Assembly (NCBI GenBank): GCA_016700095.1
Contig: CP065002.1
Span: forward strand, 28,074 to 92,073
Direction of reading: 5' to 3'
DNA: 64,000 nucleotides
DNA from: Candidatus Woesebacteria bacterium
GTDB taxonomy: Bacteria > Patescibacteriota > Microgenomatia > UBA8517
In this document: piece after piece, positions 1-64,000 of the stretch
Numbering within the stretch: position 1 is the first letter of the stretch
Layout: every line of letters begins with the position of its first letter
The notes under the pieces: model-generated
What the model was told of the DNA's origin: nothing
Seen by the model: only the letters and a program-made list of their open reading frames with translations
The model's database searches: none
Made by a program: the position numbers and the translations under genes

Positions 1-697
1 CGGCAATAAATATTTTTAGGTTACTCGTAATCTTTTTATCGATATGGGTAATTGCTTCCAGCAAATATTTTATTCCTTTTTCGCGTGCAACTCTTCCCGC
101 AAACCCAATTTTGGGATGTATCCCTTTGTAAATTCTTGCCATTTTTTTCTTCGCCACAACAACCTTCACGGGAGGTAAAATATAAACCAATTTATCTTTG
201 AAGTGTTTCAAATAAACGGAACTATCGGCATAGTCCTTTGTGTAAACCACAATCTTATCTGCCAACATGCCACTAATCAACAGGGATAAATATGTTATCC
301 GTTCGGTAATTTGATTAATTAAACCAGGCCAGTTGGACAAATCGCAGTGATGAGTAATTATTACTTTTCTTCGGAGTAGTTTTGCTAATATAACCAGAAT
401 TACTATTTCAAATGATGGAATGTGACAATTAACGACATCTGCTTCTTTTACCGATTTGTAAGCTTCAAGTACATATGTTGGCATAATCGCCCCACGTCCA
501 ATTTTAAAAGGTGTCCACACTCTCTTCACCGAAACATTATTCTCCTTACTTTTATATTCCAACTCGCCGGTGTGTCTTGAAGTAATGACTTCCACCTTAT
601 GTCCCTGACTTGCCAAACTTTCGGCTAGATTTTTAGCGTATATCGAAAGTCCGCTTACATTGGGGTAATAATATGAAATTCCTATTAATATTCTCAT
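1..697 (-). CDS. Glycosyltransferase family 4 (GT4), N-terminal part; gene runs off the window start
   Basis: The minus-strand reading from ATG (complement of 695-697) gives MRILIGISYYYPNVSGLSIYAKNLAESLASQGHKVEVITSRH..., a typical GT4 N-terminal Rossmann domain. The ATG overlaps the stop of the upstream ORF (ATGA). It is absent from the ORF track only because no stop lies inside the window. Confidence 0.6.
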   Translation of the reverse strand, partial: MRILIGISYYYPNVSGLSIYAKNLAESLASQGHKVEVITSRHTGELEYKSKENNVSVKRVWTPFKIGRGAIMPTYVLEAYKSVKEADVVNCHIPSFEIVILVILAKLLRRKVIITHHCDLSNWPGLINQITERITYLSLLISGMLADKIVVYTKDYADSSVYLKHFKDKLVYILPPVKVVVAKKKMARIYKGIHPKIGFAGRVAREKGIKYLLEAITHIDKKITSNLKIFIA

Positions 698-1248
698 GAG
701 TTTACAAATCTCTTTAGTTTATTGTTTGATTTATCGACAACAACTGTTCTAAGATTTTTGAATCTTCTTTTCAAGTAATTAACTAGGGCTTTATCATCAT
801 CAATCAGAATATCAATTTTTAATTTATTGATCATCGCTTCTTTGAACACATGCGGTTGATCATCGTTTTCATTTAAATATATTTTTTCAAAAAGGTCGTT
901 TATTCCATAGTGATTGATCCATTGTTTTGTACGTTTAATTAAAAACGAATATCTACTTGAGACGGCAAAAACACAATATCTTTCATCCTCGGCAAGTTTT
1001 CTTATCAATGCGATGTTAGTGTTAATTGGTGGTCTAATAAGAGGGTGGTGACTCAAAATCCGCACATATTGCTCATACTTTTTAGGGAATCTATACTCTA
1101 GTTTTCTTTTTTTGTGTGATCTATAAAGCCATTCGATAATTTTTTGGGGTATTATCGGTGGTTTGTCGATAATTACTCCATCAAGGTCAATTCCAATATT
1201 TATTTTTGTTTTTGGATGCGCCATTAGAGTATTATACTGTATGTACAT
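694..1248 (-). CDS. HAD-superfamily hydrolase-like protein
   Basis: The N-terminal IGIDLDGVI matches the HAD motif I (DxDGV/T) and the size is ~180 aa. The true start may be the internal Met (MAHPKTK, ~1224). Stop-start coupled to the downstream GT4 gene. Confidence 0.45.
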   Translation of the reverse strand: MYIQYNTLMAHPKTKINIGIDLDGVIIDKPPIIPQKIIEWLYRSHKKRKLEYRFPKKYEQYVRILSHHPLIRPPINTNIALIRKLAEDERYCVFAVSSRYSFLIKRTKQWINHYGINDLFEKIYLNENDDQPHVFKEAMINKLKIDILIDDDKALVNYLKRRFKNLRTVVVDKSNNKLKRFVNS

Positions 1249-3373
1249 GGGATCTGATTCAACATATATTTTGTGGTGGTGGTTTCTGTTTCTATTTTTA
1301 AGTTTATCAAGTTTACCCTTGATGTCGTTATTGTTCCAAAAATTTCTTGATGTTGGTTATGGTTTTTCGAAAACACTTGGTCTCCTTTTCGTATCTTACT
1401 TAGTGTTTCTTGTGAGTATTTTTAAAATCGCTCCCTTCACGCAAATTACCATAGTTGCTGTTTTTATCTTGTATGCACTTTTCAATCTAATAATCTACAC
1501 TCGACACAAAAAAACAATCACCGACAACTTGCGCATCAAGATAAGGATTATTGTGGCTCAGGAAATTATTTTTACGACCGGATATTTGTATTGGGTACTC
1601 GTTAGAGGATACCAACCAGACATTAACGGTTTAGAAAAATTCATGGATTTTGGGTTCATTAATTCAATACTTAATTCGACATACTTACCACCGAAAGACA
1701 TGTGGTTTTCCGGAAGTTCAATAAATTACTACTGGTTTGGTCATTATGTAACTGCACTTATCACTAAAATATCGTTTATACCATCAAGCGTAACTTACAA
1801 TTTGATGTTGGCAACGATTATGGGATTAACTCTCAATGGTGCATTTTCGATTTCGGGCACTCTAGTCACATTGCTTGGGAGTAAAGTTAAAATCAGATAT
1901 GCGTTTGCTGCCGGTATATTGTCTGCCCTAATGCTTACTTTTGCCGGTAATTTCCATACCCTGTTTTTTTACGGGCGAAGTTATTATCAAAGTCTTCAGT
2001 CCACCACCAACTGTAGTACGCTGAATGAGTGTATCGAGTCTGTCTTGAACCATGAGGTAAATTATTGGTATCCTGATGCCACTCGGTTTATTGGATATGA
2101 CCCCGAAACAAACGATAAAACAATTCACGAATTCCCCATGTATTCTTTTGTCGTGTCAGATCTTCATGCACACTTACTGAACCTTCCTTTTGTTTTGCTG
2201 TTACTTGCATTGTTAACCAAGTTTGTATTTGTTAAAAACAAACTGTTTAATCTTTCGCTAGCAGTTTTACCGGTTGGTGTACTTTTGGGGATATTCTTTA
2301 TGACAAACACTTGGGATGTCGGAAATTATCTGCTGGTTACCGGTTTGGTGTTGGGTATTTTAAATCTCCATTACAAATTACTTAATCAAAAAAAATTGCT
2401 AAAAGCGCTGTTTTTAGCTATTTATGAAACGTTGATTCTCCTAATTGTTGCCATCATTGTTGCCGTCATTGTTTTTTTCCCTTTCTATGTCAACTTTATA
2501 TCAATAGCACAAGGGCTGGATTTCGTAAAATCGTATACTCCGGTCTGGCAACTCCTTGTTTTATGGGGTCTTCCAATAATGTTAACACTTAGCATGGCCA
2601 GTGTTTTAGTTAAGTCCAAAAAAATTTCAAATATCACGAGGGTGGATGTGTATGTTTTTTCTTTACTAATCGCGTCGCTTATTTTAATAGTAATTCCGGA
2701 AGTTGTTTTTCTTAAAGATATCTACTCGGCAACTCACCACAGGGCAAATACAATGTTTAAACTAACGTATCAAGCATTTGTTTTAAGCTACTTGGTAAGC
2801 GGCTATGTCGCTATCAGGGCAACACTTGCGCCAAAAAAGAAAGCATCAAAAATTGGAATAATTATTTTCTTTGGAATTATATATTCACTACTTCTACAAT
2901 ATCCTCGCTTTTCTATCGATTCATATTACGCCAAATTACAAGACTATAAGGGCACTGCGGGGGACACATGGCTTAAATATAGTTATCCCGACGAATATAA
3001 TATAATACAGTGGTTAAACTCCAATAAAACAGGTCAACCAACGATATTGGAAGCACCCGGTGATAGTTATACCGATTTCAACGTCATATCGTCTTACACC
3101 GGATTGCCAACCGTGTCGGGGTGGTATGTGCATGAATGGCTCTGGAGAGGTGATGCCTCATTTCCGCAAAATAGGGTGAACGATATTGCCATAATATATA
3201 CATCACCTGATGTAACACTTGTCAAAAGTCTTCTGGAAAAATATCAAGTGAAATACATTATTGTCGGAACATTTGAAAGACAGAAATATTTAAATGTTAA
3301 TACTTATGTATTTGAAGGGATAGCTAAAAAAGTGTTTCAATCGGGAGCTTCATTAATATACGAGGTAATCTGA
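1241..3373 (+). CDS. Large polytopic membrane protein with C-terminal extracytoplasmic domain (GT-C-like glycosyltransferase or related envelope protein)
   Basis: About 12 predicted TM helices are followed by a ~200 aa soluble C-terminal domain. The start was moved to the in-frame ATG at 1241 to avoid an 85-nt overlap with the divergent gene. Confidence 0.5.
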   Translation: MYMGSDSTYILWWWFLFLFLSLSSLPLMSLLFQKFLDVGYGFSKTLGLLFVSYLVFLVSIFKIAPFTQITIVAVFILYALFNLIIYTRHKKTITDNLRIKIRIIVAQEIIFTTGYLYWVLVRGYQPDINGLEKFMDFGFINSILNSTYLPPKDMWFSGSSINYYWFGHYVTALITKISFIPSSVTYNLMLATIMGLTLNGAFSISGTLVTLLGSKVKIRYAFAAGILSALMLTFAGNFHTLFFYGRSYYQSLQSTTNCSTLNECIESVLNHEVNYWYPDATRFIGYDPETNDKTIHEFPMYSFVVSDLHAHLLNLPFVLLLLALLTKFVFVKNKLFNLSLAVLPVGVLLGIFFMTNTWDVGNYLLVTGLVLGILNLHYKLLNQKKLLKALFLAIYETLILLIVAIIVAVIVFFPFYVNFISIAQGLDFVKSYTPVWQLLVLWGLPIMLTLSMASVLVKSKKISNITRVDVYVFSLLIASLILIVIPEVVFLKDIYSATHHRANTMFKLTYQAFVLSYLVSGYVAIRATLAPKKKASKIGIIIFFGIIYSLLLQYPRFSIDSYYAKLQDYKGTAGDTWLKYSYPDEYNIIQWLNSNKTGQPTILEAPGDSYTDFNVISSYTGLPTVSGWYVHEWLWRGDASFPQNRVNDIAIIYTSPDVTLVKSLLEKYQVKYIIVGTFERQKYLNVNTYVFEGIAKKVFQSGASLIYEVI

Positions 3374-3386
3374 ATCTCCACTTATT

Positions 3387-4550
3387 TCACCAGTTATGTG
3401 TTAAATTACAATTCTCATTTATTTGACAATCTGCCCATGTATGAACTTCATTCCAAACAAATTTACCATCCTCGGTAATGATACGTGGTGTAAATACATA
3501 TAGATTATCGTAATCAGGACTAATTTGAGGGTTAATCAATAGATCTTCCGGAATTACATTTGTCGACATATCATCTTGTGCTTCGTATATTCGTCGTGCC
3601 AATATTGCAAGTGCACTTGGATCCAGGGTGGTCTGCGTGTGGTATGTGACTATGTCGATAAGTGAACGAATTTTTTTTGGTGACAGCAATATTTCTTTGC
3701 TTAATACCTTTTCTTCTATGCTTTTTATTATCGCTTGTTGACGTAGACTGCGTGCAAAATCAGTACCCTCATCTCCATCGGCATTTCTTGAGCGTACATA
3801 CTTGAGAGCTAAGGCGCCATCCATGTGTTTAACACCCTTTTCAAAGACGATGGTTTCATACCTGCACATTAAACTTACGTCTCCGTTACAATCGTCGTTC
3901 TCCCTACCTTTTATCGGATATTTGTTGTCAACAAAAGCATTTTTGACATCAACCTCTATTCCACCAATTTCATCGATTATTTTTTCAAACACCGTGAAAT
4001 CAACAACCACGCTATAATGAACCGGTTGCCCCAATACCTCTTCTACAGCCGACTCGGCTAGTACAATTCCTCCGCCGGCTTGTTTTTTGTTTCCCCAATA
4101 GTAAGCACTATTTAACTTAGCTCTTAACTCAGGTATCCAAATATCTCTTGGTAGTGATATCATAACAATTTTTGATCGAGTGTGGTTCACGGAGACAAAC
4201 ATCATCGTGTCAGTCAGCTCCGGCGCTTCATGACCTTCACCACCTTTCCCTAAAATCAATATGTTTGTTTTGGAGTCATTGCTTTGCATCTTTTCGACTG
4301 GAGCAAATATAAAATCGGACGCTAATGACAAATAAAAGTCGGCCCCTGTCGTTTTTAAAATTAATCCTATAAATAAAACGACCAGATATACTAGCGCTAT
4401 AAATCCAAGAACAAGTGACGTCCTGATAACCCAAACATGCTTAAAAAGCTTTCTTTTTAGTTTAATAATAAACCTGTTTTTTCTTTTGGTTTGTTTACCA
4501 AGTGGCAACGGTGTCTTGTCAATTGTTTGGCTATGCGGTGTGTTGTCCAT
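3387..4550 (-). CDS. LytR-CpsA-Psr (LCP) family cell-envelope polymer transferase
   Basis: A single N-terminal TM is followed by ILILGKGGEGHEAPELTDTMMFVSVNHTRSKIVMISLPRDIWIP, the LCP-family core. Confidence 0.75.
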   Translation of the reverse strand: MDNTPHSQTIDKTPLPLGKQTKRKNRFIIKLKRKLFKHVWVIRTSLVLGFIALVYLVVLFIGLILKTTGADFYLSLASDFIFAPVEKMQSNDSKTNILILGKGGEGHEAPELTDTMMFVSVNHTRSKIVMISLPRDIWIPELRAKLNSAYYWGNKKQAGGGIVLAESAVEEVLGQPVHYSVVVDFTVFEKIIDEIGGIEVDVKNAFVDNKYPIKGRENDDCNGDVSLMCRYETIVFEKGVKHMDGALALKYVRSRNADGDEGTDFARSLRQQAIIKSIEEKVLSKEILLSPKKIRSLIDIVTYHTQTTLDPSALAILARRIYEAQDDMSTNVIPEDLLINPQISPDYDNLYVFTPRIITEDGKFVWNEVHTWADCQINENCNLTHNW

Positions 4551-4619
4551 GTTAGAATAATAAACACTTGCGGAAGTGCTCTTTGTATTAAGTCGCTACT
4601 AATTGTAAAGTGTAAAGCG

Positions 4620-6476
4620 ATGGCAAACAAGTTACTTGAAAATTTAAATACCAAACAACAAGAGGCGGTTGTATTTAGCGGCGGACCTTTACTTATTTTG
4701 GCTGGTGCAGGTAGTGGTAAAACACGAGTATTGACTCATCGAGCAGCATGGTTTGTAGAAAATAAAATTGCCAAACCGCAAAATATTTTACTGCTTACTT
4801 TTACCAACAAAGCAGCAGGTGAAATGAAAGACAGAATAGACAAGCTTACAAACAATGCCCCTTCTTTCGCGGGTACTTTTCATTCATTTTGCGTGCGACT
4901 ACTGCGCACCGACGGTGTAAAGATCGGCATACCCTCGCAATTTATCATCTACGATGAAACCGACCGCAAAGACGCAATTCGAGAAGTTCTTGACAAATTG
5001 GACATCTCCGACGATTCATACAAGCCAGCTTCAATTGCGCATCAGATTTCCGATGCCAAGAGCCAAATGTTAACACCCCTTGCTTACTCCGAGATAGTAA
5101 GAGGTGAATTCCAGGAAGTTGTTTTTAAGGTGTACTTGGAATATGAAAAAATGCTTAAAGAAATCGGAGCATTGGATTTTGACGATTTGTTGTTAAACGG
5201 AGTACGGCTTCTCAAGGAAGATCTGCCGACAAGGGACAAATGGCAAAAACAATTGACTCACATTCTAGTTGATGAATGGCAAGACACCAATAAAATTCAA
5301 TACAATCTCACCAAACTTCTTGTCGGAAAGGGAAATAATATAACTGCAGTTGGAGACGCCAGCCAATCTATCTATTCCTGGCGCGGAGCCGATTACAAAA
5401 ATATTAATTATTTAATGGATGATTATCCGGGCATAAAAGTAATCAACCTTGAGAGAAACTACCGATCAACCGAAAACATATTAAGCGCAGCTAATTCGAT
5501 TATTAAAAAAAATCAGAGCCATCCAGTTTTGGAACTTTGGACTGAAAAAGGAAAGGGTGAAAAAATTAAATTGTATAGAGCAGGAAACGGTTTGGATGAG
5601 GCACAGTTTGTTGTCGACGAAATCCAAAAACTGACTAAACTAAACAAACAAAGTACATTAAGTGATTATGCAATTTTGTATAGAACAAATGCGCAATCAC
5701 GCGTACTCGAGGAAGCTCTTCTACATGCAGGCGTACCATATACCCTAGTGGGGGGAACAAATTTCTATGATCGCCGTGAAGTCAAAGACATTATCGGATA
5801 TTTGAGACTGTTAATAAACGACAAGGACACGGTCTCTCGAAAAAGAATCGAAAAATTGGGTAAAAATCGCCTCAAGAGTTTTGACAATTTCACAAGCAGT
5901 ATAGCAAAAAAAATTACTTCACTAACGACCATTGAAATTATGGATGGATTAATCGCAAGTATAAACTATCTTGAGAAGTTTAAAAGAGATTCGGAGGAGA
6001 ATCTCCAAAGACTGGAGAATATCAAAGAGTTGCGAAGTGTAGCTAGTGAATTTCCAGTTCTTTCGGATTTTCTGGAAAACGTAAGCCTGGTTGAAGCTGA
6101 ACAAAAAAGTAAAAACACAATCGACTCAATACTGGGTGAGGCTGAAGGCAGGGTTACACTTATGACCCTGCATGCCGCCAAGGGTCTAGAATATCCGGTT
6201 GTTTTTATGGTCGGCATGGAAGAAGGGCTCTTTCCTCATTCCAGAAGCTTGTGGGATATAAACGAATTGGAAGAAGAACGAAGACTTGCCTATGTGGGTA
6301 TAACACGTGCCATGAACACTCTTTACCTTACCTTTGCAAACCGCAGGCTTTACTTTGGCCTAAGAACTTCAAATCCTCCGTCCAGATTTATTATTGACAT
6401 TCCCGAAGAGTTAATTGAAAGCTCAGTGGACACATCTTTCATTGACAGATCCTTTGATCCATCGCAAAACTTCTAA
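4620..6476 (+). CDS. pcrA: ATP-dependent DNA helicase, UvrD/PcrA family (short form)
   Basis: From MANKLLENLNTKQQEAVVFSGGPLLILAGAGSGKTRVLTHRAAW (Walker A, motif I), UvrD motifs continue through VDEWQDTN (motif II) and the YRS/GG motifs. The 43-codon N-terminal extension in the ORF track is not protein-like. Confidence 0.8.
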   Translation: MANKLLENLNTKQQEAVVFSGGPLLILAGAGSGKTRVLTHRAAWFVENKIAKPQNILLLTFTNKAAGEMKDRIDKLTNNAPSFAGTFHSFCVRLLRTDGVKIGIPSQFIIYDETDRKDAIREVLDKLDISDDSYKPASIAHQISDAKSQMLTPLAYSEIVRGEFQEVVFKVYLEYEKMLKEIGALDFDDLLLNGVRLLKEDLPTRDKWQKQLTHILVDEWQDTNKIQYNLTKLLVGKGNNITAVGDASQSIYSWRGADYKNINYLMDDYPGIKVINLERNYRSTENILSAANSIIKKNQSHPVLELWTEKGKGEKIKLYRAGNGLDEAQFVVDEIQKLTKLNKQSTLSDYAILYRTNAQSRVLEEALLHAGVPYTLVGGTNFYDRREVKDIIGYLRLLINDKDTVSRKRIEKLGKNRLKSFDNFTSSIAKKITSLTTIEIMDGLIASINYLEKFKRDSEENLQRLENIKELRSVASEFPVLSDFLENVSLVEAEQKSKNTIDSILGEAEGRVTLMTLHAAKGLEYPVVFMVGMEEGLFPHSRSLWDINELEEERRLAYVGITRAMNTLYLTFANRRLYFGLRTSNPPSRFIIDIPEELIESSVDTSFIDRSFDPSQNF

Positions 6477-6755
6477 CGTTCTTAAACACAAGATGTGACC
6501 AATCCATAACTAGGTTGTTCGGGTCAAATAAAGCATTTCCAGCAAGCTTCTTCATTGGTAACAAATATTAATACAAAGGCTTTACCTTAACTGCTGATTC
6601 GGACATTAAACAAAAATTAACCAGTTTGCCATCACCGCAGTACATCCACTTACACACTAAAGGATTCCGATAACTAAACACTAACGCCTATATGAAATCT
6701 GTTGATACTGATTTGCTCCATCAACACTTCCAAGGCTCCTAAGGTATAATAACTT

Positions 6756-7715
6756 ATGACCCCAAACAAATCAGAAATAAACAAAGTCGCTACTCACCCT
6801 TTGCAATCGTGGGAATGGGGGGAGTTTAGAAAAGAGTGGGGCAACGAGGTTGTCAGGCTTCCTTTTGGTCAGCTAATGCTACATAAAATTCCAAAAACAA
6901 ATTACAAAGTTGCTACCTTTATCAAAGGTCCTAAACCAAACCAGTCTCAGTTAGACACACTTAAAAAAATCGCCAAGGAAAACAATTATATATTTATTAA
7001 GCTTGAACCAAATATCAGGCATAACAAAAATAGCGAAATATTGTTAAAAAAATCAAACGCCAGACAGGGCAAGACGCTTTTTACTCCCACCACCTTCTGG
7101 ATAGATTTAACAAGAAATGAAGACGATGTAATGAAATCATTTGAATCTAAGACTCGCTACAATATTCGTCTTGCTCAAAAAAACGGCGTAGAAGTTGTTG
7201 AGGATAACTCCGGCAAGGCTTTTGAGAAATATCTTAAATTAACAAAAGAAACGGTAGAACGTCAAAAGTTTTATGCTCATTCAGAAAAATATCACAGACT
7301 CATGTGGGAACATTTACACACCTCAATGTCCGTTAACCCAATAGCAAGACTATTAACAGCCAAATACCGAGGAGAAATCATAACAACGTGGATCGTTTTT
7401 GTTTGGAAAGATTTTCTTTATTATCCGTACGGAGCGTCGACCTTCAAGCACAAAAATATCATGGCCAACAATCTCATGATGTGGGAAGCAATAAGGTATG
7501 GACAAAAAAACAACTTAAAAACTTTTGATCTTTGGGGGCGAGAGCCCGGTAAGGGGTTTACAAAGTTCAAGGAAGGTTATAAGCCCGAAATTGTTAGATT
7601 TATTGGCACATGGGACCTCGTTACCAGCAAACTTTATTCCACCTATAAACTCATCGATCAGACTAGGTGGTTTTTTCTTAGAAATAAAGCCAAGATCTCC
7701 AGGCCTACTTTTTAA
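6756..7715 (+). CDS. FemAB-family peptidyltransferase-like protein (peptidoglycan interpeptide bridge formation)
   Basis: The size and the C-terminal LYYPYGASTFKHKNIMANNLMMWEAIRYGQKNNLKTFDLWG resemble the FemX/FemAB (GNAT-fold) signature YxYAGS...YY. Confidence 0.55.
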   Translation: MTPNKSEINKVATHPLQSWEWGEFRKEWGNEVVRLPFGQLMLHKIPKTNYKVATFIKGPKPNQSQLDTLKKIAKENNYIFIKLEPNIRHNKNSEILLKKSNARQGKTLFTPTTFWIDLTRNEDDVMKSFESKTRYNIRLAQKNGVEVVEDNSGKAFEKYLKLTKETVERQKFYAHSEKYHRLMWEHLHTSMSVNPIARLLTAKYRGEIITTWIVFVWKDFLYYPYGASTFKHKNIMANNLMMWEAIRYGQKNNLKTFDLWGREPGKGFTKFKEGYKPEIVRFIGTWDLVTSKLYSTYKLIDQTRWFFLRNKAKISRPTF

Positions 7716-8208
7716 TATTGCAATTACCAACCCTAATCAAAATAGAAGGGGAGAGGTCAGTGGTAATTAGGATAGCTGCTTAAAATTTAAAAAGGAAAAT
7801 AATTTCTTAGTGCAACTTAAGTTGGCATATTAATTATTGTATTAATGTTAAATAAGTCGAAACACAAGTTTCACAAACAAAGATTGTTAATTGTTTTCAC
7901 GATATGTATATATTATTCTTTCACGCGATGCGTTTATTGTTGCCCGAGTTATCCACAAACATCAAATAATATATACGTCGCACAATAATTGTGTTGATAT
8001 AGTTAGATATATCCTATAATTAAGTAACTGAATTAATCAACCACAGGAACTTGAAACAGTAATACCGGTGTCACATTATTTTTCAAAGCTTTCCCCTCTT
8101 CCCCACCTCCGGCATGGTCCACTTTGTCACCCGTTTCCACACACTAAAGAATCAGTGTAAGCTTATTACGTCGTACAATATTAATTTAATATAATCTCTG
8201 GGGACTTT

Positions 8209-11112
8209 TTACTTATCCGATAAACAAAAATTGCTGAATTCACAATCTTTCTGGCAAATATAACTATGAGAACAAGAAAAATCCGAATTTTCGATATCTT
8301 CTCTTATCCTGAATATCTTGTTTTCAAAATCACTTAGCTGATCCGCACCTCTTACAGACGTTATCATGCTTTGGTTTTCAAAGTAATACAGGCAAAGTAT
8401 GATTTTTTCTGCCGTGACATTAAACGGTGGTTCTTTTATTTTACTTGCGGCCAGTGCATAAAAAGTCAACTGGTCGTTTTTGTCTACTTCGCGTTGACTT
8501 GGTACGTCTTCGCTTGTTTTATAATCAACAATTCGCAAAACACCTTGCGGTAATCTATCAATTCTGTCGATTTTCCCGCCAATTTTTAGACTTCTCCCCT
8601 TGTGTTTTGGATCTGTCAGATTAACCAGAAAAGAATGCTCAACGGCAATCGGCAAACTCTGTTTACGAAAGCTTTTTAACACATAGTCTTGTATGTATGC
8701 CCTACCCTTCTTTCTATATAAATCTTCGTGTATTTTGTGGGTAAATCCTTCGCTGACCCAGTTTTTTTCAAGAAATTCTTGAGCAAGTTTATCGGTAACA
8801 TTTACACCATTTACCGCATGTTTATAGATATCGTTTAGCGTCTGATGAATCGCAACACCAAAGGAAATCGGGGCAGTTTTCGGAGTTGGAACATTTAATA
8901 AATATTTCAGCTTGTAATGCAAAGGGCATATTTCGAAGGTTTGAATCTGCGAATAGGACAAATAATCAATGTGGAGTTTTTCATTTACCTGCTCCACCTT
9001 GCGGTCGTCGGTTTTTTTGTAATCGGCAAACGATAATTGAACGGAGTTTTCCACCTCACTACGGATAGCTTCGTCTCCAAGTGTCTCAAAGATAAACGGA
9101 GATAGTCTTTTGGTGCGTTTTCCCTCTCCATAATAATCCGCCGCTGTTAAATAGAGTTTTTCTTGTGCTCTTGTTACTCCCACGTAACAAAGCCGTCTTT
9201 CTTCTTGAAGATGGTGATCACCCGAGGATACAACTTCCTTAATAAGCCCATCCGGAATTGGAATCTGGTCTTTCCTGTCGGATGTCGGGAATCGTTGTGA
9301 TACTAAATTTACCAAAAAGACACATGGAAATTCCAATCCCTTGCTTGAATGTATTGTTAGTATGTTTACAGCATTGTTGTTTATCCAATCAATTTCTGCG
9401 GCAGCAGGCGATTCACCCTCCTCAATCATTAAGTCAATCCACTCGACAACACTTTGAACATTAGCGTTTTCTGTTTTTGTTTCAAAGTTTTTCAGCTTAT
9501 CGAAAAATTTAGAGATGTTTTTCGTAATCTTCTCAACATCCGGTGTATCTGGGTCGAGAAGTCTTTTTAACATTCCGGTTTCATCTAACAATGTATAAAC
9601 CAAACTACCCGCTGTACTTTTTTCACTTAATTCAATATGGCGCTGAAGTAACTTGTAAATTTTTGTTATTCCAGATTTACCTTTGGTAATACTTATATCT
9701 CGTAGGTCATCTTCCAAAACCTCAAAAAGTGATTTGTTTTTCTTTCTGGCGTAGCTTGTTATTTTTTTCAAGTCTCTGACATTAATTGCAAAATAGTCGG
9801 AAGCAATAAGCCTAAAAAGTGACAAGGAATCATCGGGGTCATTTACTACTTTTAAGTACGCAATTATTTCTTGAATTTCTTTTTGCAAGAAAAGCTTCCC
9901 CGGTCCTAAAAACTGATAGGGAATATTTTTTCTTGCCAACGCGTTTATAAAACTACTGGCATGATCATTTGCGCGAACGAGAATTGCAACATCGTTATAT
10001 TGATAGTCATCCCTAGTCATTCTAAATATTTCATCAGCAACTACTCGCGCCTCGTTTTCGGCGTTTGCTTCGTGAATGAACTTTACTTCCCCCTTACCGG
10101 CAATTTTTGATATCAGTTTCTTGTTTATTTTTTCAACTACTTCCAATCGGTCGGGGTTGTTGAATTGAATTAGATTGTAAGCATTATCCAATATTTCTTG
10201 CCTTGATCTGTAATTATTAATTAAGGTAATTGTTTTTACTTTTGGAAAACTGTTCCTGAACTGGATTGCGTTTGATACCGCCGCTCCTCGAAATCTATAA
10301 ATCGACTGATCATCGTCAAGAACTACTGTTATATTTTCGTCGTCGTTTGCTAACATCTTTACCAATTCGTTTTGGGCAATATTGGTATCTTGATATTCAT
10401 CAACTAAAATATATGAAAATTTCTTTTGGTAATTCATGAGGATATTTGGACGTACTCTGAATAATTTCAAGGTATTGGTTATTAAATCACCGAAGTCCAT
10501 TTTTCCTTCATGTATTTTTAGATCGCAGTACTTTTTGTAAGCATTTGAAAGCTCGTTCCACTTTTTTACTTCGATTTGTTCATCTTCGGTATGTTTTTTG
10601 TTGTCGTTACTTTTAACCCAATCGCAATATTGATCAGCTGTAACGTCCTCGTCTTGAAGACGACTAAAATGCTGACACAAACCTTTAATAAATTTGTTTG
10701 GATTTCCGAGTGGGCGGTAATACTTAAAATCAAAATCGTAAAGATGTTTGGTTATAAAACGCATCGTTTCCGAAGTTGTCATAAGATCATACGACGTAGT
10801 AAGCCCAATCGCTAACGCTTCCTGGCGAAGTATGCGGTCACAGAACGAATGAAAGGTAGAAATCCACATTTGTGAATAACCCAACGAAAGGGCAACATCA
10901 ATCCTCTCCTCCATTTCACTTGCTGCTTTTTCGGTAAACGTAAGGGCAAGAATGTCGGATGGATTGATACCACGATTCATAATTAAGTATTTAATTCTCT
11001 CGACAATCACAGTGGTTTTCCCAGTACCTGCACCCGCAACCACCATAAGTGGACCTTTGTTGTGCTTAACACACTTAAGCTGTTCGTTATTTAGTTTTTG
11101 GTAAGTGTCCAT
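8209..11112 (-). CDS. UvrD-like helicase fused to a C-terminal RecB-family PD-(D/E)xK nuclease domain with a Cys cluster (AddAB/AdnAB-like helicase-nuclease)
   Basis: The N-terminus carries VVAGAGTGKTTV (Walker A) and VDEYQDTN. The C-terminal ~250 aa has IDRIDRL...IVDYKT (RecB nuclease motifs II/III) and the terminal CSHSYICQKDCEFSNFC (C-x5-C-x3-C-x5-C), preceded by an upstream Cys (FEICPLHY). This arrangement resembles Cas4/AddB Fe-S nuclease domains. Confidence 0.8.
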   Translation of the reverse strand: MDTYQKLNNEQLKCVKHNKGPLMVVAGAGTGKTTVIVERIKYLIMNRGINPSDILALTFTEKAASEMEERIDVALSLGYSQMWISTFHSFCDRILRQEALAIGLTTSYDLMTTSETMRFITKHLYDFDFKYYRPLGNPNKFIKGLCQHFSRLQDEDVTADQYCDWVKSNDNKKHTEDEQIEVKKWNELSNAYKKYCDLKIHEGKMDFGDLITNTLKLFRVRPNILMNYQKKFSYILVDEYQDTNIAQNELVKMLANDDENITVVLDDDQSIYRFRGAAVSNAIQFRNSFPKVKTITLINNYRSRQEILDNAYNLIQFNNPDRLEVVEKINKKLISKIAGKGEVKFIHEANAENEARVVADEIFRMTRDDYQYNDVAILVRANDHASSFINALARKNIPYQFLGPGKLFLQKEIQEIIAYLKVVNDPDDSLSLFRLIASDYFAINVRDLKKITSYARKKNKSLFEVLEDDLRDISITKGKSGITKIYKLLQRHIELSEKSTAGSLVYTLLDETGMLKRLLDPDTPDVEKITKNISKFFDKLKNFETKTENANVQSVVEWIDLMIEEGESPAAAEIDWINNNAVNILTIHSSKGLEFPCVFLVNLVSQRFPTSDRKDQIPIPDGLIKEVVSSGDHHLQEERRLCYVGVTRAQEKLYLTAADYYGEGKRTKRLSPFIFETLGDEAIRSEVENSVQLSFADYKKTDDRKVEQVNEKLHIDYLSYSQIQTFEICPLHYKLKYLLNVPTPKTAPISFGVAIHQTLNDIYKHAVNGVNVTDKLAQEFLEKNWVSEGFTHKIHEDLYRKKGRAYIQDYVLKSFRKQSLPIAVEHSFLVNLTDPKHKGRSLKIGGKIDRIDRLPQGVLRIVDYKTSEDVPSQREVDKNDQLTFYALAASKIKEPPFNVTAEKIILCLYYFENQSMITSVRGADQLSDFENKIFRIREDIENSDFSCSHSYICQKDCEFSNFCLSDK

Positions 11113-11169
11113 AAATTAGTGTTAGAATAACACAATTTCTTGATACGGGTTATAAGTGAGGTATAAAAT

Positions 11170-12183
11170 TTACGGTTTCTTTTGTTCTAACAGCTTATTC
11201 TTGTCATCGTCTACACTTAACTCTTTAGTGTTTGAGATTTTTTGCCCTAATTGCGCATAGCCTGTCAAAACATTACCCATCATCGCATGGGCGTTATTCA
11301 CATGTTTTTGTAAAGTAAACAAATTCTCGTCGACTTTATAATAGTCTTTCTGGATTGCTCGTAGCATTGCAAACACTTCTCTAGCTTTATTTTCAATTTT
11401 TTGGCCTTCAAACGACAGAAGCAGAGTTTGTAAGTGGGCATACAAAGTTGTCGGAGAAACGGGATACACCCTCGCCAGCTGAGCATCGGACATTAAACCA
11501 ACATCATTTACCATTTCATAATAAACAGCCTCCGAAGGAATATACATAAGGGCAAAATCCATTGTTCCTTCTTCAGGTAATATATATTTTCTGGAGATAT
11601 CGCCAATGTGTTTTTTTATATCTTTCCTGAATAATTTAGTATATGCCTCACGCTCTGTTGCCTTTACTGCCGAAGCCAGTTTTGCAAAGTTCTCCATTGG
11701 AAACTTAGAATCGATTGGCAGTATTCCGGCACTGGTTTTAATTGCCGCGTCGACTTTCTCCCCTGATTTGAAAGTGTATTGCAGAGAAAATGTCGACTTT
11801 GGAAACATTTGACCAATCAAATCTTTCAGAACTTGCTCGCCAATATTACCTCTTAGTTTTGGGCTCGCAAGAAATTGCTGCAATTCTTTAATTCCGCGAC
11901 CTATCTCACTCATCTCACCAAGATTTCGTTGCACTTCTCCAATTACTTTGGCTGCGTTGTCTAATCTCAAATTAAAATTATTTGACGAATCGCGGATGGA
12001 TTCGGAAAATTGTTTGCTCTGTAAATCAAGGCGTACATTTGTCGTTTTGAGATATTCAAGGAGGTCACCTGATAATTTCTGGGTTTCTTTAAGATTGGAA
12101 AATCTAATATTAAGATAAATGCCAATAACGACAAAACCAATCACTCCGATAATTAATATCAACGCTACTGCAGCAAAATCCAT
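11170..12183 (-). CDS. rmuC: DNA recombination protein RmuC homolog
   Basis: An N-terminal TM helix, a long coiled-coil segment and a C-terminal RmuC-like domain are present. It lies immediately upstream of, and co-directional with, the helicase-nuclease gene. Confidence 0.6.
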   Translation of the reverse strand: MDFAAVALILIIGVIGFVVIGIYLNIRFSNLKETQKLSGDLLEYLKTTNVRLDLQSKQFSESIRDSSNNFNLRLDNAAKVIGEVQRNLGEMSEIGRGIKELQQFLASPKLRGNIGEQVLKDLIGQMFPKSTFSLQYTFKSGEKVDAAIKTSAGILPIDSKFPMENFAKLASAVKATEREAYTKLFRKDIKKHIGDISRKYILPEEGTMDFALMYIPSEAVYYEMVNDVGLMSDAQLARVYPVSPTTLYAHLQTLLLSFEGQKIENKAREVFAMLRAIQKDYYKVDENLFTLQKHVNNAHAMMGNVLTGYAQLGQKISNTKELSVDDDKNKLLEQKKP

Positions 12184-12232
12184 GTGTACTCATTCTATCA
12201 TCTCCCTGAAATGATATCATTTACTTAAACTT

Positions 12233-12691
12233 ATGAATTTACAAAAAGCAAAAAAGAAAACGCGTCTTAACTTGAGATCGTTAATATTTTTACACCCTCT
12301 CAAAAGAGTGAGGGTTAAAAATGCACATACAAATACTTTTGTGAAACACCAAAAAAAACTTACCAACAAAACGGATAGATTTGAAAAAGTACGAAGAAGA
12401 AAAAATTTTTTTCCCTCATTGCTTATCAATATTATTTTATGGGTTATGTGGATAACGTTTGTTTATTCGGTTGAACCCGATACCATTTTAGCTATCCCCC
12501 TGTTTTTTGTTTTAACATTTCTGTGCTTACTTTTCACAATTTCATTTTTATTAATTAATACTCAACGAGGTGTCCTTATTTCAACAATTATTGTTGTTTT
12601 TCTAGTTCTTCGATATTTGGGGGTAGGCAATTTACTAAACCTGTTGTTACTAACTGGTCTATATATTACCTACGAATTATATGTAAATTAG
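12233..12691 (+). CDS. Small hypothetical membrane protein (true start probably the internal Met, MWITFVYS)
   Basis: The C-terminal ~80 aa form 3 hydrophobic helices. The N-terminal portion is Lys/Arg-rich and low complexity and may not be translated. Confidence 0.3.
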   Translation: MNLQKAKKKTRLNLRSLIFLHPLKRVRVKNAHTNTFVKHQKKLTNKTDRFEKVRRRKNFFPSLLINIILWVMWITFVYSVEPDTILAIPLFFVLTFLCLLFTISFLLINTQRGVLISTIIVVFLVLRYLGVGNLLNLLLLTGLYITYELYVN

Positions 12692-12927
12692 CTGCCTGCT
12701 CGACACTCAAAATCAATCGCAATTTAGTGTGATGCTTGTGAATTGTCTTAATCTTTCGTCTTTATAATTTCTTTGGTTACATCCAGAAATCATAATTTTC
12801 TTAATTCATCTACTTGTTAACACGGTTTCCATTATTAAATGAATTTCCGTCAAGATAACACTTGACGACGCCAAAAACGCTGATATACTGCGATTAAGAA
12901 TCTTTCATTCTAACTGCCGTTTGTATA

Positions 12928-13281
12928 ATGCGAACGTCTAATAAAAAGTTAAATCTTTCTCTTCAAAAACAAGTTTATTCACTTTTTAATCAATTGATTG
13001 TTGACATAAAGGGAAACGACGAAGCTGAATTAATCATGCGCGATTTTTTCAAAGATTCGGAATATGAAATGTTTGCCAAAAGGTTAGCCATCGCATATTG
13101 GCTAAAGAAGGGAAGAAGTTATGCAAATATCAAAAAGAATTTAAAGGTGTCTTCGGCAACAATCGCTTCAATTCAACAAACAATGGACAAAAAGGGAATA
13201 AAACACGCTTTGAAATATGTCGAGGCCGATGAGTGGGCGTCAAAGTGGTCTGAAAAAATTAAAAAAATTACACGAAGATAA
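12928..13281 (+). CDS. YerC/YecD-family TrpR-like DNA-binding protein
   Basis: At 117 aa, MRDFFKDSEYEMFAKRLAIAYWLKKGRSYANIKKNLKVSSATIASIQ matches the TrpR-like YerC/YecD family. A TTGACG-N16-TATACT promoter lies upstream (12871-12898). Confidence 0.6.
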   Translation: MRTSNKKLNLSLQKQVYSLFNQLIVDIKGNDEAELIMRDFFKDSEYEMFAKRLAIAYWLKKGRSYANIKKNLKVSSATIASIQQTMDKKGIKHALKYVEADEWASKWSEKIKKITRR

Positions 13282-13282
13282 A

Positions 13283-13828
13283 TCAAATATCAATTTCAAT
13301 GATCCTCGCTCCGTAAGTTCGATACAGTTTGCTTTCTTCATACACCGACTCAGCATTCGAATATTGATGTCCAACAAACACATATTTTGGTCTTTTCGCA
13401 AGGACATATCGCCTAATATTTTCCGACCCAATATGAACTGGATCATTTGGGTCATCCAGCATTCCTTTTGGCCCAGCATGAAGAAGCAAAATATCAACAT
13501 ATGGAAAAGTGTCTGCAAAATTTGCAGCTTCCTCTTTTGTATACATGAGACCAGAATTTTTGTATTTTAAACACCCCTGGAATCCTCCCCATTTTAGTCC
13601 TCCAAAATTAACAACTTTGTTGTGTAGGTTTACAATTCCAAGTTGGTCAAAATACCGACCCGAGTCGTGGTTTCCATATACGCCAAACGAAGGTTTCTTG
13701 ATATGCATCTCTTCAAGTCCGGGAAAATCAAAAAGAGTCAAGTCTCCTGTCGAAACCAAAATCTCACATTGACTATATAAGTTAGCAAAATCGGCTGAGG
13801 TGCAATCAGAATAATGAAGTATTTTCAT
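13283..13828 (-). CDS. Calcineurin-like metallophosphoesterase
   Basis: It carries the GDLT, GNHDS and GH motifs (VYGNHDSGRY, LLLHAGP, FVGHQ). Confidence 0.65.
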   Translation of the reverse strand: MKILHYSDCTSADFANLYSQCEILVSTGDLTLFDFPGLEEMHIKKPSFGVYGNHDSGRYFDQLGIVNLHNKVVNFGGLKWGGFQGCLKYKNSGLMYTKEEAANFADTFPYVDILLLHAGPKGMLDDPNDPVHIGSENIRRYVLAKRPKYVFVGHQYSNAESVYEESKLYRTYGARIIEIDI

Positions 13829-13845
13829 TAGGATTAAAGATGGCC

Positions 13846-14475
13846 TTACAGATGGTATTTCTCACAAAGTCCACTATAAACATACAAACCTTCCCGACCA
13901 TTTTCATGATACGCATACGGAAAGTACATTGCCCATTCGTCATCTCCAAGTTCAAATAAGTCGTTTAGTTTTTTGTCTTCACCAGCAAAAGTATTCTTTA
14001 GGTACACTCTCTCGTCTAATGATAAATGTCCGATAATTAAACATCCTAAATTTGCAAACATGTTATCTGTAATACTCTGTTTTATTTCTTTCACATTGAT
14101 TTCTTCAACAACCACAATTAGTTTTTTTGGCCGAGCTTCTGCAAATAAGTAGTGAATTACTCCGTTTCCACTCCACCGAGAAAGATCATTTATACCAATA
14201 ACATGATGTATGCCATTTTTTCTGTCCTCATGACTAGAACTTTCATGGTCGACAAACTTATCAAAGTCGTGGTTTAGATTATGAAATACTTCATCTTTCT
14301 GAAAAGTCCACTTATTAAATCTGAAACTTTTTTTCAAGGACTCTGCATTCGATGTTTCTCTTTCCCAAAGTTCATACACAGAATTTGCACCACCATAATT
14401 AGCATCTGGAATTTTTCCAATTATCACAACAGTTCTTCGATAATCAATTGGGTTAAAAGAAAGTGGAAATTTCAC
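13846..14475 (-). CDS. Hypothetical protein, possibly degenerate metallophosphoesterase-like
   Basis: An ORF of 209 aa co-directional with the previous gene. It contains GHLSLDE and HHVIGIND segments but no clean motif set. Confidence 0.35.
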   Translation of the reverse strand: MKFPLSFNPIDYRRTVVIIGKIPDANYGGANSVYELWERETSNAESLKKSFRFNKWTFQKDEVFHNLNHDFDKFVDHESSSHEDRKNGIHHVIGINDLSRWSGNGVIHYLFAEARPKKLIVVVEEINVKEIKQSITDNMFANLGCLIIGHLSLDERVYLKNTFAGEDKKLNDLFELGDDEWAMYFPYAYHENGREGLYVYSGLCEKYHL

Positions 14476-14496
14476 AGTTAAACATTAACATAAGGC

Positions 14497-14630
14497 TTGA
14501 TAATGTTGCAATCTGTTGGTAAACTGCGAACATGGTACCGAGCATAACAATTGTTTCAATGATGATGGCAGACTTCTCATAGGAGGTTTGTCTTATCAGT
14601 GGAAAAACCTCCGAACGGAGGTTTTTTTTT
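14497..14630 (+). promoter_or_regulatory. Candidate Met-sensing transcription attenuator: promoter, leaderless 16-codon leader ORF with MMM, and alternative antiterminator/terminator hairpins
   Basis: A TTGATA-N17-TAAACT promoter sits at 14497-14525. An ATG at 14532 opens MVPSITIVSMMMADFS* (14532-14582), with three consecutive Met codons at 14559-14567. GGAGGTTTG (14583-14591) can pair with AAACCTCC (14605-14612) as an alternative to the terminator stem CCTCCG/GGAGG (14608-14621) plus a T9 run (14622-14630). Confidence 0.4.
14603..14630 (+). terminator. Rho-independent terminator (attenuator terminator)
   Basis: AAACCTCCGAACGGAGGTTTTTTTTT is a GC-rich stem followed by a 9-T run. Confidence 0.6.
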
Positions 14631-14716
14631 GAGCAAATATATCAGTTTACCCAAGTAGACACACGAAGACTTGTTGAATATATCAACAATGAAAGTTGTG
14701 TGTTTTAAATCACATA

Positions 14717-15544
14717 ATGAAACCGAAATTTATTACCCTAATAAACGACTGTAAAGACGATAATGCCAAAAGCAGACAAACAACAAGGTGGTCTGCTCTT
14801 TTCCCTTCGATCAATGTGTCGTTTGTCGGCGTAGACAGTTCTTTGGGTAAAAATTCAACCATCGAAGCCGCCGGAAATATTATCGACATTCTCGACGCCA
14901 GCATGCATGAACCCGGTATTTTAGCAGTAAACGTTGCGCCTCGCGGAACCAAGACCGACGGTGAAAACGGTTCAAGTTTCTGTTATTTTTGGATAGGAAA
15001 TGTGTTAGTTGTCTCAACAGTCAAAGATTACAACCTGTCGCTAGTCAAAAAATTCGGCATGGTAAAAAATATTAATATTCTCGATATTCCAACAATACTC
15101 AAGAAATTAGTTAAAGCTCAGCTCGTATCTCGTCAGCTTGCCGAACATATTTCCAAGTCACAATTTAGGAGTTTTGATTTCCAACCCAGGGTCGCCAAGT
15201 GGATTTGCGATGGAGTTGATGTTCCTTCCAAAAAAATACCGATTAAAACAATTAGTGATATACCCCAATCTGCTTGGTGTATCGATTCCTTTGGGAACAT
15301 TAAATTAACCTTGACAGCACAAGATTTCTGTTCCTCTACTCCACCTTGTATAATCAAAACAAGCATTGGAGTTTTCAAATATTATAAACATCTCAAAGAC
15401 GTACCAGATGGCGACACGGCGATATACATTGGAAGTTCGGGATGGAAAAAACACAGGTTTCTTGAACTGGCGACACAAAATCGAAAACCGGGTGCGGCCA
15501 AAAAACTTGGTGTCAAAATTGGTAGTGAAATAAATATTCTGTAA
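14717..15544 (+). CDS. SAM hydroxide adenosyltransferase-like protein (DUF62; fluorinase/chlorinase/SAM-hydrolase family)
   Basis: Three family-like motifs are present: INDCKDDNA (cf. FlA SDLGTTDDS), FCYFWIGNVLVVST (cf. YIYIAPNNGLLT) and CIDSFGNIKLTL (cf. IDHPFGNVWTNI). It lies 15 nt upstream of metG. Confidence 0.5.
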   Translation: MKPKFITLINDCKDDNAKSRQTTRWSALFPSINVSFVGVDSSLGKNSTIEAAGNIIDILDASMHEPGILAVNVAPRGTKTDGENGSSFCYFWIGNVLVVSTVKDYNLSLVKKFGMVKNINILDIPTILKKLVKAQLVSRQLAEHISKSQFRSFDFQPRVAKWICDGVDVPSKKIPIKTISDIPQSAWCIDSFGNIKLTLTAQDFCSSTPPCIIKTSIGVFKYYKHLKDVPDGDTAIYIGSSGWKKHRFLELATQNRKPGAAKKLGVKIGSEINIL

Positions 15545-15559
15545 AACAATATCACATTT

Positions 15560-16993
15560 ATGAACAAAAATTATTACATTACAACAACCCTACCCTATGT
15601 AAATGCCTTACCGCACATGGGTTTCGCGCTTGAGATAATCCAAGCAGATATACTTGCCAGGTACAACGAAAGACTTGGTAACACTGTTTTTTTTAATTTC
15701 GGTACCGACGAACACGGACAAAAAATATACCAGAAGGCGGTGGCGTCGGGAAAACCTCCGCAAGATTATGTTGATGAATTTGCTGCAAAATTCGATGATT
15801 TAAAAATAGCGTTAAATCTAAGTTACAATAATTTCATACGCACAACCGACGCACATCACAAAAAAGCAGCTCAAGAAATATGGATCAGATGTCGCGATAA
15901 CGGTTACATCGAAAAAGGGATATATAAAACGAAATACTGTATCGGCTGTGAACTCGAAAAACAAGATTCTGACTTGCAAGACGGCAAATGTCCACTGCAC
16001 CCCACTTACGAAATTCAATATATTGAAGAGGAGAATTATTTTTTTAAATTTTCCAAACTCCAACTCAAGCTACTCGACTTATATCAAGCAAATGAAAATT
16101 TCGTCGTACCAAAACACAGGTATACAGAAATCATAAACTTCGTTAAAAGCGGACTAAACGACTTTAGTATCTCCAGACAAAAGGAAAAAATGCCGTGGGG
16201 AATTGAGGTTCCCGATGACAACAAGCACGTAATGTACGTATGGTTTGATGCGCTGACGAATTACATCTCCGCTCTTGGGTGGCCGGAGAACACGTCAAAA
16301 TTCAACGATTATTGGGGTTCTATCGCTAACCCAAATGCGATTCAAATTGCCGGAAAAGACAATTTAAGACAACAATCCTCTATGTGGCAGGCAATGCTTC
16401 TTGCTGCAGGTTTACCGCCAACCAAGCAAATCATAATTCACGGATTCATTACATCCGGTGGGCAAAAGATGAGCAAAAGCTTAGGAAATGTTATTAACCC
16501 CTTCGAATATGTCGATACTTATGGAACAGATGCGGTAAGATATTATCTTGTTTCAAAAATTAATCCTTTCGAAGACAGCGATTTTACCAAAGAAAGCTTT
16601 GAGCTGACATACCAGGCTGACCTCGCAAACGGTTTGGGCAATCTGGTGTCAAGAGTAAGTAAAATGTGTGAAACACAAGGAGTGGTCGCAAATTCTCACA
16701 ACGACTTAAAATTTAGTCCACTGATAGTTAATCATTTGACATCTTATCGTTTCGATATGGCTATTAAAACAATCTGGGACAGCATTAAAAAAACCGATAT
16801 GTGGATTAACGACAACAAAGTGTGGGAGTTAACGGGTGAAGAGAAAAATAAAGCCTTAAGCTATCTTGTTGGCATAATATTACAGATAACGTATGATTTA
16901 TATCCATTTATGCCCGAAACTGCTGACAAAATTAAAAAGCAGTTTACCAGCGATAGTATTAAATTGTCTAATCCCCTTTTCCCAAGGCTTTAA
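15560..16993 (+). CDS. metG: Methionyl-tRNA synthetase (short, class I)
   Basis: It has the PYVNALPHMGFA (HIGH-type) motif, a Zn knuckle CIGCELEK...CPLHP, the KMSKSLGNVI motif and the anticodon-binding helical domain, in 477 aa. Confidence 0.85.
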   Translation: MNKNYYITTTLPYVNALPHMGFALEIIQADILARYNERLGNTVFFNFGTDEHGQKIYQKAVASGKPPQDYVDEFAAKFDDLKIALNLSYNNFIRTTDAHHKKAAQEIWIRCRDNGYIEKGIYKTKYCIGCELEKQDSDLQDGKCPLHPTYEIQYIEEENYFFKFSKLQLKLLDLYQANENFVVPKHRYTEIINFVKSGLNDFSISRQKEKMPWGIEVPDDNKHVMYVWFDALTNYISALGWPENTSKFNDYWGSIANPNAIQIAGKDNLRQQSSMWQAMLLAAGLPPTKQIIIHGFITSGGQKMSKSLGNVINPFEYVDTYGTDAVRYYLVSKINPFEDSDFTKESFELTYQADLANGLGNLVSRVSKMCETQGVVANSHNDLKFSPLIVNHLTSYRFDMAIKTIWDSIKKTDMWINDNKVWELTGEEKNKALSYLVGIILQITYDLYPFMPETADKIKKQFTSDSIKLSNPLFPRL

Positions 16994-17032
16994 TTTTCTT
17001 TTCTGATTTTTATTTATAATATAATTAAAAGG

Positions 17033-18529
17033 ATGTTTAAAACATTTATTATTAACCATGAAAAAAAGGTGCAGAGATTTCTCGAGGTACTTCCCGGACT
17101 TGTTTCTTGGAATCTGATTCTTTTCCCCTACTGGGGTATATTTATAATTCCAAAAGTCGTTGCTTATTACATATTGGGTTATACCGTTTATTGGTTTTAC
17201 CAGTCTTTCCAAATCGCAACAACCGGAATTATTTCCCATCTCAGAATACAAGCGTCGATGCAAAACGACTGGATCAAGGATTTAAATGCAAGATTCAAAG
17301 ATTGGCAAAAAATAAAACATGTGATAATTATTCCAACTTACAAGGAACCGCTTTACATTCTCGAACGTACTATATCTTCGGTTGCCAACCAAACGCTACC
17401 CAAAAAGCAAATCGTTCTTATACTTGCCATGGAAAAAAAGGAGGACGAGAAGGAAAGAAACATAAAAATTGCCGCTTTAACTAAGAAATTTGAGGGTGTG
17501 TTTGACAATTTCATTGCAACGGTTCACGAATTAGTACCGGGTGAGATTATCGGAAAGTCGTCAAACGAAAAATACGCAGCAAAGTGGTTTAAGGCAAATT
17601 ACATAGATAAATACAAAAAAGATATTAAAAATTATACAGTCACCAGTTGCGACGCAGATCACACTTTTCACAAAAATCATTTCGCATCACTTACATATCT
17701 TTATCTTGCCAACAAAGACAGATATATGAGGTTTTGGCAACCGGCAGTCCTTTTTTACAACAATATTTGGGAACTACCGGCAATCACAAGAACTACAAAC
17801 ATCTTAGGATCAATATTTAATTTATCGCAATTACCCAGAAAAGATAGATTAATAAATGTATCTAACTACTCATTGTCGTATAAATTGTTGCACGAAGTTG
17901 ATTACTGGGACGCGGATAAAATACCTGAAGATTGGGGTATATTTTTCAAGTCGTATTTCAAAAAACAAGGTGGTGTCGAAGTTGAAGCCAATTACTTACC
18001 GGTTTATGCAGACGCCGCACAGTCTTCAACAACCTGGAAAACTATAAAAAATCAATACGAACAAAAGAAACGCTGGGCATGGGGGGTATCAGATGATCCG
18101 TGGATAATTAAGGCTTATTTTCTTACTCCAAATGTTCCTTTCTGGGAAAAAACAATGCGTGTTTGGTATGTAATTCAGTCACATTTTTTTTGGCCGGTTC
18201 ATTGGTTTGCAATTACGATTGGACTTCAAATACCAGTACTTTTAAATGCCCGTTTCGGAAGAACAACTCTTGCTCATACCGTTCCGGAAATATCATCGGT
18301 TATTCTGACCGCAGCTCTGGGTTTTCTGTTTATAATGCTTATCTTAGATAGAATATATCGTCCAGAAAGACCATCACGTTACCCTGTTTGGCGAGCCATT
18401 GTTCAACCATTGGAGTTTTTCTTAATGCCGGTTGTGGGGTTTTTCTTTTCTGCACTACCCGGCTTGGATGCACATACGCGACTTATGTTGGGGAAATACA
18501 TTGAATACAAAGTTACGGAAAAAGTATAA
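17033..18529 (+). CDS. Processive family-2 glycosyltransferase (cellulose/chitin/hyaluronan-synthase-like), membrane-integrated
   Basis: It has VIIIPTYKEP, the D,D,D motifs (TSCDADH) and the Q-x-x-R-W motif (QKKRWAWG), with N- and C-terminal TM helices. Confidence 0.7.
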   Translation: MFKTFIINHEKKVQRFLEVLPGLVSWNLILFPYWGIFIIPKVVAYYILGYTVYWFYQSFQIATTGIISHLRIQASMQNDWIKDLNARFKDWQKIKHVIIIPTYKEPLYILERTISSVANQTLPKKQIVLILAMEKKEDEKERNIKIAALTKKFEGVFDNFIATVHELVPGEIIGKSSNEKYAAKWFKANYIDKYKKDIKNYTVTSCDADHTFHKNHFASLTYLYLANKDRYMRFWQPAVLFYNNIWELPAITRTTNILGSIFNLSQLPRKDRLINVSNYSLSYKLLHEVDYWDADKIPEDWGIFFKSYFKKQGGVEVEANYLPVYADAAQSSTTWKTIKNQYEQKKRWAWGVSDDPWIIKAYFLTPNVPFWEKTMRVWYVIQSHFFWPVHWFAITIGLQIPVLLNARFGRTTLAHTVPEISSVILTAALGFLFIMLILDRIYRPERPSRYPVWRAIVQPLEFFLMPVVGFFFSALPGLDAHTRLMLGKYIEYKVTEKV

Positions 18530-18694
18530 CCGGCTCCTTTCTATATAATCAGATATTGGTTTATTCTATATAAATATCACCACATAGTCGCACGTGTTGT
18601 AAATTCAAATATACATACCGAGGACGTGGTAATAAAACTCAAACATCACATACTTTGTCCCCTTTCATTTTGGACAACAAAGATATGTTAAACT

Positions 18695-20092
18695 TTGGTT
18701 ATGCCTGCAGACTTCCTTTCCAATAGCCAATTTACGTCTAGTTTAAATAATCCGGAAGCATTTAGTGCACTAGTTTCATTGCAACGACTCCCCGATGTTG
18801 TCAGGGTGACAATGAAGGATTTATTTCCTCCCCTATGGAATATCATCGAGTGGATTCTTTTTACCACTTTGGGGAAAGATGAGATATATATAAGAAGCAT
18901 ATCTTTTGCTTTTTTTGTTTTAACGACAGTTTTTACATATAAAATCGGCAAGCTTATGTATTCCGGCAAGACAGGACTGTTTGCCGTGTTGCTTGTTTTT
19001 TCTAATCCAATGATGTTCATTTTTGCTTTTGAAGGCAGAATGTTTTCTCTGCTTTCTTTTTTGACCACTGCATCACTATATTTTTATTTTAAGCTCATGA
19101 AACCGCTGGAAGAAAGAAAATTCGCGTTCCCGGGATATATTCTTACTACAATCTGTGCCTTGTACACCCACCATTCCGCCATATTTTTGTTATTTATCGA
19201 GATACCATGGCTGATCGTTATATTTTTTCAAGGTAAAAAAAATGCCGTCAAACGGTTGCTAAAAGCATATATCGTTGTTATCTTGTTGTACTTGCCGTGG
19301 TCATACTTGATGTATATTCATTTGCATAAAGGCAAAGACTTACTACTTTCCACAAGTGTTGAAGATATAAAATTATTAATCGACAGCTATCTTATTCCCG
19401 AAATAACAACCAATCCCGCTAGTATTGCAGTAGTAAATTATCCAATATACAAAATTGCATTAGTGTTTGTAGTTTTTATCTTAATAGCAAGGTGTTGGCA
19501 CAAATCGATCAAAAATACCGTATTTTTGATGTTGTGTTTTTTGGGTCCTATATTACTGTCGTGGTTAATAGCTCGGAATATCTCGATTACGGAAAGAAAT
19601 ATGGTTATCTACACAATTCCATATGCAATGTTGATCTTGGCATCAAAGCGAAGAAAGTACACAAGTATATTAATTGTAACACTGGTAGGCTTGTGGTTGG
19701 TTATGGATTTTTATTATTTCAAACACCCTCATAAAGCACCATTCAGAGAAATTACTCCTTTTGTCACGTCGGCAAAAGACAATGGAGATTTTGTCGTAAG
19801 CTGGTTTTCTGACTCAAACCGTCTATGGGAAACAAAATATTATAAACTCAATGCTCCAATATACTTACCCGGCACAACCAATGCACCAAATCTCTATACA
19901 ACTTCCCTCGTCGATGTAAGTGACACGGTAAAAGCAATACCCCAAAATACAAAAACCGTTGGGGTGTTGACTGATTTACCGCCAGAAGAAATTGTTTTAG
20001 AAAATTATGTCTTGCAAGAATATAAAGATATTAACGGATTGAAGTTTATATGGTATCGTTTAAATACAACAAGATTAAATGAAGACGATTAA
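18695..20092 (+). CDS. GT-C fold membrane glycosyltransferase (ArnT/PMT/GT83-like); start possibly internal
   Basis: A multi-TM protein. Translational overlap with the next GT-C gene (20079) indicates an operon. Confidence 0.5.
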   Translation: MVMPADFLSNSQFTSSLNNPEAFSALVSLQRLPDVVRVTMKDLFPPLWNIIEWILFTTLGKDEIYIRSISFAFFVLTTVFTYKIGKLMYSGKTGLFAVLLVFSNPMMFIFAFEGRMFSLLSFLTTASLYFYFKLMKPLEERKFAFPGYILTTICALYTHHSAIFLLFIEIPWLIVIFFQGKKNAVKRLLKAYIVVILLYLPWSYLMYIHLHKGKDLLLSTSVEDIKLLIDSYLIPEITTNPASIAVVNYPIYKIALVFVVFILIARCWHKSIKNTVFLMLCFLGPILLSWLIARNISITERNMVIYTIPYAMLILASKRRKYTSILIVTLVGLWLVMDFYYFKHPHKAPFREITPFVTSAKDNGDFVVSWFSDSNRLWETKYYKLNAPIYLPGTTNAPNLYTTSLVDVSDTVKAIPQNTKTVGVLTDLPPEEIVLENYVLQEYKDINGLKFIWYRLNTTRLNEDD

Positions 20093-21584
20093 TACTATTA
20101 AAAAACTTCACATTCCAATCTGGCTTTTTTGTCTGCTTGTCGGTGTATTGGTTTTAAGAATACCTTCATTGTTTGAGCCATACTACTACGGAGACGAAAT
20201 GATATATCTGGCACTAGGGAACGCCATAAAAAAAGGAATGGTGCTTTATAAAAGTATTCACGACAACAAACCACCACTCCTCTATCTCACGGCAGCAATT
20301 GCAGGTAATTTATTCTGGTTCCGAGCGATACTGGCTATTTGGCACTTGATGACAGTTTTTGTATTCTGGAAACTAGTTCGAGTTCTTTACCCCAAAAAAA
20401 TCAATCTGCAAAAAGTGTCAACCTGTGTGTTTGCACTACTGACAACGCTTCCTTTACTTGAAGGAAATATTGCCAATTCAGAAATGTTCATGATTGGCCC
20501 AACAATGGTCGGTTTTCTTATTCTTCTAAGGAAAAATCAAATTAGCGGAGCTCCTCTGGTCGCAGGACTTGCTTTTTCGATTGGTGCCCTTTTCAAAATC
20601 CCTGCCGCTTTTGATATGCCAGCAATAGTTCTTTTTTGGATAATCACGCAAAACTTTTCTTCGAAGGACATACTTATCACTATTAAAAAAACTGTTTTGC
20701 TTGCAGTGGGATTTGCCGTACCAATTCTTGTAACTTTTGTGTATTACTATTTCCGAGGTGCGTTGTCCGAATACTTCATCGCTGCTTTTGGTCAAAACTT
20801 CGGCTATCTCTCGTCGTTTAGGCCGGATGACACCAGAGAGCCATTTCTAACACGCAACGGACCGTTAATTTTTCGCGGACTTACGCTTCTTTCTGGTCTG
20901 GGTGTTTTGTTTTTGGCAAGAAAAAAGCTTAGTAAACAATTCATTTTCTTAACAACATGGTTACTTCTAACGATGTTTGCCGTCACTTTATCTGAACGAC
21001 CATATCCTCACTATTTAATTCAATCCATCCCCGTTGTGTCAATTATGATCGGAATACTATTTACTAATAAAAAAATCGAACAAACCCTGGTTATTATTCC
21101 TCTTTTAGTCTTTTTTGCAATACCGGTATATTACAAGTTTTGGTATTATCCTTCTGCTCCTTACTATGTAAGATATCTTGATTTTGTCTCCGGGAAAATT
21201 ACTTTAGACCAATATAGATCTGCTTTTGGAAATAATGTTAATGTTGATTATAAAGTTGCCAGGTTTGTGATAGATAACACGACAAAAGACGATAAAATTT
21301 TTGTGTGGGGTGATAATGCGGCTATTTATGCAATCACAAATAGATTCCCCCCCTTTAAATACGTTGTTGACTATCATATAAATGACTTTTCGACACAAGA
21401 AGATACTATTCAAGCTTTAAATGCTGACCTTCCTAAATTTATTGTGATCTTACCCAATTCCCAAGAGTTTCCCGATTTGGTCGGGTTAATCAAATCTAAA
21501 TACGGCACAGAAACATTAATCGATGGAGCGCAAATTTGGAGATTGCTAAACACCCCACTGCGCGAAAATTATATCATTGACTAG
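20079..21584 (+). CDS. GT-C fold membrane glycosyltransferase (ArnT/PMT-like)
   Basis: The N-terminal YYGDEMIYLALGNAIKKGMVLYKSIHDNKPPLLYL matches the DE/acidic first-loop motif of ArnT/PMT-type transferases. It has ~11 TM helices and a C-terminal soluble domain. Confidence 0.55.
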   Translation: MKTINTIKKLHIPIWLFCLLVGVLVLRIPSLFEPYYYGDEMIYLALGNAIKKGMVLYKSIHDNKPPLLYLTAAIAGNLFWFRAILAIWHLMTVFVFWKLVRVLYPKKINLQKVSTCVFALLTTLPLLEGNIANSEMFMIGPTMVGFLILLRKNQISGAPLVAGLAFSIGALFKIPAAFDMPAIVLFWIITQNFSSKDILITIKKTVLLAVGFAVPILVTFVYYYFRGALSEYFIAAFGQNFGYLSSFRPDDTREPFLTRNGPLIFRGLTLLSGLGVLFLARKKLSKQFIFLTTWLLLTMFAVTLSERPYPHYLIQSIPVVSIMIGILFTNKKIEQTLVIIPLLVFFAIPVYYKFWYYPSAPYYVRYLDFVSGKITLDQYRSAFGNNVNVDYKVARFVIDNTTKDDKIFVWGDNAAIYAITNRFPPFKYVVDYHINDFSTQEDTIQALNADLPKFIVILPNSQEFPDLVGLIKSKYGTETLIDGAQIWRLLNTPLRENYIID

Positions 21585-21725
21585 AATCACCGGAAATTCC
21601 CAACACTATCTAGAAGTTAATAATAATACATATATCCTTTTGCCCCGGTTAGTTGTCGTAGATTATCTTGGATTTTAAGCCGCCAACAGAGTAAAATCAT
21701 TCAAAGAAAGGTAATTTACCAACCA

Positions 21726-22148
21726 ATGAGAGTCAAGAGAAAAGTAAAAATACACAACAATATTCCCCTAACACTTAACAACACCTTTGCGGGAACAAAC
21801 AGACTTCACAAACAAATTGAAAAGAACTTGATATATCCAAAAATACTGTTTGTATCCCTTCTCCTTATTGCTCTTTCAATACTGTCGACATTTTTACTCA
21901 CACAATATCTTCCACCCGAAATACCACTCTTTTTTGGTCTGCCGGAAAGCGAAGATCAGATCGCTTCATCTTCCGCACTCATTGTCCCAAGTCTGTTTTC
22001 TCTGGCCATACTTGTCTTGAATTCGACAATTGCTTATTTTTCTAACGATAAATTTATCAAGATGGTATTAATATTTTCTAGTCTTGCAATTTCATTGTTA
22101 TCAACCATCGCAACCCTGAAAATCACACTACTTATCGGAAGTTTTTAA
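21726..22148 (+). CDS. Small hypothetical membrane protein
   Basis: Three or four hydrophobic helices; stop 4 nt before the next gene. Confidence 0.35.
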   Translation: MRVKRKVKIHNNIPLTLNNTFAGTNRLHKQIEKNLIYPKILFVSLLLIALSILSTFLLTQYLPPEIPLFFGLPESEDQIASSSALIVPSLFSLAILVLNSTIAYFSNDKFIKMVLIFSSLAISLLSTIATLKITLLIGSF

Positions 22149-22152
22149 TTAG

Positions 22153-23229
22153 ATGACACTTATATCGTTAATCATTCTACCGCTCATTGTTTCTTTCATG
22201 ACATCTTATTTATCTACACCGTGGGTGATCAAATTTGCCACAAGGTTTAATCTGATTGACGATCCAAAAGTTAACAAACATCCCAAGGTATTACACAAAA
22301 GGCCAATTCCCAGAGCAGGAGGACTCGCAACATTTATAGGTGTATTAGCCGGAATCGTGTTTTTCCTACCCTTAGACAAACATATCGTCGCTATCGCTAT
22401 TGGTGCGCTCATTATTGTTGTTCTTGGAATACTGGATGATAAATATAACATACATCCACTATTGCGCTTAATTGCAATGACTCTTGCAGCACTTATTCCA
22501 ATTGCATCGGGAATTGGAATCGCTTTTGCAACGTCACCTCTGGGTGGTCTTATCGATCTGTCGTATCCCAGATTTGAATTTTTTCTTATGGGGGAAGAAA
22601 GAAGCATATGGATCCTCTCTGACATTTTTGCTTTGTTTTGGATTGTCTTCATGATGAACATTCTAAACATGGGCGCAAAGGGCATACAAGGTCAACTACC
22701 CGGTGTAACCGCTATTGCCGCAACGACCATTGTCTTGCTTTCGACTAAATTTACCGCGGATATTACCGAATGGCCCGTAATGATACTTGCAGTGATAACA
22801 ACGGGTGCATACTTAGGATTTCTACCATGGAATTTTTTTCCCCAAAAAATAATGCCCGGTTTCGCGGGCTCGACTCTGGCGGGCTACTTACTTGCTGTAC
22901 TATCTATTCTTTCAACTGCCAAGGTGGGTACACTTTTAATTGTCCTGGGAATACCGATTGTAGATACCCTCTATACGATTTTTAGGCGTATCGCATCAGG
23001 AAAGTCACCGTTTTGGGGCGATAGAGGTCATCTCCATCACAAATTACTCGATTCAGGTTTATCTCAAAAACAGGTTGTATATTTTTACTGGGCAACAACA
23101 TGTCTCTTGGGCGCATTGGCATTAAATTTGAACGCTTCACATAAGTTGTATACAATAATAGGTATAACAATATTTACCGGCGGTCTCCTGCTCTTTCTCA
23201 CCCATAAGCCGAAAAATGTTAATAACTAG
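22153..23229 (+). CDS. Polyprenyl-phosphate N-acetylhexosamine-1-phosphate transferase (MraY/WecA family)
   Basis: It carries LIDDPKVNKHPKVLHKRPIPRAGGLATF (the WecA/MraY cytoplasmic loop motif), ILDDKYN (the DDxxD-like Mg site) and a PIVDTLYTIFRR C-terminal motif, with 10-11 TM helices. Confidence 0.7.
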   Translation: MTLISLIILPLIVSFMTSYLSTPWVIKFATRFNLIDDPKVNKHPKVLHKRPIPRAGGLATFIGVLAGIVFFLPLDKHIVAIAIGALIIVVLGILDDKYNIHPLLRLIAMTLAALIPIASGIGIAFATSPLGGLIDLSYPRFEFFLMGEERSIWILSDIFALFWIVFMMNILNMGAKGIQGQLPGVTAIAATTIVLLSTKFTADITEWPVMILAVITTGAYLGFLPWNFFPQKIMPGFAGSTLAGYLLAVLSILSTAKVGTLLIVLGIPIVDTLYTIFRRIASGKSPFWGDRGHLHHKLLDSGLSQKQVVYFYWATTCLLGALALNLNASHKLYTIIGITIFTGGLLLFLTHKPKNVNN

Positions 23230-23352
23230 CTGTAGTGTTGGGTGATAAGTTGAGTCAATTTGTCAACATTAATATAAACGTCTCTGTTGGTAAACAGAAA
23301 AAACGGATAATATGAATAGGTATTAAATACATGCAAGGTCGCACTTACTAAC

Positions 23353-24315
23353 ATGAAATCTAAAAATCTATCATTAATTAAACTAATTATCGGTAGCATA
23401 AAGGTTGCAAGACCCCTACACTGGATTAAAAACTTCTCTTTGTTCGCAGCGCTAATTTTCTCAGGAGGACTATTTAATCCGGTTTTGTTTGCAACCGCAT
23501 TTTGGGGTTTCGTTTCGTTTAATTTTGCGGCAAGTGCAACGTACATTTTTAACGATTTTCGCGACATAAAACACGACAAACTTCACCCAATTAAAAAAAA
23601 TAGGCCACTTGCTGCGGGTACAATTCCGGTGAATATTGCACTTCTGGAAATGTTGTTCTTTGTTCTCCTATCCATCAATGTTGCTGTCAATTTTGTAAAT
23701 CCACTCTTTACAACTGCTGTAATTTCATATTTTCTCCTGCAATTTTTTTACAGCTTAATCCTCAAAAATTGGCCTACGATTGACATACTGGTAATTGCGC
23801 TTGGTTTCATCATCAGAGTCTACGCTGGGGCGATTGCCGTCGATGCTCATCTGTCTGTATGGTTTTTGTTGTGTGTAATTTCCGTAGCACTATTTTTAGC
23901 CTCCGGAAAAAGAAGATCTGAATTAAACATATTAAATACAACCAAAATAGTAACCAGGAATAGCCTGTCTAAATACAAACGTGAATTATTGAATTCTTAC
24001 GTTACGATGTTTGGGAACGCAGCCTGGATGTCTTGGGCACTTTTTACATTTTTTGAATCTCCCGAAGCGCCTATGCCTGTGTGGTTGTTTTTAGCAGAGA
24101 TATCAAGAACAACAACAATAAGCAAACTCATGATGATTACAATTCCCGTTGTAATCTTTGCAATTATGAGATATCAAAGTCTTATTTTTGCCGGTAAATC
24201 GGAGGCTCCGGAATTAGTATTACTGAAAGACAAACCGCTCGTTTTGTCTATCGTCATCTGGATTTCACTAGTTGTTTGGGTCATTTACTATTCTTCCACT
24301 GCACTAATCACCTAA
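23353..24315 (+). CDS. UbiA-family prenyltransferase, decaprenyl-phosphate phosphoribosyltransferase (DPPR synthase)-like
   Basis: NDFRDIKHDKLHPIKKNRPLAAG matches the NDxxDxxxD...HP.K..RP.A.G signature of the DPPR-synthase subgroup of UbiA enzymes, with ~8 TM helices. Confidence 0.6.
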   Translation: MKSKNLSLIKLIIGSIKVARPLHWIKNFSLFAALIFSGGLFNPVLFATAFWGFVSFNFAASATYIFNDFRDIKHDKLHPIKKNRPLAAGTIPVNIALLEMLFFVLLSINVAVNFVNPLFTTAVISYFLLQFFYSLILKNWPTIDILVIALGFIIRVYAGAIAVDAHLSVWFLLCVISVALFLASGKRRSELNILNTTKIVTRNSLSKYKRELLNSYVTMFGNAAWMSWALFTFFESPEAPMPVWLFLAEISRTTTISKLMMITIPVVIFAIMRYQSLIFAGKSEAPELVLLKDKPLVLSIVIWISLVVWVIYYSSTALIT

Positions 24316-25193
24316 TTTGCACTTGTTGGCTGCGGAGTTAAATTCGCCTCATCTTCTTTGGAATCACTGTCAAGAATTTTTGTATAAGTTGTTGATACCC
24401 ACCCATCTTTACCTTCTTCATAACTAATTTTATGCCATTCACCGTCTTCACTTTCCTCAAGTAATACATATGTCTCCCCCGGAATTACCTTTCCTATTTC
24501 TTCACTGCCACTTGAGGCATCACTTCTTACTCGCAAAAAGTTTGTGGGGGTGGAAAGAATTTCAATCTCGGTTTGCGTTTTTATTTCCAGTTCATCTTTG
24601 TCTTCCTCTATCACAATTTGGTCAGATTTTGCCAGCTTAACAATAACTGTAAGCATGTAGCCTTCATATGTTTTGATTTTAATTGACCGATCACTAAAAC
24701 CGGGTGCCGTCAAACTTAAGGTATATTCTCCCTGAGACACATCCGTCGTTTTAAAAGGTGCAAATCCTCTTATCACACCGTCAATTTTAACCTGCGCGCC
24801 GTCGGGTTGAGACAAGACAGCCAGGCTGGTCTCGGTTTTTCCCACGCGTTCAAACGATACAATCTCACCCGAAGAAGTATCCTCTAAATCTTTGAATTCC
24901 CGTGTAATTACGGTTTCCACACCCGAAGTTAGATTAACCATCGTTTCATATGGAGTCAGTGGTAATTCAAAAGAGTCGGGGACAAGCTTAATTACTTTCT
25001 CGCCGGGCTCATAAATGGCATTATATGGAGTCCTTCCAACCTGTTTTCCATCTATATAAACAGAGGCAAGTGGAGTTGTTTGTATAAGAAGTCCCGCTCC
25101 CTTAGGCTTGAAAAAACCAACCAAAAAAAGTACGATCACCAAAAGAGCTAGTAACGCAAGTATTGGAACAAGTAGTTTTTTTGTTTTATTCAC
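24312..25193 (-). CDS. PEGA-domain surface protein with C-terminal SH3-like domain
   Basis: A signal/TM anchor is followed by two PEGA-type repeats (VYIDGKQVGRTP; VKIDGVIRGFAP) and a C-terminal GETYVLLEESEDGEWHKISYEEGKDGWVS (SH3b-like). Confidence 0.6.
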   Translation of the reverse strand: MNKTKKLLVPILALLALLVIVLFLVGFFKPKGAGLLIQTTPLASVYIDGKQVGRTPYNAIYEPGEKVIKLVPDSFELPLTPYETMVNLTSGVETVITREFKDLEDTSSGEIVSFERVGKTETSLAVLSQPDGAQVKIDGVIRGFAPFKTTDVSQGEYTLSLTAPGFSDRSIKIKTYEGYMLTVIVKLAKSDQIVIEEDKDELEIKTQTEIEILSTPTNFLRVRSDASSGSEEIGKVIPGETYVLLEESEDGEWHKISYEEGKDGWVSTTYTKILDSDSKEDEANLTPQPTSAN

Positions 25194-25282
25194 AATCTTT
25201 ATTTACAAACACTTTTATCTAACAACGTAGAGAAGTTTAGCACGTTCAAAGTTAGGCATCAAGGATTCAATATTCTTCGGGG

Positions 25283-25311
25283 TTGACATGAAAAATAATC
25301 TTATTTATACT
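25283..25311 (+). promoter_or_regulatory. Consensus sigma70-type promoter of hsp20 (TTGACA-N17-TATACT)
   Basis: TTGACA lies at 25283-25288, a 17-nt spacer follows, and TATACT lies at 25306-25311. Confidence 0.6.
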
Positions 25312-25314
25312 AGA

Positions 25315-25341
25315 TTGGCACTCTTTTCAATTGAGTGCCAA
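25315..25341 (+). promoter_or_regulatory. CIRCE-like inverted repeat (HrcA-operator-like) TTGGCACTC-N9-GAGTGCCAA
   Basis: A perfect 9-bp inverted repeat with a 9-nt spacer matches the CIRCE consensus TTAGCACTC-N9-GAGTGCTAA at 16 of 18 positions. It begins 4 nt after the -10 element and precedes the RBS AAGGAGGTGA (25347-25356). Confidence 0.55.
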
Positions 25342-25364
25342 TTATAAGTAAGGAGGTGATTCTT

Positions 25365-25763
25365 TTGACGAACTTAGTATACAAAGATCCTTTTAGAGGA
25401 TTATTCAGTCTACCTAGTCTTTCCGAAGATGTTGAGGATTATTCTGCGCTTCAAAGAGGGCTAAGGGTTAAAGAAACAAAAGGAAATCTGTTGATTGAAG
25501 CTGTTGTGGCTGGTGTACCAGACAACAACGTTGAGGTTTCCATCGAGGATGGAATTCTTACTATCAAAGCTCAATCTCAAGAAGTTAAAGATGAAGATGA
25601 ATATAAATCATCCAGCTATCAATACTATTACACCGTTGCACTTTCGGGTGGACAATGGGACAAGGCCGATGCCGAGGTCGAGCATGGCATAGTTAAAATA
25701 AGCATTCCGAAAGAGGAATCGCAAAAGGCAAGAAAGATAGCTGTCAGATCAAAAAAGAAGTAA
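25365..25763 (+). CDS. Small heat-shock protein, Hsp20/alpha-crystallin family
   Basis: The alpha-crystallin domain is present (LLIEAVVAGVPDNNVEVSIEDGILTIKAQ ... GIVKISIPK). The start was set at TTG 25365, 9 nt downstream of the RBS. The ORF-track ATG at 25335 overlaps the RBS. Confidence 0.75.
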   Translation: MTNLVYKDPFRGLFSLPSLSEDVEDYSALQRGLRVKETKGNLLIEAVVAGVPDNNVEVSIEDGILTIKAQSQEVKDEDEYKSSSYQYYYTVALSGGQWDKADAEVEHGIVKISIPKEESQKARKIAVRSKKK

Positions 25764-25787
25764 CGGTTATTACGTGGTCGGGTGACA

Positions 25788-27071
25788 CTACTCGGGAATT
25801 TCTCGGTGTAGTGTCACAATCGACCGCTCTGAAACAATATCTTCCAACACTTCAGATAATATCGACGGTAACTGGTCAGCTTGTGAGGCATTGAAATAGT
25901 TGGTTGAATAATTTCTAAATATATTAATCACATCTTTGGGTGGATTGTTGAAAATTGTTACAGAGTAAGCGTCTGTTTCTGGTTTCCTCTGTCCGTATAT
26001 TCCTAGTCCGGGTATGTACGTTTCTTTGTCAGCAAGTGCACATTTCAGATAATCCTTCCCCAACGGCTCACAAATACTGTAAGCGACTGCATTGAAATTT
26101 GTAGCGTCCCACGGTCCATCCTTGTACTGCTCGTACAGATAACACTGCCAACCATACTCATTAGTATCACAGTAGTTATTATTTATCGTATCAATAGGAA
26201 AAGCTGGACAAAACACACTAAGAGGACACCCGGAACTGGGCACTCTAGAGTTGGGTATGCCATCAGTAATTACAATTTCAATCTGTTTTGTTCCCGTATT
26301 GTCGTCGGCGAAATATTTATGCGACATGTCATATGCGGATCCGACACTGGTTGAGTCCATAACCGACTGACACGCAGGACTTTCTTGTCTTGTTGATCCG
26401 AACCCGTCGTTTAAGGCGCTAATGATTTCATCAAAGGTGTATCCGGCATCCGGCGAAACATCACCCCTACTCGATACCAGCCACTTGGCATCTATCCCAA
26501 AAACATTTATCCCTATGTTAAATTTGTTGGAATTTTCCAAATCTTTTATGTTGTTAACAAAATTTATAGCCGCTTCTTTTTGTGCATCAAATCTCGTCGG
26601 ACGGGTAAAGCAGTTTGGGCAACTTGCGCCGGCATCCATGCTACCGGTACAGTCAAGCGATAATATGATGTCTATCTTTTCAACATTGCCCAATGAATAT
26701 ATTGTTCGTTCGGCTCTTACCTTACTTGCCGAATAGCCCAATTCCGAAGTAACTAAAAAAGTTTGTACATTTTCAAGTTGATTCCCCGATGCAACAATTC
26801 TTGATGATCCTATTTCAAAACTTTCGTTAAAAGGCATATCATCTTTATCTAGATAGCCTCCGATAAACCTTGCCAAGTAATCATTTGCGATACTCTCGGC
26901 TTGATAGGTTGAAACAAGACTGTCCGAAGCAGATTTGGTTCTTCTAAGTGCCAACAACAATCTTGATTGTGCAACCGCAAGTAGAAGTGCTGCGATAATG
27001 GCAATGATTAATACATACAAGAGTATGACTGCACCGGATTGATTTATATTTTTACGACTTATCGATTTCAT
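25788..27071 (-). CDS. von Willebrand factor A (vWA) domain protein with N-terminal membrane anchor (pilus tip/adhesin-associated)
   Basis: An N-terminal hydrophobic helix is followed by [13 protein letters not shown] (the MIDAS DxSxS motif). It is the last gene of the pilin operon, with a 4-nt overlap with the upstream pilin gene. Confidence 0.6.
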
Positions 27072-28258
27072 CTTAATGGTTTAGGCGTTGGTGTTGGTGT
27101 ATTTGTTGGTCTAGGCGTACTTGTCGGTCTTGGTGTATTTGTTGGTCTAGGCGTCGCAGACGGATACCACGTAGGCGTTGGCCTTCGTGTTGGGGATGGT
27201 CCAAATGTTGGCGACGGATTGGGTGTAACGGTCTGCGTGATTGGGGTCGGAGTATCGGGCGTCGTAGAAGGTTCTATGGACGGAACGGAAGTTGGGCTAA
27301 TTGTCGGAGACGGCAAGATAGGTTGTATTAAACCAATTACTCCCCCAGAGCGTGGCGATACGATAAGCGTAAGTGTTTCACGTACATCGGGAGACAGTCT
27401 GTGTGACAAATCCATACTCACCTGAATACTTGACATCAGCGATGTCGGATATAAATTAGTAGAAGGAATCACTTCATAAACAAAATCCGTGTGTGCCCAA
27501 TCTAGCTTGATTTCCGCTCTACCGGCTACTTTGTAGTATTCAACAACGATATTGTATCTTGTATTTTTGTCGAGCAAGATATTTCCTTGCGCTTGAGACT
27601 TTCCGTCTTTCCATTTGTTTATCACTATTTTATCGTCAATAGTCAATCGCGACCCGTCATTAGAATTCAATCTAAAGCGATAATTTCCCCTATTCCGTGT
27701 TTCAAGTTGCCCGGTCCAACGAATCGAATACGACCCGTCGTCTATCTCAGGGCTTGGTGTATCAAAACTCCAATCAAAATCTATATCCGGATCAATTCGC
27801 GTAATTTTATAACCGGTAAAGTTCTCGTTGTCAAAGTAGTTTCCAGTCAGTCCTATTCCTGCTTCGAGCTCAACAGGATCAAGCGACGATGAATATTTTG
27901 TTACTTGGAAATTCTCAACAATCACATCTTTGCTTGTCAGAGGATCATCACCCTTATACAAACGTCCGTCAATCACTCGATACTGCACAGCATCAACACC
28001 AAGAACTCCTCCTGTAAATGTAACGTTTTCGTTAGCCCATTTTACACTGTTGCCTATCTCCAGCTGTACATCGTTTTTACTTTGTTCAAGCGTTTCAAGC
28101 TTTTTTTGTTTAGTGCTAATACCAAAAAGAGAGACAATCAGGTTTGAGGCAACAATAAATATTGCAGTTGAAACGACCACTCCAATTAGCACTTCAATCA
28201 GAGTTATACCTTCAAAATGCGAGTGTTGTTTATGAGTAAAAGGAATTCTTGATTTCAT
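27068..28258 (-). CDS. Type IV pilin/pseudopilin-like protein with PA14 domain and Pro/Thr-rich repeat tail
   Basis: The N-terminus has the prepilin motif [15 protein letters not shown] (G|ITLIE). A central PA14-like segment is present ([13 protein letters not shown]...[40 protein letters not shown]). The C-terminus is [37 protein letters not shown], encoded by ~27-nt tandem DNA repeats. Confidence 0.65.
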
Positions 28259-28259
28259 A

Positions 28260-28760
28260 TCATTTTTCGGGAACTCGATAGCTTAATAGTCTGGCGGTAA
28301 CCGCTTTTTCGTTTCCTGATTCAATCCACTTGACACTGGTTTCAATGATTCGGCTGTTTACGTCTATTTCACCACTGCAGATATTATTAAGCTCATAATC
28401 TTCAATTCTTGCTCCCGTGTCCACATGTCTGCATACACTTATTAGTTTTATACTACGTGTAAATCTGGCCTGTAAATTGTTCTCTTCCCCAGTCACGAGA
28501 ATCCAACTATCTTCGTCCTCATCGTATGCCGGATGATACAAGCCATCCGAATATCCATCCCAATCTCCAATAATGGCGTTGTGTGCTATTTCGACACCTT
28601 CTTGAACAAGCAAACTTGCCCCCGAGTCATATTTGCTTTTCTGTGTTTTAACCTCAAGCATCCCGATGGAGGCATAAAGTGACAAACCTACTAATGAAAA
28701 AATCACGATTGCAATCAAAGTCTCGATAATCAGAAAACCCTTTATATTGTTATCTTTCAT
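28260..28760 (-). CDS. Type IV pilin/pseudopilin-like protein (minor pilin)
   Basis: [24 protein letters not shown] has the prepilin cleavage/N-methylation motif G|FLIIE plus a hydrophobic helix. Its stop sits 2 nt from the next gene. Confidence 0.6.
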
Positions 28761-28797
28761 TGTTGTTATAACGTGTTACGTAACCTAAATAGTATTT

Positions 28798-29286
28798 TTA
28801 TTCCAAACTCTCAATATTGGATACTTCAACTACGCCTGTTTTAAATATTTCAAGAGTAATTTTCTTTTTCTTTGAGTTTACAAGCGTTATACTTGCGGCA
28901 TTTATCGTTTCTCCCGTCCCCTTCTCAAACCAGATGGTAAAATTATGGTCGAAAGTAATTCCGGGATCGAGACTGAATGCTGATTCCTTGGTATACGAAT
29001 CAGCGTTACCGGAAACTACATTATATTTCACATACGTATCGTTTATTATTCCCCAATTAGACTTTTGATTTGCTTCTCGAGCAAACACGTGTGCATTTCT
29101 AATATGATCCGCCAGTGCTTCTGCAGACGCATTAAGCGCTTGGTTGTTTCGTGAATCCCTATAAGTAGTTACGAGTGGTACAATCAGCACTCCAATTATG
29201 GAAACGGCGATGAGCATTTCAATAAGCGTAAACCCGTAGCCACAGGTGTGTTTATTGCATTTTTTATATTTGAAACGGGCAAACAT
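28798..29286 (-). CDS. Type IV pilin/pseudopilin-like protein
   Basis: The N-terminus ...GYGFTLIEMLIAVSIIGVLIV carries the canonical G|FTLIEML prepilin motif. Confidence 0.65.
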   Translation of the reverse strand: MFARFKYKKCNKHTCGYGFTLIEMLIAVSIIGVLIVPLVTTYRDSRNNQALNASAEALADHIRNAHVFAREANQKSNWGIINDTYVKYNVVSGNADSYTKESAFSLDPGITFDHNFTIWFEKGTGETINAASITLVNSKKKKITLEIFKTGVVEVSNIESLE

Positions 29287-29298
29287 GGCAGATTAAAG

Positions 29299-29808
29299 TT
29301 ATTTTACGACTATTTGTGCTGGACTTGAAAATATTTGCAACGGTTTATCAAATGCCGTGATTTGTATGTCTTCTAGGGGGATTTCTACGCTTATATTTCC
29401 ACTTTCTTCAGCCAAAACCGTAACCACACCTAGTTCCACTTGTCCCTTAAACGGGCGTTGATAATCAATTGTTTGATTTTTTGTAATTATCCCATTTGAC
29501 GCAATATTTATCGCTATAGATGGAATTATAAGCGAATCACTTTCAAACATAGCTATTACTTTCAAATCAACTTCGTTACCGCGACTAACAACCACATTCC
29601 CGGGTTCGAACCACAATCTGAGTTCGGCATCCGATTGAGCCTGTGGTGAAAATCTTAAGTTTGGTGGAGTTGTTATAAAGAAAATGAAGGCTGGCAATAT
29701 TGCTGCCAGCAAAAAGACGGGGAGTAACTTTTTTGTAAAAGATACAATCTTTAAATCGTACCTTCTTTTCTCCGGCTTGTCTTTGGGGACGATAAAATGA
29801 TAATCCAT
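29299..29808 (-). CDS. Hypothetical membrane-anchored protein, first gene of the pilin operon
   Basis: One TM helix (LLPVFLLAAILPAFIFFITT) is followed by a beta-rich extracytoplasmic region. Confidence 0.4.
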   Translation of the reverse strand: MDYHFIVPKDKPEKRRYDLKIVSFTKKLLPVFLLAAILPAFIFFITTPPNLRFSPQAQSDAELRLWFEPGNVVVSRGNEVDLKVIAMFESDSLIIPSIAINIASNGIITKNQTIDYQRPFKGQVELGVVTVLAEESGNISVEIPLEDIQITAFDKPLQIFSSPAQIVVK

Positions 29809-29890
29809 ACCTGCCTACACTATATATAAATTGCCGCATTTAGTCTATGCTATTTTCTTAACCAATGATAAAATGTAACCGTTCGCATTC

Positions 29891-29965
29891 GGCCTGGTAG
29901 CCAAGTGGGAAGGCAGGGGACTGCAAATCCCCTATTCGTGGGTTCGATTCCCACCCAGGCCTCCA
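29891..29965 (+). tRNA. tRNA-Cys (anticodon GCA), CCA encoded
   Basis: The acceptor stem GGCCTGG/CCAGGCC is followed by the D-arm AGCCAAGTGGGAAGGC, the anticodon stem-loop GGGGA-CTGCAAA-TCCCC and the T-arm GGGTTCGATTCCC, then discriminator T and CCA. Confidence 0.85.
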
Positions 29966-29978
29966 TGTTTCGGAACAC

Positions 29979-31067
29979 ATGAAAACCTACTACTTTTTTC
30001 TTATCTTTTCTTTTATGCTTGCAACGCTTTTTCTTTATCTTGCCTCAAGTATTAAAACGATTTTTCCGATTAGAAATGGAGAAAATAAACCAACTACCAA
30101 ACAACTAACAAAAAGCATACCATCACCCATAAATTACAGCAGAATATTTGATAATACAACTGAGTTAACTGATGAAACTAGCGAGGAAGTGATATCGATA
30201 TTTATAACAGGCGATATTATGCTCGGCCGATCAATAAACAGCAATTCTATATCAAAAAACGATTATCAATGGGCATTTCGCAATATTAGCAATCTAACAA
30301 ACTTTGGTGATATAACTCTTATTAATCTTGAAAGCCCTTTTAATTCAAAATGCGAACGCACAAATACCGGAATGCGGTTTTGCGCCGACGAAAAACTGGT
30401 TACGGGAATTTCAGACTTTGGAGTGGATGTGGCAAATATTGCAAATAACCATATATCCGATCAGGGCAAAACGGGTTTCAAACGAACACAAGAGGTACTA
30501 ATGGATGCAAATATTGCCATATCGGGAATGGAAAAACCTGCATTTATAACACGAAAGGACACGGTTATTGCATTTTTAGGATTTAATGACATTCCACCCC
30601 ACACAAACCTAGTCGAAGAGGTAACAAATGAAAATGTTAAGAATAAAATCTCTCGCGCTAAAGATGAGGCAGATTTTGTAGTTGTGTCGTTTCATTGGGG
30701 TAACGAATACCAAGAAACACCAACACAGCGTCAAATTGAGCTTGCACACACAGCAATTGATAATGGTGCAGATTTAATTGTCGGCAATCACCCCCACTGG
30801 ATTCAACCACTGGAAATATACAACACAAAACCAATTTTCTATTCACTTGGCAATTTTGTCTTTGATCAGATGTGGTCTCGTAAAACATCATATGGTTTAT
30901 CTGCCCGCGTTTTCATTTACAACAATGAAACGCTGGATATTGATTTTCATCCGATAATTATCGAAAACTACGGACAACCCCGCAAGGCAAATGAAATTGA
31001 AAAGATGCAAATTATGCAAGAGTTCATTACCTTGACTAAGTCGTTAAACATAAGATTACATCCTTAA
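29979..31067 (+). CDS. CapA/PgsA-family metallophosphatase-like protein (poly-gamma-glutamate capsule-synthesis-type domain)
   Basis: A signal/TM anchor is followed by VISIFITGDIMLGRSIN and ...GNHPHWIQP, the CapA-family motifs. Confidence 0.65.
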   Translation: MKTYYFFLIFSFMLATLFLYLASSIKTIFPIRNGENKPTTKQLTKSIPSPINYSRIFDNTTELTDETSEEVISIFITGDIMLGRSINSNSISKNDYQWAFRNISNLTNFGDITLINLESPFNSKCERTNTGMRFCADEKLVTGISDFGVDVANIANNHISDQGKTGFKRTQEVLMDANIAISGMEKPAFITRKDTVIAFLGFNDIPPHTNLVEEVTNENVKNKISRAKDEADFVVVSFHWGNEYQETPTQRQIELAHTAIDNGADLIVGNHPHWIQPLEIYNTKPIFYSLGNFVFDQMWSRKTSYGLSARVFIYNNETLDIDFHPIIIENYGQPRKANEIEKMQIMQEFITLTKSLNIRLHP

Positions 31068-31177
31068 AATAACCCAAATTTCGATTGCGGCTACTAATAG
31101 TATTGTTTTTTCATCTTCAACTAACACCTCTATCTTAAAAACTTGCTTTTTGGCTATTTTTCGGCTAGAATACAGAC

Positions 31178-31205
31178 AATCTCGCATCTAAGCGAGATTT
31201 TTTGT
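31178..31205 (+). terminator. Rho-independent terminator downstream of capA-like gene
   Basis: AATCTCGCATCTAAGCGAGATTTTTTGTG has an 8-bp stem and a T-run. Confidence 0.55.
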
Positions 31206-31277
31206 GTCTCAAGATTTGTCCTGAACAAAGTACATACTGCGTTTACTTGATACACAGCGTTCACCCTTTACGTAAAT

Positions 31278-31970
31278 TTGGGTAATATGAAACAAAAAAG
31301 GCTGATTCTGCCTCAATTACACCACCTTGTTTATACTAACAAGGTGGCAATCAAAGCCCTTTTTCCCAACCCGGGTATGATTTCTAGTGTACGAAAAGGG
31401 AGCAAGGTATCACGATATCTTAGATATATCCTCGAACGCATACAGATTAAAAAAATCTTTGCAACAAATTTAGCAATAATGATTATTGCGGCAAATTACA
31501 TTCCACAAACCAATCAACCCTTCCTCGTCGGAGCTTCGGGTGAAATAACAAACGAAGGAGAAATCATCCACACCAGTAGTCCCTTGGTCATAACTACGAA
31601 TAAAAAAATTCAATACCCCGTGAGATCGATTAATATTTCACAAGGTTATAAAATTTACCATCCTGGTATAGATTTTGACGGAAATACAGGTGATATTATC
31701 TACCCAATTATGTCGGGATATGTGGAAGAAATAAACTACTCAAATATTGGCTATGGAAATGCGGCATACATAAGACATAACGACACAACCACGTCGTTAT
31801 ATGCTCATTTGTCACATATTTTTGTTAAGGTGGGTACGTTCGTTGATTTTAACGATCCAATCGGTACAATGGGGTCAACCGGTCGGTCATCGGGTGATCA
31901 TTTGCATCTTGAGATCCATATAAACGGTAAACCGACAAATCCTCTCGGTTTACTACCTGGTTTACAATAA
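31278..31970 (+). CDS. M23-family (LytM-like) metallopeptidase
   Basis: It has HPGIDFDG...LYAHLSHIFVKVGTFV...GSTGRSSGDHLHLEIHING, the HxxxD and HxH motifs. Confidence 0.7.
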   Translation: MGNMKQKRLILPQLHHLVYTNKVAIKALFPNPGMISSVRKGSKVSRYLRYILERIQIKKIFATNLAIMIIAANYIPQTNQPFLVGASGEITNEGEIIHTSSPLVITTNKKIQYPVRSINISQGYKIYHPGIDFDGNTGDIIYPIMSGYVEEINYSNIGYGNAAYIRHNDTTTSLYAHLSHIFVKVGTFVDFNDPIGTMGSTGRSSGDHLHLEIHINGKPTNPLGLLPGLQ

Positions 31971-32155
31971 TCTGAATGACGTCCCCTGTCGACAAAAGTC
32001 GGTAGTATCCGTCTTCTCAATAAGGATTCGACCTAAAACTACTGGTTGAAATCAGTGGTTTTAGACTTAACGAGAATAAAGTGACCATTGATTCAGTTAT
32101 TACAACAGAGAAACTCTCTATCGATAATATCTTAAGAAGCGAAGTTTGGAGAATC

Positions 32156-33802
32156 TTACATACCCATCATTCCACCACCGGGCATTCCTCCGGCTGGCGA
32201 TTGTGGCTCTTTCTCGGGGATATCCGTAATCAATCCTTCGGTTGTCAGAACCATCATTGCTACCGAGGCGGCATTAATAAGAGCCGAACGAGTTACCTTC
32301 ACTGGGTCTAATATTCCTTTTTTCATCACCGAACCCATAGAACCATCTAGTGCATTATATCCATAATCAATAATAGAAGATTCTTCGATAGCCTTTATTA
32401 TGTGATATCCTTCTCCGCCTTCTCCGGAATTAATTGCAAGATAACGAACCGGGGAATCAAGAGCGTCAAAAACAATATTAATACCTGTTGCCTCGTCTCC
32501 ACTGGCCTTTGAGTCATCTTTAAGTTTCTTAAGTGCTTTACGGGCTTTAAGCAAGGCTACTCCTCCACCAGGCACAATTCCTGCTTCGATTGCAGCTTTG
32601 GTTGCACCAACAGCATCTTTAACTCTTTCTTTTTTGTCGTTTAATTCAACTTCCGTTGCCGCACCAACATTTATTACAGCGACTCCTCCTGCCAGCTTTG
32701 CTAGGCGCTCTTCAAGTTTCTCACGATCAAAGTCTGAGTCACTAGCCTCAATCTGGCTTTTTAACATATTAACTCGTGCCTTAAGATCAGAAGCCTGTCC
32801 TTTACCGCCAACAATTTGAGTCTTGTCTTTGTCTGACCACACTTTATCAGCTCTTCCCAAATCAGAAAGCTCAATGTTTTCAAAACTGGCACCGGTATCT
32901 TCCGAAATAACTTTTCCGCCGGTTAAAATAGCGATATCTTCAAGCATCGCTTTTCGCCTATCACCAAACCCGGGAGCCTTAACAACGAGAACGTTAAACA
33001 TGCCTTTAAGTTTATTAACAACAAGAGTAGCAAGTGCTTCACCATCGACATCGTCCGCTATAATAACCAAGTTTTTGCTTACTTTTACAAATTTTTCCAA
33101 AAACGGAAGCATTTCTTGAACTGAAGATATCTTTTTGTCGGTCAAAAGAATATATGCATCTTCAACTTCTGCCTCCATTTTCTCCGAATTGGTAACAAAG
33201 TAGAGTGAGGCATATCCTCTGTCAAATTCCATACCTTCTTTGTACTCTATATCTATAGTAAAACCTTTCCCTTCCTCTACGGTAACAACTCCATCTCGGC
33301 CAACTTTTTCAAGCGCTTCGGCAATTTTTGCACCAATTAATTCATCACCTGCAGAAATTGTGGCTACTTGAGCTATTTCTTCTTTGCCTTTAAGTGGTTT
33401 TGCCATCTTTTCCAGTTCTTCCAAAACCAAGGCAACTGCTTTTTCCATACCCTTTTTCACCATCATAGGATTCGCACCAGCTGTGATGTTTTTCATACCG
33501 GCTTGAGTCATTTGTTGTGCAAGAAGTGTTGCTGTGGTAGTACCATCACCCGCAATGTCATTGGTTTTTTCGGCTGCTGCTTTAACCAACTGCGCTCCCA
33601 TGTTTTCAAAGGGATCTTGTAATTCAATCTCTTTGGCAACGGTAACTCCGTCATGAATAATGCTGGGAGAACCCCATTTTTTGTCGATGGCAATATTTCT
33701 TCCTTTTGGCCCAAGCGTTGTAACGACTGCTTTAGCGACTAAGTTAATACCTTTCATCAAGGACTGTCTTGCTTCGTCAGAAAATTGTAGTTGTTTAGCC
33801 AT
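32156..33802 (-). CDS. groL: Chaperonin GroEL (Hsp60)
   Basis: [40 protein letters not shown] ... and a C-terminal [11 protein letters not shown] tail. Confidence 0.95.
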
Positions 33803-33807
33803 AGTAA

Positions 33808-34110
33808 TTAGTTAACAATCGCCAGTATATCATCAAACTTGGCAAATAAATATTCTGTTCCTTCAATTTTAACTTCATTTCCTCCCCACTTCTTGTAAAT
33901 AACCACGTCTCCTACTTGTACGGGTGATTTTCTCACGGTTCCGGAATCTGTAATTTCTTCACCGCCTACCGCCAACACCTTTCCTTTTTGAGGTTTCTCG
34001 TTAGCATTATCAGGAAGGTAGATACCCGAAGAAGTTTTTGTTTCTGCCTCAAGAGGCTGAATTATGATGTGCCCGGCTACGGGGAGAATATTTAATTTTT
34101 TATTTTTCAT
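33808..34110 (-). CDS. groS: Co-chaperonin GroES (Hsp10)
   Basis: At 100 aa, ...[10 protein letters not shown]...[18 protein letters not shown]..., lying 5 nt upstream of groL. Confidence 0.9.
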
Positions 34111-34144
34111 ATTTCTTTGTTAGCATTCCTAACTATCGACTGCT

Positions 34145-34173
34145 ATTGTAAAAAGTAAAATTATTTTTGTCAA
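34145..34173 (-). promoter_or_regulatory. groES-groEL promoter (TTGACA-N17-TACAAT on minus strand)
   Basis: The reverse complement of 34145-34173 reads TTGACAaaaataattttacttttTACAAT. It lies ~35 nt upstream of the groES ATG. Confidence 0.5.
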
Positions 34174-34225
34174 GTACTTTTTGTATGAAACAAACACCTA
34201 CTCTCTGGAGGATACTGTGTATACC

Positions 34226-35836
34226 TTATTTTGTCAAACCAAATCTCACCAATACGTCGTTTACTTTAACGGTAAATGTATCCATATTACTCAATCCCTT
34301 GTCATTGATAATCGGCTCATACAAATCGGCAAATTGCGCATTAATCCCCGTATTTCCATCGTATGTCATGTCGGCTAAATACCAACTTCGTGCAAAGGGA
34401 GCTAAATTAATAAGGTTAGCTGAAAACATATCATTCTTGAGAAGTTGAGCCATATTTACTATTGGATACGGTTTTCCGACTTTGTTAATTGCAACACTTT
34501 GATCGTTCACGTCTTCTAAGTTATCAGGTTGAGAAATAAAATCAAGAAACCTCCAGGCAACGCCCCTACTTAGACTTCTTTTCCAAACACCCTGTACCCA
34601 ATACGATGCATAAGACAAATCCGGTTCAAGAGGATCGTCTCTTCGCAATTGCGGTAGCGGTATGGATTTGAAATTTAAATCTGGGTTGGTTTTTACTATT
34701 GCTGTTACGCTTTTTGTTGTACCAAAGTACATTGCGACCTGGCCATTGGCAAAAGCCACAGTTGATTGCGGCAATAAATCACTCCAATTGCCATCGTTTT
34801 TCAGTTTTATATAATAAGCAAGTGCTTCACTTGCTTCGCTGCTTCCCGGGTTTGACGGTGTGCCGTGGTTTTGGAAAATCATGAATGCGATTAACTCTTG
34901 CCAATGATCCATGTTTTGAGTTGGCCCAAGAGAAACCCCCGATTGAATAATATTTCCTTGTTTATCTTTTTGGGTTAACTCTCTCGCCAAGTTTCGAAAT
35001 TCATCCCATGTTACGGGTGGACTTTTACCGGCTGACGCGAATATGTCCTCATTCATATATAAAACAAGCCCATCGTACTCAAGCGGAAGTCCAACAACAC
35101 CGTCAGATCGGGTCAAGTCGGCAGCAATAATTGGATAGTATGTGTCAGCGAATTCTTGCGCGCCCATGACAAACGAAGGCATTATATCCAACTCACCCCT
35201 AAACATCGGAACCCAACTATTGTGATAAGCGAAAACGTCCGGTCCGCTCCCCTTCGCCAGTGAATTTGTCAAACGCTCACGATAATTATCCGGTGACTGC
35301 TGGATATATGTAATTTTTGTATTTTTGTTCTCACTTTCAAATTTAGTAATAACTGATTTGTAGATATTTGCATCTTCCAAGCCCCACCATACTATTTCGC
35401 CCTCGGTATCGGTAGGTTCGGTTGTTTCTTCTGTTCCTCGGTTTTTCGTTAATAGTATCGCAAACAATAACCCGACTATAACGAGAAGAAAAATCGCAAA
35501 GATAATTAACACGGGCGGTTTTTTCTTTTTTTTGCCGACAAAATCTTGGTTTGCGTTATTGCCTTTCAAATCAGTCTTATTAGTAGCAGAACTTGTTGAG
35601 CCGGAATTAAATACCCCCAGCAAATCCTTATTTTTAAAAAGAGAGGGCTCTTGGGTCTTTGTTTCGTTGGGTTTTTGCATGTTTGTATTTGATAAATTCG
35701 ACGGGTTGATATCAATATTGGATTTGTAAAGAGGTTGCACATTCGTACTAGCGGTATTTAAAGATTGATCACCGCCAACATTTTGTGACAAATTAGGCTG
35801 TTGAGATTGACCTGTAGTGGTATTTTGATTTTGCAT
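34226..35836 (-). CDS. Extracellular solute-binding protein (ABC-transporter SBP family 1-like) with long low-complexity N-terminal cytoplasmic tail and single TM anchor
   Basis: A ~110-aa Q/N/S/T-rich N-terminus is followed by a TM helix (VLIIFAIFLLVIVGLLFAILL) and an SBP_bac_1-like domain (IVWWGLEDANIYKS...). No permease or ATPase genes are adjacent. Confidence 0.5.
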   Translation of the reverse strand: MQNQNTTTGQSQQPNLSQNVGGDQSLNTASTNVQPLYKSNIDINPSNLSNTNMQKPNETKTQEPSLFKNKDLLGVFNSGSTSSATNKTDLKGNNANQDFVGKKKKKPPVLIIFAIFLLVIVGLLFAILLTKNRGTEETTEPTDTEGEIVWWGLEDANIYKSVITKFESENKNTKITYIQQSPDNYRERLTNSLAKGSGPDVFAYHNSWVPMFRGELDIMPSFVMGAQEFADTYYPIIAADLTRSDGVVGLPLEYDGLVLYMNEDIFASAGKSPPVTWDEFRNLARELTQKDKQGNIIQSGVSLGPTQNMDHWQELIAFMIFQNHGTPSNPGSSEASEALAYYIKLKNDGNWSDLLPQSTVAFANGQVAMYFGTTKSVTAIVKTNPDLNFKSIPLPQLRRDDPLEPDLSYASYWVQGVWKRSLSRGVAWRFLDFISQPDNLEDVNDQSVAINKVGKPYPIVNMAQLLKNDMFSANLINLAPFARSWYLADMTYDGNTGINAQFADLYEPIINDKGLSNMDTFTVKVNDVLVRFGLTK

Positions 35837-35978
35837 GTTTGATTTATATGATCAAGGCAATATTTCCATAGGTCTTGCACCCTAGATAATCTAGCAGTAG
35901 CTAGTATTATTGAATGCAATTTGGATGATAGCCCAACATAATAAATGTTATCATACTAAAGGCGTATGTAGAAGTTTT

Positions 35979-37721
35979 ATGACGAAAAAAATAAGCAAAC
36001 GAAAAATATTTTTTGCCACGCTTCTTGGTGTATTAATCGCCATTGTAATAACCACTCTATCGGCAACCCTCTATTATCAGGAACGTATTTATCCAAATAT
36101 CTGGATAGCGGGGGTGGTTATTGAAAATCACAAGGTGGACACCGCAAAAAACATCATAAAAAACTCGGTTAGTGTCCCAGACACCATGGGTCTTTTTTAC
36201 AATGAAACAAGGTACAGCATACCTCTTGCCGATTTAAAACTTGAATACGATTTCGACCAAACCGTCGAAAATGCCTATAAAGCTCACAGGTCATCCACGA
36301 AACCTAATCTTCTCGAAGTTATACAGAGCTTAAATACAATAAAAGAGATTGAGTTGGTTTACAAGATTGACGAAACCGTCCTTAATAGTCACATATCAGT
36401 TATCGCTGATGAAATTGTGACGCAACCGGTTTTTCCTTCATTAATTGCAACAAACAAAAAAATCGACATTTCTAAAGGATCAAAAGGAACCGATATTAAT
36501 GTTAATCAATTAACACAAACCATCCTCGACAAGCTTTCAACCGGCAATTTTTCCGATACCTTAATTCAGGTTTCCGAAATTGACCCAACCTTAAATGATG
36601 ATCAAGCCTTACATTATCAAAACCGCGGAAATTCCATTTTTTCAAAACAATTAACATTTGTTTTAGATGACACCGACTTCACATATGACGGGTCACAACT
36701 GCTTTTGTTAATTGATCCGTTGGGCAAATATAAAGAAGAGGAGGTGGATAAAGTATATTCCGACTTGGCAATTAAGGTTGAACGCTCCCCTCTTAATCCA
36801 GTTTTTGTCTTTGAAAACAACAAAGTTACAGAATTTAAACCGGCGACCAAAGGCATTACTATTGTAAAAGATGATTTCGCCACTTTACTTGAATCAGCAG
36901 TTTGGGAACTTGAAACCACCGACACTGTCAAGAAGGTCGTTGATATACCGGTGATTAAAACGCTCCCTGAAATTGACACGGGGGATGTAAACAACCTCGG
37001 AATTAACGAACGAATAGGGTTGGGTGAATCTTCTTTTACCGGGTCAATTTCATCAAGAATTCACAACATTGGTGTAGCCGCCAAAAATTTCAACGGTGTT
37101 CTGGTAGCACCGGGTGATACATTATCTTTTAATGCTATTTTGGGAGATGTCTCTACCTTAACCGGCTATCTCCAAGCATATGTAATCAAGGATGGAAAAA
37201 CAGTATTAGGAGATGGTGGTGGAGTATGTCAAGTTTCAACGACCCTTTTCAGGGCTGCTCTAAATGCTGGTTTACCAATCGTTGAAAGACGTTCGCATTC
37301 CTATCGTGTTAGTTATTACGAGCAAAATTCAGCTCCCGGATTAGACGCAACCGTATATGCACCAACAACCGATTTAAAAATACAAAACGACACCCCTTCA
37401 CACATACTGATCCAAACACTTTTTGATCCAAAATTGGCAACACTGGATGTTGAAATATACGGTACTTCTGATGGCAGAATCGTATCTTTAACCAAGCCGA
37501 TCATTACAAGCCAATCTCCTCCTCCTGAAGATTTTTTTCAAGACGATCCCGGTTTACCAATAGGTACAGTTAAACAAATTGATTGGGCAGCTTGGGGAGC
37601 AAAGGTGCAATTTAATTATAAAGTAACAAGAAATGGCGAAGTGCTTCAAGAAAAAACATTTTTTTCCAACTACCGACCCTGGCAGGCAAAATTTTTGCGG
37701 GGTACAGGACCAGTAATCTAA
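35979..37721 (+). CDS. VanW-domain protein, membrane-anchored
   Basis: It has an N-terminal TM helix and a C-terminal GDGGGVCQVSTTLFRAALNAGLPIVERRSHSYRVSYYE (VanW family signature). Confidence 0.6.
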   Translation: MTKKISKRKIFFATLLGVLIAIVITTLSATLYYQERIYPNIWIAGVVIENHKVDTAKNIIKNSVSVPDTMGLFYNETRYSIPLADLKLEYDFDQTVENAYKAHRSSTKPNLLEVIQSLNTIKEIELVYKIDETVLNSHISVIADEIVTQPVFPSLIATNKKIDISKGSKGTDINVNQLTQTILDKLSTGNFSDTLIQVSEIDPTLNDDQALHYQNRGNSIFSKQLTFVLDDTDFTYDGSQLLLLIDPLGKYKEEEVDKVYSDLAIKVERSPLNPVFVFENNKVTEFKPATKGITIVKDDFATLLESAVWELETTDTVKKVVDIPVIKTLPEIDTGDVNNLGINERIGLGESSFTGSISSRIHNIGVAAKNFNGVLVAPGDTLSFNAILGDVSTLTGYLQAYVIKDGKTVLGDGGGVCQVSTTLFRAALNAGLPIVERRSHSYRVSYYEQNSAPGLDATVYAPTTDLKIQNDTPSHILIQTLFDPKLATLDVEIYGTSDGRIVSLTKPIITSQSPPPEDFFQDDPGLPIGTVKQIDWAAWGAKVQFNYKVTRNGEVLQEKTFFSNYRPWQAKFLRGTGPVI

Positions 37722-38332
37722 TGAACAGCATCGCAACACATCCTGTGGAATTTTTAGAAGTAATTTACATAACCCATGGTTACTTTATTGTTTTCATCAG
37801 TAATTACATTGAAGCATCTCCGTTGGGATGGGCAATTCCCGGAGGGGTACTTGTAGCTCTTGGTGGATTTTTTGCTCAAAGTAACATACTGTCTTTGGGC
37901 GGTGTCTTGATTGCTGGCTGGCTAGGACTTTTTTCTGTTCTATTAACAGCATATTATCTTGGATCTAAAAGCGGTATGCGTTTGGCAAAAATTCTTCATC
38001 AGGAAAAAAATGCCGCCAAGGCAAAACGATTAATTGAAAAACATGGCGCTACTGTTCTAACAACATCACTTCTTGCCAGCTTGACCCGCTTCTGGGTAGC
38101 TTATGTGTGTGGAGCGCAAAAATACAGCCGAAACAAATTTATCATATATGCAGCTTTTACGTCGTTTGCATGGAATTTCATTCTCGTTTTTGTTGGATAT
38201 GTTGCCGGTGAAGAAAAGGAAAGGCTGGATTCCAATTTAGCCGCTCTCGGTTTTCTGGGATGGATAATCCTGTTTGTCACCGTAGCAATTATTTATTGGT
38301 ATGTAAGTCGGGAAAATGAAACCGAAAAATGA
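37721..38332 (+). CDS. DedA/SNARE-associated (TVP38/TMEM64) family membrane protein
   Basis: It has the ...YFIVFISNYIEASPLGWAIPGGVLVALGGFFA motif and 4-5 TM helices, and overlaps the previous stop (ATGA). Confidence 0.6.
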   Translation: MNSIATHPVEFLEVIYITHGYFIVFISNYIEASPLGWAIPGGVLVALGGFFAQSNILSLGGVLIAGWLGLFSVLLTAYYLGSKSGMRLAKILHQEKNAAKAKRLIEKHGATVLTTSLLASLTRFWVAYVCGAQKYSRNKFIIYAAFTSFAWNFILVFVGYVAGEEKERLDSNLAALGFLGWIILFVTVAIIYWYVSRENETEK

Positions 38333-38488
38333 CATGCAACGGACTTTGGTCTGTGGGAACTTTTTTTACGTCGTCGATATCGAAATTATTCTCCATCCAC
38401 GCGACAAACCACGTGATTTTACCAAACAGGGAAGTGATGGTACGATATTTTGCCAATTCCTTTAATTGAATTTTGATACAATATCACC

Positions 38489-39523
38489 ATGAGAATACTT
38501 GGTATCGAAACCAGTTGCGACGAAACCGGTGCAGCGCTTGTTGAAAACGGTAGCAAGATTATTTCTAATGTAATTGCAAGTTCCATAAATATTCATGCAA
38601 CAACGGGCGGAATTATTCCTGAAAGTGCCGCCAGAAAACAGGTTGAATATATTCTTCCGGTTATCAACGAGGCGTTGTTTAATGGATTAAACTACCGACC
38701 CAATACAAATCCTCCAGATATTGATGCTATTGCAGTCACCTACGGACCAGGGTTAATCGGTTCATTGTTGGTTGGCGTAGAGGTCGCCAAAACACTTTCT
38801 TTCCTTTGGAAAAAACCTCTAATTCCCGTTAATCATTTAATCGCTCATATTTTTGCAAATTATTTAGAAAATAGTGAATCCATTAATTTACCGGCCATTT
38901 CACTAATTGTAAGCGGAGGACACACCGAACTCGTTCTACTTGATAAAAACAAAACACTCAAGCGTATCGGTGGCACCAGAGACGATGCCGCCGGTGAAGC
39001 CTTTGATAAAACAGCAAGACTTCTTACGCTTCCCTATCCTGGGGGTCCATCGATAGCTAGTAAAGCAAGCACTTATCGCGAAGCTCACAGTGAAGTGATT
39101 GATGCGGATCTAAAGATGTTTCCACGACCAATGATAGACTCACCCGACTTTGATTTCAGTTTCTCGGGTCTGAAAACGTCAGTCTTAAACAAAGTAAAAT
39201 CGATGAAAAATGTCAATGACAACGTTGGCATGCTAAGTGCCGAAATCCAAGAAGCGATCGTTGATTGTTTAGTTGATAAATCCATCAAAGCACTTGATTA
39301 TTACCATATAAATACCTTTTTATTAGGCGGTGGAGTTGCCGCAAATGAACATCTGGTTGCTCGTTTTAAAAAAACACTAGCGAAAAAAAGGATTGATTTT
39401 TTCGTACCCCTTCCGAAATTCTGCACCGATAATGCAGCTGCAATAGCAGCGTGTGCTTATCATTTCCAAAACGTTGTATCATGGAAAAACGTTATTGCTG
39501 ATCCAGAATTAGATGTAGTCTAA
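38489..39523 (+). CDS. tsaD: tRNA N6-adenosine threonylcarbamoyltransferase TsaD (Kae1/YgjD)
   Basis: MRILGIETSCDETGAALVENG... with the ASKH-fold motifs and the SGGV/GGVAAN motif. Confidence 0.85.
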   Translation: MRILGIETSCDETGAALVENGSKIISNVIASSINIHATTGGIIPESAARKQVEYILPVINEALFNGLNYRPNTNPPDIDAIAVTYGPGLIGSLLVGVEVAKTLSFLWKKPLIPVNHLIAHIFANYLENSESINLPAISLIVSGGHTELVLLDKNKTLKRIGGTRDDAAGEAFDKTARLLTLPYPGGPSIASKASTYREAHSEVIDADLKMFPRPMIDSPDFDFSFSGLKTSVLNKVKSMKNVNDNVGMLSAEIQEAIVDCLVDKSIKALDYYHINTFLLGGGVAANEHLVARFKKTLAKKRIDFFVPLPKFCTDNAAAIAACAYHFQNVVSWKNVIADPELDVV

Positions 39524-39525
39524 AT

Positions 39526-40155
39526 ATGATATTAAAAATTGATTTCACTTCATTAAGCAATGATGCTATCAACAAAGCCGTGTCGGTTTTAACTAATGGA
39601 GGTGTTGTCGTTTATCCAACCGATACGTGTTATGGTATCGGTGTAAACGCTTTTAATATACATGCCGTTAATAAACTTTATGATATAAAAGGCAGAGATG
39701 TTACTAAGCCGACACATGTGGTGGTTAGAGATTGGAAAATGATTGAAGATTTAGCTTACCCCAACAGCCTCGCCAAAACATTATTTGATAAATTTCTTCC
39801 AGGTCCGCTTACGATGATTTTAAACAAAAAACCAAATGTTTTGGATATTTTAACAGGTGGACTTTCGACACTTGGTGTCCGCATTCCAAATAGTCACTTA
39901 ACAAGCAAGTTGTCAAAATTGGTAGATTTCCCATACACCACCCCATCCGCCAACAGAACGGGAGAGCCATCCCCATATTCCTTTGAGGAGGTCATGAAGG
40001 TTTTAGATCTAAATAAAGTTGATCTAATTCTTGATGCCGGATTTCTTCCCCACAACCCACCGTCTACTATAGTTGATGTAACCAAAATGCCTTACGAAAT
40101 GTTAAGGGAAGGGCCCATAACCAATAAACAAGTAAAGTATATCTTGGGTTTATAA
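39526..40155 (+). CDS. tsaC: L-threonylcarbamoyladenylate synthase TsaC/YrdC family
   Basis: GGVVVYPTDTCYGIGVNAFN... and ...LGVRIPN... (YrdC/Sua5 domain), 2 nt after tsaD. Confidence 0.75.
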   Translation: MILKIDFTSLSNDAINKAVSVLTNGGVVVYPTDTCYGIGVNAFNIHAVNKLYDIKGRDVTKPTHVVVRDWKMIEDLAYPNSLAKTLFDKFLPGPLTMILNKKPNVLDILTGGLSTLGVRIPNSHLTSKLSKLVDFPYTTPSANRTGEPSPYSFEEVMKVLDLNKVDLILDAGFLPHNPPSTIVDVTKMPYEMLREGPITNKQVKYILGL

Positions 40156-40179
40156 ATACTTAACAATAAGATATAATTG

Positions 40180-40346
40180 ACTAATTAAGGCGCTTTAAAT
40201 TTGGTTAGTCCCCAAATTAGCCTGTAGCTGACAAGAAACTTAAGTTACACGGATGCAAGCCGTAATCTGCAAAATTAAGTAATAGTTGAGGTGGTACCTG
40301 TCCCGGAAACGGGATCCGCAACACGCTGAGATTGGCGTGTTTTTTT
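40180..40346 (+). promoter_or_regulatory. Candidate T-box riboswitch leader upstream of valS
   Basis: GAGGTGGTACC (40288-40298) matches the T-box core AGGGUGGNACC. The rho-independent terminator AACACGCtgagattgGCGTGTTTTTTTT (40320-40347) lies immediately downstream, and the stem-loop GTTACACGGatgcaagCCGTAAT lies upstream. Its position 5' of an aminoacyl-tRNA synthetase gene fits a T-box. Confidence 0.4.
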
Positions 40347-40371
40347 ATGATTAAAAAGTTAATATAAATGT

Positions 40372-42648
40372 ATGGAAAAACAATATAATCATTGTGATTA
40401 TGAAAAGAAAATCTATAAGATGTGGGAAGATGGTGGATATTTTAAGGCCGAAATTGATCTTAATAAAAAGCCATATACAATTCTTCTTCCACCGCCCAAC
40501 GCTAGTGGAAAAATGCATACAGGCAACGTTCTTATGATTGCAATTGAAGACTTACTTATCAGGTGGAAGCGTATGCAGGGTTACGCCGCACTTTGGATCC
40601 CTGGAACAGACCATGCAGGATTTGAAACACAAATTACTTTTGAGAAACAACTGGCTGAAAAAGGTGATTCACGCCTAAACTACGACAGACAAACTTTGTA
40701 CAATATGATTTGGGAATTTGTACAAGGAAACAAACACTTAATAGAAAATCAAATCAAAGAAATGGGTGCAAGTGTTGATTGGAATAGGTATACCTTCACC
40801 TTGGACGATAAGGTTATACGGACTGTTTATGAAACCTTTAGTAAACTTCACAATGACGGCTTAATTTACAAAGACGACTACATGGTCAACTACTGCACCT
40901 TTTGCGGAACGACGTTTGCAGACGCTGAGGTGTCACATAAAACTAAAATTTCGCCTTTGTACTACGTTAAATATCAACTCGTTGATATCACTTATCAGAA
41001 AAAGGCTTATATTGTAATCGCCACTACTCGCCCAGAAACGATTTACGTAGATACTCATGTGGCAATTAATCCCAGCGATACAACCAAAACAGAATTGATT
41101 GGCAAAAAAGTCCTAAATCCTCTCACCGAAAATGTGATGGATATTGTTGCCGATGAATTTGTAGATCCAAAATTTGGAACCGGAATCGTCAAGTTAACGC
41201 CAGCGCACGACAAAAATGATTACGAGGTGGCCAAAAAAATCAACCTTCCAATAATTCAGGTTTTTGGGATGGATGGGAAAATGAATAGCAACGCGCGTGA
41301 ATTTGAAGGATTGTATATTAAACAAGCTCGAGAAAAAGTAGTAGAACAACTAATAAAAAGTGGAAAAATTGACAAGATAGATGAAAATTATGTCAACACC
41401 GTCGCTTTGTGCAAAGGTAAACACCAAATTGAACCAATGATAATACCCAATTGGTTTGTTAAAGTCGACAGTCTTAAAAAACCTGCACACGAAGCCGTTA
41501 AAGACGGCAGAGTCACTATCTACCCAAAATGGCAGGAAATTAAATATCACAGATGGATGGAAACCATGCATGATTGGCCTATTTCCCGGCAAGTAGTTTG
41601 GGGAATTAGAATACCAGTGTGGTACGAGGTGTCACAAAATCCAAATTTAGTAATTACATTTCTTACAGAGAAAAGAAACGTTATAACCGGCAAACTTAGC
41701 GAGATATTAAAGGATCACGCGCTTGGTGAAATTAAAAACGGTCTTCAAACACTTGTTGCAACCAAAGACAGCAAATATGTTATTTCCAGCGATCAACCCG
41801 GAGAAAATTATTTGCCTGAAACCGACACTTTTGACACATGGTTTTCGTCTGGTCAGTGGCCACTCGTTACACTAGGATATCCAGAATCTTTGGATTTTAA
41901 GTATTTTTACCCCACAGCAGTTCTCGAAACAGGTTGGGAAATACTCCGACTTTGGATATCCCGAATGATTATGTTCGGATTATATTTAGCAAACGATGTA
42001 CCTTTCAAAAACGTTTATCTTCACGGAATGGTTCGTGCAATAGATGGACGAAAAATGAGCAAAAGCTTAGGAAACAACATTAATCCGGATGAATACATCA
42101 AAGAATACGGTGTGGATGCACTTCGCATGGGACTTATTGCCGGAACAGCAAATGGCAAAGATTTTAATTTTCCACACGACAAAGTCAAATCGTACAGAAA
42201 CTTTGCAAACAAAATTTGGAATATCGCCCGATTTATGAATATGTTGTTTGAAGAATTCGAAAACGAAGACATCGAAGAATTTGACGATCTTGCTTCAAGT
42301 CCCGCTTCTGATGAGCAGTTAAACATTAACGACAGAAATATTCTTAAACTCCTCGATGAGACAATCAACAAAGTTGATTCTTCGCTTAACAAATATCGTT
42401 TTTCCGATGCTTCCGAAGCAATCTATCATTACATATGGAATGAAGTTGCTTCAAATTACATTGAAGATGTTAAGTTAAGAAAAGGAAACAATAAGCGGGT
42501 TGGATTAATTGTTTTAAAACATGTATTTCTTAACAGCATGAAACTGCTTCATCCTTTTATGCCCTTTGTAACCGAGGCGGTCTGGCAAGAAACAACACAC
42601 AAGAGTACCAGCCCTTTGATCATCTCCACTTGGCCTACATCTAAATAG
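40372..42648 (+). CDS. valS: Valyl-tRNA synthetase (compact form lacking C-terminal coiled coil)
   Basis: It has PPPNASGKMHTGN (the ValS-type PPPN + HIGH region), IVIATTRPETIYVDTHVAINP (the ValS CP1 editing-domain TTRPET motif) and KMSKSLGN. LeuS (TTRPDT) and IleS were considered and rejected. Confidence 0.75.
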   Translation: MEKQYNHCDYEKKIYKMWEDGGYFKAEIDLNKKPYTILLPPPNASGKMHTGNVLMIAIEDLLIRWKRMQGYAALWIPGTDHAGFETQITFEKQLAEKGDSRLNYDRQTLYNMIWEFVQGNKHLIENQIKEMGASVDWNRYTFTLDDKVIRTVYETFSKLHNDGLIYKDDYMVNYCTFCGTTFADAEVSHKTKISPLYYVKYQLVDITYQKKAYIVIATTRPETIYVDTHVAINPSDTTKTELIGKKVLNPLTENVMDIVADEFVDPKFGTGIVKLTPAHDKNDYEVAKKINLPIIQVFGMDGKMNSNAREFEGLYIKQAREKVVEQLIKSGKIDKIDENYVNTVALCKGKHQIEPMIIPNWFVKVDSLKKPAHEAVKDGRVTIYPKWQEIKYHRWMETMHDWPISRQVVWGIRIPVWYEVSQNPNLVITFLTEKRNVITGKLSEILKDHALGEIKNGLQTLVATKDSKYVISSDQPGENYLPETDTFDTWFSSGQWPLVTLGYPESLDFKYFYPTAVLETGWEILRLWISRMIMFGLYLANDVPFKNVYLHGMVRAIDGRKMSKSLGNNINPDEYIKEYGVDALRMGLIAGTANGKDFNFPHDKVKSYRNFANKIWNIARFMNMLFEEFENEDIEEFDDLASSPASDEQLNINDRNILKLLDETINKVDSSLNKYRFSDASEAIYHYIWNEVASNYIEDVKLRKGNNKRVGLIVLKHVFLNSMKLLHPFMPFVTEAVWQETTHKSTSPLIISTWPTSK

Positions 42649-42752
42649 CGCCTAACATAAATAAATTAAATTATTCGACGCTAAATCCCCCATGGTTGAA
42701 CCTTTGATAAATATGGCTTGAATAAGTTGAAGTTAATCAGAGTAATTTCCGA

Positions 42753-43415
42753 TTATTTCTTTTCTTCCGAAGATTCTGTAACAGTTTCACCTTTTGCTTT
42801 ATCGTCAACGGCTTCTTTAACTTCTCCTTCTACGGCTTCGACAACAACCTCCGGCTCTTCTTCTCTGAGAGCTTCTACCTTGGCGATAATCAAATCATCG
42901 TCAGCTAAAATCTCTACTTTTTTATCCGTCCTCAAATCGGCAATCGAAACAGAACTTTCAACTTCCGTTAGTTTTGAGACATCTACTTCGAATTTGTCGG
43001 GTAAATCAGCAGGTAGTGCTTCTACTTCAACTTCGTCAACGTGCTGAACCAATGTTCCCAGACCGGATTTGTCGGCCGGTGATTCCCCTACTAATTCTAC
43101 CGGCACGTGTGCGGTTACTTTTTCTGTCAAATTAACTTGGAAAAAATCGGCATGAAGAAGTTCACCGGTAACAGGATCAACCTGAACATCATGAACAAGA
43201 ACGGGTTTTTTTGTGCTTCCCACTTCTAATTCGATCAGTCCGGTCTCCCCCACTTTTTTATAAACATCCGCAAACTCCTTTGTTGCAATCTGGATGGATA
43301 GAGATTTTACTTTTTTCCCAAAAACATTTGCGGGTAAAATTCCCTCTCTTCTTAGTTTTTTTACCTTTCTTCCAACGATTTCCCTGTTTTGTGCTTTTAG
43401 TATTTGCTTAGTCAT
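42753..43415 (-). CDS. rplY: Ribosomal protein L25/general stress protein Ctc with acidic C-terminal extension
   Basis: MTKQILKAQNREIVGRKVKKLRREGILPANVFGKK... (L25 N-domain), then a beta-barrel domain and a Glu/Val-rich tail. Confidence 0.75.
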   Translation of the reverse strand: MTKQILKAQNREIVGRKVKKLRREGILPANVFGKKVKSLSIQIATKEFADVYKKVGETGLIELEVGSTKKPVLVHDVQVDPVTGELLHADFFQVNLTEKVTAHVPVELVGESPADKSGLGTLVQHVDEVEVEALPADLPDKFEVDVSKLTEVESSVSIADLRTDKKVEILADDDLIIAKVEALREEEPEVVVEAVEGEVKEAVDDKAKGETVTESSEEKK

Positions 43416-46302
43416 ATTTCAGATTTACCTTAAGATTAATATCTTTGTCTAAGGTGGTATTATATCCGTATAGTCCCTCATTGGTCAAGCGAAAAATATT
43501 CGTTGGAAATATTGTTAATCTCTCGGGTGTTTTTATACTAACCGACAAGGGTACATTTTTCATCCCGGATTGTTTAATAAATCGAATATCATATTCCCCG
43601 TCTCTCGTCAGATCTAGCACCGACGTTGTTTCCCAATTAATTAGATATCGTTCCGTTTGGCCTGGCATAATTTCTATAATAAAACCAGCGGTCTTGCCTT
43701 CTTTCTCTACAGAGATATCCGGTTTAACCAAAACGGTTCCACTCTCGTTTGTACGGTAAATGTCTTCAAAGCCACTTTCTTTGTTAACCAATATTTTTAC
43801 ATAAGCTTGATAGGGTTGGGAATTGTCTTTCGGATTTGTAAATACATATTGCATCGAGTGTTTTACAATTCCCTCTTCTATGTAAACCGTAAGATTTATT
43901 TCTCGTTTAATTGATTGAGCATTGGCGTTTACGCTCGAGTCAAAAACACCGATCTCGTCAGAAAAGCAATTAAAACTACATTTTTGGGAATTCTTGTTTC
44001 CAAACAAATTTGCTGATTGCAATTTGTTGTTGAAATTGTCATCTGTTGTCATAAGCTGAATATTTTTATTATTACTTCCTTCAAATACTAATCCATAAAT
44101 TGATAATTTTTGATTCTCGTCTAATTCCACAAGTGTTTCAAAAATTCTTTTTATATATTCTTTTACCAATTTGGGGTCTTGTTGTTTCTCGGCGACCGCT
44201 GTGTGTAAATCGGAAGTACTTAACTCGTCGTTGAAAACTTTCTTATACTCATTTGCCATGTTTTCTTCTAGTCTATTAATAATTTCCTGATTTAAAACCA
44301 CAACTCCATCTACCTCAATATCAACCGATTTTGATATAAACCACTTAAGCTGTTCTGCAGAGTTTATGTAATTTACGTGCCAACCAAAATCCTTCGACGA
44401 CCACTTATCAGTATTTAGACCCGATAACAAATTTGCGGGAGGTATGATTTCTCCCTTAATTTGTTTATCTAAAAATTCAGGTGTATAAACATATATATCT
44501 GCCAGTTTTCCTTCACTAAAAACTATAATTGCAATATAGTTAGCTATTCCACCCGAAGGGCGGATTACATTCTCATCTTGGAATACAAGGGCATAACTCT
44601 TGGTCTTGTCTTCACCCAACATGTTCGGCAGGTCTGCTGAAATTTGTTGTATAAAATATGCAAGCGATTTCGTTCGAGAAATATCAACTGAAGATATTAT
44701 GTTGAGAATCACTTTTTTATTGTTCCCTGAAAGTGCTTTAATTTGTCCTTCCAAAAATCCCAATTCTTCTACCAACGATTTATTAACAAGCAGTATCGAG
44801 CTAGTGATATCTTCAACACTTCCATCAACACCAAAAGCATTGTCAACTAACACGTTGGTCGCACTTAACGAAACAACAATTTTTTCTTCAACTGTTGACA
44901 CCCTCAAAAGTACCAACGTTAAAGCATGAAGGTCGCCAAAAATACTACCTATGTGGGGAGTTGTCGATAATATAAATATGTAGTTTTCGGTTAATGCAAC
45001 AACTCTGTTTGATACACCAACTGTTGTACGGGCGGTTTTCAAATCATACGACAACAATCTGTTTTTATTGAAACTTACTAAAAATATTGACGTGGTAATA
45101 AGAAATAACGGCACTATAAAATATCCCAACACCGCAAAAAACACTACATACAAAACTGGTTTCTTAACCCTCTTTTTAATAACTAAATAATACTTTTTTA
45201 GCGCTAGTAAAACTTTTCTTGATTGCTTTTTGTCGTTTATAGCCGGGGTTAATGAGTGAACAATTTTACTACCTTTGTTGGAAGTTTGTTGGTCAATTAT
45301 TTTGTTGGATTCTATTTCGTTAGTATTTCTATTAACTACTTTTGACGAGTCTTGTTCATTTGAATAAAGTGGTGTATGTTGAGGTGGTACTAAATCTTTT
45401 TGGGTACTTCTATTTACCAAAGTGTCGTTTGGGTTGGATGATGTTTTTTCGGCATCATCATTGTGTGTAACAACTACTGCTTTGTAGCGATGAGTATTTG
45501 CATTTTCTTTTTCGCTTTTAACGCGGATCAGATATTCCTCAAGAAACGACATTAGTACGTTTTTGTCAAATTGAACAAAAGCTTTTTCTTCTACAAAAGC
45601 ATCTTCAAAACTTATATTAATAGAATCATTCCGACTTGTTAAATTCTTGTTTACCGTTTGTTGAAATTCATTAGCATAATTAACATGTGATATTACTGCA
45701 TGCTTAGTACTTTCACTCATAAACGAAAAAATCGATCGTTCAACGTGATAGAGTGCGTCGGCTATTCCGATTGGTAAAAATTTCCAGTTGTTAATACAAG
45801 GTAAGTCTTCTTCAAAATATAACTTCTCGGCTACTGTATTTTTTACAAACCCTTTCTTTAGTTCAACCACGTCACCAAGATACAAAGCTCGGTATTTCGG
45901 TTTGTCTAAATTTATTTTTAGTAACAAATTGTTGTTATCTATGTGTTTCTCTTTTGACGCTATATAGGAAAAAACAAATACCTTTTTTAAGTCTTGATGT
46001 TTAATAACCAGTTGCGCCAAATCCGATAATTTAACGCGAGACGTATTACCAAATTGTTCAAGGTCGATATAAATAAAATAGTCATATTTGTCTTGATATG
46101 AAAATTTTTCAATGTCCATTAAACGCCAGCCGTCAAATTTGGTTTCATCAACAATGATATTCCACAGATCGATGTTGTCTGTTACAACGTCTACTTCACA
46201 CGATAGATCAACAAATCTCTTGACAATGTTTAATGACAAGTAGTTGAATTTCGTAATTACGAGCGCCCGCGGTTTGGTCGTTTTAGTTTGTTGGTTGTCC
46301 AT
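43408..46302 (-). CDS. Large hypothetical membrane protein (964 aa; cytoplasmic N-domain, single central TM, large extracytoplasmic C-domain)
   Basis: An intact 2.9-kb ORF with a central hydrophobic helix (YVVFFAVLGYFIVPLFLITTSIFLVSF). It overlaps the rplY start by 8 nt. Confidence 0.5.
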   Translation of the reverse strand: MDNQQTKTTKPRALVITKFNYLSLNIVKRFVDLSCEVDVVTDNIDLWNIIVDETKFDGWRLMDIEKFSYQDKYDYFIYIDLEQFGNTSRVKLSDLAQLVIKHQDLKKVFVFSYIASKEKHIDNNNLLLKINLDKPKYRALYLGDVVELKKGFVKNTVAEKLYFEEDLPCINNWKFLPIGIADALYHVERSIFSFMSESTKHAVISHVNYANEFQQTVNKNLTSRNDSINISFEDAFVEEKAFVQFDKNVLMSFLEEYLIRVKSEKENANTHRYKAVVVTHNDDAEKTSSNPNDTLVNRSTQKDLVPPQHTPLYSNEQDSSKVVNRNTNEIESNKIIDQQTSNKGSKIVHSLTPAINDKKQSRKVLLALKKYYLVIKKRVKKPVLYVVFFAVLGYFIVPLFLITTSIFLVSFNKNRLLSYDLKTARTTVGVSNRVVALTENYIFILSTTPHIGSIFGDLHALTLVLLRVSTVEEKIVVSLSATNVLVDNAFGVDGSVEDITSSILLVNKSLVEELGFLEGQIKALSGNNKKVILNIISSVDISRTKSLAYFIQQISADLPNMLGEDKTKSYALVFQDENVIRPSGGIANYIAIIVFSEGKLADIYVYTPEFLDKQIKGEIIPPANLLSGLNTDKWSSKDFGWHVNYINSAEQLKWFISKSVDIEVDGVVVLNQEIINRLEENMANEYKKVFNDELSTSDLHTAVAEKQQDPKLVKEYIKRIFETLVELDENQKLSIYGLVFEGSNNKNIQLMTTDDNFNNKLQSANLFGNKNSQKCSFNCFSDEIGVFDSSVNANAQSIKREINLTVYIEEGIVKHSMQYVFTNPKDNSQPYQAYVKILVNKESGFEDIYRTNESGTVLVKPDISVEKEGKTAGFIIEIMPGQTERYLINWETTSVLDLTRDGEYDIRFIKQSGMKNVPLSVSIKTPERLTIFPTNIFRLTNEGLYGYNTTLDKDINLKVNLKYD

Positions 46303-46707
46303 TGTAATTAATGCTAATTCAATTACCTAAACATTTCAATTTTATGGTAATACTGGTGTTGTTTTAGTGTTAATAATATAGAACACATATTTTACTCAAC
46401 ATTTCGACGTGAAATTTTAAAAGTATTCACGAGGATATCTTGTAGTAATTACCGCATCGATATCTTTTATGGGTAAAAACATGTTCCATACATCAGAAAC
46501 GTGTAAGCAATAATAAGTGAGTAAAATTTACAAACATCATCGTTTCTTTTGGAGTAAATTTTATCAAAATTACACTTTAACAATTTCTTATAATCTATTG
46601 ATATAAGTAGTAAATATTAAATTGTCAGTTGAGGTGTTTTTCTAAAATAGCAATTTTTTTTAACGATTTTATAATTCTATAAGTGTTGAAGACCAATGAA
46701 AGATTAA

Positions 46708-47136
46708 TCAAGAAAGATGTTTGTGTTTATCCAATTCCCTGTTAACTAAAGAATCTGCAGTTTTGTTTAACAATCTTGGGACGGAAGAAAAAACAATTTC
46801 TTTATCAATGTCTTGAAGTAATGTTATTACTTTTTGGTGCAAGGTTATCAGATGTTCACTTTTAATTTTATAAATTCCGAGTATCTGTTTTGTTATCAAT
46901 TCAGAATCAAGTTTAAAGTATATTTTTTCACTGTTAATTATTTCTTTCCGATCTGCCTTAATCCATTCGAGCGCCATTAGTACGGAGTTGTATTCGGCAA
47001 CGTTGTTTGTTGTTTCTCCTAAGTACTTTGACTGGTTGTATATTTCAATTCCGTTTTTCAAAACAACAAATGCGCTTGCTGCAGGTCCCGGATTTCCTCT
47101 GGATCCACCATCACCAAATATTTCTATTGTTTCCAT
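46708..47136 (-). CDS. rnhA: Ribonuclease HI
   Basis: It has FGDGGSRGNPGPAA, TNNVAEY, LE, DS.L and NKTADSLVN, the RNase H1 catalytic DEDD motifs. The start was set at the internal Met (METIEIF) to avoid a 62-nt overlap with jag. Confidence 0.7.
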   Translation of the reverse strand: METIEIFGDGGSRGNPGPAASAFVVLKNGIEIYNQSKYLGETTNNVAEYNSVLMALEWIKADRKEIINSEKIYFKLDSELITKQILGIYKIKSEHLITLHQKVITLLQDIDKEIVFSSVPRLLNKTADSLVNRELDKHKHLS

Positions 47137-47149
47137 AATAAATGAAGGA

Positions 47150-47635
47150 TTATCTTTTGGGGTGTATAACAAGATGTCTATCTTGTCCTTCGCCAACCGA
47201 TTCGGTTTCAACTTCTTTGTTGTCTACAAGTGCCATATGTACAATCCTTCTTTGGGCGGGAGAAAGATTGAAAAGCGGAACATCCTCGCCAGTTTCGGCT
47301 GCCCGCTGTGCTGACGTAACTGCCAAATGATTTAGTTTTTCATTTTGTTTTTCTCTCCAATCCGCAACATTAATCAGTACCCTTACCCACTCCCCCGTTT
47401 TGGATTTATAAATCATGGAAATTACTGTCTGAAGTGCCAACAGAGTTTCTCCTCTGCTTCCAATAAGAAGTCCAGATTCTTTTTCGGTTTTTATATCAAC
47501 TAATATCGCATCGTTTACACTATCTTCCTTTACCTCCAGATCCGCACCAGACCCCATCAAGCGAAGCAGTTCGCGCGCAATCTCTTCGACAATTGATGCG
47601 GGATCTTGTTTTACTGTTTCAATTTTTTTTGACAT
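47150..47635 (-). CDS. khpB: Jag/KhpB-like RNA-binding protein (KH + R3H domains)
   Basis: The C-terminal R3H segment is ...AQRRIVHMALVDNKEVETESVGEGQDRHLVIHP. It sits in the conserved yidC-jag position and overlaps the yidC stop. Confidence 0.65.
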   Translation of the reverse strand: MSKKIETVKQDPASIVEEIARELLRLMGSGADLEVKEDSVNDAILVDIKTEKESGLLIGSRGETLLALQTVISMIYKSKTGEWVRVLINVADWREKQNEKLNHLAVTSAQRAAETGEDVPLFNLSPAQRRIVHMALVDNKEVETESVGEGQDRHLVIHPKR

Positions 47636-48452
47636 CTTTAGTGTTACTTTCGGATTTTAGCAGACCAAGCTTAATAATCCAAGGGGTCATACCTCCCCAC
47701 CCTTGGGAGCGGTATTGTTGATATGCTTGAAAAACAGAAAACACTAACCAATATAGTGCCAAGCCCGATGGAAATCTAAGTCCAATAAACAAAGTCATCA
47801 AAGGAAACATGTAGATCATAGATTTTTGCATACCAACTTGAAAATCATCACTTGCTTCAGGAGTCTTTTTGGCAATTTTCTCTTGAACCTTTTCGTAAGG
47901 AGCCATAATTTTTGCCGAGACAAATTGTGCCAATGCCGACAAAATTAACAGCGGACCAGGAATGTTAAAATCTATTCCGGGTATTTGGAAAACAGCGGGT
48001 TTGGTCATATCCATTCCTAAAAAACCGGTATTAATTATTTCACCGTCGGGAAATCTTAATGGGTTATAAAGAAGACTATTAAATGCCACCGTTGGATTTT
48101 CAGACGACAGCGTTTTGTTGAACATATTAAAAAATGCAATCAGCACTACTATTTGGAGCAAATAGGGAAGACACCCTGCTCCGGGATTAATGCCTTTAGA
48201 CTTATACAAATCCGCCTGTGCTTTTGTAAGTTTAACCTTGTCGTCTTTGTATTTCTTTTTTAGTTTGTCAAGCGATGGGGCAATATCTTTCATTTTCTTC
48301 ATCGACTCCATATAAGGTTTGGTAAGAGGATTGAGTGCATATCTCAAAAAAACACTAAAACCAATAATCGCAAGTCCCATATCTGAAAAGAGAAGTTTAT
48401 AAAAAACAACCAATCCGTTTGCCAAAGGTTGTATGAGTAGTGTGTTAAACAT
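47619..48452 (-). CDS. yidC: Membrane protein insertase YidC/Oxa1 (short Gram-positive-type)
   Basis: It has 5 TM helices, ...LLQIVVLIAFFNMF..., ...PLMTLFIGLRFPSGLALYWLVFSVFQ... and a basic C-tail. Confidence 0.8.
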   Translation of the reverse strand: MFNTLLIQPLANGLVVFYKLLFSDMGLAIIGFSVFLRYALNPLTKPYMESMKKMKDIAPSLDKLKKKYKDDKVKLTKAQADLYKSKGINPGAGCLPYLLQIVVLIAFFNMFNKTLSSENPTVAFNSLLYNPLRFPDGEIINTGFLGMDMTKPAVFQIPGIDFNIPGPLLILSALAQFVSAKIMAPYEKVQEKIAKKTPEASDDFQVGMQKSMIYMFPLMTLFIGLRFPSGLALYWLVFSVFQAYQQYRSQGWGGMTPWIIKLGLLKSESNTKDVKKN

Positions 48453-48460
48453 AGTAAGGA

Positions 48461-48697
48461 CTAAATGTGTATTATCTTCGGATTATCGCTTTTCGTCAAT
48501 GGATTACATGTAGCAAGTCTCAACGCTGTTTTTCCAAGTCCCGTTATAACGCCGTACTTTTCCACTGCTTTAATCGCATAATCGCCACAGCTTAGACTAT
48601 TTGGAGTATAAACACACGCTTGACCAAAAAAAGATTGGAAAATCGGGGATACAAATTTTTTATACAGTTTTAAAATTACAATAATGGAAGTTTTCAT
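48461..48697 (-). CDS. yidD: Membrane protein insertion efficiency factor YidD
   Basis: KLYKKFVSPIFQSFFGQACVYTPNSLSCGDYAIKAVEKYGVITGLGKTALRLATCNPL is the YidD signature. Confidence 0.7.
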   Translation of the reverse strand: MKTSIIVILKLYKKFVSPIFQSFFGQACVYTPNSLSCGDYAIKAVEKYGVITGLGKTALRLATCNPLTKSDNPKIIHI

Positions 48698-48699
48698 CT

Positions 48700-49044
48700 T
48701 CAGATTAATTTTGCTTTCTTGAGGGCTTGTTTTACTTCTTTCATGGTGTCGTCGGTCGGAGTGCGGGTAATTTGTGTTTTTGCGAGAAATACGACATCAT
48801 ATCCATTAATTAAATATTTTGATTCAAATCGCACAGCTTCACTAAGTGTTCGTTTTATTCTATTTCTGTCGACAGCGTGTTTTGCAATTTTCGTTGACAC
48901 TATAAATGAAAACTTGGGTGGTTTATCATCATCTTTTCTTTTGTAAACAGCCATACCAAAATTAGGGAACTGATACATCGTACCTTTTTCTTTTGCGCGA
49001 GAAATATAATAATGTCCTCGCATTCTGTATTTTCCGGCAAGCAT
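48700..49044 (-). CDS. rnpA: RNase P protein component
   Basis: ...FSFIVSTKIAKHAVDRNRIKRTLSEAVR... is the RnpA RNR motif, at 114 aa. Confidence 0.75.
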   Translation of the reverse strand: MLAGKYRMRGHYYISRAKEKGTMYQFPNFGMAVYKRKDDDKPPKFSFIVSTKIAKHAVDRNRIKRTLSEAVRFESKYLINGYDVVFLAKTQITRTPTDDTMKEVKQALKKAKLI

Positions 49045-49186
49045 AGTTTCTATATGTAGATTACCACATGGAAATCAAAAAACGAAGTGAACAATTTATT
49101 CTGCCCAGCAAAATATCACATTAGAGAAATTCGATATGGCGTTTTTTATAAAGAAGAACCTCGCCGTCGCAGTCATCTTAAACAGC

Positions 49187-49324
49187 TTATTCGGACAATT
49201 TGCTCCGACCCTTCGCTCGACGATTTTTAAGTGTTATTTTCCCCAACTTTGTAGTCGATCGACTCCTATAGCCATGCCTTCTTTTTCTTTTAATTTTACT
49301 CGGTTGATATGTCCTTTTTGTCAT
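49187..49324 (-). CDS. rpmH: 50S ribosomal protein L34
   Basis: [45 protein letters not shown]. The ORF-track N-terminal extension of 15 aa was discarded. Confidence 0.85.
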
Positions 49325-49518
49325 GTGCACATTATATATATTAATAATGCTAATTTCCAGTGCGAACAAAGTTGTTTATCAAAACAAAAAGCAGCAGGTT
49401 CTAATATTATTAAAGCAAAACTATTTCCGAAATGAAGTTTGGGCATACTACATTTATAAGCAATCGAAATATCGGCTCAGTTGTCGGTTAGGCTTCGGAT
49501 CTTTTCGGGGTTGAAAAT

Positions 49519-49527
49519 TGTGGATAA
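49519..49527. promoter_or_regulatory. Perfect DnaA box (TGTGGATAA = reverse complement of TTATCCACA) 51 nt upstream of dnaA
   Basis: An exact 9-mer in the rpmH-dnaA intergenic region. Confidence 0.6.
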
Positions 49528-49577
49528 CTTCCATAGGATGTAGATGTATTTGATGTTTCTTCTTCTGCCTTCAAATT

Positions 49578-51053
49578 ATGGATCATGATGTAAATAGCAC
49601 CTCCGACCAAGAGGTAGAAACAAATGATGATTTAAGTAAACCATCAAATAATTCTAGTGTCCACACAGAAGACGACACAGTTATCAACAGTCCGGGCAAC
49701 AAACTTAAAATCTGGCACGAGATATTGGAAAGTATTAAAGTTTCAGTTTCCGGAGCTATCTTCTCAACCTGGTTTACCCAAACCCATTTATCGGAACTAA
49801 AAAATGTTGGAAGCAGATATTTAGCTGAGGTGGGATGTTCGTCTAGTTTTGTCAGAACCACACTTGAGGGGAGATATTTCGGCTTAATACAGGATGCTTT
49901 GAACAAAACTCTCGATAAAGAATGTGACGTGCTTTTTATAGTAAAACAACAATCAGCTTCACAAGATTTTTCTTCTGTTCCTCTTTTCCAAGAACCTGAA
50001 AAAAACGAGGAAGGAATATTATTCTTAATTTCAAAATCTAATCTAAGAAAGAACTTCACTTTTGATAATTACGCGGTTTCTTCTACAAATCAAATGGCGT
50101 GGGCAGCTGCAGACGCGGTTTCTAAAAATTTGGGAAATGCATATAATCCACTTTTCATCTGGGGTGGGGTAGGGGTGGGCAAAACACATCTAATGCACGC
50201 TGTCGGCCATTGTGCGTTAATCAAAAATTCAAGTTCAAAAATTCTCAGTTGTACGGGTGAAGATTTTACCAACGATATCGTAGAGGGAATTAGACACAAA
50301 AATACAAAAAATGTACGCAATAAATATCGAAAACTGGATGCCCTGTTGGTTGACGACATTCAATTCATTGCCGGCAAAGATACTGTTCAAGAAGAATTCT
50401 TTCATACTTTTAATTCGATTGTTTCCGTTGGGGGACAAATTATTATCACCTCGGACAGACCTCCAAGCGAGATCTCGAAACTGGAAGAACGCTTACGAAG
50501 CAGATTTGAAGCAGGGCTTATTGTAGATATCGGAAATCCCGATTTTGAATTAAGATGCGCAATTGTCCAAATAAAAGCTGCTGATAGGGGAATTAATATT
50601 CCCATGGACTTGATTCAATTAATTGCCGGCAATATTGATTCGGCGCGCGAAATCGAAGGATTTCTCACCAAATTATCATCCGAGGTGATACTTAATAAAA
50701 ACGAAATAAGCAAAAATCTAATTGAAACCATTTTGTCGAAAAAAGGCGTACTAAACGGTGATACTCAAATCAAAGCTCAACCGCAAGAAGTTGTCGCCGC
50801 CGTGTCAAAGTATTATACGCTTGGCAAAAGAAGTCTATTGGGCGCTTCACGAGCGCGACCTGTTGCCAGACCACGTCAAATACTCATGTATCTTTTACGG
50901 ATGGAGTTAGCGCTGCCGCTCGAAGAGGTTGGGCGACTTGTTGGAGGACGAGATCACACCACCGTTATACACGCTGTGGATAAAATAACCAAACTAGCTT
51001 CGCTTGATGTGCAAACACGACAGGACATTAGGGGGATAAAAAACATCCTTTGA
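49578..51053 (+). CDS. dnaA: Chromosomal replication initiator DnaA
   Basis: It has the N-terminal domain WHEILESIKVSVSGAIFSTWF, the AAA+ motif NPLFIWGGVGVGKTHLMHAVG and the C-terminal DNA-binding domain ...RPRQILMYLLRMELALPLEEVGRLVGGRDHTTVIHAVDKI. Confidence 0.9.
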   Translation: MDHDVNSTSDQEVETNDDLSKPSNNSSVHTEDDTVINSPGNKLKIWHEILESIKVSVSGAIFSTWFTQTHLSELKNVGSRYLAEVGCSSSFVRTTLEGRYFGLIQDALNKTLDKECDVLFIVKQQSASQDFSSVPLFQEPEKNEEGILFLISKSNLRKNFTFDNYAVSSTNQMAWAAADAVSKNLGNAYNPLFIWGGVGVGKTHLMHAVGHCALIKNSSSKILSCTGEDFTNDIVEGIRHKNTKNVRNKYRKLDALLVDDIQFIAGKDTVQEEFFHTFNSIVSVGGQIIITSDRPPSEISKLEERLRSRFEAGLIVDIGNPDFELRCAIVQIKAADRGINIPMDLIQLIAGNIDSAREIEGFLTKLSSEVILNKNEISKNLIETILSKKGVLNGDTQIKAQPQEVVAAVSKYYTLGKRSLLGASRARPVARPRQILMYLLRMELALPLEEVGRLVGGRDHTTVIHAVDKITKLASLDVQTRQDIRGIKNIL

Positions 51054-51287
51054 GGATAAATATTTAGTAGTATCAACATATCAACAAATTACACACACTT
51101 ATAAACATCTTTATTAACATATCCTTGAGGTACATATCCACATTCGGCTTTGTGCACAAGTAGGAAGCGATATCCACTTGTCAACACTACCTACTACTAC
51201 AACTACTATTTAATAAGAAAGAAACACAATTTGTAAATTTTATACACACTTGGAAAAGTCGGACTTATTTCGTATACTTTTTTTATA
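51054..51287. other. Candidate oriC segment (dnaA-dnaN intergenic, AT-rich with DnaA-box-like 9-mers)
   Basis: Box-like 9-mers are TGAGGATAA (51051-51059), ATATCCACA (51134-51142), ATATCCACT (51170-51178) and TTATACACA (51240-51248, which fits TTATNCACA). The 234-bp non-coding segment also has AT-rich runs. Confidence 0.5.
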
Positions 51288-52400
51288 ATGAAACTACAGG
51301 TACTTCAAGAAGATCTGACGCGTGGATTAAATATTGCTGCTCGATTTGCAAGTCCCAGATCGCAATTACCAATACTAGGAAATATTTTGTTTAATGTTCA
51401 AAAAACAAAACTAACACTTTGTGCTACAAATCTTGAAACATCAGTATCTATTCCAATTGGAGCAAGTGTCAAAGAAATGGGTAATATAACGATTCCTGCA
51501 AGAGTAATAACGGATATTGTTGCAAATTTACCGAGAGGACAAATAAATTTGGAAGCCGCTAAAGAAAACCTGGTAGTTTCTTGCGAAAAATATACATCAA
51601 CTATATCGGGGACAAACGATGCCGATTTTCCAAGTGTTCCGACAGCCTTGGGAAAGGAGAAATCAAGTTTTCCAAAGGAATTGTTTACCGGCGCATTGTC
51701 TCAGGTGATTTTTGCGGCTAGCTCTGACGAAACGAGACCTGTTTTAACAGGTGTACTAATTATTTTTCAAAAGAATTCATTAGTGTTTGTTGCCACAGAC
51801 GGATTTAGACTTTCTCAGAAGTCGGTTGTTGCAACTGGAGTGGGGGATACTGACCAGGTAATTCTTCCTAAAAATACATTACTTGAACTGCTTAGATTAG
51901 CCAACGAGAGCTCGAGTATTGATATTGCATTTCCAAAAAACGAAAGTTTGGCACTTTTTGGACTAGGAGATATTGTTCTTTCTTCGAGAATTATTCAAGG
52001 TGAATTTCCAAATTTTTCAAAAATCATTCCCCAAACGACAAATATAAAAATTGATTTGGACAAAGAAGAGTTGGTTAGGTCGGTTAAACTGGCGAGTGTA
52101 TTAGCTCGTGACAGTGCTAATGCAATTACTTTCAAAATAGATAAGACGGGATTGGTTGCGACATCACAAAGCAGACAAGCCGGGAAGCAGGATATTCAAA
52201 TTGATGCACGAGTTGAATATTTAGAAGGCAATGATGATGTACTTGAAATAGCCTTTAATTATAAATTTATAGAAGATTTTCTGTCGTCTGTAAAAGGGGA
52301 TAGAGTCGTCGTAAAATTAACTTCAGCTAATGCACCGGGAGTATTTGAGGATCCGCAAGACAAAGATTATCTTCACCTTATCATGCCTGTGAAGTTGTAA
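51288..52400 (+). CDS. dnaN: DNA polymerase III beta sliding clamp
   Basis: It begins MKLQVLQEDLTRGLNIAARFAS... and has a three-domain beta-clamp architecture in 370 aa. Confidence 0.85.
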   Translation: MKLQVLQEDLTRGLNIAARFASPRSQLPILGNILFNVQKTKLTLCATNLETSVSIPIGASVKEMGNITIPARVITDIVANLPRGQINLEAAKENLVVSCEKYTSTISGTNDADFPSVPTALGKEKSSFPKELFTGALSQVIFAASSDETRPVLTGVLIIFQKNSLVFVATDGFRLSQKSVVATGVGDTDQVILPKNTLLELLRLANESSSIDIAFPKNESLALFGLGDIVLSSRIIQGEFPNFSKIIPQTTNIKIDLDKEELVRSVKLASVLARDSANAITFKIDKTGLVATSQSRQAGKQDIQIDARVEYLEGNDDVLEIAFNYKFIEDFLSSVKGDRVVVKLTSANAPGVFEDPQDKDYLHLIMPVKL

Positions 52401-52418
52401 TTAATGCTCTTCGGTTTT

Positions 52419-53396
52419 TTACAGTTCTACACTGTATAGGTTGTCGTTATAATCGACCATATACATTATTCCGTTAATGTAAGCCGAAATTTCTCTTATG
52501 TAACCAATATTTTCTATCGGTTTTTGTTCTGACAAAGACATGTTTGAAACATCAAGGATGGCGTAAGTAGTATTAGGTAAATTTGTAAGTATAAATATTT
52601 GCGAATTATTAATCCAGATAGTCTTGTTACCTGGACGTATTTGCGAATTTCCCATTATGGCCATATCGTTAAGATCATATATCGTCAGATTGCTGGATGA
52701 TTGTATTGCAATCTTTGCTTTATCAGGAGTCAGAGAATATGTATTCCCTAATGACAACACAGTGTTTTCAAGTGTTAGCAAATCGAGAATGCTTACCTTG
52801 CTTGCATTGGGAGAATCATAATCTTCAAAGAGAACAAGTCGGTTTTTAACTATACAATCAACATCGCTTGCAGTTGTTTCTAGTAATGAGATTGGTGAGT
52901 TGCTATTAATTGGGAGTGAGTATAGAATCGACTTTTCCGTGTTTGGATTGTAGTTTCCGATAAAGTAAATTTTTCCTTCTTGTTCTGAAATTGTTGCTGA
53001 GACTATTGGACTGTATTTCGTAAGTTGGATTATGGATGTTAGATTTGTTGATGTATCTATTAATGTTAATGAACTTGCGTTGTTGTGTTCTTTTACGAGA
53101 ATATAACGACCGTCTTGTGAATATTTTTCAACTACTTTTTCAAATAATATGCTAGTTTCATTATTCGTAATGCGGACAAGCTTTCCGTTGTTTGTATTTA
53201 TGCCAATAAGTTGACCGGCAATATTGTTTAAATGAGTTAGCGATTTGTTTCCATCGATTATATCAAGTTTGTTTACAACTACACTTGAATTGTCGATGTC
53301 GATGTCAGCTGAATTATCGTTGAATAAAATATACAACAATATCCCCGTTGATAATACTGCTGCAACAATTAATAAATACTTTATTTTTTTAATCAT
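52419..53396 (-). CDS. Hypothetical membrane-anchored protein with beta-rich extracytoplasmic domain (last gene of T4SS-like operon)
   Basis: An N-terminal TM (YLLIVAAVLSTGILLYILF) is followed by N/S/T-rich beta-strand repeats. It overlaps the upstream gene by 4 nt. Confidence 0.4.
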   Translation of the reverse strand: MIKKIKYLLIVAAVLSTGILLYILFNDNSADIDIDNSSVVVNKLDIIDGNKSLTHLNNIAGQLIGINTNNGKLVRITNNETSILFEKVVEKYSQDGRYILVKEHNNASSLTLIDTSTNLTSIIQLTKYSPIVSATISEQEGKIYFIGNYNPNTEKSILYSLPINSNSPISLLETTASDVDCIVKNRLVLFEDYDSPNASKVSILDLLTLENTVLSLGNTYSLTPDKAKIAIQSSSNLTIYDLNDMAIMGNSQIRPGNKTIWINNSQIFILTNLPNTTYAILDVSNMSLSEQKPIENIGYIREISAYINGIMYMVDYNDNLYSVEL

Positions 53397-54754
53397 GGTA
53401 TAACACAGTTTGTCGAGTAATTAGGGCAGACGCCCAAACCGAATTTTTGTTCAAAGTCTGTTTGAGGGCAAATCGTTCCGTCTCCACCGGGAAAATTTAG
53501 TGAACCATTATTTATGGCAAAGTGTAAATGCTCCGCTGTTGAATTGCCGGTGTTGTCTGAGGTGGCGATGACTTCTCCTGCTTGAACAAAATCACCGACC
53601 TTAGAGTAAATATCGCACGTATGAGCATAATAGTAATTTCTTCCATCGTCACCTGCAAGAAACACGCCATTTCCTCCTGCTGCTGTTTGTAATGTTAAAT
53701 AAATTCGTCCACTGGTGTATGCAAGTAGTGGCAAATGTGCATCTCCAGGGTTGCCCTGTACCCCTATGTCAACAGCTAGATTACCGTCGTGGTGATAACA
53801 ATCGTAACCAAGTCTACCATATTCAGCCATTGGGAAGTAGTAGTTACCCGAGGCAATGACTCCGGTGGCACTTGGTCTTGTGTTAGGATTAGCTGCCGGA
53901 CCCAAACATTCATCGGGAGCATTACCAATTCTTACAGTTGCTGAGGCTTGTGATGATTCTCCTGTTAATCCTTCTGCTGTTGCTGTAATTGTAATTATAT
54001 CGGTCACCGCTGTGTCGTAGTAGCTGGTGCTGTCTGGAAATGCTTGACTATAAGTAAATACAAAAGGTGTCCCAGGGGAAATTTCCTGAGGTGGTGTAGG
54101 TAAGCCTGGATTAATTGGGGGACAGGAGGGAGGGGTTCCTTGTCGTTTTGAAACATAACATCGGTATTCGATGTTGATGTCTGTAAGAACCGATCTCTCT
54201 GCTATTATCGAGACGGTGTACTGAACAGTCCAAGGTAAATTCTCATTAGGTATATTTGTGATACTTGCTGTTTTACTAACTTCAATAAACGCTGAATCGA
54301 CAAGGAACGGATCTGATTGTCCACTCCACGGTGGTACAACCCATGCGCCGGAATTGATAATAAACAGAATTATCGATACGGCAATGGGGATAATTACAAA
54401 AACGATGATAATCGGCGACGCAAGGGCGACACCAACCGCCGCTAAAATACTTAATGTTATGGAAAACGCGTGTGCTGATGCCAGAGCCAATCCACCGAGT
54501 AGATCGCGTGCATCTTTACTGAATTTTTGCATAGCGTTAACCATGCGAGCGATTAATTCTCCGGCTATCTCAGCGGCAACAGCGGCGATCGCATTTCCTA
54601 CCCCGGGAGCTAAACTTCCCAAGGCTTGTCCAGCCGCTCTTACTGTTGCTTTGGTGGCTGCCTTGGTTACAACTTTTTTGGTGACTGTTTTGGCGGCGCT
54701 TCCGGCAATTTGTCCAGTAGTACTTGGTCTTTGATTTTCCTGATCTTTTGCCAT
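53393..54754 (-). CDS. Membrane-anchored M23 peptidase (cell-wall hydrolase of T4SS-like operon; Ala-rich N-terminus)
   Basis: It has an Ala/Gly-rich N-terminus and TM helices (IIIVFVIIPIAVSIILFIIN). The C-terminal domain carries YHHDGNLAVDIGV...YYYAHTCDIY...GNSTAEHLHFAIN (M23 HxxxD / HxH). Confidence 0.65.
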   Translation of the reverse strand: MAKDQENQRPSTTGQIAGSAAKTVTKKVVTKAATKATVRAAGQALGSLAPGVGNAIAAVAAEIAGELIARMVNAMQKFSKDARDLLGGLALASAHAFSITLSILAAVGVALASPIIIVFVIIPIAVSIILFIINSGAWVVPPWSGQSDPFLVDSAFIEVSKTASITNIPNENLPWTVQYTVSIIAERSVLTDINIEYRCYVSKRQGTPPSCPPINPGLPTPPQEISPGTPFVFTYSQAFPDSTSYYDTAVTDIITITATAEGLTGESSQASATVRIGNAPDECLGPAANPNTRPSATGVIASGNYYFPMAEYGRLGYDCYHHDGNLAVDIGVQGNPGDAHLPLLAYTSGRIYLTLQTAAGGNGVFLAGDDGRNYYYAHTCDIYSKVGDFVQAGEVIATSDNTGNSTAEHLHFAINNGSLNFPGGDGTICPQTDFEQKFGLGVCPNYSTNCVIP

Positions 54755-54758
54755 AATG

Positions 54759-56762
54759 TTATTTTATAATATTTGTACCGACATCTGTTTGCCTGATTGC
54801 ATTGATCGTACTTGGTGACGGTATCTGATTATTTTGTTTTATAACTGTATTTTTTTGTTTTTGCAAAATCTCTCTTGGATTAGTTGTGATTAAGCCGTGT
54901 TCTTCAGGTGATGCAACAATACGGATTGGAACATGGTGATTGCCGGCAAAAAATATTCCTTCTCCGATGTTTGCTCCAAGCAGTAACTGCCTCTCTCCCT
55001 GAGATAAATAGAACACATCACCAATGCGGTCGATTGCGGCAGGAGACTGCTTGAGGAGAATTCTAAGGGCACTGTTTGTAACAATAGCTTTACCAATATC
55101 TTGTGCCAAAAAATCCTCCACGTCTTGAGTGATTGTCGTTAATCCAAGATAGTACTTTCTCGCTCTTTTTACGATCGACCATAGGAATTGTGCACTGTCT
55201 TCGTACCTCATCATATGCCATGCTTCGTCGACAATTAGAATACGTTTTCTCATATCTCTTTTTACTTTGGTCCAAATAAAATCAAGAATAATAAACATGG
55301 CAATCGGTCTTAATTCGTCCCGTAATTCACGGACACCAAAAACCGTAAACGGGTTGTTGATTTCAATGTTGGTGTGTTGGTCAAAAATTCCAACATAACT
55401 TCCTTTAACAAATTTTTCGATACGCGCAGCCAGGTCGAGTGCGGTTTCGACTTCCATGCCGATTAACGCCTTGTAAAGATCTTCCATCAGCGGAGGTTCT
55501 TTCTTTTGAGTTTCTGGGTCTTGGGTGATTCCCTTGGCTTTGTAAGTTGCAACAAGAGCTCGGTCGAGCATGGCGTCTTGTTGGGCGTTTAAGCTTCCCA
55601 TAATAATTTTAAAGAGTGAGTGCAATGACAAAATCTTTAGGCCCAAATTATTTTCACCCTCCTCGTAAATCTGTGACAAATCAAATGGATTAATTCTTTG
55701 CGGTGAGCTGAAAGAGAAATCAATATACTGTCCATCAACAGCATCGGCGAGTACTTTGTATTCGGATTCGGGATCAACAGCGATGATTTCAACACCAAGC
55801 ATGAGTGATCGCACGGATTCCAATTTTACAAAATAGCTTTTTCCTGCTCCGGAAGTCGCAAACACTGTCATGTTGTGATTTTCCAAAGAGAATCTGTCAA
55901 AAATAATGAAAGAGTCATTCTGGGGATTAATACCATACAATATTCCGCTGTCACTGGTTAGTTCTGTGGACGTAAGAGGGAAAGTAGTAGCAAGGGAGGT
56001 AGTATCCATGTTTCTGGTGATATTTAACCTATCAAGTCCAAGAGGAGAAGTTGACAAAAATCCGTTGTTCATATCAAGTGTTGCATTTCTTGGAATAGCA
56101 AGCAGTGACTGAAGAGTGGATGCAACCTGTCTTGTTACGAAATTTAATTGTTCAATATCTGCTGCTCTAATTGTTATATAAAATCCAAATTCAAAAAAAT
56201 GTTCAACCCCTTTTACAAGAGACTCTTGTAACATCCGGGCGTCATCCAACTTTGCCTGTGTTGAAGGGTTGACAATTTTACCGCGTTCCAAATCGGTTAT
56301 GATTTCGGCTTCCATTTCGGCGATTTTGTGTCTGAAATCTTCAAGAATACCTTTTATTTCAACCGGATAGACAAAAAAGGCAATATCTAATGAAGCGTTA
56401 AAATTAATAATTTGCTCTAACCATCCAGGTGAAACATAGCGTGGGTAACCTGCAATAAATAGCGTGCGAAAATAGACATTGTTAATTCTAAGATGGTTAA
56501 AATCAACCTCTATTTCTTGAGGGGCAACCACATCGAGGACATTTGCATCCTTGTCGAGAATTTCGGATATCGGATCGCGGAACTTTGGTTTTACAAATTC
56601 GTCGCGAGTTATTCCTCCTTCTTTGTTTGATTTGGATGTTTTATCTTGGATTTGATTAACCAACTTCTGTTGCGGAGTTTTTCCGTCTGTTTCGGGAGTG
56701 GGATCAACAACATTGTGCACCTCCGTCTCTTTCTGAGTATTTTTTTTACCAAACAGTTTCAT
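54759..56762 (-). CDS. VirB4/TrbE/CagE-family T4SS ATPase (ATPase portion)
   Basis: It has NVYFRTLFIAGYPRYVSPGWL (the conjugative VirB4 GYPR region), the Walker A FATSGAGKSYF, DPESEY and the Walker B ILIVDEAWHMM. Confidence 0.75.
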   Translation of the reverse strand: MKLFGKKNTQKETEVHNVVDPTPETDGKTPQQKLVNQIQDKTSKSNKEGGITRDEFVKPKFRDPISEILDKDANVLDVVAPQEIEVDFNHLRINNVYFRTLFIAGYPRYVSPGWLEQIINFNASLDIAFFVYPVEIKGILEDFRHKIAEMEAEIITDLERGKIVNPSTQAKLDDARMLQESLVKGVEHFFEFGFYITIRAADIEQLNFVTRQVASTLQSLLAIPRNATLDMNNGFLSTSPLGLDRLNITRNMDTTSLATTFPLTSTELTSDSGILYGINPQNDSFIIFDRFSLENHNMTVFATSGAGKSYFVKLESVRSLMLGVEIIAVDPESEYKVLADAVDGQYIDFSFSSPQRINPFDLSQIYEEGENNLGLKILSLHSLFKIIMGSLNAQQDAMLDRALVATYKAKGITQDPETQKKEPPLMEDLYKALIGMEVETALDLAARIEKFVKGSYVGIFDQHTNIEINNPFTVFGVRELRDELRPIAMFIILDFIWTKVKRDMRKRILIVDEAWHMMRYEDSAQFLWSIVKRARKYYLGLTTITQDVEDFLAQDIGKAIVTNSALRILLKQSPAAIDRIGDVFYLSQGERQLLLGANIGEGIFFAGNHHVPIRIVASPEEHGLITTNPREILQKQKNTVIKQNNQIPSPSTINAIRQTDVGTNIIK

Positions 56763-56763
56763 A

Positions 56764-57426
56764 TCAGTTAAATATCCCCCTTTCTTTTATGGGCGGCTCG
56801 GGATTGTAAATGTTATAAACCAAATCGATAAGCTCATCTGTTTTAAGTTGCCTTAAATTTAAACCTAATCTCCTAGCCTGTCTTGCGATATGTTCACGCT
56901 TGGGGTAGAGAGCTATTTTAGCTTTCCTTACGACATAAGCTTTTGTATACGGGACACCGGGTTGTGTTTGTTTACTACCAGGTAAAGAAAACGATTTTGA
57001 AACACCAAGTTCGTATTGAGTAAACGGCAGTACAATATAAAACTTTTTACTTAAAACATTTTTCTTCTTTATTGAATCGCTCATGAACTTTTTGTAACCA
57101 CGCATAATTTCTGTTAGTTTGGGATTAGATATGCTTTTTTCAGCGTCGTCCAGCAAAATTAAGTAATTAGAAATGTCTTTTTGAAGACTTCTGACCACAA
57201 TTTGAATATGAAAAGTAAGAGAATTCAAAAGTCCCGCATAACCGGCAATTACAGCTTCCTGTTCGTTTTCGCTAAGTAGGCCGAAGTTAAGCGAGGTGGA
57301 TTCCAAAATAAGTGTTACGGCACCGTTTTTGTAAAGCACCAGGTCTTCAAAAATTTCGGCAATGGGCAAATGATTTTGTGTTGTTGTTGATAATGGACGA
57401 TCGGGAAAAAATAATGGTAATTTCAT
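56764..57426 (-). CDS. VirB4 N-terminal-domain-like protein (separate ORF; stop 1 nt before ATG of the ATPase ORF)
   Basis: IAEIFEDLVLYKNGAVTLILESTSLNFGLLSENEQEAVIAGYAGLLNSL resembles the N-terminal (CagE_TrbE_VirB-type) region normally fused to the VirB4 ATPase. The junction is TGA-T-ATG, so the two ORFs are in different frames. Confidence 0.4.
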   Translation of the reverse strand: MKLPLFFPDRPLSTTTQNHLPIAEIFEDLVLYKNGAVTLILESTSLNFGLLSENEQEAVIAGYAGLLNSLTFHIQIVVRSLQKDISNYLILLDDAEKSISNPKLTEIMRGYKKFMSDSIKKKNVLSKKFYIVLPFTQYELGVSKSFSLPGSKQTQPGVPYTKAYVVRKAKIALYPKREHIARQARRLGLNLRQLKTDELIDLVYNIYNPEPPIKERGIFN

Positions 57427-57427
57427 A

Positions 57428-58483
57428 TTAGTTGGTTAAATTGCTGTTTGTCGCCGTTATTGCTATTGGGTCGATTAGAGATCCGGTTACGTTTAGTTTT
57501 ACAGGATCAAACATTAACCCTTCCTTTTCTGTAATAATTTCGTATGTACCGCTTGGCAGTGGTGTTACAATGCCAAAATGTCCAAGCGTATTGCTTTTTA
57601 GAGCTCTTACCGGGCGATTGTCTTCATCTCGTATTTCCAGAATTGCCCCACTAATTATTTTTCCGGCACCATCCATCACTTGACCGACCAAGATGTTTGG
57701 CTGGGTTGGTGGAATTGGAGGAGCAGACTCCGAAGAGAAGACGGCTTGTTTTACGAAACTGTTTGCTTGGCTTGCAAGCGAACCGGTAACTGTAGTCGTA
57801 GCTTTTGCTACGTCGTTGTCACTTACCGTGATATTGACAGCATGGTCAATTAACGGCTGAGTTGCTTTTTGATTTATTGCGTTACTACTAACCGGTGTTG
57901 GTGTTGCAAGCGGGACTTTAATCGTATCTGTATTAGTGGGCATTACCGGTTGATTGGTGTTACCGAAATGCTCCGATATTTTAACTAAAAATTGTTTCTC
58001 TGTTGTTTCAAGTCCCGACAATGCTTTGGTTGCCTCCACTTGAATACCTACTGGCGCCATTGCAGACTCTGTGGGCTCGGAAGGTACTTTCTGCGACATT
58101 TGTTGTTGGATTTGAGCCGGAGTTTGGTTTTGTGCCAATGTTTCCATCATTTCGGCGTCGGAGGCAAAAAAGGAAAGCGGTTTTGTTTTTATCCATGTAA
58201 AAATAGTTGGTGAATAAATCGATTTAACAAATAATATTAACCACTTTTCAAGCGGTCTGTCCTCGAACGGGAAAAAAGCCAAAGCAATCCCAAAGAGGAA
58301 TGAAATTAGCATGAGTGGAAGTTTTATGAAGGTGAGTAAATTTGTCGAATACAGGAGCAGTGCAATCAGTGCACCCGCTGCTACTTGAAAAAATTGTTTT
58401 AAGGTCATGTCACCAACAAGCCTAAATTGATAGGAGGTAATTTCTTGCGGAATTGGATGCTGGACTTCGAATTCTACTGACAT
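57428..58483 (-). CDS. VirB3/PrgI-like two-TM protein with C-terminal transthyretin/carboxypeptidase-regulatory-like domain
   Basis: YQFRLVGDMTLKQFFQVAAGALIALLLY plus a second TM resembles the (G)(L/P)(T/S)(L/F)(R/K)Q motif of Gram-positive VirB3-like proteins. The C-terminus GQVMDGAGKIISGAILEIRDEDNRPVRALKSNTLGHFGIVTPLPSGTYEIITEKEGLMF is a CarboxypepD_reg-like beta-sandwich. Confidence 0.4.
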   Translation of the reverse strand: MSVEFEVQHPIPQEITSYQFRLVGDMTLKQFFQVAAGALIALLLYSTNLLTFIKLPLMLISFLFGIALAFFPFEDRPLEKWLILFVKSIYSPTIFTWIKTKPLSFFASDAEMMETLAQNQTPAQIQQQMSQKVPSEPTESAMAPVGIQVEATKALSGLETTEKQFLVKISEHFGNTNQPVMPTNTDTIKVPLATPTPVSSNAINQKATQPLIDHAVNITVSDNDVAKATTTVTGSLASQANSFVKQAVFSSESAPPIPPTQPNILVGQVMDGAGKIISGAILEIRDEDNRPVRALKSNTLGHFGIVTPLPSGTYEIITEKEGLMFDPVKLNVTGSLIDPIAITATNSNLTN

Positions 58484-58655
58484 AATTTAGTGTGACTAAT
58501 AACACCAACGAATACAAGAAACGTGTTCTTGTATTAGTTCTGCTAAATTAAGCTTACAGTGTGAACAAAGTAATTCAAGTATTAGGGTTTTCACAGGATT
58601 GGGAACTAACGAAATCGCACGATGAGTGTTAATATTATTTCAACGATAACTAATC

Positions 58656-59180
58656 ATGGTGTATATTTCAATCTTAATTGTAGTATTTGTTGTATTTTAT
58701 TTTGTGAAACGTGACTTTTTTTACGGAAACAACGCTCCGTATGTGCCATCCGACGCGGATGTGGTTGAAAGAGTAATGGAGATGGCTGAAGTTAAGAAGG
58801 GTGATGTTGTTTATGATCTAGGCGCAGGAGATGGTAGATTTGTTTTAGCTGCAGCCATGAAAGGTGCAAGCGCTGTGGGAGTAGAACTCAATTTACTAAG
58901 AAGCATATATGCTAGGGTTTGGTTTAGAATACTTAGAATCGACAAGACAGCTAAAATTATAAGGCAAGATATTTTTAAGACAGATTTATCGAAAGCAACA
59001 GTTGTAATTTGTTATTTGCTTCAGGAAACTAACGATGCTTTGCAAAAAAAGTTGGAAAAGGAATTAAAACCAGGCACCAAAGTGATTTCTATTGCTTTTA
59101 AGTTTGCGGGTTGGAAAGAAGTGAAGTTTGATGGAAGGGGAGTTGTTTACGGTCCAATTAGAATGTACGAAATTGAATGA
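58656..59180 (+). CDS. Small class I SAM-dependent methyltransferase with N-terminal TM helix
   Basis: VVYDLGAGDGRFVLAAAMKGASAVGVELN is SAM-binding motif I (D/E-x-G-x-G-x-G). It is 174 aa, on the opposite strand to the flanking T4SS genes. Confidence 0.5.
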   Translation: MVYISILIVVFVVFYFVKRDFFYGNNAPYVPSDADVVERVMEMAEVKKGDVVYDLGAGDGRFVLAAAMKGASAVGVELNLLRSIYARVWFRILRIDKTAKIIRQDIFKTDLSKATVVICYLLQETNDALQKKLEKELKPGTKVISIAFKFAGWKEVKFDGRGVVYGPIRMYEIE

Positions 59181-59224
59181 AGGTACATTTTGAATAAACA
59201 ACGAGTAAAATGTTATAATTATTT

Positions 59225-61165
59225 ATGAGTATAGAAGAAAATGACGGTGATCTTTCGATAATACGCGCTGCTGAGACGTTGGGGTATGATGAACGGGCAC
59301 AGCGCGAATTTCAACGATACGAAGAAACAATGAAACTCAGGGCTGAACAACGCCAAATTGCACCTGAAAGAGAAATGTTGGAAAAAGCAAGAACTGCGGA
59401 ACAGGTTACTTATGCTATGAGATTATTTTCGGATCAAACGGAGGCGGCGAATAATGATCATCCGGAGTTTTATGACAGATATGGCCAGTTAAATTTCTTT
59501 TTGACAGCGGAAGGAAAACTTAGATCATGGGAAGCGGGAACCAGAAAGAAGAGAGCTGAACTGGCGGCGCTTGGTTTTACTGATTTGACAGCGCACGAAA
59601 TAGTGCCTGACTTGCAAATTGATCAAGTACAGATACTTGATAGTATGAGTGATAAGCAGAAACAAGAAATCGAAGCAAGAAACCGACAAGCTCTGACACA
59701 TAACCAAAAAAACCAAGAGGAAAGAGCGATTATTGAGGAAAATCGAGATGGTGTTATTGACACACTAAGAAGAGAATGTCGCTTGTTTGCTGCACGTGCG
59801 AAACTCACTCGAGAAACAGCAAACTACCACAATGCAGGAGGCTCAATTACTGAAATTGCGAAAGGTTTTCTCGCCCCAGCTCCTTATCAGATTAATGCTG
59901 AAGATTTTGAGGCAATATTTACCGCTGGTCCGGGTTTGGTTTTGTCACCGGATAAAAGAAACGAATTTCGGAATAACCCCAATGCGCGCCATTTAGGCAA
60001 TGATGTTAGCATGGCGATTATGTTGTATGATCTGGTTGCCGCGTCAGAAAATAAAACCAAGATGTTGGACTATATACAATCACCTGGTTTTAAGCGAATA
60101 GTAGCAGGGGAGAAAGAGGGGGAAGTTCTTCGTGGCTTCACTAAAAGGTTTATAGGTAATCCCAGTAATTGGAAGGAAGAAAATAAAAAAGTAGAAAACG
60201 CAAACAATCCGTCTCAATCTCTTTATACAGGCGAAAGAACAAAAGAAGATCTCAAGATAGAAGCAAATGATAGAGGGTTGTTAACAGTCGCAGGGAATGT
60301 TTTTGCCCACAAAGAATCGACTAGAACAAGGCAAGTGGTCGACGATATTGTGTGTCAATTGGTAGGAGGAAACCAAACTGCACAATTAATAGCAAAAAAC
60401 TTATATCGGGTGTCGGGTGCAGCAGCTGCAGCAGGTGCTGAAATTTATAAAGATGGCAATAGATATTTACCGGAAGTGGAAGGATACCCGGCAGGTTCTG
60501 ATGACCTGGTTGCTCTAACACAATTTAAGGCTAAGCAAATAAAAGACCGCGAGAAAGGTAGTCCTTGTGGGGTAATTTATACATGTGGACTTTATCCAGA
60601 TCTTCTTGCTGATTTTTGGTCTTTTCAAACTGTTGAAGGAGCAAAAGGGAGTATAAAAGTGAAAAGGTCACTTCGTGAATATATGTGGGGTGGAGGAGAT
60701 GGTGTACACGACCTCGACGCCGGTCACTTATTGGGTGAAGTAGATTGGAAGAGTTTTCCTCCAGAATTATGGCAGGAACACAAACTTAGAATGTATTATG
60801 GTGGACGAGATAGAACCGGTTTGGCAGAGTTACTCAAGAGAGTCAGGTTTACCCCCGACGAATTGACTAATTATGAATTTTGGCAAACTCTAAATAAGGC
60901 GGTTGGAATTGTGGTACATGACTCACTGGTAACTGGGGGTAATTACCGAGACTGGGATGGTCGGATGGATCAATTGAGAACAGCTACTGCTAATATGGCA
61001 CTAAGGATAAAAGGACTTTTTGTATACGGTGTGAACACGAGACAAAACCAGTGGCTTAGAAGGGATCACATGGACCAGATTGATTCCAGAACTCGTGGTA
61101 TAGACTTAATGAATGAAGCTGTTAATGACGCAAAATTTCAATTTACACAATTTAACCCTAAGTAA
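59225..61165 (+). CDS. Hypothetical 646-aa soluble protein embedded in T4SS-like cluster (candidate cargo/effector)
   Basis: A long intact ORF with no recognisable motif and a visibly higher GC content than its neighbours. It is co-directional with the methyltransferase. Confidence 0.45.
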   Translation: MSIEENDGDLSIIRAAETLGYDERAQREFQRYEETMKLRAEQRQIAPEREMLEKARTAEQVTYAMRLFSDQTEAANNDHPEFYDRYGQLNFFLTAEGKLRSWEAGTRKKRAELAALGFTDLTAHEIVPDLQIDQVQILDSMSDKQKQEIEARNRQALTHNQKNQEERAIIEENRDGVIDTLRRECRLFAARAKLTRETANYHNAGGSITEIAKGFLAPAPYQINAEDFEAIFTAGPGLVLSPDKRNEFRNNPNARHLGNDVSMAIMLYDLVAASENKTKMLDYIQSPGFKRIVAGEKEGEVLRGFTKRFIGNPSNWKEENKKVENANNPSQSLYTGERTKEDLKIEANDRGLLTVAGNVFAHKESTRTRQVVDDIVCQLVGGNQTAQLIAKNLYRVSGAAAAAGAEIYKDGNRYLPEVEGYPAGSDDLVALTQFKAKQIKDREKGSPCGVIYTCGLYPDLLADFWSFQTVEGAKGSIKVKRSLREYMWGGGDGVHDLDAGHLLGEVDWKSFPPELWQEHKLRMYYGGRDRTGLAELLKRVRFTPDELTNYEFWQTLNKAVGIVVHDSLVTGGNYRDWDGRMDQLRTATANMALRIKGLFVYGVNTRQNQWLRRDHMDQIDSRTRGIDLMNEAVNDAKFQFTQFNPK

Positions 61166-61192
61166 AAGAGGCACAGAATAATAATTGAGATA

Positions 61193-62785
61193 TTAAATAC
61201 CCCATTTTTTAAGTTGCATCCAGTGTTGGACATCTAGCCATCTAGCACTTGTACCTCCAGGTGTTCCAGCCTTTCCTGCCTTTTTGGATACAAAACTATA
61301 AGCTCCAGTCTTGGCGCCTTCGCGAGAAGCAGCAACTCCAGCTGACAGTGCTCCTGAGGCAAACGCCAAACCTTCACCAATTCCGCGACCCATGTCATAA
61401 GGCCTGCCTGCTACCATACCTTTTACAATGTCTGCTGCTTTGGGTGCAAGAGCAATGATTGCTACGCTTGCTCCTAGCCAAATAAGATCGGTGTCCCCTG
61501 TACCTCCACCATTGAGAAATGGAGGTGTCCAAGCTCTTCCTTCAAGTCCGGGATCTAAAACATCAAATGGCCATAGATTATCCAATTGACCCAAGGTTGC
61601 GATATCAACTATTCGGGTAAACATATTAGTATACGCTGCTCTCAAAAATACAAATGCCAAAACATACATAAAACCAACTGTTGGGTAAACAGCAAGGAGT
61701 GAAGCTAGATTTTTTATCCACCCGGAAAAACCACTTCCGCCGATCGCGCCCAAAAGAATTTGAATCGGTCCAAAAATAATTGCAAACATAATTAAAACAA
61801 AAGTTTTTAAAAGCATCCAGGTTACTCTAAAGGCAAGAATAAGAATGACAATTGACATGATAATTGACACTATGGCTACAAGCAGGCCAATTGCCGATCC
61901 CTGTGAGGTAATTGCCATTACGATACCGGCGGGGTTTGAAACGAGTGTCCAGAAAAGTGCACCGGTGAAGAAAAGCCAGTATTTAAACATAACCATGAAT
62001 GCACTCTGGGCGTAAGTTAATTGTCCGAATAATTCTGACCAAGACTGTGTTGTACCACTAGCCACCACATTGGCCGATTGCAAAATTGCAGCAAGTAAAC
62101 CAATAACCACGTACATGAGGTCAATCATAAAGCCGGCAATGGCGTAAGAAAAAGTAATCAGTATTAATGTGGTAAACACCTTTGGTAGAGCCGACTGGAC
62201 GGTGATAACGGTTTGAGGAGAAATTTTAACACGGAACATAATCATGAAAGACATAATGATAATAATAAGAATTAGAAAGCTGTAGGAAACATTTCGTGTA
62301 GCTTGCCAAAGATTAAAAATGAGAGCACCACCATTGTCAAAACCAAAGCCTTGTGCGCTTGCCTCGGGAGTTAAATGCCACCTGTTAGCAATATTTGCAA
62401 AGTAACTAAGTGACGATACGGAGTGGATGTTAAGCGTAGCAACAGGTGAAGTGGTTTCAATTTGTCCGATGCCCGTCAGTTCTCGTGCTAATATCACTAT
62501 ACACTCCGCGGCATTTCCCTGAATACCAGCCATCACAATACAGGTGATAAAAGGGTGGTCAATCGAGTAGATTAATCCATAAATTACCCATTTAACCTGA
62601 GCGGCGGTATAGCGTTCACCGAAAAGTTCCGATTCGGTTCCGGATTGTACTGTGTTCACAAATTCGGGATATGTTTGTTTGTACCACTGTGCCTTAACAG
62701 GTTGAGCAGTCAAATGCATGAGAGGGAATGCAAAGATAATTAGAGAAAGGAAAACAAGCAAAGATTTATTGATAAATTTTCTCAT
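61193..62785 (-). CDS. VirB6/TrbL-like polytopic membrane protein
   Basis: A signal peptide and an ~130-aa extracytoplasmic segment are followed by 7 or more TM helices and a Gly/Ala-rich C-terminal tail, typical of VirB6/PrgH/TcpH-type T4SS channel proteins. Confidence 0.45.
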   Translation of the reverse strand: MRKFINKSLLVFLSLIIFAFPLMHLTAQPVKAQWYKQTYPEFVNTVQSGTESELFGERYTAAQVKWVIYGLIYSIDHPFITCIVMAGIQGNAAECIVILARELTGIGQIETTSPVATLNIHSVSSLSYFANIANRWHLTPEASAQGFGFDNGGALIFNLWQATRNVSYSFLILIIIIMSFMIMFRVKISPQTVITVQSALPKVFTTLILITFSYAIAGFMIDLMYVVIGLLAAILQSANVVASGTTQSWSELFGQLTYAQSAFMVMFKYWLFFTGALFWTLVSNPAGIVMAITSQGSAIGLLVAIVSIIMSIVILILAFRVTWMLLKTFVLIMFAIIFGPIQILLGAIGGSGFSGWIKNLASLLAVYPTVGFMYVLAFVFLRAAYTNMFTRIVDIATLGQLDNLWPFDVLDPGLEGRAWTPPFLNGGGTGDTDLIWLGASVAIIALAPKAADIVKGMVAGRPYDMGRGIGEGLAFASGALSAGVAASREGAKTGAYSFVSKKAGKAGTPGGTSARWLDVQHWMQLKKWGI

Positions 62786-62865
62786 TAAACTAATATTAAC
62801 TCAGACTAATTTATTGTACAAGCGTCTTTCGGTATATTCCACATCAGATTGTAAAAGTGTATCTA

Positions 62866-63417
62866 TTAATTGCAAAAACTAAGTGGATATGATTTGCCGG
62901 CTTTGTCTTCGTTGACACTTCGCGATGTAGTCGTAAATATTTTTAAGGCACATGCTTTGCTTTCTTCGATTCTTAAAATCTCCAACAGTTCTTGTTCAGC
63001 CTCTTTCTGGTATTTATCAAAATCAGAATTGAGGATAGAAATTAAAAAGCTGTCATCACTACTAAAATATAATATTTGGAAATTGTCGGAATCGTAAGTG
63101 AGATAATCACCGTTTTTGTTTATTGGATTTCCGTCTTTGTAATAAAGTTCACTTTCAACCACTTCTGCAGTAGATTTTTTGGGTATGGATGGGGTTTTAG
63201 TCGGAAGAACTTCATTGGTTTTTTCCTCCTCATTTTTCTTGTTACCCGGGATTAAGTCGGAAAAAGAGTTAAGAAAAGAGGTTTCGGTCTCGTTAATGTC
63301 ACTTGTTGGCATTACACCCGTTTGACTAGTGGTATGTTTGGGAAGTAATATCGCCATTACCGTTACAAACAACGCAAATATTACAAACCCGGCAATTATC
63401 ATATTTCCTTTCTTCAT
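62866..63417 (-). CDS. Hypothetical membrane-anchored/secreted small protein (possible VirB8-like component)
   Basis: An N-terminal TM/signal (MIIAGFVIFALFVTVMAILL) is followed by a ~150-aa extracytoplasmic domain. Confidence 0.35.
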   Translation of the reverse strand: MKKGNMIIAGFVIFALFVTVMAILLPKHTTSQTGVMPTSDINETETSFLNSFSDLIPGNKKNEEEKTNEVLPTKTPSIPKKSTAEVVESELYYKDGNPINKNGDYLTYDSDNFQILYFSSDDSFLISILNSDFDKYQKEAEQELLEILRIEESKACALKIFTTTSRSVNEDKAGKSYPLSFCN

Positions 63418-63438
63418 AATTTTATTATAAACATATCT

Positions 63439-63999
63439 TTATGGAATTCCGCATCTTGTTGCTGCGATTGTCCAGTTACTGCTGAAATTACATATTGCAT
63501 TTGAAGGTGGGTTATATGATCCACAAGCCAGTCTTACTGCCTCACGAATATTTCTTTCTGGATCGATGTAGTTTTCAACACACGCATCAAGTAAGGATTG
63601 ATTTGCAACCTCGCACCAGTTTAACGGGTGGGTCCCCGAGGGTAAATAATCAATCACAAATGACCCTGGGCAGCGAGGGGTAAACGTTGCTAGGGGATGG
63701 AGATTTATCTGGAAAAGACCGACGCTGTAGTCGGGTGAGACTCCCGTTAAGCACCCATAGTTAGTTCTTGTTGGATTACCTCCCGATTCTTGTGCGCAAA
63801 TCTGACTGGCGTTTTCGGCAGCAACTTGGTTGGGGAAGTAATTTAGCAAGTTGGTAACGCTGCACGGTCCGTTTTCAACGGGAGCGCAATTACCAGGTTG
63901 AGTTGGCGGTACAGGATCTCCCGATCCTGGAGGCATACCGTGTCTTAGATATAAAGTATTCATAACATAGGGTCTAAGTAAATCCTGCATGGACACCAT
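63439..63999 (-). CDS. Lysozyme-like (SLT/Rpf-type) cell-wall hydrolase domain protein; N-terminus may lie beyond the window end
   Basis: ICAQESGGNPTRTNYGCLTGVSPDYSVGLFQINL carries the catalytic E-S-G-G-N and GLxQ motifs of lytic transglycosylase/Rpf lysozyme-like domains. The reading frame is open to the window edge. Confidence 0.55.
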   Translation of the reverse strand: MVSMQDLLRPYVMNTLYLRHGMPPGSGDPVPPTQPGNCAPVENGPCSVTNLLNYFPNQVAAENASQICAQESGGNPTRTNYGCLTGVSPDYSVGLFQINLHPLATFTPRCPGSFVIDYLPSGTHPLNWCEVANQSLLDACVENYIDPERNIREAVRLACGSYNPPSNAICNFSSNWTIAATRCGIP

Positions 64000-64000
64000 G

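Follow-up and report, generated by a model that had tools for sequence, protein, structure and literature searches.

Described tip complexes of type IV filaments

N_methyl+PA14 and N_methyl+vWA rank among the 15 commonest architectures of modular pilins in InterPro, and many examples with PA14 or vWA come from CPR bacteria (PMC8179133). In Streptococcus sanguinis, a vWA-plus-lectin tip complex has been described, formed by PilA, PilB (PDB 7b7p) and PilC (Raynaud 2021, PMC8179133; Shahin 2023, PMC9934059). In minor-pilin sets of the HIJK kind, the K subunit lacks Glu5 and caps the complex (PMC9934059; PMC8179133).

Homologues of pilB/T/M/C are reported from most Patescibacteria phyla (PMC11623550). 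Nanosynbacter lyticus TM7x has, in addition, a separate five-pilin locus. One of its products, PilX2, carries an accessory domain, has a signal peptide of a non-canonical type and is required for binding to the host, with an involvement of glycans suggested (PMC11623550). Outside the pili, PA14 domains have been studied in the RsgI proteins, anti-sigma factors of clostridia, where that of RsgI3 binds pectin and that of RsgI4 xylan via a Ca2+ site made up of DcisD and CBL2 (PMC6852018).

Organization of the operon

The operon considered here (NCBI locus tag IPM62_00240) comes from a source named 'Candidatus Woesebacteria bacterium' and lies in a 64-kb window, the whole stretch of DNA analysed. 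In the ORF listing, five minus-strand ORFs fill positions 25788-29808 exactly. In gene order, with their surroundings, they are:

29299..29808, minus strand: g1, 169-aa membrane-anchored beta-rich protein
28798..29286, minus strand: g2, 162-aa minor pilin, apparent GspH/ComGD/PpdA position
28260..28760, minus strand: g3, 166-aa minor pilin, apparent GspI/PilV/ComGE position
27068..28258, minus strand: g4, 396-aa modular minor pilin, apparent GspJ/PilW/ComGF position
25788..27071, minus strand: g5, 427-aa Glu5-less pilin-like putative cap subunit with vWA, apparent GspK/PilX/ComGG position
29819..29847, minus strand: candidate sigma-70-like promoter TAGACT-17-TATAGT (consensus scan, 9/12 matches)
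29891-29965, plus strand: tRNA-Cys, neighbour of the operon

The initial annotation had delimited this unit correctly and had described its pilin genes as tightly coupled, which agrees with intergenic gaps of 12, 37, 1 and -4 nt along the five genes; g1, inside the same limits, had gone unmentioned. The three prepilin motifs that it quoted were found as given, namely GYG/FTLIEML in g2, IKG/FLIIETL in g3 and FEG/ITLIEVL in g4 (the slash marks cleavage), each followed by about 20 hydrophobic residues. Using a regular expression for the class III motif on the six-frame translation of the window, four matches were obtained, against a mean of 0.19 and a maximum of 2 in 200 shuffles, and the adjacent g2-g4 account, with their N-termini, for three of these matches.

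A candidate promoter lies just 5' of g1, between tRNA-Cys and the operon. The number of promoter-like sites in the region is not above shuffle expectation in the consensus scan, and the promoter evidence is therefore weak.

The small minor pilins g2 and g3

The g2 protein has a leader of 18 residues before the cleavage motif G/FTLIEML and passes both Pfam N_methyl (PF07963; E 1.9e-6, 27.7 bits, cut-off 21.2) and TIGR02532 (27.5 bits, cut-off 16.3). Its profile also matches solved pilins (7.5e-7). Among its orthologues, GspH was matched by 11/13, PRK10506 by 10/13 and ComGD by 8/13, each under the curated cut-off. The g3 leader is shorter, with 8 residues before G/FLIIETL, and the N_methyl match (E 0.0072, 16.3 bits) lies under the Pfam cut-off. 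All g3 orthologues (13/13) match ComGE at sub-threshold scores, the best at 2e-9, and the protein carries an invariant Cys pair, C110 and C128. In g2-g4 and their orthologues the class III signal peptide is complete: the leader is short and basic and ends in Gly/Ala, position +1 is hydrophobic, position +5 is Glu, and the hydrophobic stretch follows. Glu5 and Gly-1 are kept in these three proteins across about 30-60% identity.

The PA14 pilin g4

An internal PA14 domain and a Pro/Thr-rich segment had been reported for this protein, taken as the largest pilin, and profile search, alignment and composition bear out both:

27443..27862, minus strand: PA14 domain of g4, about residues 133-272 (Pfam PA14)
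27071..27325, minus strand: Pro/Thr-rich C-terminal tail (PT tail) of g4, residues 312-396 (composition, alignment)

The leader has 17 residues, with the cleavage motif G/ITLIEVL. N_methyl scores under the Pfam cut-off (E 0.15, 12.1 bits), while TIGR02532 is matched by 12/16 orthologues at E<=0.05, ComGF by 13/16 and PRK10557 by 14/16. The Pfam PA14 match covers residues 136-266 with an E of 1.3e-20 (74.2 bits, cut-off 24), and the domain aligns with PDB 6qe7, PA14-A of Clostridium thermocellum RsgI3, at 40% identity (domain E 4e-29); PDB 6qdi scores similarly. Combining a class III signal peptide with PA14, g4 is a modular pilin in the sense of Raynaud 2021.

With regard to C-terminal grafting via a short linker, the alignment places pilin segments on both sides of PA14 in g4. 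These flanks align to basal orthologues of 148-186 aa that carry no PA14, and the domain would therefore be nested between strands of the pilin sheet, like the GspK alpha-domain. Since the structure model of g4 is poor (pLDDT 46), the nesting is read from the alignment alone. A PA14 pilin had been called unusual in the initial annotation, a description that is too strong, as N_methyl+PA14 is already one of the 15 commonest modular-pilin architectures (PMC8179133). Less usual is the apparent nesting of PA14 in the pilin fold, in place of a module appended to it.

Of the 85 residues of the PT tail, 32% are Pro and 26% are Thr. The TPRPT[NS] units within it are encoded at 27087-27148 by a tandem repeat (18 nt x 3.4), and its terminus has a conserved P-x-K-P-[LG]-R. 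The tail was found only in the closest clade (the window, P0002-4, L005, L007, L008 and L010). Modules were gained stepwise by g4, PA14 first and the PT tail later, the proteins having 148-186 aa without PA14, about 300 aa with PA14 nested and 360-396 aa with PA14 and the PT tail.

The Ca2+/sugar site of the PA14 domain is altered in the window protein, where N200-D201 stands in the place of DcisD and CBL2 begins with Lys, not with the Gln/Asn of the RsgI type. Carbohydrate binding by this protein is therefore not assured. Several orthologues retain DD together with a residue that is acidic or an amide (E/Q/D in L005, L007, L008 and L010).

The vWA cap pilin g5

The protein encoded by the last gene falls into two parts:

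26697..27071, minus strand: predicted pilin module of g5 (AF2 model and homologue alignment)
25800..26678, minus strand: vWA domain of g5 with MIDAS (Pfam, homologue alignment)

The leader ends in a near-invariant G13 (Gly-1), kept in >=90% of 59 homologues. It is followed by an alpha1N segment of 21 hydrophobic residues, and Glu5 is absent in 13/13 cassettes. The AF2 model (pLDDT 92.3) consists of a 60-residue N-terminal helix, a 4-stranded sheet and the vWA domain; the sheet ends at 125 and the vWA begins at 132, which corresponds to a C-terminal graft with a short linker. The best structural match in the PDB is the S. sanguinis modular pilin PilB. No pilin HMM, N_methyl and TIGR02532 included, matched the N-terminal module, nor did any solved structure match it by sequence, and no member of the g5 family matches a pilin signature. 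The pilin nature of this module rests, therefore, on the AF2 model and on fold matches. As modelled, g5 is the fourth pilin of the operon, with a Glu5-less alpha1 and a sheet fused to vWA, and is a modular pilin by the definition of Raynaud 2021. The 'modular pilin' idea would thereby extend to a Glu5-less cap subunit, overlooked by motif-based searches.

VWA_2 (Pfam) scores 26.5 bits against a cut-off of 27 in the window protein and is matched in 48/59 members of the family, which comprises about 88 clusters at 50% identity. The MIDAS that had been reported for the last gene is intact, with its key residues, D140-x-T142-x-S144, T241 and D270, invariant in the 59 homologues; the core D140-C-T142-G-S144 lies at nt 26640-26654. 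The Rossmann-like fold and the D-x-S/T-x-S ... T ... D pattern are both those of a vWA domain. A Cys-rich insertion in the domain holds 10 Cys in the window protein, with 3 invariant and 2 more near-invariant family-wide.

No PilY1/PilC beta-propeller (PF05567 / IPR008707) was matched by Pfam in g5 at E<=1, and none is present in the AF2 model. The leader, the modelled helix and sheet, the PilB match and the lack of a propeller speak against a non-pilin, PilY1-like identity for g5.

Assignment to the H-I-J-K order

Over the orthologues, the best family matches run H/D for g2, I/E for g3 and J/F for g4. Four adjacent pilin genes, the last Glu5-less, form the core minor-pilin arrangement in the 14 fetched loci (12 distinct). 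Models for GspH (TIGR01708), GspI (TIGR01707), GspJ (TIGR01711) and GspK (NF037980) and for ComGD-G (NF040982, NF041013, NF041002 and NF041014) were compared, and the scores stay far short of curated equivalog membership, for example at 33.9 against 80 for GspH and 21.6 against 49 for ComGE. All Gsp and ComG scores being sub-threshold, the assignment draws on the order of the genes, the pattern of Glu5 and weak similarity, which suggest that the cassette order is equivalent to GspH-I-J-K / ComGD-E-F-G.

Comparison with described systems

Like GspH-I-J-K, FimU-PilV-W-X and ComGD-E-F-G, the cassette has four consecutive pilin genes of which the last is bulky and Glu5-less, and the third pilin is larger than the first two. 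It differs from these sets in that vWA takes the place of the GspK alpha-domain in K, PA14 is present in J, a separate PilY1 is absent and linkage to the machinery is usually lacking. The S. sanguinis tip has three pilin subunits, whereas four H-I-J-K-like ones occur here. Its vWA sits on PilB, which has Glu5, while that of the cassette sits on the Glu5-less cap, and its concanavalin-like module is appended by a linker, unlike the apparently nested PA14. The PT tail and the membrane protein g1 are extra here. With an identity of 13-14%, g5 and PilB share no sequence-level homology beyond domains.

Locus three of TM7x is likewise a five-gene pilin locus of a Patescibacterium, set apart from the assembly genes, and there, too, the largest minor pilin combines an accessory domain with a signal peptide of a non-canonical type. 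In TM7x, however, all five genes encode predicted pilins, including the major pilin PilA2, whereas in the cassette g1 is not a pilin, the other four genes are pilin-like and none encodes a major pilin. As accessory domain, PilX2 of TM7x has a beta-propeller and PilX1 a jelly roll, where the cassette has vWA and PA14. The likeness drawn here is in architecture, and the lineages differ at the level of the phylum (Saccharibacteria and Microgenomates).

Of the solved structures, the RsgI3/RsgI4 PA14 dyads (PDB 6qe7, 6qdi) are closest to the g4 PA14. In a sequence alignment the g4 domain matches them along its entire length, and the Tyr pair (EYY) is kept. It is a single domain in a pilin, while they form a dyad in a sensor; the first Asp of DcisD is Asn in the window protein, and CBL2 reads KVAGR against QHVRA or NNTGN. 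A MIDAS vWA at the pilus tip is also known from RrgA, SpaC, PitA and GBS104 of sortase pili, from Mfa5 of type V pili and from PilY1, and such adhesins of other pili number among the best structural matches of g5. The sortase and type V adhesins depend on unrelated assembly chemistry (sortase or protease-mediated strand exchange), and the vWA adhesins of other pili have no pilin alpha1 helix, unlike g5. In design, the cassette varies a plan already described in Streptococcus and in other bacteria.

Conservation and pilus machinery

The five-gene order is identical in 14/14 fetched loci, of which 12 are distinct (two duplicates); these relatives belong to Woesebacteria, Amesbacteria and other Patescibacteria. 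Among the called genes of the 64-kb window, T2SSE, T2SSF and Peptidase_A24 had no Pfam match, a T2SSE Walker-A motif occurs in no frame, and a major pilin was likewise not found in the window. The reported absence of an assembly ATPase, platform protein and prepilin peptidase thus stands for the window. The term orphan, applied to the operon on the same occasion, fits the window and the 12 distinct relatives with the single exception of L015, a distant relative in which the cassette lies 6.4 kb upstream of pilB-pilC on the same strand. The PilB of L015 matches T2SSE (3e-126) plus MshEN, and its PilC matches T2SSF (2e-52).

Proposed function and alternatives

The operon probably encodes a complex that primes a type IV filament and sits at its tip, with J- and K-type subunits that are themselves adhesins. 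The initial annotation had seen a PilVWX/PilY1-like tip module; a tip-type minor-pilin operon it is, while the PilY1-like part gave way, since g5 is a pilin by its model and has no PilY1 propeller. The unit would be a core minor-pilin set plus one conserved membrane protein in a monoderm-type Patescibacterium. We infer how its proteins are processed and assembled, how they come to the tip, what they bind and how they serve in attachment to host cells or surfaces, as follows. Elsewhere in the genome would lie the genes of a prepilin peptidase, which processes g2-g5, and of a major pilin. The four processed pilins would join in the membrane as a quasi-helical complex, which primes polymerisation of the major pilin. 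As the tip of a pilus is built first, the priming complex would end at the filament tip, and g5, having no Glu5, would cap it. At the very tip, g5 would display its MIDAS vWA and bind, in dependence on a metal, a protein or another acidic ligand. Directly beneath, g4 would display PA14, a lectin-type fold related to the clostridial RsgI polysaccharide sensors, and in the closest clade also the long PT tail, probably extended and possibly glycosylated. Such a two-ligand adhesive tip would replace a separate PilY1-type adhesin, akin to PilA-PilB(vWA)-PilC(lectin) of S. sanguinis. A role of the cassette in host attachment is plausible by analogy with TM7x PilX2 (PMC11623550).

A competence (Com-type) pseudopilus for DNA uptake, with this operon as its minor-pilin set and vWA and PA14 as accessory or DNA-/matrix-binding parts, is an unlikely alternative. 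The envelope of Patescibacteria is of the monoderm type, and these bacteria are considered scavengers of DNA; the best-scoring curated families are monoderm competence pilins (ComGD 8/13, ComGE 13/13, ComGF 13/16), and one g5 homologue touches ComGG. All these matches are sub-threshold, however, GspH, PpdA and PpdB models score equally well or better, comGA/GB/EC were not found in the window, and we know of no Com minor pilins with vWA or PA14 modules. DNA uptake and attachment are not mutually exclusive, as one pilus can serve both. Very unlikely, in our view, is a cassette that is a pilus relic, in which g4 and g5 act as stand-alone surface adhesins with the pilin-like helix as an anchor only. 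Nearby machinery is missing in the window and, L015 excepted, in the 12 distinct relatives, and the PT tail resembles spacer linkers of the cell surface; yet the retention of Glu5 and Gly-1 in g2-g4, the strictly kept four-pilin order, small module-free g2 and g3 included, and the linkage to pilB-pilC in L015 are expected of assembly-competent pilins and not of simple anchors.

It is highly improbable that three PilVWX-like minor pilins serve as the dock for a separate, non-pilin PilY1-like vWA adhesin. In its favour, g5 comes after the pilins, as PilY1 does after PilX, and the PilY1 of Pseudomonas aeruginosa has an N-terminal vWA domain (as cited in PMC8179133). Against it, g5 has only 427 aa and no beta-propeller match, and its pilin-type leader, alpha1 helix and sheet, as well as its closest structure, PilB, mark it as a pilin.

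If the operon does encode an adhesive priming and tip complex, this compact conserved cassette, with two binding domains on priming subunits, would provide concrete candidates for the holding of partners or particles. Woesebacteria and other Microgenomates are abundant, uncultured and ultrasmall. The g4 series (no PA14, nested PA14, PA14 plus PT tail) would be a natural test bed for module insertion that spares assembly. A further and fairly unlikely proposal is that in Microgenomates the universal H-I-J-K priming complex has turned into the adhesin, its assembly aided by g1 as a dedicated membrane protein not described before, and that the cassette is the determinant of host or substrate recognition in Woesebacteria. 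In that case g1 and the conserved end of the g4 tail would have functions of a new kind, acting, for instance, on the MIDAS site as a tethered ligand or regulator, or serving the minor pilins as chaperone or anchor.

The first gene of the cassette

No Pfam family matched g1, and a profile search against the PDB gave weak Ig-like hints only. The protein has a conserved cytoplasmic MDYHF N-terminus, then one TM helix with an invariant L38-P39 and a beta-rich extracellular domain of about 110 aa. It is a conserved fifth gene and part of the unit: it always opens the cassette, at 25-42% identity over 13 orthologues aligned from the 14 fetched loci.

Cassette organization

Five minus-strand open reading frames (ORFs), termed here g1 to g5, together occupy 25788-29808 from end to end. 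Intergenic distances from g1 to g5, in order, are 12, 37, 1 and -4 nt.

Genes and neighbouring features of the cassette
29808-29299, minus strand: g1, membrane protein, 169 aa
29286-28798, minus strand: g2, pilin, 162 aa
28760-28260, minus strand: g3, pilin, 166 aa
28258-27068, minus strand: g4, pilin, 396 aa (locus tag IPM62_00240)
27071-25788, minus strand: g5, vWA protein, 427 aa
29891-29965, strand opposite to the cassette: tRNA-Cys, bounding the cassette upstream
29847-29819, minus strand: weak promoter-like site from a consensus scan

Downstream, the cassette is bounded by a convergent HSP20 gene. Promoter and terminator scans gave counts not above shuffle expectation. Two Logan contigs of run SRR11674018 match the window sequence as well. 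Envelope genes lie around the cassette (24312-25193, minus strand; 29979-31970, plus strand), encoding PEGA+SH3_3, PGA_cap, M23 peptidase, MraY-type Glycos_transf_4 and UbiA prenyltransferase proteins.

The first protein, g1, has a cytoplasmic N-terminus, one TM helix with an invariant Leu-Pro and a beta-rich ectodomain. It matches no Pfam family, and a profile search against the PDB returned only Ig-like hints (E≥0.058); that it helps in membrane assembly or anchoring is conjecture. Nine of 13 g1 orthologues start with MDYHF or a close variant (29794-29808), and the four most distant ones, which lack this start, come from the same four loci whose g4 has no PA14 domain.

Pilin subunits and the vWA protein

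The three prepilin motifs quoted in the initial annotation are present as written in g2-g4, each followed by a hydrophobic stretch, with Pfam N_methyl E values of 1.9e-6, 0.007 and 0.15, respectively. A class-III motif regex matched four times in the window, where shuffles gave 0.19 on average; three are the adjacent g2-g4 N-termini, and the fourth, in a 62-codon ORF, is probably spurious.

The vWA assignment of g5 and its metal site (MIDAS) were also confirmed: D140-x-T142-x-S144, T241 and D270 do not vary among 59 homologues. The match of g5 to VWA_2 (E 1e-5) is half a bit below the gathering score, and 48 of the 59 family members match this model. The N-terminus of g5 consists of a basic leader, a Gly kept in at least 90% of the 59 homologues and a 21-residue hydrophobic segment. 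Position +5 is Leu, not Glu, and Glu is found there in none of 13 cassettes. An AlphaFold2 model from the 59-sequence alignment (pLDDT 92.3) comprises a helix (10-70), a four-stranded antiparallel sheet (81-125) and the vWA domain (132-424). No PilY1 propeller was matched in g5 by Pfam, and the PilY1 reading of this protein was ruled out on that absence. Since a leader is present, alpha1 and sheet are modelled and the propeller is absent, g5 is predicted to be a fourth, Glu5-less pilin-like subunit. A missing Glu5 is the hallmark of the K-type cap in the H-I-J-K minor-pilin complex (PMC9934059). A sequence search of the PDB with the N-terminal 129 residues found nothing, and no pilin model matched this module at sequence level, which is why such proteins are annotated just as 'VWA domain-containing'. 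The g5-family profile recovered 88 clusters (50% identity) at E≤1e-30 among 1.84 billion representatives, which makes this a modest, lineage-restricted family.

All orthologues of g2-g5 were scanned against NCBIfam. Those of g2 matched GspH (11/13), PRK10506 (10/13) and ComGD (8/13), all 13 of g3 matched ComGE, and those of g4 matched PRK10557 (14/16) and ComGF (13/16), in every case below the curated cut-offs. Homologues of g5 matched mainly vWA families (CglB in 24 of 59), with one sub-threshold touch each of ComGG and GspK. The cassette thus appears to be ordered and to work like the core minor-pilin set (GspH-I-J-K; compare ComGD-E-F-G), but with every score under its cut-off it does not belong to those equivalogs by sequence.

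Conservation of the cassette and architecture of g4

Relatives' loci were gathered via g5; 14 were fetched, and as L006 and L009 duplicate L005, 12 are distinct, from Woesebacteria, Amesbacteria and further Patescibacteria. The same five genes occur in the same order in all 14. Six of the loci (L007, L008, L012, L015, L016 and L017) carry the ENA third-party MAG title 'uncultured Gammaproteobacteria bacterium', probably a generic or wrong label for carriers of this Patescibacteria-specific cassette. By alignment and locus comparison, three forms of g4 follow the divergence of g5.

Forms of g4 (L, fetched loci; P, proteins from homology search) and identity of the accompanying g5 to the window protein
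148-186 aa, without PA14: L015-L018; g5 30-36% identical
About 300 aa, with PA14: L011-L014; g5 37-41% identical
360-396 aa, with PA14 and Pro/Thr-rich (PT) tail: window, P0002-4, L005, L007, L008, L010; g5 46-51% identical

Both additions to g4 had been proposed from the sequence and were recovered: PA14, a lectin-type domain, spans residues 136-266 (Pfam E 1.3e-20), and in the tail, residues 312-396, Pro makes up 32% and Thr 26%, with TPRPT[NS] repeats. The short forms align to residues 1 to ~127 and ~276-312 of the window protein, on either side of PA14, so the domain appears to be an insertion within the pilin globular domain and not an appended module. The structural model of g4, from an alignment of four orthologues, is poor (pLDDT 46); its order of a long helix, strands, PA14 strands, two more strands and a disordered tail is consistent with nesting but is no evidence for it. 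Aligning PA14-only proteins to g4 forced 65-120 unrelated residues onto the pilin part. A second profile search for PA14-pilins gave no new full-length relatives among 8000 candidates, a number saturated by PA14 and PT-rich proteins, and the extent of the g4 family is seen solely via neighbours of g5.

In the longest form, the PT tail ends in P-x-K-P-[LG]-R, found at 27071-27085 of the window and in L005, L007, L008 and L010; the short g4 tail of L015 likewise ends in PGR. The K-P-[LG]-R end is kept when its codons differ synonymously and in loci without overlap of g4 and g5 (L007, L008, L010). In some loci its GGA/GGG-AGA codons could also act as a Shine-Dalgarno sequence, but those of the window could not (CCATTAAGATGA); an overlapping g5 ribosome-binding site may account for some of the conservation of the g4 end, again not in the window.

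Among solved structures, the g4 PA14 is closest to PA14 dyads from anti-sigma factors of clostridia: that of RsgI3 of C. thermocellum (6qe7), with 40% identity to its PA14-A (domain E 4e-29), and 6qdi. PA14 of RsgI3 binds pectin and that of RsgI4 xylan, using a Ca2+ site made up of a DcisD motif and the loop CBL2 (PMC6852018). The window protein has N200-D201 at DcisD and KVAGR as CBL2, with Lys where Gln/Asn coordinates Ca2+; the orthologues in L005, L007, L008 and L010 keep DD, with E/Q/D at the CBL2 position. For the g4 PA14 family as a whole, a carbohydrate ligand may reasonably be supposed; for the window protein it is uncertain. Two other metagenomic proteins, P0030 and P0034, carry PA14 and PT-rich linkers fused to TadE-like (PF07811) N-termini, i.e., Tad/Flp pseudopilins, so PA14 has been recruited by a second pilus family.

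Relation to known modular pilins

Modular pilins are widespread, numbering over 1,200 proteins of 264 architectures (Raynaud et al. 2021, PMC8179133). The 15 extra modules found most often include PA14 (IPR011658) and vWA (IPR002035), and several examples are from CPR phyla (PMC8179133). A PA14 pilin is therefore less unusual than the initial annotation supposed, and the basic idea of modular PA14/vWA pilins is known. The present case differs in that vWA sits on a Glu5-less K-position subunit, invisible to motif-based surveys, and that PA14 is apparently nested in the J-position subunit. The two modules also share a single cassette of five genes, strictly conserved and including an additional membrane protein, and a clean stepwise series of module acquisition appears across Microgenomates.

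Proposed mechanism and alternative explanations

As had been proposed, pilus machinery is not nearby: T2SSE, T2SSF and Peptidase_A24 matches are absent from the called window genes, no T2SSE Walker-A motif occurs in any frame of the window, and none of the machinery lies within 10 kb in 11 of the 12 distinct relatives' loci. In L015, the genes after the cassette, on its strand, encode three paralogous secreted proteins, a sortase and then, 6.4 kb downstream, PilB (T2SSE 3e-126, plus MshEN) and PilC (T2SSF 2e-52). The paralogues (451, 755 and 367 aa; mutual E down to ~1e-31), the sortase (E 6e-20) and a 190-aa protein with a weak CBM-like match lie between cassette and pilB-pilC (L015 11407-17738), and the interval may be a sortase-dependent surface module beside type IV pilus genes. 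Homologues of pilB, pilT, pilM and pilC are reported from most Patescibacteria phyla, and Saccharibacteria TM7x is reported to have a separate five-pilin locus. The largest minor pilin of that locus, PilX2, has a non-canonical signal peptide as well as an accessory domain, and host binding requires it (PMC11623550).

From the domains, motifs and synteny observed, the stepwise module gain and the predicted g5 fold, we infer a course of processing and assembly, a tip location, ligands and a biological role. The g2-g5 proteins would be processed by a prepilin peptidase encoded elsewhere and form a priming complex in the membrane. Because g5 has no Glu5, it would be the first, capping subunit, with its MIDAS vWA domain at the extreme tip. 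Below it, g4 would display PA14 and, in the window clade, the long PT tail, and polymerisation of the major pilin would push this two-ligand head away from the cell. The same logic is seen in the 'winged' PilA-PilB(vWA)-PilC(lectin) tip of S. sanguinis (PMC9934059), and the proposed head would do what minor pilins and PilY1 do together in diderms.

That the cassette is the minor-pilin set of a competence pseudopilus is unlikely. Although the best-named matches are of ComG type, they fall below threshold, and Com systems do not feature adhesin modules; such a function would not exclude an adhesive tip role. It is still less probable that g4 and g5 are membrane-anchored surface adhesins that are never assembled, given that Gly-1 and Glu5 are conserved and that the small g2 and g3 are never missing. 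The partnership of three pilins with a PilY1-like non-pilin protein, as first annotated, is scarcely credible, being contradicted by the modelled g5 fold, pilin-like plus vWA.

Other features of the window

Several large ORFs, of 964, 646, 530, 465 and 501 aa, have no precomputed Pfam match (43408-46302, 59225-61165, 61193-62785, 18695-21584). The region 46708-52400 looks like the chromosomal replication origin region, with dnaA (49578-51053, plus strand) and dnaN (51288-52400, plus strand) facing a minus-strand rnpA-yidD-yidC-KH/R3H-RNaseH block at ~46.7-49.0 kb, which includes an RNase P component gene (48700-49044); the cumulative GC-skew minimum is at ~48-50 kb. Adjoining it is a type IV secretion-like cluster (52419-58483, minus strand), another surface machine unrelated to the pilin cassette, which encodes a 351-aa protein with a weak PrgI match, a 667-aa VirB4-like ATPase (DUF87/AAA_10/P-loop_TraG), a 453-aa M23 peptidase protein and unknown proteins of 220 and 325 aa.

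Follow-up and report, generated by a model that had tools for sequence, protein, structure and literature searches.

We found that the valine--tRNA ligase gene (valS) of this Candidatus Woesebacteria genome is preceded by a leader RNA (positions 40184-40348 of the 64-kb stretch of DNA analysed here, hereafter the window) that, to judge from comparison with related loci, is very probably a reduced T-box-type element attenuating transcription according to the charging state of tRNA-Val. The initial annotation had proposed a T-box riboswitch in front of valS, and a T-box-type leader with a terminator is indeed what lies there, but it is a reduced variant and does not have the canonical architecture known from Firmicutes. 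Its assignment to the T-box class is supported by a UGGUACC bulge, an A1 helix, a Stem II, a Stem IIA/B element with its F-box, a RAG motif, and the sub-threshold match of one homologous leader, L022, to the Rfam T-box model RF00230. The names that we give to the parts of the valS leader are those of the RF00230 map of L022, carried over to the window.

What places this leader above chance is a combination of homologous leaders, a leave-one-out profile match and covarying helices, whereas the core motif and the fold taken alone are weak indicators. Homologous leaders precede valS, or a DUF1232-valS gene pair, in nine other Microgenomates-type contigs, and of 22 distinct valS loci of Microgenomates type that were inspected, 10 have a leader: the window locus, L002, L020, L021, L022, L023, L027, L028, L031, and L032. 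The remaining 12 loci are leaderless (L001, which is the same as L010, and L003, L009, L011, L012, L013, L016, L018, L025, L026, L029, and L030). The L002 leader was obtained from ValS genome and metagenome scans, which yielded few loci, and the other eight through the contigs of individual ValS homologues. Despite differing 5′ neighbours (tsaC, tRNA-Pro, hypothetical genes, or divergent genes), the whole arrangement of ~160 nt is common to the ten loci, and ValS identity among the hosts is 60-70%. The L002 contig (CAYWFF010000007.1) is labelled 'uncultured Gammaproteobacteria bacterium'; it encodes a ValS with 60% identity to Woesebacteria ValS, the leader is present, and the bin is probably mislabelled. 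At two loci (L023, 1551-2000; L032, 1051-1504) the leader is followed by a small DUF1232 gene and then directly by valS, and because this gene sits between leader and valS, the leader would there control a two-gene operon; at L025 (1268-1498) a DUF1232-valS pair occurs without a leader.

An nhmmer profile built from the nine other leaders matched the 64 kb only once, at 40194-40346 (E=5.4e-16). Likewise, a covariance model of six leaders (R1) recovered the four that had been held out with 53-71 bits (E 1e-9 to 1e-13), and nothing else rose above noise in the window or at the leaderless loci. In the covariation alignment, which was guided by the model and whose pairing figures are for that reason biased towards the structure, 89.8% of cells are paired as compared to 66.5% in shuffles (0 of 500 reach 89.8%), the proportion falls to 31-47% when partners are slid by one to three columns, and 16 of the 21 pairs vary on both sides, including all 11 of the distal Stem I helix and Stem II. 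A strand-by-strand table, built independently of the model alignment, gave the same helices. For the motif and fold alone, the window shows no enrichment of TGGNACC (7 occurrences, where shuffles give an expectation of 20.7), and the single-sequence fold of the whole leader is unexceptional (z=-1.57).

All elements of the leader lie on the forward (+) strand, as does valS itself (40372-42648; 758 aa), the presumed regulated gene. Its product is a class I synthetase (Pfam tRNA-synt_1, PF00133, E=2e-117) with an anticodon-binding domain (Anticodon_1); it is 100% identical to a database valine--tRNA ligase from Candidatus Woesebacteria, and its closest relatives come from Woesebacteria and Amesbacteria MAGs. 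A spacer of 216 nt separates the valS start from the gene upstream (39526-40155), a Sua5/TsaC homologue that follows tsaD; valS and metG are the only synthetase genes within the window. The T-box core-like GAGGTGGTACC (40288-40298) and the terminator were both found 5′ of valS as first reported. The gap between them is 21 nt, within the 25 nt claimed, and the distance of 25 nt given from the end of the terminator to valS agrees with a T run that stops at 40346 and an ATG at 40372. A consensus scan predicted a promoter-like site (TTTATA, 17 nt, TATAAT) at 40149-40177, from which the leader RNA would be expected to start at ~40184, and a -10-like box (TATAAT, TATACT, GATAAT, or TACAAT) lies 5-25 nt 5′ of the conserved leader start in all ten leaders.

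The decoding half opens with a short Stem I of only 34 nt (40189-40222), composed of a base helix GGC/GCC (40189-91/40220-22) that covaries as RGC:GCY, an asymmetric internal loop GCUUUA/A (40192-97/40219), a distal helix AAUUUGG/CCAAAUU (40198-204/40212-18) of 7 bp, and an apical loop UUAGUCC (40205-11) of 7 nt; the specifier internal loop, AG bulge, and distal loop of a long Stem I, which offers a platform to the tRNA elbow, are absent. The hairpin noted upstream of the core in the initial annotation exists (40198-40218), but in place of the 9 bp given there it has 7 contiguous bp, extended by GGC/GCC. Across the ten sequences, all 6 pairs of the distal helix vary on both sides, with 96.7% of cells paired. 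Within the apical loop, we propose the valine codon GUC (40208-40210) as the specifier, which would most likely pair with the anticodon GAC of tRNA-Val. The G, U, and C columns are invariant in all ten leaders, the apical loops of the family being UUAGUCC, CUAGUCC, UUUGUCC, CUCGUCC (three times), ACUCGUCUC, CCCACGUCA, AGGUAAUGUCG, and AAGUAAUGUCG; GUC is the sole invariant triplet outside the discriminator, whereas the flanking stem varies, and in every leader, codon and regulated gene agree in their amino acid. The apical loop is a known specifier position in T-boxes with a short Stem I (PMC7583486) and is where TBDB places the specifier of the Ile class (TBDB preprint 10.1101/2020.06.17.157016). 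In addition, T-box specifiers favour C at the third position, the NNC type (PMC7583486; TBDB preprint 10.1101/2020.06.17.157016), a preference to which GUC conforms. Two observations on Stem I count against a T-box reading: the base 3′ of GUC is C in most members, including 40211, where a conserved purine would be expected, and where most members have GNUUGA as the K-turn-like GA motif of the Stem I base, 40192-97 reads GCUUUA.

Stem II (GUAGCU/AGUUAC, 40224-29/40243-48) encloses a conserved loop, GACAAGAAACUUA; all 5 of its pairs vary on both sides in the ten sequences, with 98% of cells paired, and the RF00230 alignment of L022 assigns the helix homologous to 40224-48 to Stem II. A different specifier, GUU followed by A at 40244-40247, had originally been put forward; the sequence GTTA is present there, but it forms the 3′ strand of Stem II, pairing with 40224-29 in a helix that covaries in all ten members, and it is not a conserved Val codon because the homologous bases are GCGG in L022 and L027. 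We also rejected as specifier a GUNA motif that follows a small hairpin (GUAA, GUGA, GUUA), which the RF00230 alignment of L022 identifies as the F-box CCGUNA of Stem IIA/B. This latter element (40250-40271) consists of Stem IIA (CGG/CCG, 40250-52/40260-62), found in nine of the ten leaders and followed by CCGUNA, an F-box-like CCGUAA (40260-65), and a predicted IIB pseudoknot, UGCA:UGCA (40254-57:40268-71). The IIB pairing occurs at the same relative place with varied sequence (UGCA:UGCA, ACUU:AAGU, AAUGC:GCAUU, AAGC:GCUU, and AGC:GCU), giving the predicted pseudoknot moderate support across the family, and the RF00230 consensus for IIA/B, CGG..CCGUUA, is matched in L022. The L031 leader (900-1067) is without Stem IIA/B, and the two helices of its Stem I, base and distal, are separated by an additional hairpin, GAAACG-AAAAG-CGUUUC, that may stand in structurally for the pseudoknot. 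Two other candidate features of this region were discarded: a long-range pairing from the single-sequence MFE, ACUUAA (40238-43) with UUAAGU (40275-80), is not conserved in L020 and others, and the start codon of a potential leader peptide (a 9-codon ORF from the AUG at 40254, with one Val) is not conserved.

Further downstream, AAG (40277-40279), inside the conserved AAAAUUAAGUA, is a putative RAG motif whose A and G columns (A94, G95) are invariant. It lies 12 nt 3′ of the F-box, a spacing shared with the ileS T-box of Mycobacterium tuberculosis (F-box 77-81, RAG 94-96; PMC11297988). The discriminator core, or antiterminator (40285-40322), comprises A1 (GUUGAGG, 40285-91/CCGCAAC, 40316-22), which contains a single A.G mismatch, the T-box bulge UGGUACC (40292-98) plus U, which lies between A1 and A2 and is invariant in all ten leaders, and A2 (GUCCCG, 40300-05, and CGGGAU, 40310-15, closed by GAAA). 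Both helices are maintained with differing sequences in every member. Bacterial tRNA-Val carries the discriminator base A73, and a U at the N of UGGN would therefore be expected, as it is found in all members. Stem III is visible only in L022 and not in the other nine members. The RAG-to-UGG gap in nine of the ten is 12-13 nt, of which 4-8 nt belong to the A1 strand, and a Stem III hairpin therefore cannot fit; a pairing of 3-4 bp, UUAA:UURR, is possible but clashes with the extended A1. In a review of T-boxes, Stem III is called indispensable (PMC7583486), and its absence, too, counts against a T-box reading.

The intrinsic terminator identified by a terminator scan (40320-40346) reads AACACGCU-GAGAUU-GGCGUGUU followed by a U run (in the DNA, AACACGCT-GAGATT-GGCGTGTT at 40320-40341 and a T run to 40346), and its local fold has 8 bp and -10.3 kcal/mol. 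Its overlap with A1 is the 3 nt AAC (40320-22), one strand of the three lowest stem pairs, which adjoin the U run. The proposed alternation of antiterminator and terminator is thus borne out as a mutually exclusive pairing, but not as the extensive overlap of canonical T-boxes. A terminator of 6-9 bp with a U run occurs in all ten leaders and overlaps the 3′ strand of A1 by 2-7 nt: L031, L002, L027, and L028 repeat the A1 design with a small overlap, their A1 strands carrying compensating changes, the overlap is 4-6 nt in L020, L021, L023, and L032, and L022 has the classical, extensive overlap of antiterminator and terminator. The terminator state (40272-40346) was calculated at -24.1 kcal/mol as compared to -14.6 kcal/mol for the antiterminator, the latter drawn by hand; typical energies in TBDB are -19.5 and -7.4, respectively. 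Because the terminator state is the more stable of the two, the default state would be OFF, as in known T-boxes. Counting against efficient control, a remaining hairpin of 5 bp, ACGCU/GGCGU with U's behind it, is possible alongside the antiterminator, at -19.9 kcal/mol for the two together. Since this hairpin could still form, the efficiency of antitermination is uncertain; antitermination may be leaky, or may depend on stacking outside the energy model.

The initial annotation had proposed a covariance-model search with RF00230 as a check, and for the valS leader we obtained no match at any threshold tried. RF00230 (Rfam release 15) had no match on the window at its gathering score and none at E<=10 on 40100-40420 (321 nt) or 40255-40350 (96 nt), and Rfam searches of the leader at E<=10 returned nothing beyond terminator-like families matched at chance level. 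RF00230 was likewise without a match in eight of the nine further members, whereas the positive control, the canonical valS T-box of an Oscillospiraceae locus (L005), scored 116.5 bits against a gathering score of 93; R1, for its part, did not match the L005 T-box at E<=10. The remaining member, L022, reached a sub-threshold 47.9 bits (E=7.4e-8) in an alignment that covers Stem II, IIA/B, Stem III, and the antiterminator and has 20 nt in place of the 85-nt Stem I core. This leader (1776-1938) is a mosaic: the 5′ decoding half hardly differs from that of L027, and the 3′ half has a canonical discriminator, Stem III (CUC-UGAAU-GAG), AAGGUGGUACC, and a fully overlapping terminator. Its structure suggests that the discriminator was reduced after Stem I had been shortened, or that modules recombined.

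Binding of tRNA, the choice of GUC as specifier, and the effect on expression are inferred from these sequences, as follows. Transcription of the leader would start from the promoter at 40149-40177, and uncharged tRNA-Val would pair through its anticodon with GUC and through its 3′ ACCA with UGGU of the bulge. The bound tRNA would stack on A1 (GUUGAGG:CCGCAAC) and stabilise it, A1 would withhold AAC from the three bottom pairs of the terminator by the U run, and polymerase would continue into valS. With charged tRNA, A1 would remain unstabilised, the more stable terminator would form, and transcription would end at ~40346. No tRNA-Val gene was found in the window, where tRNA-Cys is the only tRNA, or at the 22 loci searched.

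One could instead envision a T-box descendant that no longer depends on tRNA, whether as a decaying remnant that serves as a constitutive partial terminator or as an element acting on translation or mRNA stability. The leader at 40189-40346 has the weakest features of the family, having lost the GA motif, pairing A1 with a mismatch, and overlapping the terminator by 3 nt only; Stem III is absent, and the 12 leaderless loci of the 22 have lost the leader or never had it. However, five members keep the A1 design with compensating changes (GUUGAGG:CCGCAAC, GUUAGAGC:GCACUAAC, UUAGA:UCUAA), the overlap always takes the pairs adjoining the U run, which are those most important for termination, and GUC, UGGUACC, and the RAG motif are invariant in spite of a ValS identity of 60-70% among the hosts, which argues for ongoing selection. 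We thus regard loss of tRNA dependence as unlikely.

The tRNA-dependent reading also has to be weighed against a structured leader that binds a partner other than tRNA and resembles a T-box only superficially. Escherichia coli thrS is autoregulated by a tRNA mimic, and ValRS could be such a partner here, as could a small molecule; the lack of an RF00230 match in nine of the ten members, together with the absence of the long Stem I platform and the Stem III of known transcriptional T-boxes, would fit this explanation. However, the apical loop displays the codon GUC instead of GAC or UAC, the valine anticodons, and hence is no mimic of an anticodon arm. Moreover, several features of T-boxes, independent of one another, occur together in the correct order and spacing (the UGGUACC bulge between helices, the F-box with its pseudoknot, the RAG motif, and Stem II), and L022 links the 5′ half of the family to a canonical discriminator that RF00230 recognises. 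Taken together, these observations make a non-tRNA partner improbable.

It is more improbable still that the leader is an ordinary canonical T-box, a plain member of RF00230 missed for technical reasons. Core, terminator, and valS context are classical, and the same search does detect the Oscillospiraceae valS T-box; but a Stem I of 34 nt with its codon in the apical loop has no space for a specifier internal loop, AG bulge, or distal loop, even the best-scoring member, L022, stays at 47.9 bits against 93 with the 85-nt core replaced by 20 nt, and R1 in turn misses the L005 T-box. Finally, that a TGGTACC fell by chance beside the terminator of the upstream tsaC/sua5 gene would agree with the unenriched motif and the ordinary MFE, but is hardly credible and already contradicted by the comparative sequence data, namely the same 160-nt arrangement at ten loci with different upstream neighbours, a promoter-like site of its own, covarying helices, and the leave-one-out match (E=5e-16).

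Elsewhere in the window, a strongly structured leader (14490-14640, +; MFE -47.1 kcal/mol, z=-4.27) precedes an ORF resembling SAM-hydroxide-adenosyltransferase (14696-15544) and metG (15560-16993). It consists of a long hairpin followed by a terminator, AAAAACCUCCGAACGGAGGUUUUUUUUU, and AGGAGGUUU (~14581-89) could pair alternatively with AAACCUCC; neither Rfam nor R1 gave a match, and it may be an undescribed attenuator. A TGGTACC at 14533, 5′ of the same operon, was considered as a second T-box and rejected, as it had no R1 match and lies at a predicted transcription start. The segment 48453-52400, with dnaA (49578-51053), dnaN (51288-52400), clusters of DnaA-box-like 9-mers at 49519 and 50975-51248, and a change in the sign of the GC skew at ~48-52 kb, looks like a replication origin region. 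On the reverse (-) strand at 54759-58483, a VirB4/TraG-like P-loop ATPase (54759-56762) together with a PrgI-family protein (57428-58483) suggests a module for type IV secretion or of a conjugation-like kind.

The prevailing view assigns T-boxes mainly to the Firmicutes and a few other phyla. Because RF00230 does not see the valS leader family, a survey would record genomes of the candidate phyla radiation (CPR), to which this Woesebacteria-like genome belongs, as being without T-boxes; the TBDB survey searched with RF00230, and with an Ile-specific model in Actinobacteria only (TBDB preprint 10.1101/2020.06.17.157016). A full-text search of the literature, of incomplete coverage, found no paper joining T-boxes with CPR, Patescibacteria, or Microgenomates, and an earlier description elsewhere is possible. 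We are inclined to think, with less assurance than we attach to the tRNA-responsive leader itself, that the family is an undescribed CPR subclass of T-box that terminates transcription without an elbow platform or Stem III and in which a lengthened A1 captures the bottom 2-6 nt of the terminator. If so, it would be the smallest natural transcriptional T-box with a Stem II domain and would add a major uncultivated lineage to the range of the T-box mechanism. It would also put to the test two claims (PMC7583486), namely that co-transcriptional decisions require fast, platform-based capture of tRNA and that Stem III cannot be dispensed with. At ~160 nt, the leader offers a compact natural scaffold for engineering, and a probable symbiont with a genome of 1.27 Mb would appear to have retained feedback control of an aminoacyl-tRNA synthetase.

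Among known systems, the family can be set beside the ileS T-boxes of Actinobacteria (Mycobacterium, Nocardia) with a short, or 'ultrashort', Stem I (Sherwood et al. 2015, as cited in PMC7583486 and PMC11297988). In both, Stem I is short and without a tRNA-elbow platform, and its apical loop carries the codon; at similar spacing there follow Stem II, the F-box-bearing IIA/B pseudoknot, a linker, and a RAG motif, and both have a UGGN bulge between A1 and A2, an NNC specifier, and an aminoacyl-tRNA synthetase gene downstream. They differ in host (CPR of Microgenomates or Woesebacteria-like type as opposed to Actinobacteria), in codon and gene (GUC and valS as opposed to AUC and ileS), and in the base after the codon, which is mostly C in the CPR leaders and a purine in the actinobacterial ones. 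Nine of the ten CPR members, furthermore, lack a visible Stem III, and where the actinobacterial ileS T-box is translational, hiding the RBS, all ten CPR leaders have an intrinsic terminator with a U run.

With canonical transcriptional T-boxes (RF00230; e.g., Bacillus subtilis tyrS and the L005 valS T-box), the CPR valS leader shares the UGGUACC bulge, a terminator more stable than the antiterminator, Stem II, the IIA/B pseudoknot, a promoter of its own, and, in the case of L005, the position upstream of valS. In contrast to them, it is without the Stem I core of 85 nt, which holds the specifier internal loop, the AG bulge, and the distal loop; nine of the ten members also lack Stem III, and its A1 has 7-8 positions, an internal mismatch, and a terminator overlap of 2-6 nt in most members. 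The minimal T-box of the glyQS type is likewise naturally reduced and acts on transcription, as the CPR leader presumably does, but the reduction is the opposite one: glyQS keeps a long Stem I with its platform and does without Stem II and IIA/B. Transcriptional T-boxes are held generally to need the long Stem I platform (PMC7583486), and the CPR valS leader, if functional, is at odds with this account because it would act on transcription without either that platform or Stem III.

Follow-up and report, generated by a model that had tools for sequence, protein, structure and literature searches.

[quoted passage not shown]

Described systems and layout of the locus

[quoted passage not shown] 2023, PMC10633639). 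Its locus SEML1_0006-0019, which is syntenic with the one described here, was shown genetically in the same study to be needed for episymbiotic growth, a requirement demonstrated in this species only. Among T4SSs, that of Patescibacteria is the first proven essential to its own carrier bacterium. The Patescibacteria VirB4 clade has been found to be nested in MPF_FATA (Quinonero-Coronel et al. 2025, PMC12102498), and the Patescibacteria T4SS have been reviewed (PMC12857230). Such systems, their location beside dnaA/dnaN and the absence of a relaxase from them have already been published (2023-2025; PMC10633639, PMC12102498, PMC12857230), and positions 52419-64000 of the DNA considered below do not add a further type.

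This DNA, called here the window, is a stretch of 64,000 nt from a Candidatus Woesebacteria MAG, in which the cluster spans 52419-64000 (Table 1). The region is read here, with a probability of about 85%, as the Woesebacteria (Microgenomates/Patescibacteria) version of a chromosomally fixed, origin-proximal T4SS, derived from monoderm (MPF_FATA) conjugation systems and devoid of relaxase-dependent DNA transfer. The original prediction of a Gram-positive-type (MPF_FATA-like) T4SS beside the origin is borne out. All the ORFs that it listed were recovered by the ORF calls at their places on the minus strand, but a plus-strand pair had been left out; this single unit makes up 2.5 kb of the 11.6 kb cluster and parts two minus-strand operons. 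Every ORF of the cluster is intact, and neighbouring ORFs abut tightly or overlap. As shown here, the cluster encodes a VirB4 motor, its separate TrsD-like partner, a VirB3-like PrgI and a polytopic VirB6-like protein, together with two putative cell-wall hydrolases (one a membrane-anchored M23 peptidase, the other the C-terminal, lysozyme-like part of a large protein that is secreted) and with small surface proteins that are anchored. The replication origin really adjoins the cluster: the cumulative GC skew has its minimum at about 48-50 kb and changes sign at about 49-50 kb, and DnaA boxes are clustered at 49519, 50975, 51051, 51134 and 51240 (to 51248).

Table 1. Features of the cluster and of the adjoining origin region, in window positions
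Feature	Position	Strand	Basis or remark
dnaA	49578-51053	+	ORF calls
dnaN	51288-52400	+	ORF calls
325-aa N-terminally anchored surface protein, last gene of the operon	52419..53396	-	TM at 4-27
Membrane-anchored M23 metallopeptidase, 453 aa	53393..54754	-	PF01551
VirB4 ATPase, 667 aa, signature T4SS motor	54759..56762	-	NF045971, PDB 4AG5, Walker motifs
TrsD-like protein, 220 aa, kin to the VirB4 N-terminal domain	56764..57426	-	NF041427
PrgI/VirB3-like protein, 351 aa, two TM helices	57428..58483	-	PF12666
SAM-dependent methyltransferase, 174 aa, N-terminal TM segment	58656..59180	+	First gene of the two-gene unit
Cytoplasmic protein, 646 aa, no family, unknown fold	59225..61165	+	In the "variable slot" that separates the VirB6-like gene from prgI
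Polytopic membrane protein, 530 aa, VirB6-like channel subunit	61193..62785	-	Predicted fold
183-aa protein with N-terminal TM anchor	62866..63417	-	TM at residues 2-30
Lysozyme-like (SLT_3) C-terminal domain of the c2 protein	63439..64000 (ORF 63439-63999)	-	N-terminus past the window end

The system of S. epibionticum ML1 (SEML1_0006-0019) was compared through its published gene table (PMC10633639). Both loci adjoin dnaA-dnaN, and in both PrgI, the TrsD-like protein, VirB4 and a large envelope protein or hydrolases follow one another toward dnaN, in the same order and orientation. A polytopic VirB6-like protein lies upstream, and a large protein is encoded between virB6 and prgI (helical-repeat; SEML1_0011 is an essential ARM-repeat protein). 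Both loci have lysozyme-like and peptidase genes, with no recognised relaxase or coupling protein. The two carriers belong to different classes, Saccharimonadia for S. epibionticum and Microgenomates here, and several local differences are observed. The S. epibionticum lysozyme gene is downstream of virB4, whereas the lysozyme-like domain lies here on a large protein upstream of virB6; the VirB6-like protein has 1088 aa there and 530 aa here; an NTF2-like (VirB8-fold) gene is present there, with no counterpart recognised in the present cluster; and the gene that separates virB6 from prgI shares their strand there but lies on the opposite one here. The S. epibionticum pilin genes are divergent, in contrast to those of Woesebacteria, which are co-directional with c2 and virB6.

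Motor and membrane components

The 667-aa ORF, predicted to be VirB4, has significant similarity to this family. It matches NF045971 (conju_CD1110 family) with E 2.3e-108 (363.5 bits, cutoff 325) and P-loop_TraG with E 6.5e-29, and its PDB matches are the VirB4 structure 4AG5 (E 1.2e-44) and TrwK (E 1.3e-4). The Walker A (ATSGAGKS) and Walker B (ILIVDE) motifs are intact, and the VirB4 of relative L082 is 82% identical to it. The 220-aa protein matches NF041427 (TrsD/TraD) with E 4.9e-7, under the curated cutoff, as well as the N-terminal part of the VirB4 models NF045975 and NF045971. Two ORFs are indeed present where a VirB4 in two ORFs had been announced, but no frameshift is involved, and this is the normal TrsD-like plus VirB4 arrangement. 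The TrsD-like protein (median 230 aa) has an ORF of its own in 59 related loci, where the spacing to virB4 differs from one locus to another (-4, +12, +1 and others); these are two conserved genes, and their split is ancestral. The 351-aa protein matches PF12666 PrgI with E 5.8e-8 (33.6 bits, cutoff 27); its TM segments are found within residues 32-75, followed by a C-terminal CarboxypepD_reg-like beta-sandwich domain (PF13620, E 2e-5).

At first sight VirB4 looks "split", the cluster is broken by plus-strand genes unrelated to it, and no relaxase, T4CP or VirB8-like component was recognised in it, all of which would suit an ancient conjugative element in decay and no longer functional. This reading is hardly credible, given the intact ORFs with their tight or overlapping junctions, the intact Walker motifs and the ancestral nature of the TrsD/VirB4 split. 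Between species whose other proteins share only 32-47% identity, VirB4 remains 82-96% identical, implying strong purifying selection on it, and the homologous S. epibionticum system is essential (PMC10633639).

The VirB6-like nature of the 530-aa protein, also proposed in the original prediction, is retained on the basis of its predicted fold, but not on that of sequence similarity, for which all profile searches were negative. Nothing was obtained from Pfam or NCBIfam on the protein itself, nor from Pfam on 20 members of its family, and a profile search of this family against the PDB sequences gave no VirB6 match either. The solved channel/stalk subunits R388 TrwI/VirB6 and Legionella DotA share 10-12% sequence identity with it, without profile signal; it differs from them by about 150 extra N-terminal residues, which include conserved Cys/Trp positions and are the part modelled with low confidence. 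The predicted fold adds structural support to the proposal that the 530-aa protein is the "missing" VirB6 of Microgenomatia. VirB6 homologues were described as "scarce" in the Microgenomatia of the published survey (PMC12102498), whereas a VirB6-fold protein, missed by the sequence profiles tried, is present here in every locus. The window shows that the inner-membrane set of the Microgenomates version is complete, its VirB6-fold protein having escaped sequence profiles. The survey also reported a VirB3 mostly unlinked to virB4 in Microgenomatia; here, in contrast, PrgI directly abuts TrsD-VirB4, on their upstream side, in 61 loci.

In other respects the locus agrees with those of the survey, with an MPF_FATA-like VirB4, TrsD as the commonest partner, PrgI/VirB3, no relaxase and no nearby T4CP; for Microgenomatia the survey gives dnaA/dnaN/rnpA/rpmH nearby and abundant pilin arrays. 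Of the features that mark a Patescibacteria-type T4SS, the following were found: a monoderm (MPF_FATA)-type VirB4 with intact NTPase motifs, a separate TrsD-like gene adjoining virB4, a PrgI/VirB3-like membrane protein, a polytopic channel protein that is VirB6-like by predicted fold, and a conserved dnaA/dnaN-side position, with relaxase and nearby coupling protein both lacking. Its VirB4 is of the CD1110 family, as in the staphylococcal pGO1/pSK41 Trs, pCF10 Prg/Pcf and C. difficile CTn2 systems, and a separate TrsD-like gene ahead of virB4 is found in the pGO1 subclass (PMC12102498). A PrgI/TrsC-type VirB3, the lack of an outer-membrane core complex and dedicated peptidoglycan hydrolases (lytic transglycosylase and peptidase, putative for the present cluster) are further traits shared with the MPF_FATA conjugation systems. 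Unlike them, the cluster has no relaxase, oriT, coupling protein or PrgB-type adhesin, is chromosomal and vertically conserved and not carried by a mobile element, is tied, in relatives, to VirB2-like pilins, which are absent from Gram-positive systems, and has its hydrolase domains divided between two proteins.

Cell-wall hydrolases and anchored proteins

By itself, the lysozyme-like ORF gives weak signals (SLT_3 E 0.028, SLT E 0.084). It aligns with the last 140-180 residues or so of the c2 proteins (E down to 1.5e-26), a family of large, secreted, Cys-rich proteins of 700-1170 aa in relatives. PF18896 SLT_3 is matched by 9 of the 29 aligned c2 C-termini (best E 4.9e-12), and these C-termini have a near-invariant Glu (E71) within an ESG motif. 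The lysozyme-like hydrolase that had been predicted is thus present as a domain, but the ORF is only the C-terminal part (about 186 aa) of a protein that extends beyond the end of the window. The c2 protein is a candidate VirB1-type cell-wall hydrolase.

The 453-aa protein matches Peptidase_M23 (PF01551) with E 2.4e-14 (53.7 bits, cutoff 28.7) and has TM segments at 85-142. In nearly all loci virB4 is followed by a gene for a large TM-containing protein, and 25 of these proteins cluster with the 453-aa one. Alignment of the M23 catalytic motifs was uninformative, many relatives being truncated at locus ends. Its family match designates this protein as the putative cell-wall endopeptidase of the system.

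No family match in Pfam or NCBIfam and no credible PDB relative were obtained for the 183-aa protein. Only about 12 of 80 loci have its gene, which lies there between c2 and the gene for the VirB6-like protein; it also occurs in L082 and L083 (38-39% identity), and is a subclade accessory gene. The 325-aa gene, the first 4 nt of which are also the last of the M23 gene, encodes a protein that is probably beta-propeller-like, as indicated by a weak DPPIV_N signal (E 2.7e-4, below cutoff). Only the protein itself was found among 5.8 billion proteins, with no PDB match, and its position is occupied in relatives by a different small anchored protein of 148-404 aa.

Conserved gene order, possible working and the variable slot

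Comparison of 80 Woesebacteria/Microgenomates GTDB loci, all from relatives and none from this genome itself, of which those shortened by contig ends show part of the order only, revealed a recurrent arrangement: pilins, c2, VirB6-like, variable gene, PrgI, TrsD, VirB4, M23, small anchored protein, dnaN and dnaA. Seven metagenomic contigs with all or part of the cluster show the recurring order too. The comparison of boundaries called for by the original prediction gave the same order at the same chromosomal site, flanked by dnaN and dnaA wherever the locus extends so far. PF18895 T4SS pilin arrays lie directly upstream of the c2 gene in relatives, with a median of 8 genes across the wider set and one or more in the closest relatives. 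A pilin HMM search on the six-frame translation of the window found none; by analogy with the relatives, the missing VirB2-like pilin gene or genes would probably lie just past 64000. The DNA upstream in relatives contains, besides the pilins, conserved envelope genes (SpoIID, bPH_2, DUF5657), replaced in the closest relatives by PMT_2/PAP2 genes. The sole exact-match contig (Logan SRR11674018, L001) stops at about window position 63945, and the JGI metagenomes contain no exact match to a 30-mer taken from the end of the window. Promoter and terminator scans performed no better than on shuffled sequence.

This conservation bears on whether the region is a re-purposed T4SS or part of an integrated element continuing past 64000, two readings that had both been put forward. 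An ICE or integrated plasmid of Gram-positive type, with its relaxase, coupling protein and integrase past 64000, would agree with the best VirB4 match, which is to an ICE/conjugative-transposon family (NF045971 CD1110), with the end of the window inside the first gene, the upstream part being unseen, and with a GC content a little above the window mean (0.40-0.41 versus 0.38). GC3, however, is inside the range of housekeeping genes, the composition being native, and no att-like or significant direct repeats flank the cluster. As had been predicted, relaxase, VirD4, integrase and pilin are all absent from the window: scans of the cluster ORFs (Pfam/NCBIfam) and of the 33 other window ORFs of at least 140 aa (Pfam) gave neither a relaxase nor a T4CP nor an integrase. 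Neither a relaxase nor a VirD4/TcpA-type coupling protein nor any other mobility gene was seen among those recurrent flanking gene clusters of relatives whose representatives were Pfam-scanned, and the upstream pilin and envelope genes (or PMT_2 and PAP2) come without mobility genes. Nor was there an integrase, patchy presence or a variable insertion site, the locus lying beside dnaN/dnaA in all related loci extending so far. In 3,035 Patescibacteria genomes no more than 109 relaxase homologues were found, and only 15 of their genes are near virB4 (PMC12102498). The integrated element is thus unsupported and very improbable, and a re-purposed chromosomal T4SS is favoured by the synteny, the native composition and the lack of flanking repeats.

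A DNA-uptake machine like H. pylori ComB or archaeal Ced, which would supply host DNA for nucleotides or transformation, is less remote than the previous alternatives but still unlikely. Import would be compatible with the absent relaxase, Patescibacteria lack de novo nucleotide synthesis (PMC12857230), the ABY1-class T4SS co-localises with comF/recG/radA (PMC12102498), and VirB4 is weakly similar to CedB (E 1.3e-14). This similarity amounts however to 53.7 bits for a cutoff of 700, with conjugative VirB4 families scoring far higher and no assignment to CedB or ComB4, and no competence genes were found in or beside the cluster by the Pfam/NCBIfam scans. Natural transformation of S. epibionticum requires type IV pili and comEC, whose deletion suppresses competence but is not lethal; the T4SS, by contrast, is essential (PMC12857230).

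For the re-purposed T4SS, a possible working can be proposed. PrgI, TrsD and VirB4 would form the motor at the cytoplasmic face, the VirB6-like protein the membrane conduit and the pilus base, and the hydrolases would locally open the peptidoglycan. By analogy with SEML1_0006-0019, the machine may serve the episymbiotic interaction with a host bacterium (protein export or molecule exchange) and not conjugation; this function is extrapolated across classes, from the Saccharimonadia S. epibionticum to an uncultured Woesebacteria.

A second addition made here is a large cytoplasmic protein that evolves very fast, beyond what sequence comparison can follow, and yet is tied to the locus, its gene always lying between the virB6-like gene and prgI. 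This variable slot is always filled by a large signal-less protein, and slot proteins diverge faster than any other gene of the cluster: the window and the two relatives closest to it have three different sequence families there. HHalign did not unite them into one superfamily (best probability 11.5%). An argument for cassette replacement in the slot, which used VirB4 identity as a proxy of relatedness, was withdrawn, since VirB4 is 88-96% identical even where the VirB6-like protein is 32-45% identical, so that rapid divergence and replacement are inseparable. Their fastest evolution and the three families suggest that slot proteins could be tuned to a particular host bacterium, in which case the slot would be a marker of host specificity in Woesebacteria. 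It is conceivable, though rather doubtful, that the slot protein (here the 646-aa ORF) is a dedicated T4SS partner, either a translocated effector or a substrate receptor replacing the missing coupling protein. Its counterpart in S. epibionticum may be SEML1_0011, which occupies the equivalent place. Were the slot protein a substrate or specificity factor, it would provide an entry point to the action of the machine on the host cell.

The 174-aa methyltransferase of the same plus-strand unit matches the protein-lysine methyltransferase-like NF041081 (E 1e-26, below cutoff) and DOT1 (E 1.6e-5). It is subclade-specific and probably no part of the T4SS: it is found at the same position in L082 and L083 (61% identity), its gene is missing in L084-L086, and a glutamate dehydrogenase gene is present instead in L087/L088.

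A published kind of system beside the replication origin

T4SS of this kind have already been described in Patescibacteria. That of Southlakia epibionticum (SEML1_0006-0019), which Tn-seq has shown to be essential for epibiotic growth, resembles Gram-positive conjugative systems, yet has pilins, and is without recognisable coupling or relaxase proteins (Wang et al. 2023, PMC10633639). A later survey found VirB4 in 2,417 of 3,035 Patescibacteria genomes, mostly as one clade nested in MPF_FATA, with TrsD as the commonest partner, PrgI/VirB3 and VirB2-like pilin arrays also present, and relaxases nearly absent; in Microgenomatia and Paceibacteria, dnaA, dnaN, rnpA and rpmH often lie nearby (Quinonero-Coronel et al. 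2025, PMC12102498). The same picture is restated in a 2025 review (PMC12857230). Since such systems are described in these three papers, the cluster of the window is an instance of a published system, origin-side position included. The kind of system and its place being known, the additions made here are modest: recognition of the Microgenomates VirB6 at the level of predicted fold, and a fast-evolving "slot protein" encoded between the VirB6-like gene and prgI.

The original prediction of a Gram-positive-type T4SS-like cluster beside the origin holds, as the listed ORFs exist, VirB4, PrgI and M23 could be identified, and origin markers are adjacent. dnaN and dnaA directly adjoin the cluster, and the origin is placed there because the GC-skew changes sign at about 49-50 kb, together with clustered DnaA boxes. 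ORF calling gives ten genes in 11.6 kb: the eight minus-strand genes previously listed, in two co-directional groups, and two plus-strand genes that had been left out. Within group 2, neighbouring genes lie 1 to 4 nt apart or overlap by 4 nt.

Features of the cluster and of the rest of the window, with identity to the closest relatives (metagenomic contigs L082 and L083; VirB4, window versus L082)
Positions	Strand	Feature	Details	Identity
24312-25193		PEGA+SH3 protein
25335-25763		Hsp20 gene
25788-29808	-	Minor-pilin/adhesin-like operon	Three ~165-aa ORFs, then PA14-domain and VWA-domain proteins
31278-31970	+	Stand-alone Peptidase_M23	230 aa; E 1.2e-26; 21 kb from cluster
49519, 50975, 51051, 51134, 51240		DnaA boxes
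Group 2, to 52419	-	325-aa protein	N-terminal anchor; weak beta-propeller signal
Group 2	-	453-aa M23 protein	TM segments; Peptidase_M23, E 2.4e-14	29-39%
Group 2	-	667-aa VirB4	NCBIfam conju_CD1110, 363.5 bits (cutoff 325)	82%
Group 2	-	220-aa TrsD/TraD-like protein	Related to VirB4 N-terminal domain	70%
Group 2, from 58483	-	351-aa PrgI	PF12666 above gathering score; C-terminal CarboxypepD_reg-like domain	45-48%
58656-59180	+	174-aa SAM methyltransferase	Membrane-anchored; between groups	61%
59225-61165	+	646-aa slot protein	Matches no family; between groups	No BLAST or phmmer match
Group 1, to 61193	-	530-aa VirB6-like protein	Polytopic membrane protein; identical to hypothetical protein IPM62_00405	46-47%
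Group 1	-	183-aa protein	N-terminally anchored	29-39%
Group 1, from 64000	-	Window-end ORF (c2 C-terminus)	Last 186 codons of a gene that runs off the window	29-39%

A chromosomal locus and its missing pilins

The original prediction had left a choice between a re-purposed T4SS and part of an integrated element (ICE) continuing past 64000. A set of 80 loci was fetched from GTDB species representatives with a profile of the 530-aa family, and their ORFs were clustered. All titles naming a lineage point to Woesebacteria, Microgenomates or Patescibacteria, save some mislabelled third-party MAGs. The recurring order begins with c10, DUF5657, bPH_2 and SpoIID-like genes, followed on the other strand by about eight T4SS_pilin genes, c2 (large Cys-rich secreted proteins, ~850 aa), in some loci a gene like that of the 183-aa protein, and the VirB6-like gene; after one large opposite-strand gene come PrgI, TrsD, VirB4, a TM-hydrolase and a small anchored protein, facing dnaN and dnaA. 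dnaN is seen in every locus long enough to include its position. This conserved order argues against an ICE, as do the native GC3 of the cluster genes, inside the housekeeping-gene range, the failure to find att-like repeats, and a Pfam scan of the 33 other window ORFs of at least 140 aa, which detected no relaxase, VirD4/TcpA-type ATPase or integrase. Most family-assigned ORFs elsewhere in the window have housekeeping or envelope functions (UvrD, AddA-like, MetRS, LeuRS, GroEL, TsaD, L25, Jag, YidC, among others). The ICE is thus not supported, and the re-purposed T4SS stands as the main reading.

Pilins were likewise reported missing, and the pilin HMM indeed gives no match in the window. 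The window-end ORF, previously read as a lysozyme-like hydrolase, aligns with the last 140-180 residues of relatives' c2 proteins (700-1170 aa). Its own SLT matches are weak; PF18896 (lysozyme-like, SLT_3) is matched by 9 of 29 aligned C-termini (best E 4.9e-12), with a near-invariant Glu within an ESG motif. Upstream of c2, 465 small ORFs in 67 loci belong to the T4SS pilin family PF18895, complete arrays having a median of 8 genes; L082 and L083 have a single pilin gene directly upstream of c2, and L083 two more farther upstream. Since c2 is cut by the window end, the missing pilin most probably reflects the position of that end.

In 28-46 loci (e.g. L048:37-4226), genes for SpoIID-like, bPH_2 membrane, DUF5657 and 477-aa anchored proteins form a conserved block upstream of the pilins and divergent from them; absent from the window, this block may be part of the same envelope machinery.

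VirB4, a VirB6-like protein and the variable slot

The 667-aa VirB4, borne out by its family score, also matches the solved Thermoanaerobacter VirB4 domain 4AG5 (E 1.2e-44) and has both Walker A (ATSGAGKS) and Walker B (ILIVDE) motifs. VirB4 had been thought to occupy two ORFs; there are two, the first being a TrsD-like gene, separate from VirB4 in 59 loci. This is the pGO1-type arrangement, in which TrsD and VirB4 are likewise separate genes. A sequencing frameshift is contradicted by junctions that differ among these loci (-4, +12, +1, +2, others) and by stable lengths (medians 230 and 628 aa). In six loci (L012, L027, L029, L035, L067, L075; e.g. L035:8488-12063), VirB4 reaches ~1190 aa, with an intein-like insertion straight after Walker A (SGAGKS / ... 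VHN / SYFVKLE).

No sequence method tried linked the 530-aa family to VirB6/TrbL/PrgH, consistent with VirB6 being "scarce" in Microgenomatia (PMC12102498). An AlphaFold2 model built from a 20-sequence alignment has a pLDDT of 62.7 overall and 70-90 over the TM core (residues 155-465). The top Foldseek matches in the PDB were R388 TrwI/VirB6 chains (E 0.21, prob 0.93); nothing reached the E <= 0.001 threshold. The earlier VirB6-like label finds no support at sequence level; the predicted fold suggests that this family is the VirB6 of Microgenomates.

Of 81 loci, 75 have an opposite-strand ORF of 526-1134 aa next after the VirB6-like gene; no TM segment is predicted in 68 of these ORFs, and only 6 contain a Walker A motif. 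Groups of these ORFs are not joined by HHalign (best probability 11.5%), and those of the window, L082 and L083 are three different families. The slot gene, with its signal-less product, is the fastest-evolving of the locus. In three relatives looked up (four contigs), the slot protein keeps its place, the upstream partner gene being absent or different (e.g. glutamate dehydrogenase replacing the methyltransferase). VirB4 is unusually conserved for Patescibacteria: pairs of GTDB species representatives with 32-45% identity in their VirB6-like proteins still share 88-96% in VirB4, which is thus of no use as a clock. As slot homology is recognisable only when VirB6-like proteins are ~80% identical, the diversity would reflect extreme divergence or replacement, inseparable on these data. 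The essential 998-aa protein encoded between prgI and virB6 in S. epibionticum, annotated by structure as ARM-repeat (PMC10633639), may be the counterpart of the slot protein.

Proposed role and neighbouring observations

From family roles, the lysozyme-like and M23 domains would open the cell wall, PrgI would anchor VirB4 at the membrane, the VirB6-like protein could form a membrane conduit and a base for VirB2-like pilins, and the small anchored proteins would be lineage-specific surface parts. S. epibionticum genetics suggest that the machine serves host interaction rather than conjugation or ComEC-dependent DNA uptake. The stand-alone M23 gene means that the operon's M23 protein is not the cell's sole M23 enzyme.

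The operon from PrgI to the 325-aa protein reads toward dnaN and the origin (~49-51 kb), head-on to the replication fork. Relatives show the same convergence with dnaN, an orientation that the gene-dosage benefit proposed in the literature leaves unaddressed. Genes of the small four-helix 23S_rRNA_IVP / bAvd-like kind, none of them in the window's cluster, are scattered over 21 of the relatives' loci (33 copies), often directly upstream of prgI (e.g. L076:14203-14577, L082:14462-14824). No reverse transcriptase was seen near these copies, so any link to diversity-generating retroelements would be hypothetical. Elsewhere in the window, one operon resembles those for the minor pilins and adhesin of a type IV pilus, two of its ~165-aa ORFs having an N_methyl motif (one weak, below cutoff). 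The PEGA+SH3 and Hsp20 genes lie near it, and PEGA and Hsp20 genes flank the S. epibionticum T4SS too.

Follow-up and report, generated by a model that had tools for sequence, protein, structure and literature searches.

Two adjacent genes near the replication origin region of a Candidatus Woesebacteria chromosome very probably encode a two-piece VirB4

Two adjacent minus-strand genes in a 64,000-nt stretch of Ca. Woesebacteria (Patescibacteria/CPR) DNA, referred to here as the window, raise the question of whether a single virB4 gene has been interrupted by error, by recoding, or by decay, or whether this organism makes VirB4 as two proteins. The upstream ORF (57426..56764, minus strand) specifies 220 aa between an ATG start and a TGA stop, and the downstream ORF (56762..54759, minus strand) specifies 667 aa, also from an ATG. 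The original prediction described a TGA separated by one nucleotide from the ATG of an ATPase gene in a different frame, and this is exact by both the ORF listing and the sequence: at the junction (56760..56766, minus strand; ...ATA TTT AAC TGA T ATG AAA CTG...), the TGA (56766-56764) and the ATG (56762-56760) flank a single T at 56763, and the ATPase ORF is read in +1 with respect to the 220-aa ORF. That prediction left the choice among a real split VirB4, a sequencing or assembly frameshift, and a programmed frameshift or pseudogenization. We conclude, with a probability of roughly 0.93, that the two ORFs are a real two-piece VirB4 of a chromosomal T4SS operon, because they are colinear and complementary on VirB4 profiles, because fused orthologs are found at the syntenic locus, and because the split is conserved; the first of the three options is thus strongly supported.

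The 667-aa ORF matches the NCBIfam model NF045971 (conju_CD1110) with 363.5 bits (E 2.3e-108; cut-off 325) over model positions 173-734 of 752 and the NCBIfam model VirB4_plasma over positions 292-890 of 894. Pfam matches comprise P-loop_TraG (PF19044, E 6.5e-29), AAA_10, and DUF87, and the Walker A (ATSGAGKS, residues 302-309; 55836..55859, minus strand) and Walker B (ILIVDE, residues 508-513; 55224..55241, minus strand) motifs are both intact. Residues 1 to ~78 form a variable linker rich in K/D/T/E, which is followed by a conserved APQEIEVDF...YPRYV region and then by the RecA-like ATPase. Judged by its sequence, this protein is a VirB4-type ATPase that lacks the first subdomain. The 220-aa ORF matches the N-terminal part of the same two full-length models, VirB4_plasma over positions 102-278 of 894 (E 2.7e-8) and the CD1110-type model over positions 1-123 of 752 (E 7.6e-4), so that on full-length VirB4 the smaller ORF takes up the N-terminal part and the larger one the rest, in colinear fashion. 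The proposed resemblance to the VirB4 N-terminal domain is therefore borne out, and the absence of homology to VirB4 N-terminal regions that had been named as evidence against it is not what we found. The canonical architecture places the N-terminal subdomain and the ATPase on one polypeptide; since the subdomain lies here on a separate ORF, the two ORFs together represent a split variant of the family. Their neighbors are those of a VirB4: a PrgI gene (PF12666) immediately precedes the pair, and the gene that comes next after it encodes an M23 hydrolase.

The 220-aa protein is predicted to be a separately encoded, soluble TrsD-like protein that corresponds to the VirB4 N-terminal subdomain (“TraC-like,” PF26593 in orthologs). 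Its score against the NCBIfam TrsD/TraD model NF041427 (E 4.9e-7, 29.8 bits) falls below the curated cut-off of 200 bits, which makes it homologous to, but places it outside of, that narrow staphylococcal/Firmicutes subfamily; hence, we use the name TrsD-like. An hhalign comparison of a 38-sequence alignment of the family with TrsD of the staphylococcal plasmid pSK41 gives a tentative end-to-end match (probability 57%, E 1.1e-4, 178 aligned columns), and in the window, as in pSK41, a soluble protein of ~200-230 aa is encoded between the genes for a VirB3-like protein and a VirB4-type ATPase. The alternative that survives best is that the 220-aa ORF encodes an unrelated accessory protein upstream of a naturally short VirB4. 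This would be in keeping with weak fold matches for the isolated domain, with a PDB sequence search that returned chance-level matches only for the family profile, and with an hmmscan of the 220-aa ORF and three homologs in which no Pfam family, PF26593 included, was matched even at an E value of 10. Precomputed PF26593 matches are nevertheless found in many orthologs, in a 198-aa protein of a related split locus (L010), and, weakly, in a fused VirB4 (P0270); together with the colinear profile matches and the relationship to fused proteins described below, they make an unrelated protein very unlikely.

In Amesbacteria and relatives, both parts reside in one protein of 783-897 aa at the same locus, with the gene order PrgI, VirB4, M23 peptidase, a 332-aa gene, dnaN, and dnaA (L006/L007). 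Among the fused syntenic VirB4 proteins, whose N-terminal 200 residues share 47% identity with the 220-aa ORF, P0270 matches that ORF over residues 6-199 (47% identity) and the 667-aa ATPase over residues 185-771 (64% identity). The alignment of the fused model with TrwK spans 649 residues. When fused, NTD-only, and ATPase-only sequences were combined in one MAFFT alignment, the NTD fragments were misplaced (15-20% versus 47% identity), and fused sequences only were used. Split and fused forms coexist between ATPases that are 88% identical, and a Fitch minimum of 10 fused/split transitions is indicative only, given that the neighbor-joining tree carries no support values and that a few of its “split” labels are probably truncated proteins. 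Repeated switching between the two forms within Microgenomatia via a junction indel is a small addition to the known picture; the published account of Patescibacteria T4SSs (Quinonero-Coronel et al. 2025, PMC12102498) makes no mention of TrsD-VirB4 fusions, seen here in Amesbacteria-like relatives. This coexistence is a useful natural experiment: VirB4 can evidently do without the covalent link, and the domain boundary is marked for anyone who wishes to express or model the protein.

The split itself is widely shared. Homologs of the 220-aa protein number 1064, and the best 120 of these are all stand-alone proteins of 217-246 aa with 58-100% identity; the nearest relatives (82%, 79%, 70%... 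identity among the matches listed) are all ~220 aa in length and derive from independent samples and independent assemblers, and their ATPases are ~640-670 aa. The best 120 ATPase homologs listed all fall between 579 and 741 aa, and 149 of the 150 TrsD-like representatives listed (50%-identity clusters) are not fused to an ATPase. Genes for a PrgI-like protein, a TrsD-like protein, and the ATPase occur in that order in five genome loci (L001-L005) as well as in L010. The same split thus exists in related genomes, where the original prediction suggested looking for it, with differing spacers, stop codons, and frames. As called, the two genes are separated by 21, 12, or 2 nt or overlap by 1, 4, or 32 nt in the six related split loci; they share a frame in L001 and L002, with the stop plus 21 and 12 nt between them, respectively, are offset by +1 in L003 and by +2 in L004 and L005, so that all three frames occur, and overlap by ATGA in L010.

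This variability bears directly on the possibility that a programmed +1 ribosomal frameshift or a stop bypass near AGG GGG ATA TTT AAC TGA yields some fused VirB4 besides the separate proteins. For 8 codons ahead of its ATG, the ATPase frame contains no stop, and a shift there would therefore give a continuous protein; moreover, a Shine-Dalgarno-like purine-rich stretch of putative role, GAAAGGGGG (56776..56784, minus strand), lies just upstream, inside the 3′ end of the TrsD-like ORF and 13 nt ahead of the ATPase start codon. A conserved recoding signal is absent, however, among frames of 0, 0, +1, +2, and +2 and spacers of -32 to +21 nt (L001-L005), re-pairing of the last sense codon, AAC, is impossible in the +1 frame (ACU), and the same kind of junction, TAA-T-ATG, links the PrgI-like and TrsD-like genes, which are unrelated. 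We regard programmed frameshifting as highly improbable and set this option aside. A sequencing or assembly error of 1-2 nt that created a stop in a genome encoding a fused VirB4 has next to no probability. A single base between ORFs in different frames and the fused versions in a related lineage are what such an error would predict, but the fused forms lack ~29 nt of the junction rather than 1 nt, and the nearest relatives carry the same split in independently obtained and assembled genomes. Furthermore, the sequences on both sides of the break are conserved in their own right: the 220-aa protein has its own C-terminal end (YNPEPP[IV]K[ED]..[IL]F) directly 5′ of the stop, and the ATPase N terminus, MK..LF.KK (MKL..LF.KK), is seen in one locus after another, in support of a start of its own. 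Because spacers, stops, and frames vary over the six loci, neither a single indel nor a conserved slippery site can explain the split, and the error option is rejected along with programmed recoding. Finally, decay of a once-fused virB4 is scarcely credible: although the stop falls within what canonical systems encode as one gene, both ORFs are intact, full length, and conserved (58-86% identity across many genomes), the Walker motifs are kept in an ATPase that scores above the curated VirB4 cut-off, and the homologous TrsD gene is reported to be essential in Ca. Southlakia epibionticum ML1 (PMC12102498), so these genes are not pseudogenes.

The genomic setting is that of a tightly packed T4SS operon in the order PrgI/VirB3-like, TrsD-like, ATPase, M23 peptidase, and 325-aa membrane protein. 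The first gene (57428..58483, minus strand) encodes a 351-aa PrgI/VirB3-like membrane protein (PF12666 PrgI, E 5.8e-8, 33.6 bits; cut-off 27) with two TM segments predicted in residues 32-75 and, at its C terminus, a CarboxypepD_reg-like domain (E 2e-5, below cut-off); a PrgI plus CarboxypepD_reg gene occupies the same position in L010. The 453-aa product of the fourth gene (53393..54754, minus strand) is a membrane-anchored M23 peptidoglycan peptidase (Pfam Peptidase_M23, E 2.4e-14; TM segments predicted), probably a cell wall–opening, VirB1-analogous component, and an M23 gene is found in the same position in the fused loci L006/L007 and in a Pontibacillus plasmid (L009). The last gene (52419..53396, minus strand) specifies the 325-aa protein, which has a single TM segment at its N terminus and matched no family significantly in the profile scan; in L006/L007, a 332-aa gene occupies the syntenic place between M23 and dnaN. 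The 325-aa gene is convergent with dnaN (51288-52400, plus strand; TIGR00663 DnaN, above cut-off), next to which lies dnaA (49578-51053, plus strand; TIGR00362 DnaA, above cut-off), with rnpA, yidC, and a KH/R3H (Jag-like) protein gene upstream. With dnaA and dnaN as neighbors, the operon adjoins the replication origin region. A scan of 52.0-59.3 kb for promoters and terminators gave counts that did not exceed those of shuffled sequence (19 sites versus 20.7 expected and 3 versus 6), and the operon boundaries are therefore drawn from gene spacing alone. The PrgI-like and TrsD-like genes are joined by the TAA-T-ATG noted above, with the same 1-nt spacer as the TrsD-like/ATPase pair, the M23 gene starts 4 nt past the ATPase stop (TAA-CATT-ATG), and the final gene pair overlaps by 4 nt. 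Set among these, the TGA-T-ATG junction is ordinary for this operon.

On the reading of a naturally split VirB4, the TrsD-like protein and the ATPase are translated as separate polypeptides from one operon, and we infer that the TGA-T-ATG junction is probably a site of translational coupling, which most likely favors balanced synthesis of the two. As the fused orthologs and the R388 VirB3-VirB4 structure suggest, the 220-aa and 667-aa proteins would most likely associate noncovalently to give a complete VirB4, and the rebuilt VirB4 would dock on the PrgI/VirB3-like membrane protein and power the machine. By analogy with Ca. S. epibionticum, the one cultivated model, in which epibiotic growth reportedly requires the T4SS, the system may be needed for such growth rather than for conjugation. 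It is also conceivable, although we consider it rather unlikely, that the detachable first subdomain is functional and not neutral, with the TrsD-like protein serving as a separable adaptor that controls the time and place of docking of the VirB4 hexamer on PrgI/VirB3 in the essential Patescibacteria T4SS; such control would be exerted through its variable disordered tail and conserved C-terminal peptide. If so, the repeated fusion and fission in Microgenomatia would single out the lineages that lost or recovered docking control. The C-terminal peptides, of the PP[IV]xE type in Woesebacteria and LPPIAEI or PFVVEEL elsewhere, where they end tails of 100-500 aa, are a small addition to what is known of these proteins. 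We rejected the idea that the LPPIAEI of long-tailed TrsD-like proteins is the relocated first strand of the ATPase, given that the downstream ATPase in one such locus (L011) keeps its own IAPEAIEVDF. For annotation, two genes should be kept, one for a TrsD-like VirB4 N-terminal-domain protein and one for a VirB4 ATPase, with no merging, frameshift flag, or pseudogene label.

A split VirB4 is an ordinary arrangement, known from staphylococcal plasmids and from thousands of Patescibacteria genomes. In canonical single-chain VirB4s (R388 TrwK and the CD1110/PrgJ/TcpF-type proteins of Gram-positives), the ~200-residue first subdomain that is separate here is part of the same polypeptide, and the window proteins differ further in having short flexible tails on both sides of the break. 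The pGO1/pSK41 systems, with TrsD/TraD and TrsE/TraE (MPF_FATA, pGO1 subclass), share with the window a VirB3-like protein, a protein of ~220-227 aa, an ATPase of ~670 aa, and then a cell wall hydrolase; in pSK41, the order is a TrsC-like protein, TrsD (227 aa), the ATPase (672 aa), a membrane protein, and a CHAP hydrolase. VirB4 is broken at the same point, as residues 65-624 of the window ATPase align to residues 26-626 of the very distant pSK41 TraE/TrsE (25% identity, E 2e-45). The window locus differs in being chromosomal, beside dnaA/dnaN, rather than plasmid-borne, and in having an M23 peptidase in place of CHAP; unlike in pGO1/pSK41, no relaxase, coupling protein (VirD4), or topoisomerase was found among the neighboring ORFs scanned (~38-64 kb), several of which have no family match at all. 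Plasmids of Bacillaceae (Pontibacillus sp. ALD_SL1, NZ_CP062975; Terribacillus pDMT04, NZ_CP077640) likewise have a split VirB4. Their order is that of the window: a PrgI-like protein is followed by a TrsD/“TraC family” protein of 274-300 aa (in Pontibacillus, with 31% identity to the window protein), by a VirB4 ATPase of 621-697 aa, and lastly by either an M23 metallopeptidase or some other T4SS protein. These versions are plasmid-borne, with longer TrsD-like proteins and overlapping genes, as opposed to the 1-nt spacer of the window.

The closest counterpart is the chromosomal T4SS of Patescibacteria. PMC12102498 reports 2,272 TrsD homologs in this group, of which 1,664 adjoin virB4, and, for Microgenomatia, proximity of the locus to dnaA/dnaN. 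The remote homology between TrsD and the VirB4 N terminus is taken from that study, because the name TrsD does not appear in the main text of Guglielmini et al. 2014 (PMC4027160). The window shares with these systems a TrsD homolog beside virB4, a PrgI/VirB3 homolog, a peptidase downstream, and proximity to dnaA/dnaN, in a Patescibacterium host to whose deposited proteins (Ca. Woesebacteria, encoded on a 1.27-Mb contig) the window proteins are 100% identical. We find no substantive difference from the published description; the locus is one more instance of a Patescibacteria T4SS beside the replication origin and leaves the current understanding of these systems unchanged.

The VirB4 of the window is encoded by two genes, each terminated and initiated separately and each homologous to one part of VirB4. 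In the ORF listing of the window, the 220-aa ORF (TrsD-like protein) extends from 57426 to 56764 and the 667-aa ORF (ATPase) from 56762 to 54759, both on the minus strand. The junction reads TTT AAC TGA T ATG AAA, just as originally predicted, and the frame of the ATPase ORF is +1 with respect to that of the 220-aa ORF. A stop is found in the ATPase frame 8 codons upstream of the ATG, and therefore there is no longer hidden version of this ORF; a purine-rich GAAAGGGGG stretch lies 13 nt 5′ of the same ATG. These are the second and third of five tightly packed genes that form one operon, preceded by a PrgI/VirB3-like membrane protein that bears a CarboxypepD_reg-like domain at its C terminus (57428–58483, minus strand) and followed by a membrane-anchored M23 peptidase and a single-pass 325-aa membrane protein. 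The 351-aa PrgI/VirB3-like gene is joined to the 220-aa gene by TAA-T-ATG and the ATPase gene to the next by TAA-CATT-ATG, with a 4-nt overlap between the final two genes; among these joins, TGA-T-ATG is not peculiar. Deposited Candidatus Woesebacteria bacterium proteins (1.27-Mb contig) are 100% identical to both products and are annotated there as two separate genes.

The 667-aa protein scores 363.5 bits against the NCBIfam CD1110-type VirB4 model (curated cut-off 325), over model positions 173–734 of 752 only, and covers positions 292–890 of 894 in VirB4_plasma. It retains the Walker A (ATSGAGKS, residues 302–309) and Walker B (ILIVDE, residues 508–513) motifs, and its residues 1 to ≈78 are K/D/T/E-rich and variable among relatives. 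The 220-aa protein, for which a Pfam scan returned no match, aligns with positions 1–123 of 752 in the CD1110-type model (E 7.6e-4), with positions 102–278 of 894 in VirB4_plasma (E 2.7e-8) and with the TrsD/TraD family at E 4.9e-7, far under the family cut-off. Each ORF covers the part of the two VirB4 models that is missing in the other, so that on full-length profiles the pair is colinear and complementary. A profile search with the 220-aa family against 1.84 billion representatives retrieved 2794 relatives; one of the 150 listed, P0270 (787 aa), runs directly on into an ATPase. Residues 6–199 of this fused protein share 47% identity with the 220-aa protein and residues 185–771 share 64% with the window ATPase; the former value and the N-terminal matches to two VirB4 models bear out the proposed resemblance to the VirB4 N-terminal domain. 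In two independent assemblies, the fused gene is found in the order PrgI, fused VirB4, M23 peptidase, 332-aa gene, dnaN, and dnaA. The N-terminal domain is present in 42 proteins of the comparison set, and structure supports the assignment less strongly.

The split is conserved. A search with the 220-aa protein retrieved 1064 homologues; the top 120 (58–100% identity), which come from numerous independent samples and sources, all measure 217 to 246 aa. For the ATPase, the 120 highest-ranking relatives (68–100% identity) span 579 to 741 aa, none reaching fused length. All five reference-genome loci compared, four of Patescibacteria/Woesebacteria type and one Chloroflexota MAG at 32% identity, retain the order PrgI-like protein, ≈222-aa protein, and ATPase of ≈620 to 660 aa. 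One of the four (CAZDKH010000008.1, 56% identity to the window protein), a Patescibacteria-type PrgI/TrsD-like/VirB4 locus, is deposited as “uncultured Gammaproteobacteria bacterium,” probably a binning or labeling error. The junctions themselves differ across the five loci in stop codon (TAG, TAA, TAA, TAA, TAG), in spacing (21, 12, and 2 nt, otherwise overlaps), and in relative frame (0, 0, +1, +2, +2), and in a sixth locus, L010, the two genes overlap by ATGA. Both sides of the break carry their own conserved termini among relatives, YNPEPP[IV]K[ED]..[IL]F at the C terminus of the 220-aa protein and MKL..LF.KK at the N terminus of the ATPase. VirB4 is therefore truly split, here and in related genomes, which was one of the options of the original prediction. 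Varied junctions next to conserved ORF lengths, gene order, and termini exclude the others raised there: a sequencing or assembly frameshift, a conserved programmed frameshift site, and pseudogene decay.

Fused clusters of 783 to 897 aa number several dozen among the matches listed for the P0270 query and include Ca. Amesbacteria. Among split relatives, the one closest to P0270 (P0415; 88% identity in the ATPase part) is encoded in L010 next to a separate 198-aa “TraC-like” gene, and DNA alignment of the fused gene (L006 5001–7364) with this split pair (L010 3408–5755) reveals that the former lacks ≈29 nt across the stop/start junction. On a rough neighbor-joining tree of the ATPase core, without support values, fused clades interleave with split ones and make up no fewer than four separate groups; the Fitch count requires a minimum of 10 fused/split changes, some of which probably stem from truncated proteins. 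From the interleaved clades and the junction indel, the covalent TrsD–VirB4 link seems to be dispensable and to change readily in evolution within Microgenomatia. Some Patescibacteria VirB4 ATPases of 1158 to 1215 aa (P0428, P0429, P0432, P0438, P0439, P0480, P0482, P0491, and P0507) are interrupted by intein/homing-endonuclease domains (PF14528, PF14890). The survey of Patescibacteria T4SSs by Quinonero-Coronel et al. (2025; PMC12102498) mentions neither TrsD–VirB4 fusions nor inteins.

TrsD-like proteins of other Patescibacteria lineages (P0244–P0390) harbor disordered, Q/N/P/S/T-rich tails of 100 to 500 aa with a short conserved end peptide, LPP[IL][AP]EI in 29 and PF[VI]VEEL in 24 of the 150 representatives listed. 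The short Woesebacteria end (window 56764–56800) is possibly the same PP[IV]xE motif with the tail absent. The peptide may serve in docking. It is similar to the VAPQEIEVDF segment of the ATPase itself; relocation of that strand was rejected, as the ATPase of a further related locus, L011, retains its own copy.

The operon is convergent with dnaN and dnaA, past which come rnpA, yidC, and a KH/R3H (Jag-like) protein; its location is thus the region of the replication origin. Its PrgI/VirB3-like protein is of unusual length, the CarboxypepD_reg-like (Ig-like) domain following two TM segments, a combination also present in L010. Divergent from the operon are a 174-aa membrane-anchored methyltransferase (58656–59180, plus strand; best match the archaeal-type protein-lysine N-methyltransferase NF041081, E 1e-26, under cut-off) and a 646-aa protein (59225–61165, plus strand) without family match in Pfam/NCBIfam scans. 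A nearby 530-aa protein (61193–62785, minus strand) with at least six hydrophobic segments, likewise unmatched in Pfam and NCBIfam scans, is a candidate for a highly divergent VirB6-like channel protein, which according to the literature is difficult to find in Microgenomatia. At the window edge, a 186-aa ORF (63439–63999, minus strand) contains QESGGNP...GLFQIN, like the catalytic motifs of soluble lytic transglycosylases, and is possibly a VirB1-like enzyme, as judged from this motif; a Pfam scan at E 0.001 gave no match.

We propose that the 1-nt stop/start spacing and the purine-rich stretch couple translation of the two genes, whose products would associate to rebuild a complete VirB4. 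This would dock on the PrgI/VirB3-like protein, as in R388 VirB3–VirB4, and power a T4SS for which the M23 peptidase would open a passage through the cell wall. By analogy with Ca. Southlakia, the T4SS may serve an epibiotic lifestyle, not conjugation; PMC12102498 lists the TrsD homologue of Ca. Southlakia epibionticum ML1 as essential.

Patescibacteria T4SSs are related to MPF_FATA, and in Microgenomatia the cluster is found near dnaA/dnaN (PMC12102498). Staphylococcus plasmid pSK41 has a matching arrangement of nearly equal sizes: TrsC-like VirB3 homologue, TrsD (227 aa), DUF87/VirB4 ATPase (672 aa), membrane protein, and CHAP hydrolase. The break point is the same (window ATPase 65–624 versus pSK41 ATPase 26–626, 25% identity, E 2e-45), and the alignment of the 220-aa family with pSK41 TrsD, though end-to-end, is weak (hhalign probability 57%, E 1e-4). 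A tblastn search matched 434 plasmid records, mostly from Bacillus; the two inspected are also split, with a 274-aa protein, a 621-aa CD1110 VirB4, and then an M23 peptidase in Pontibacillus and PrgI, a 300-aa “TraC family protein,” and a 697-aa protein in Terribacillus. Split VirB4 is thus already known, from TrsD/TrsE of pGO1/pSK41 and, as a general feature, from the T4SS loci of Patescibacteria; the small additions here are the fused/split lability in Microgenomatia and the conserved peptides with which the tails of TrsD-like proteins end.
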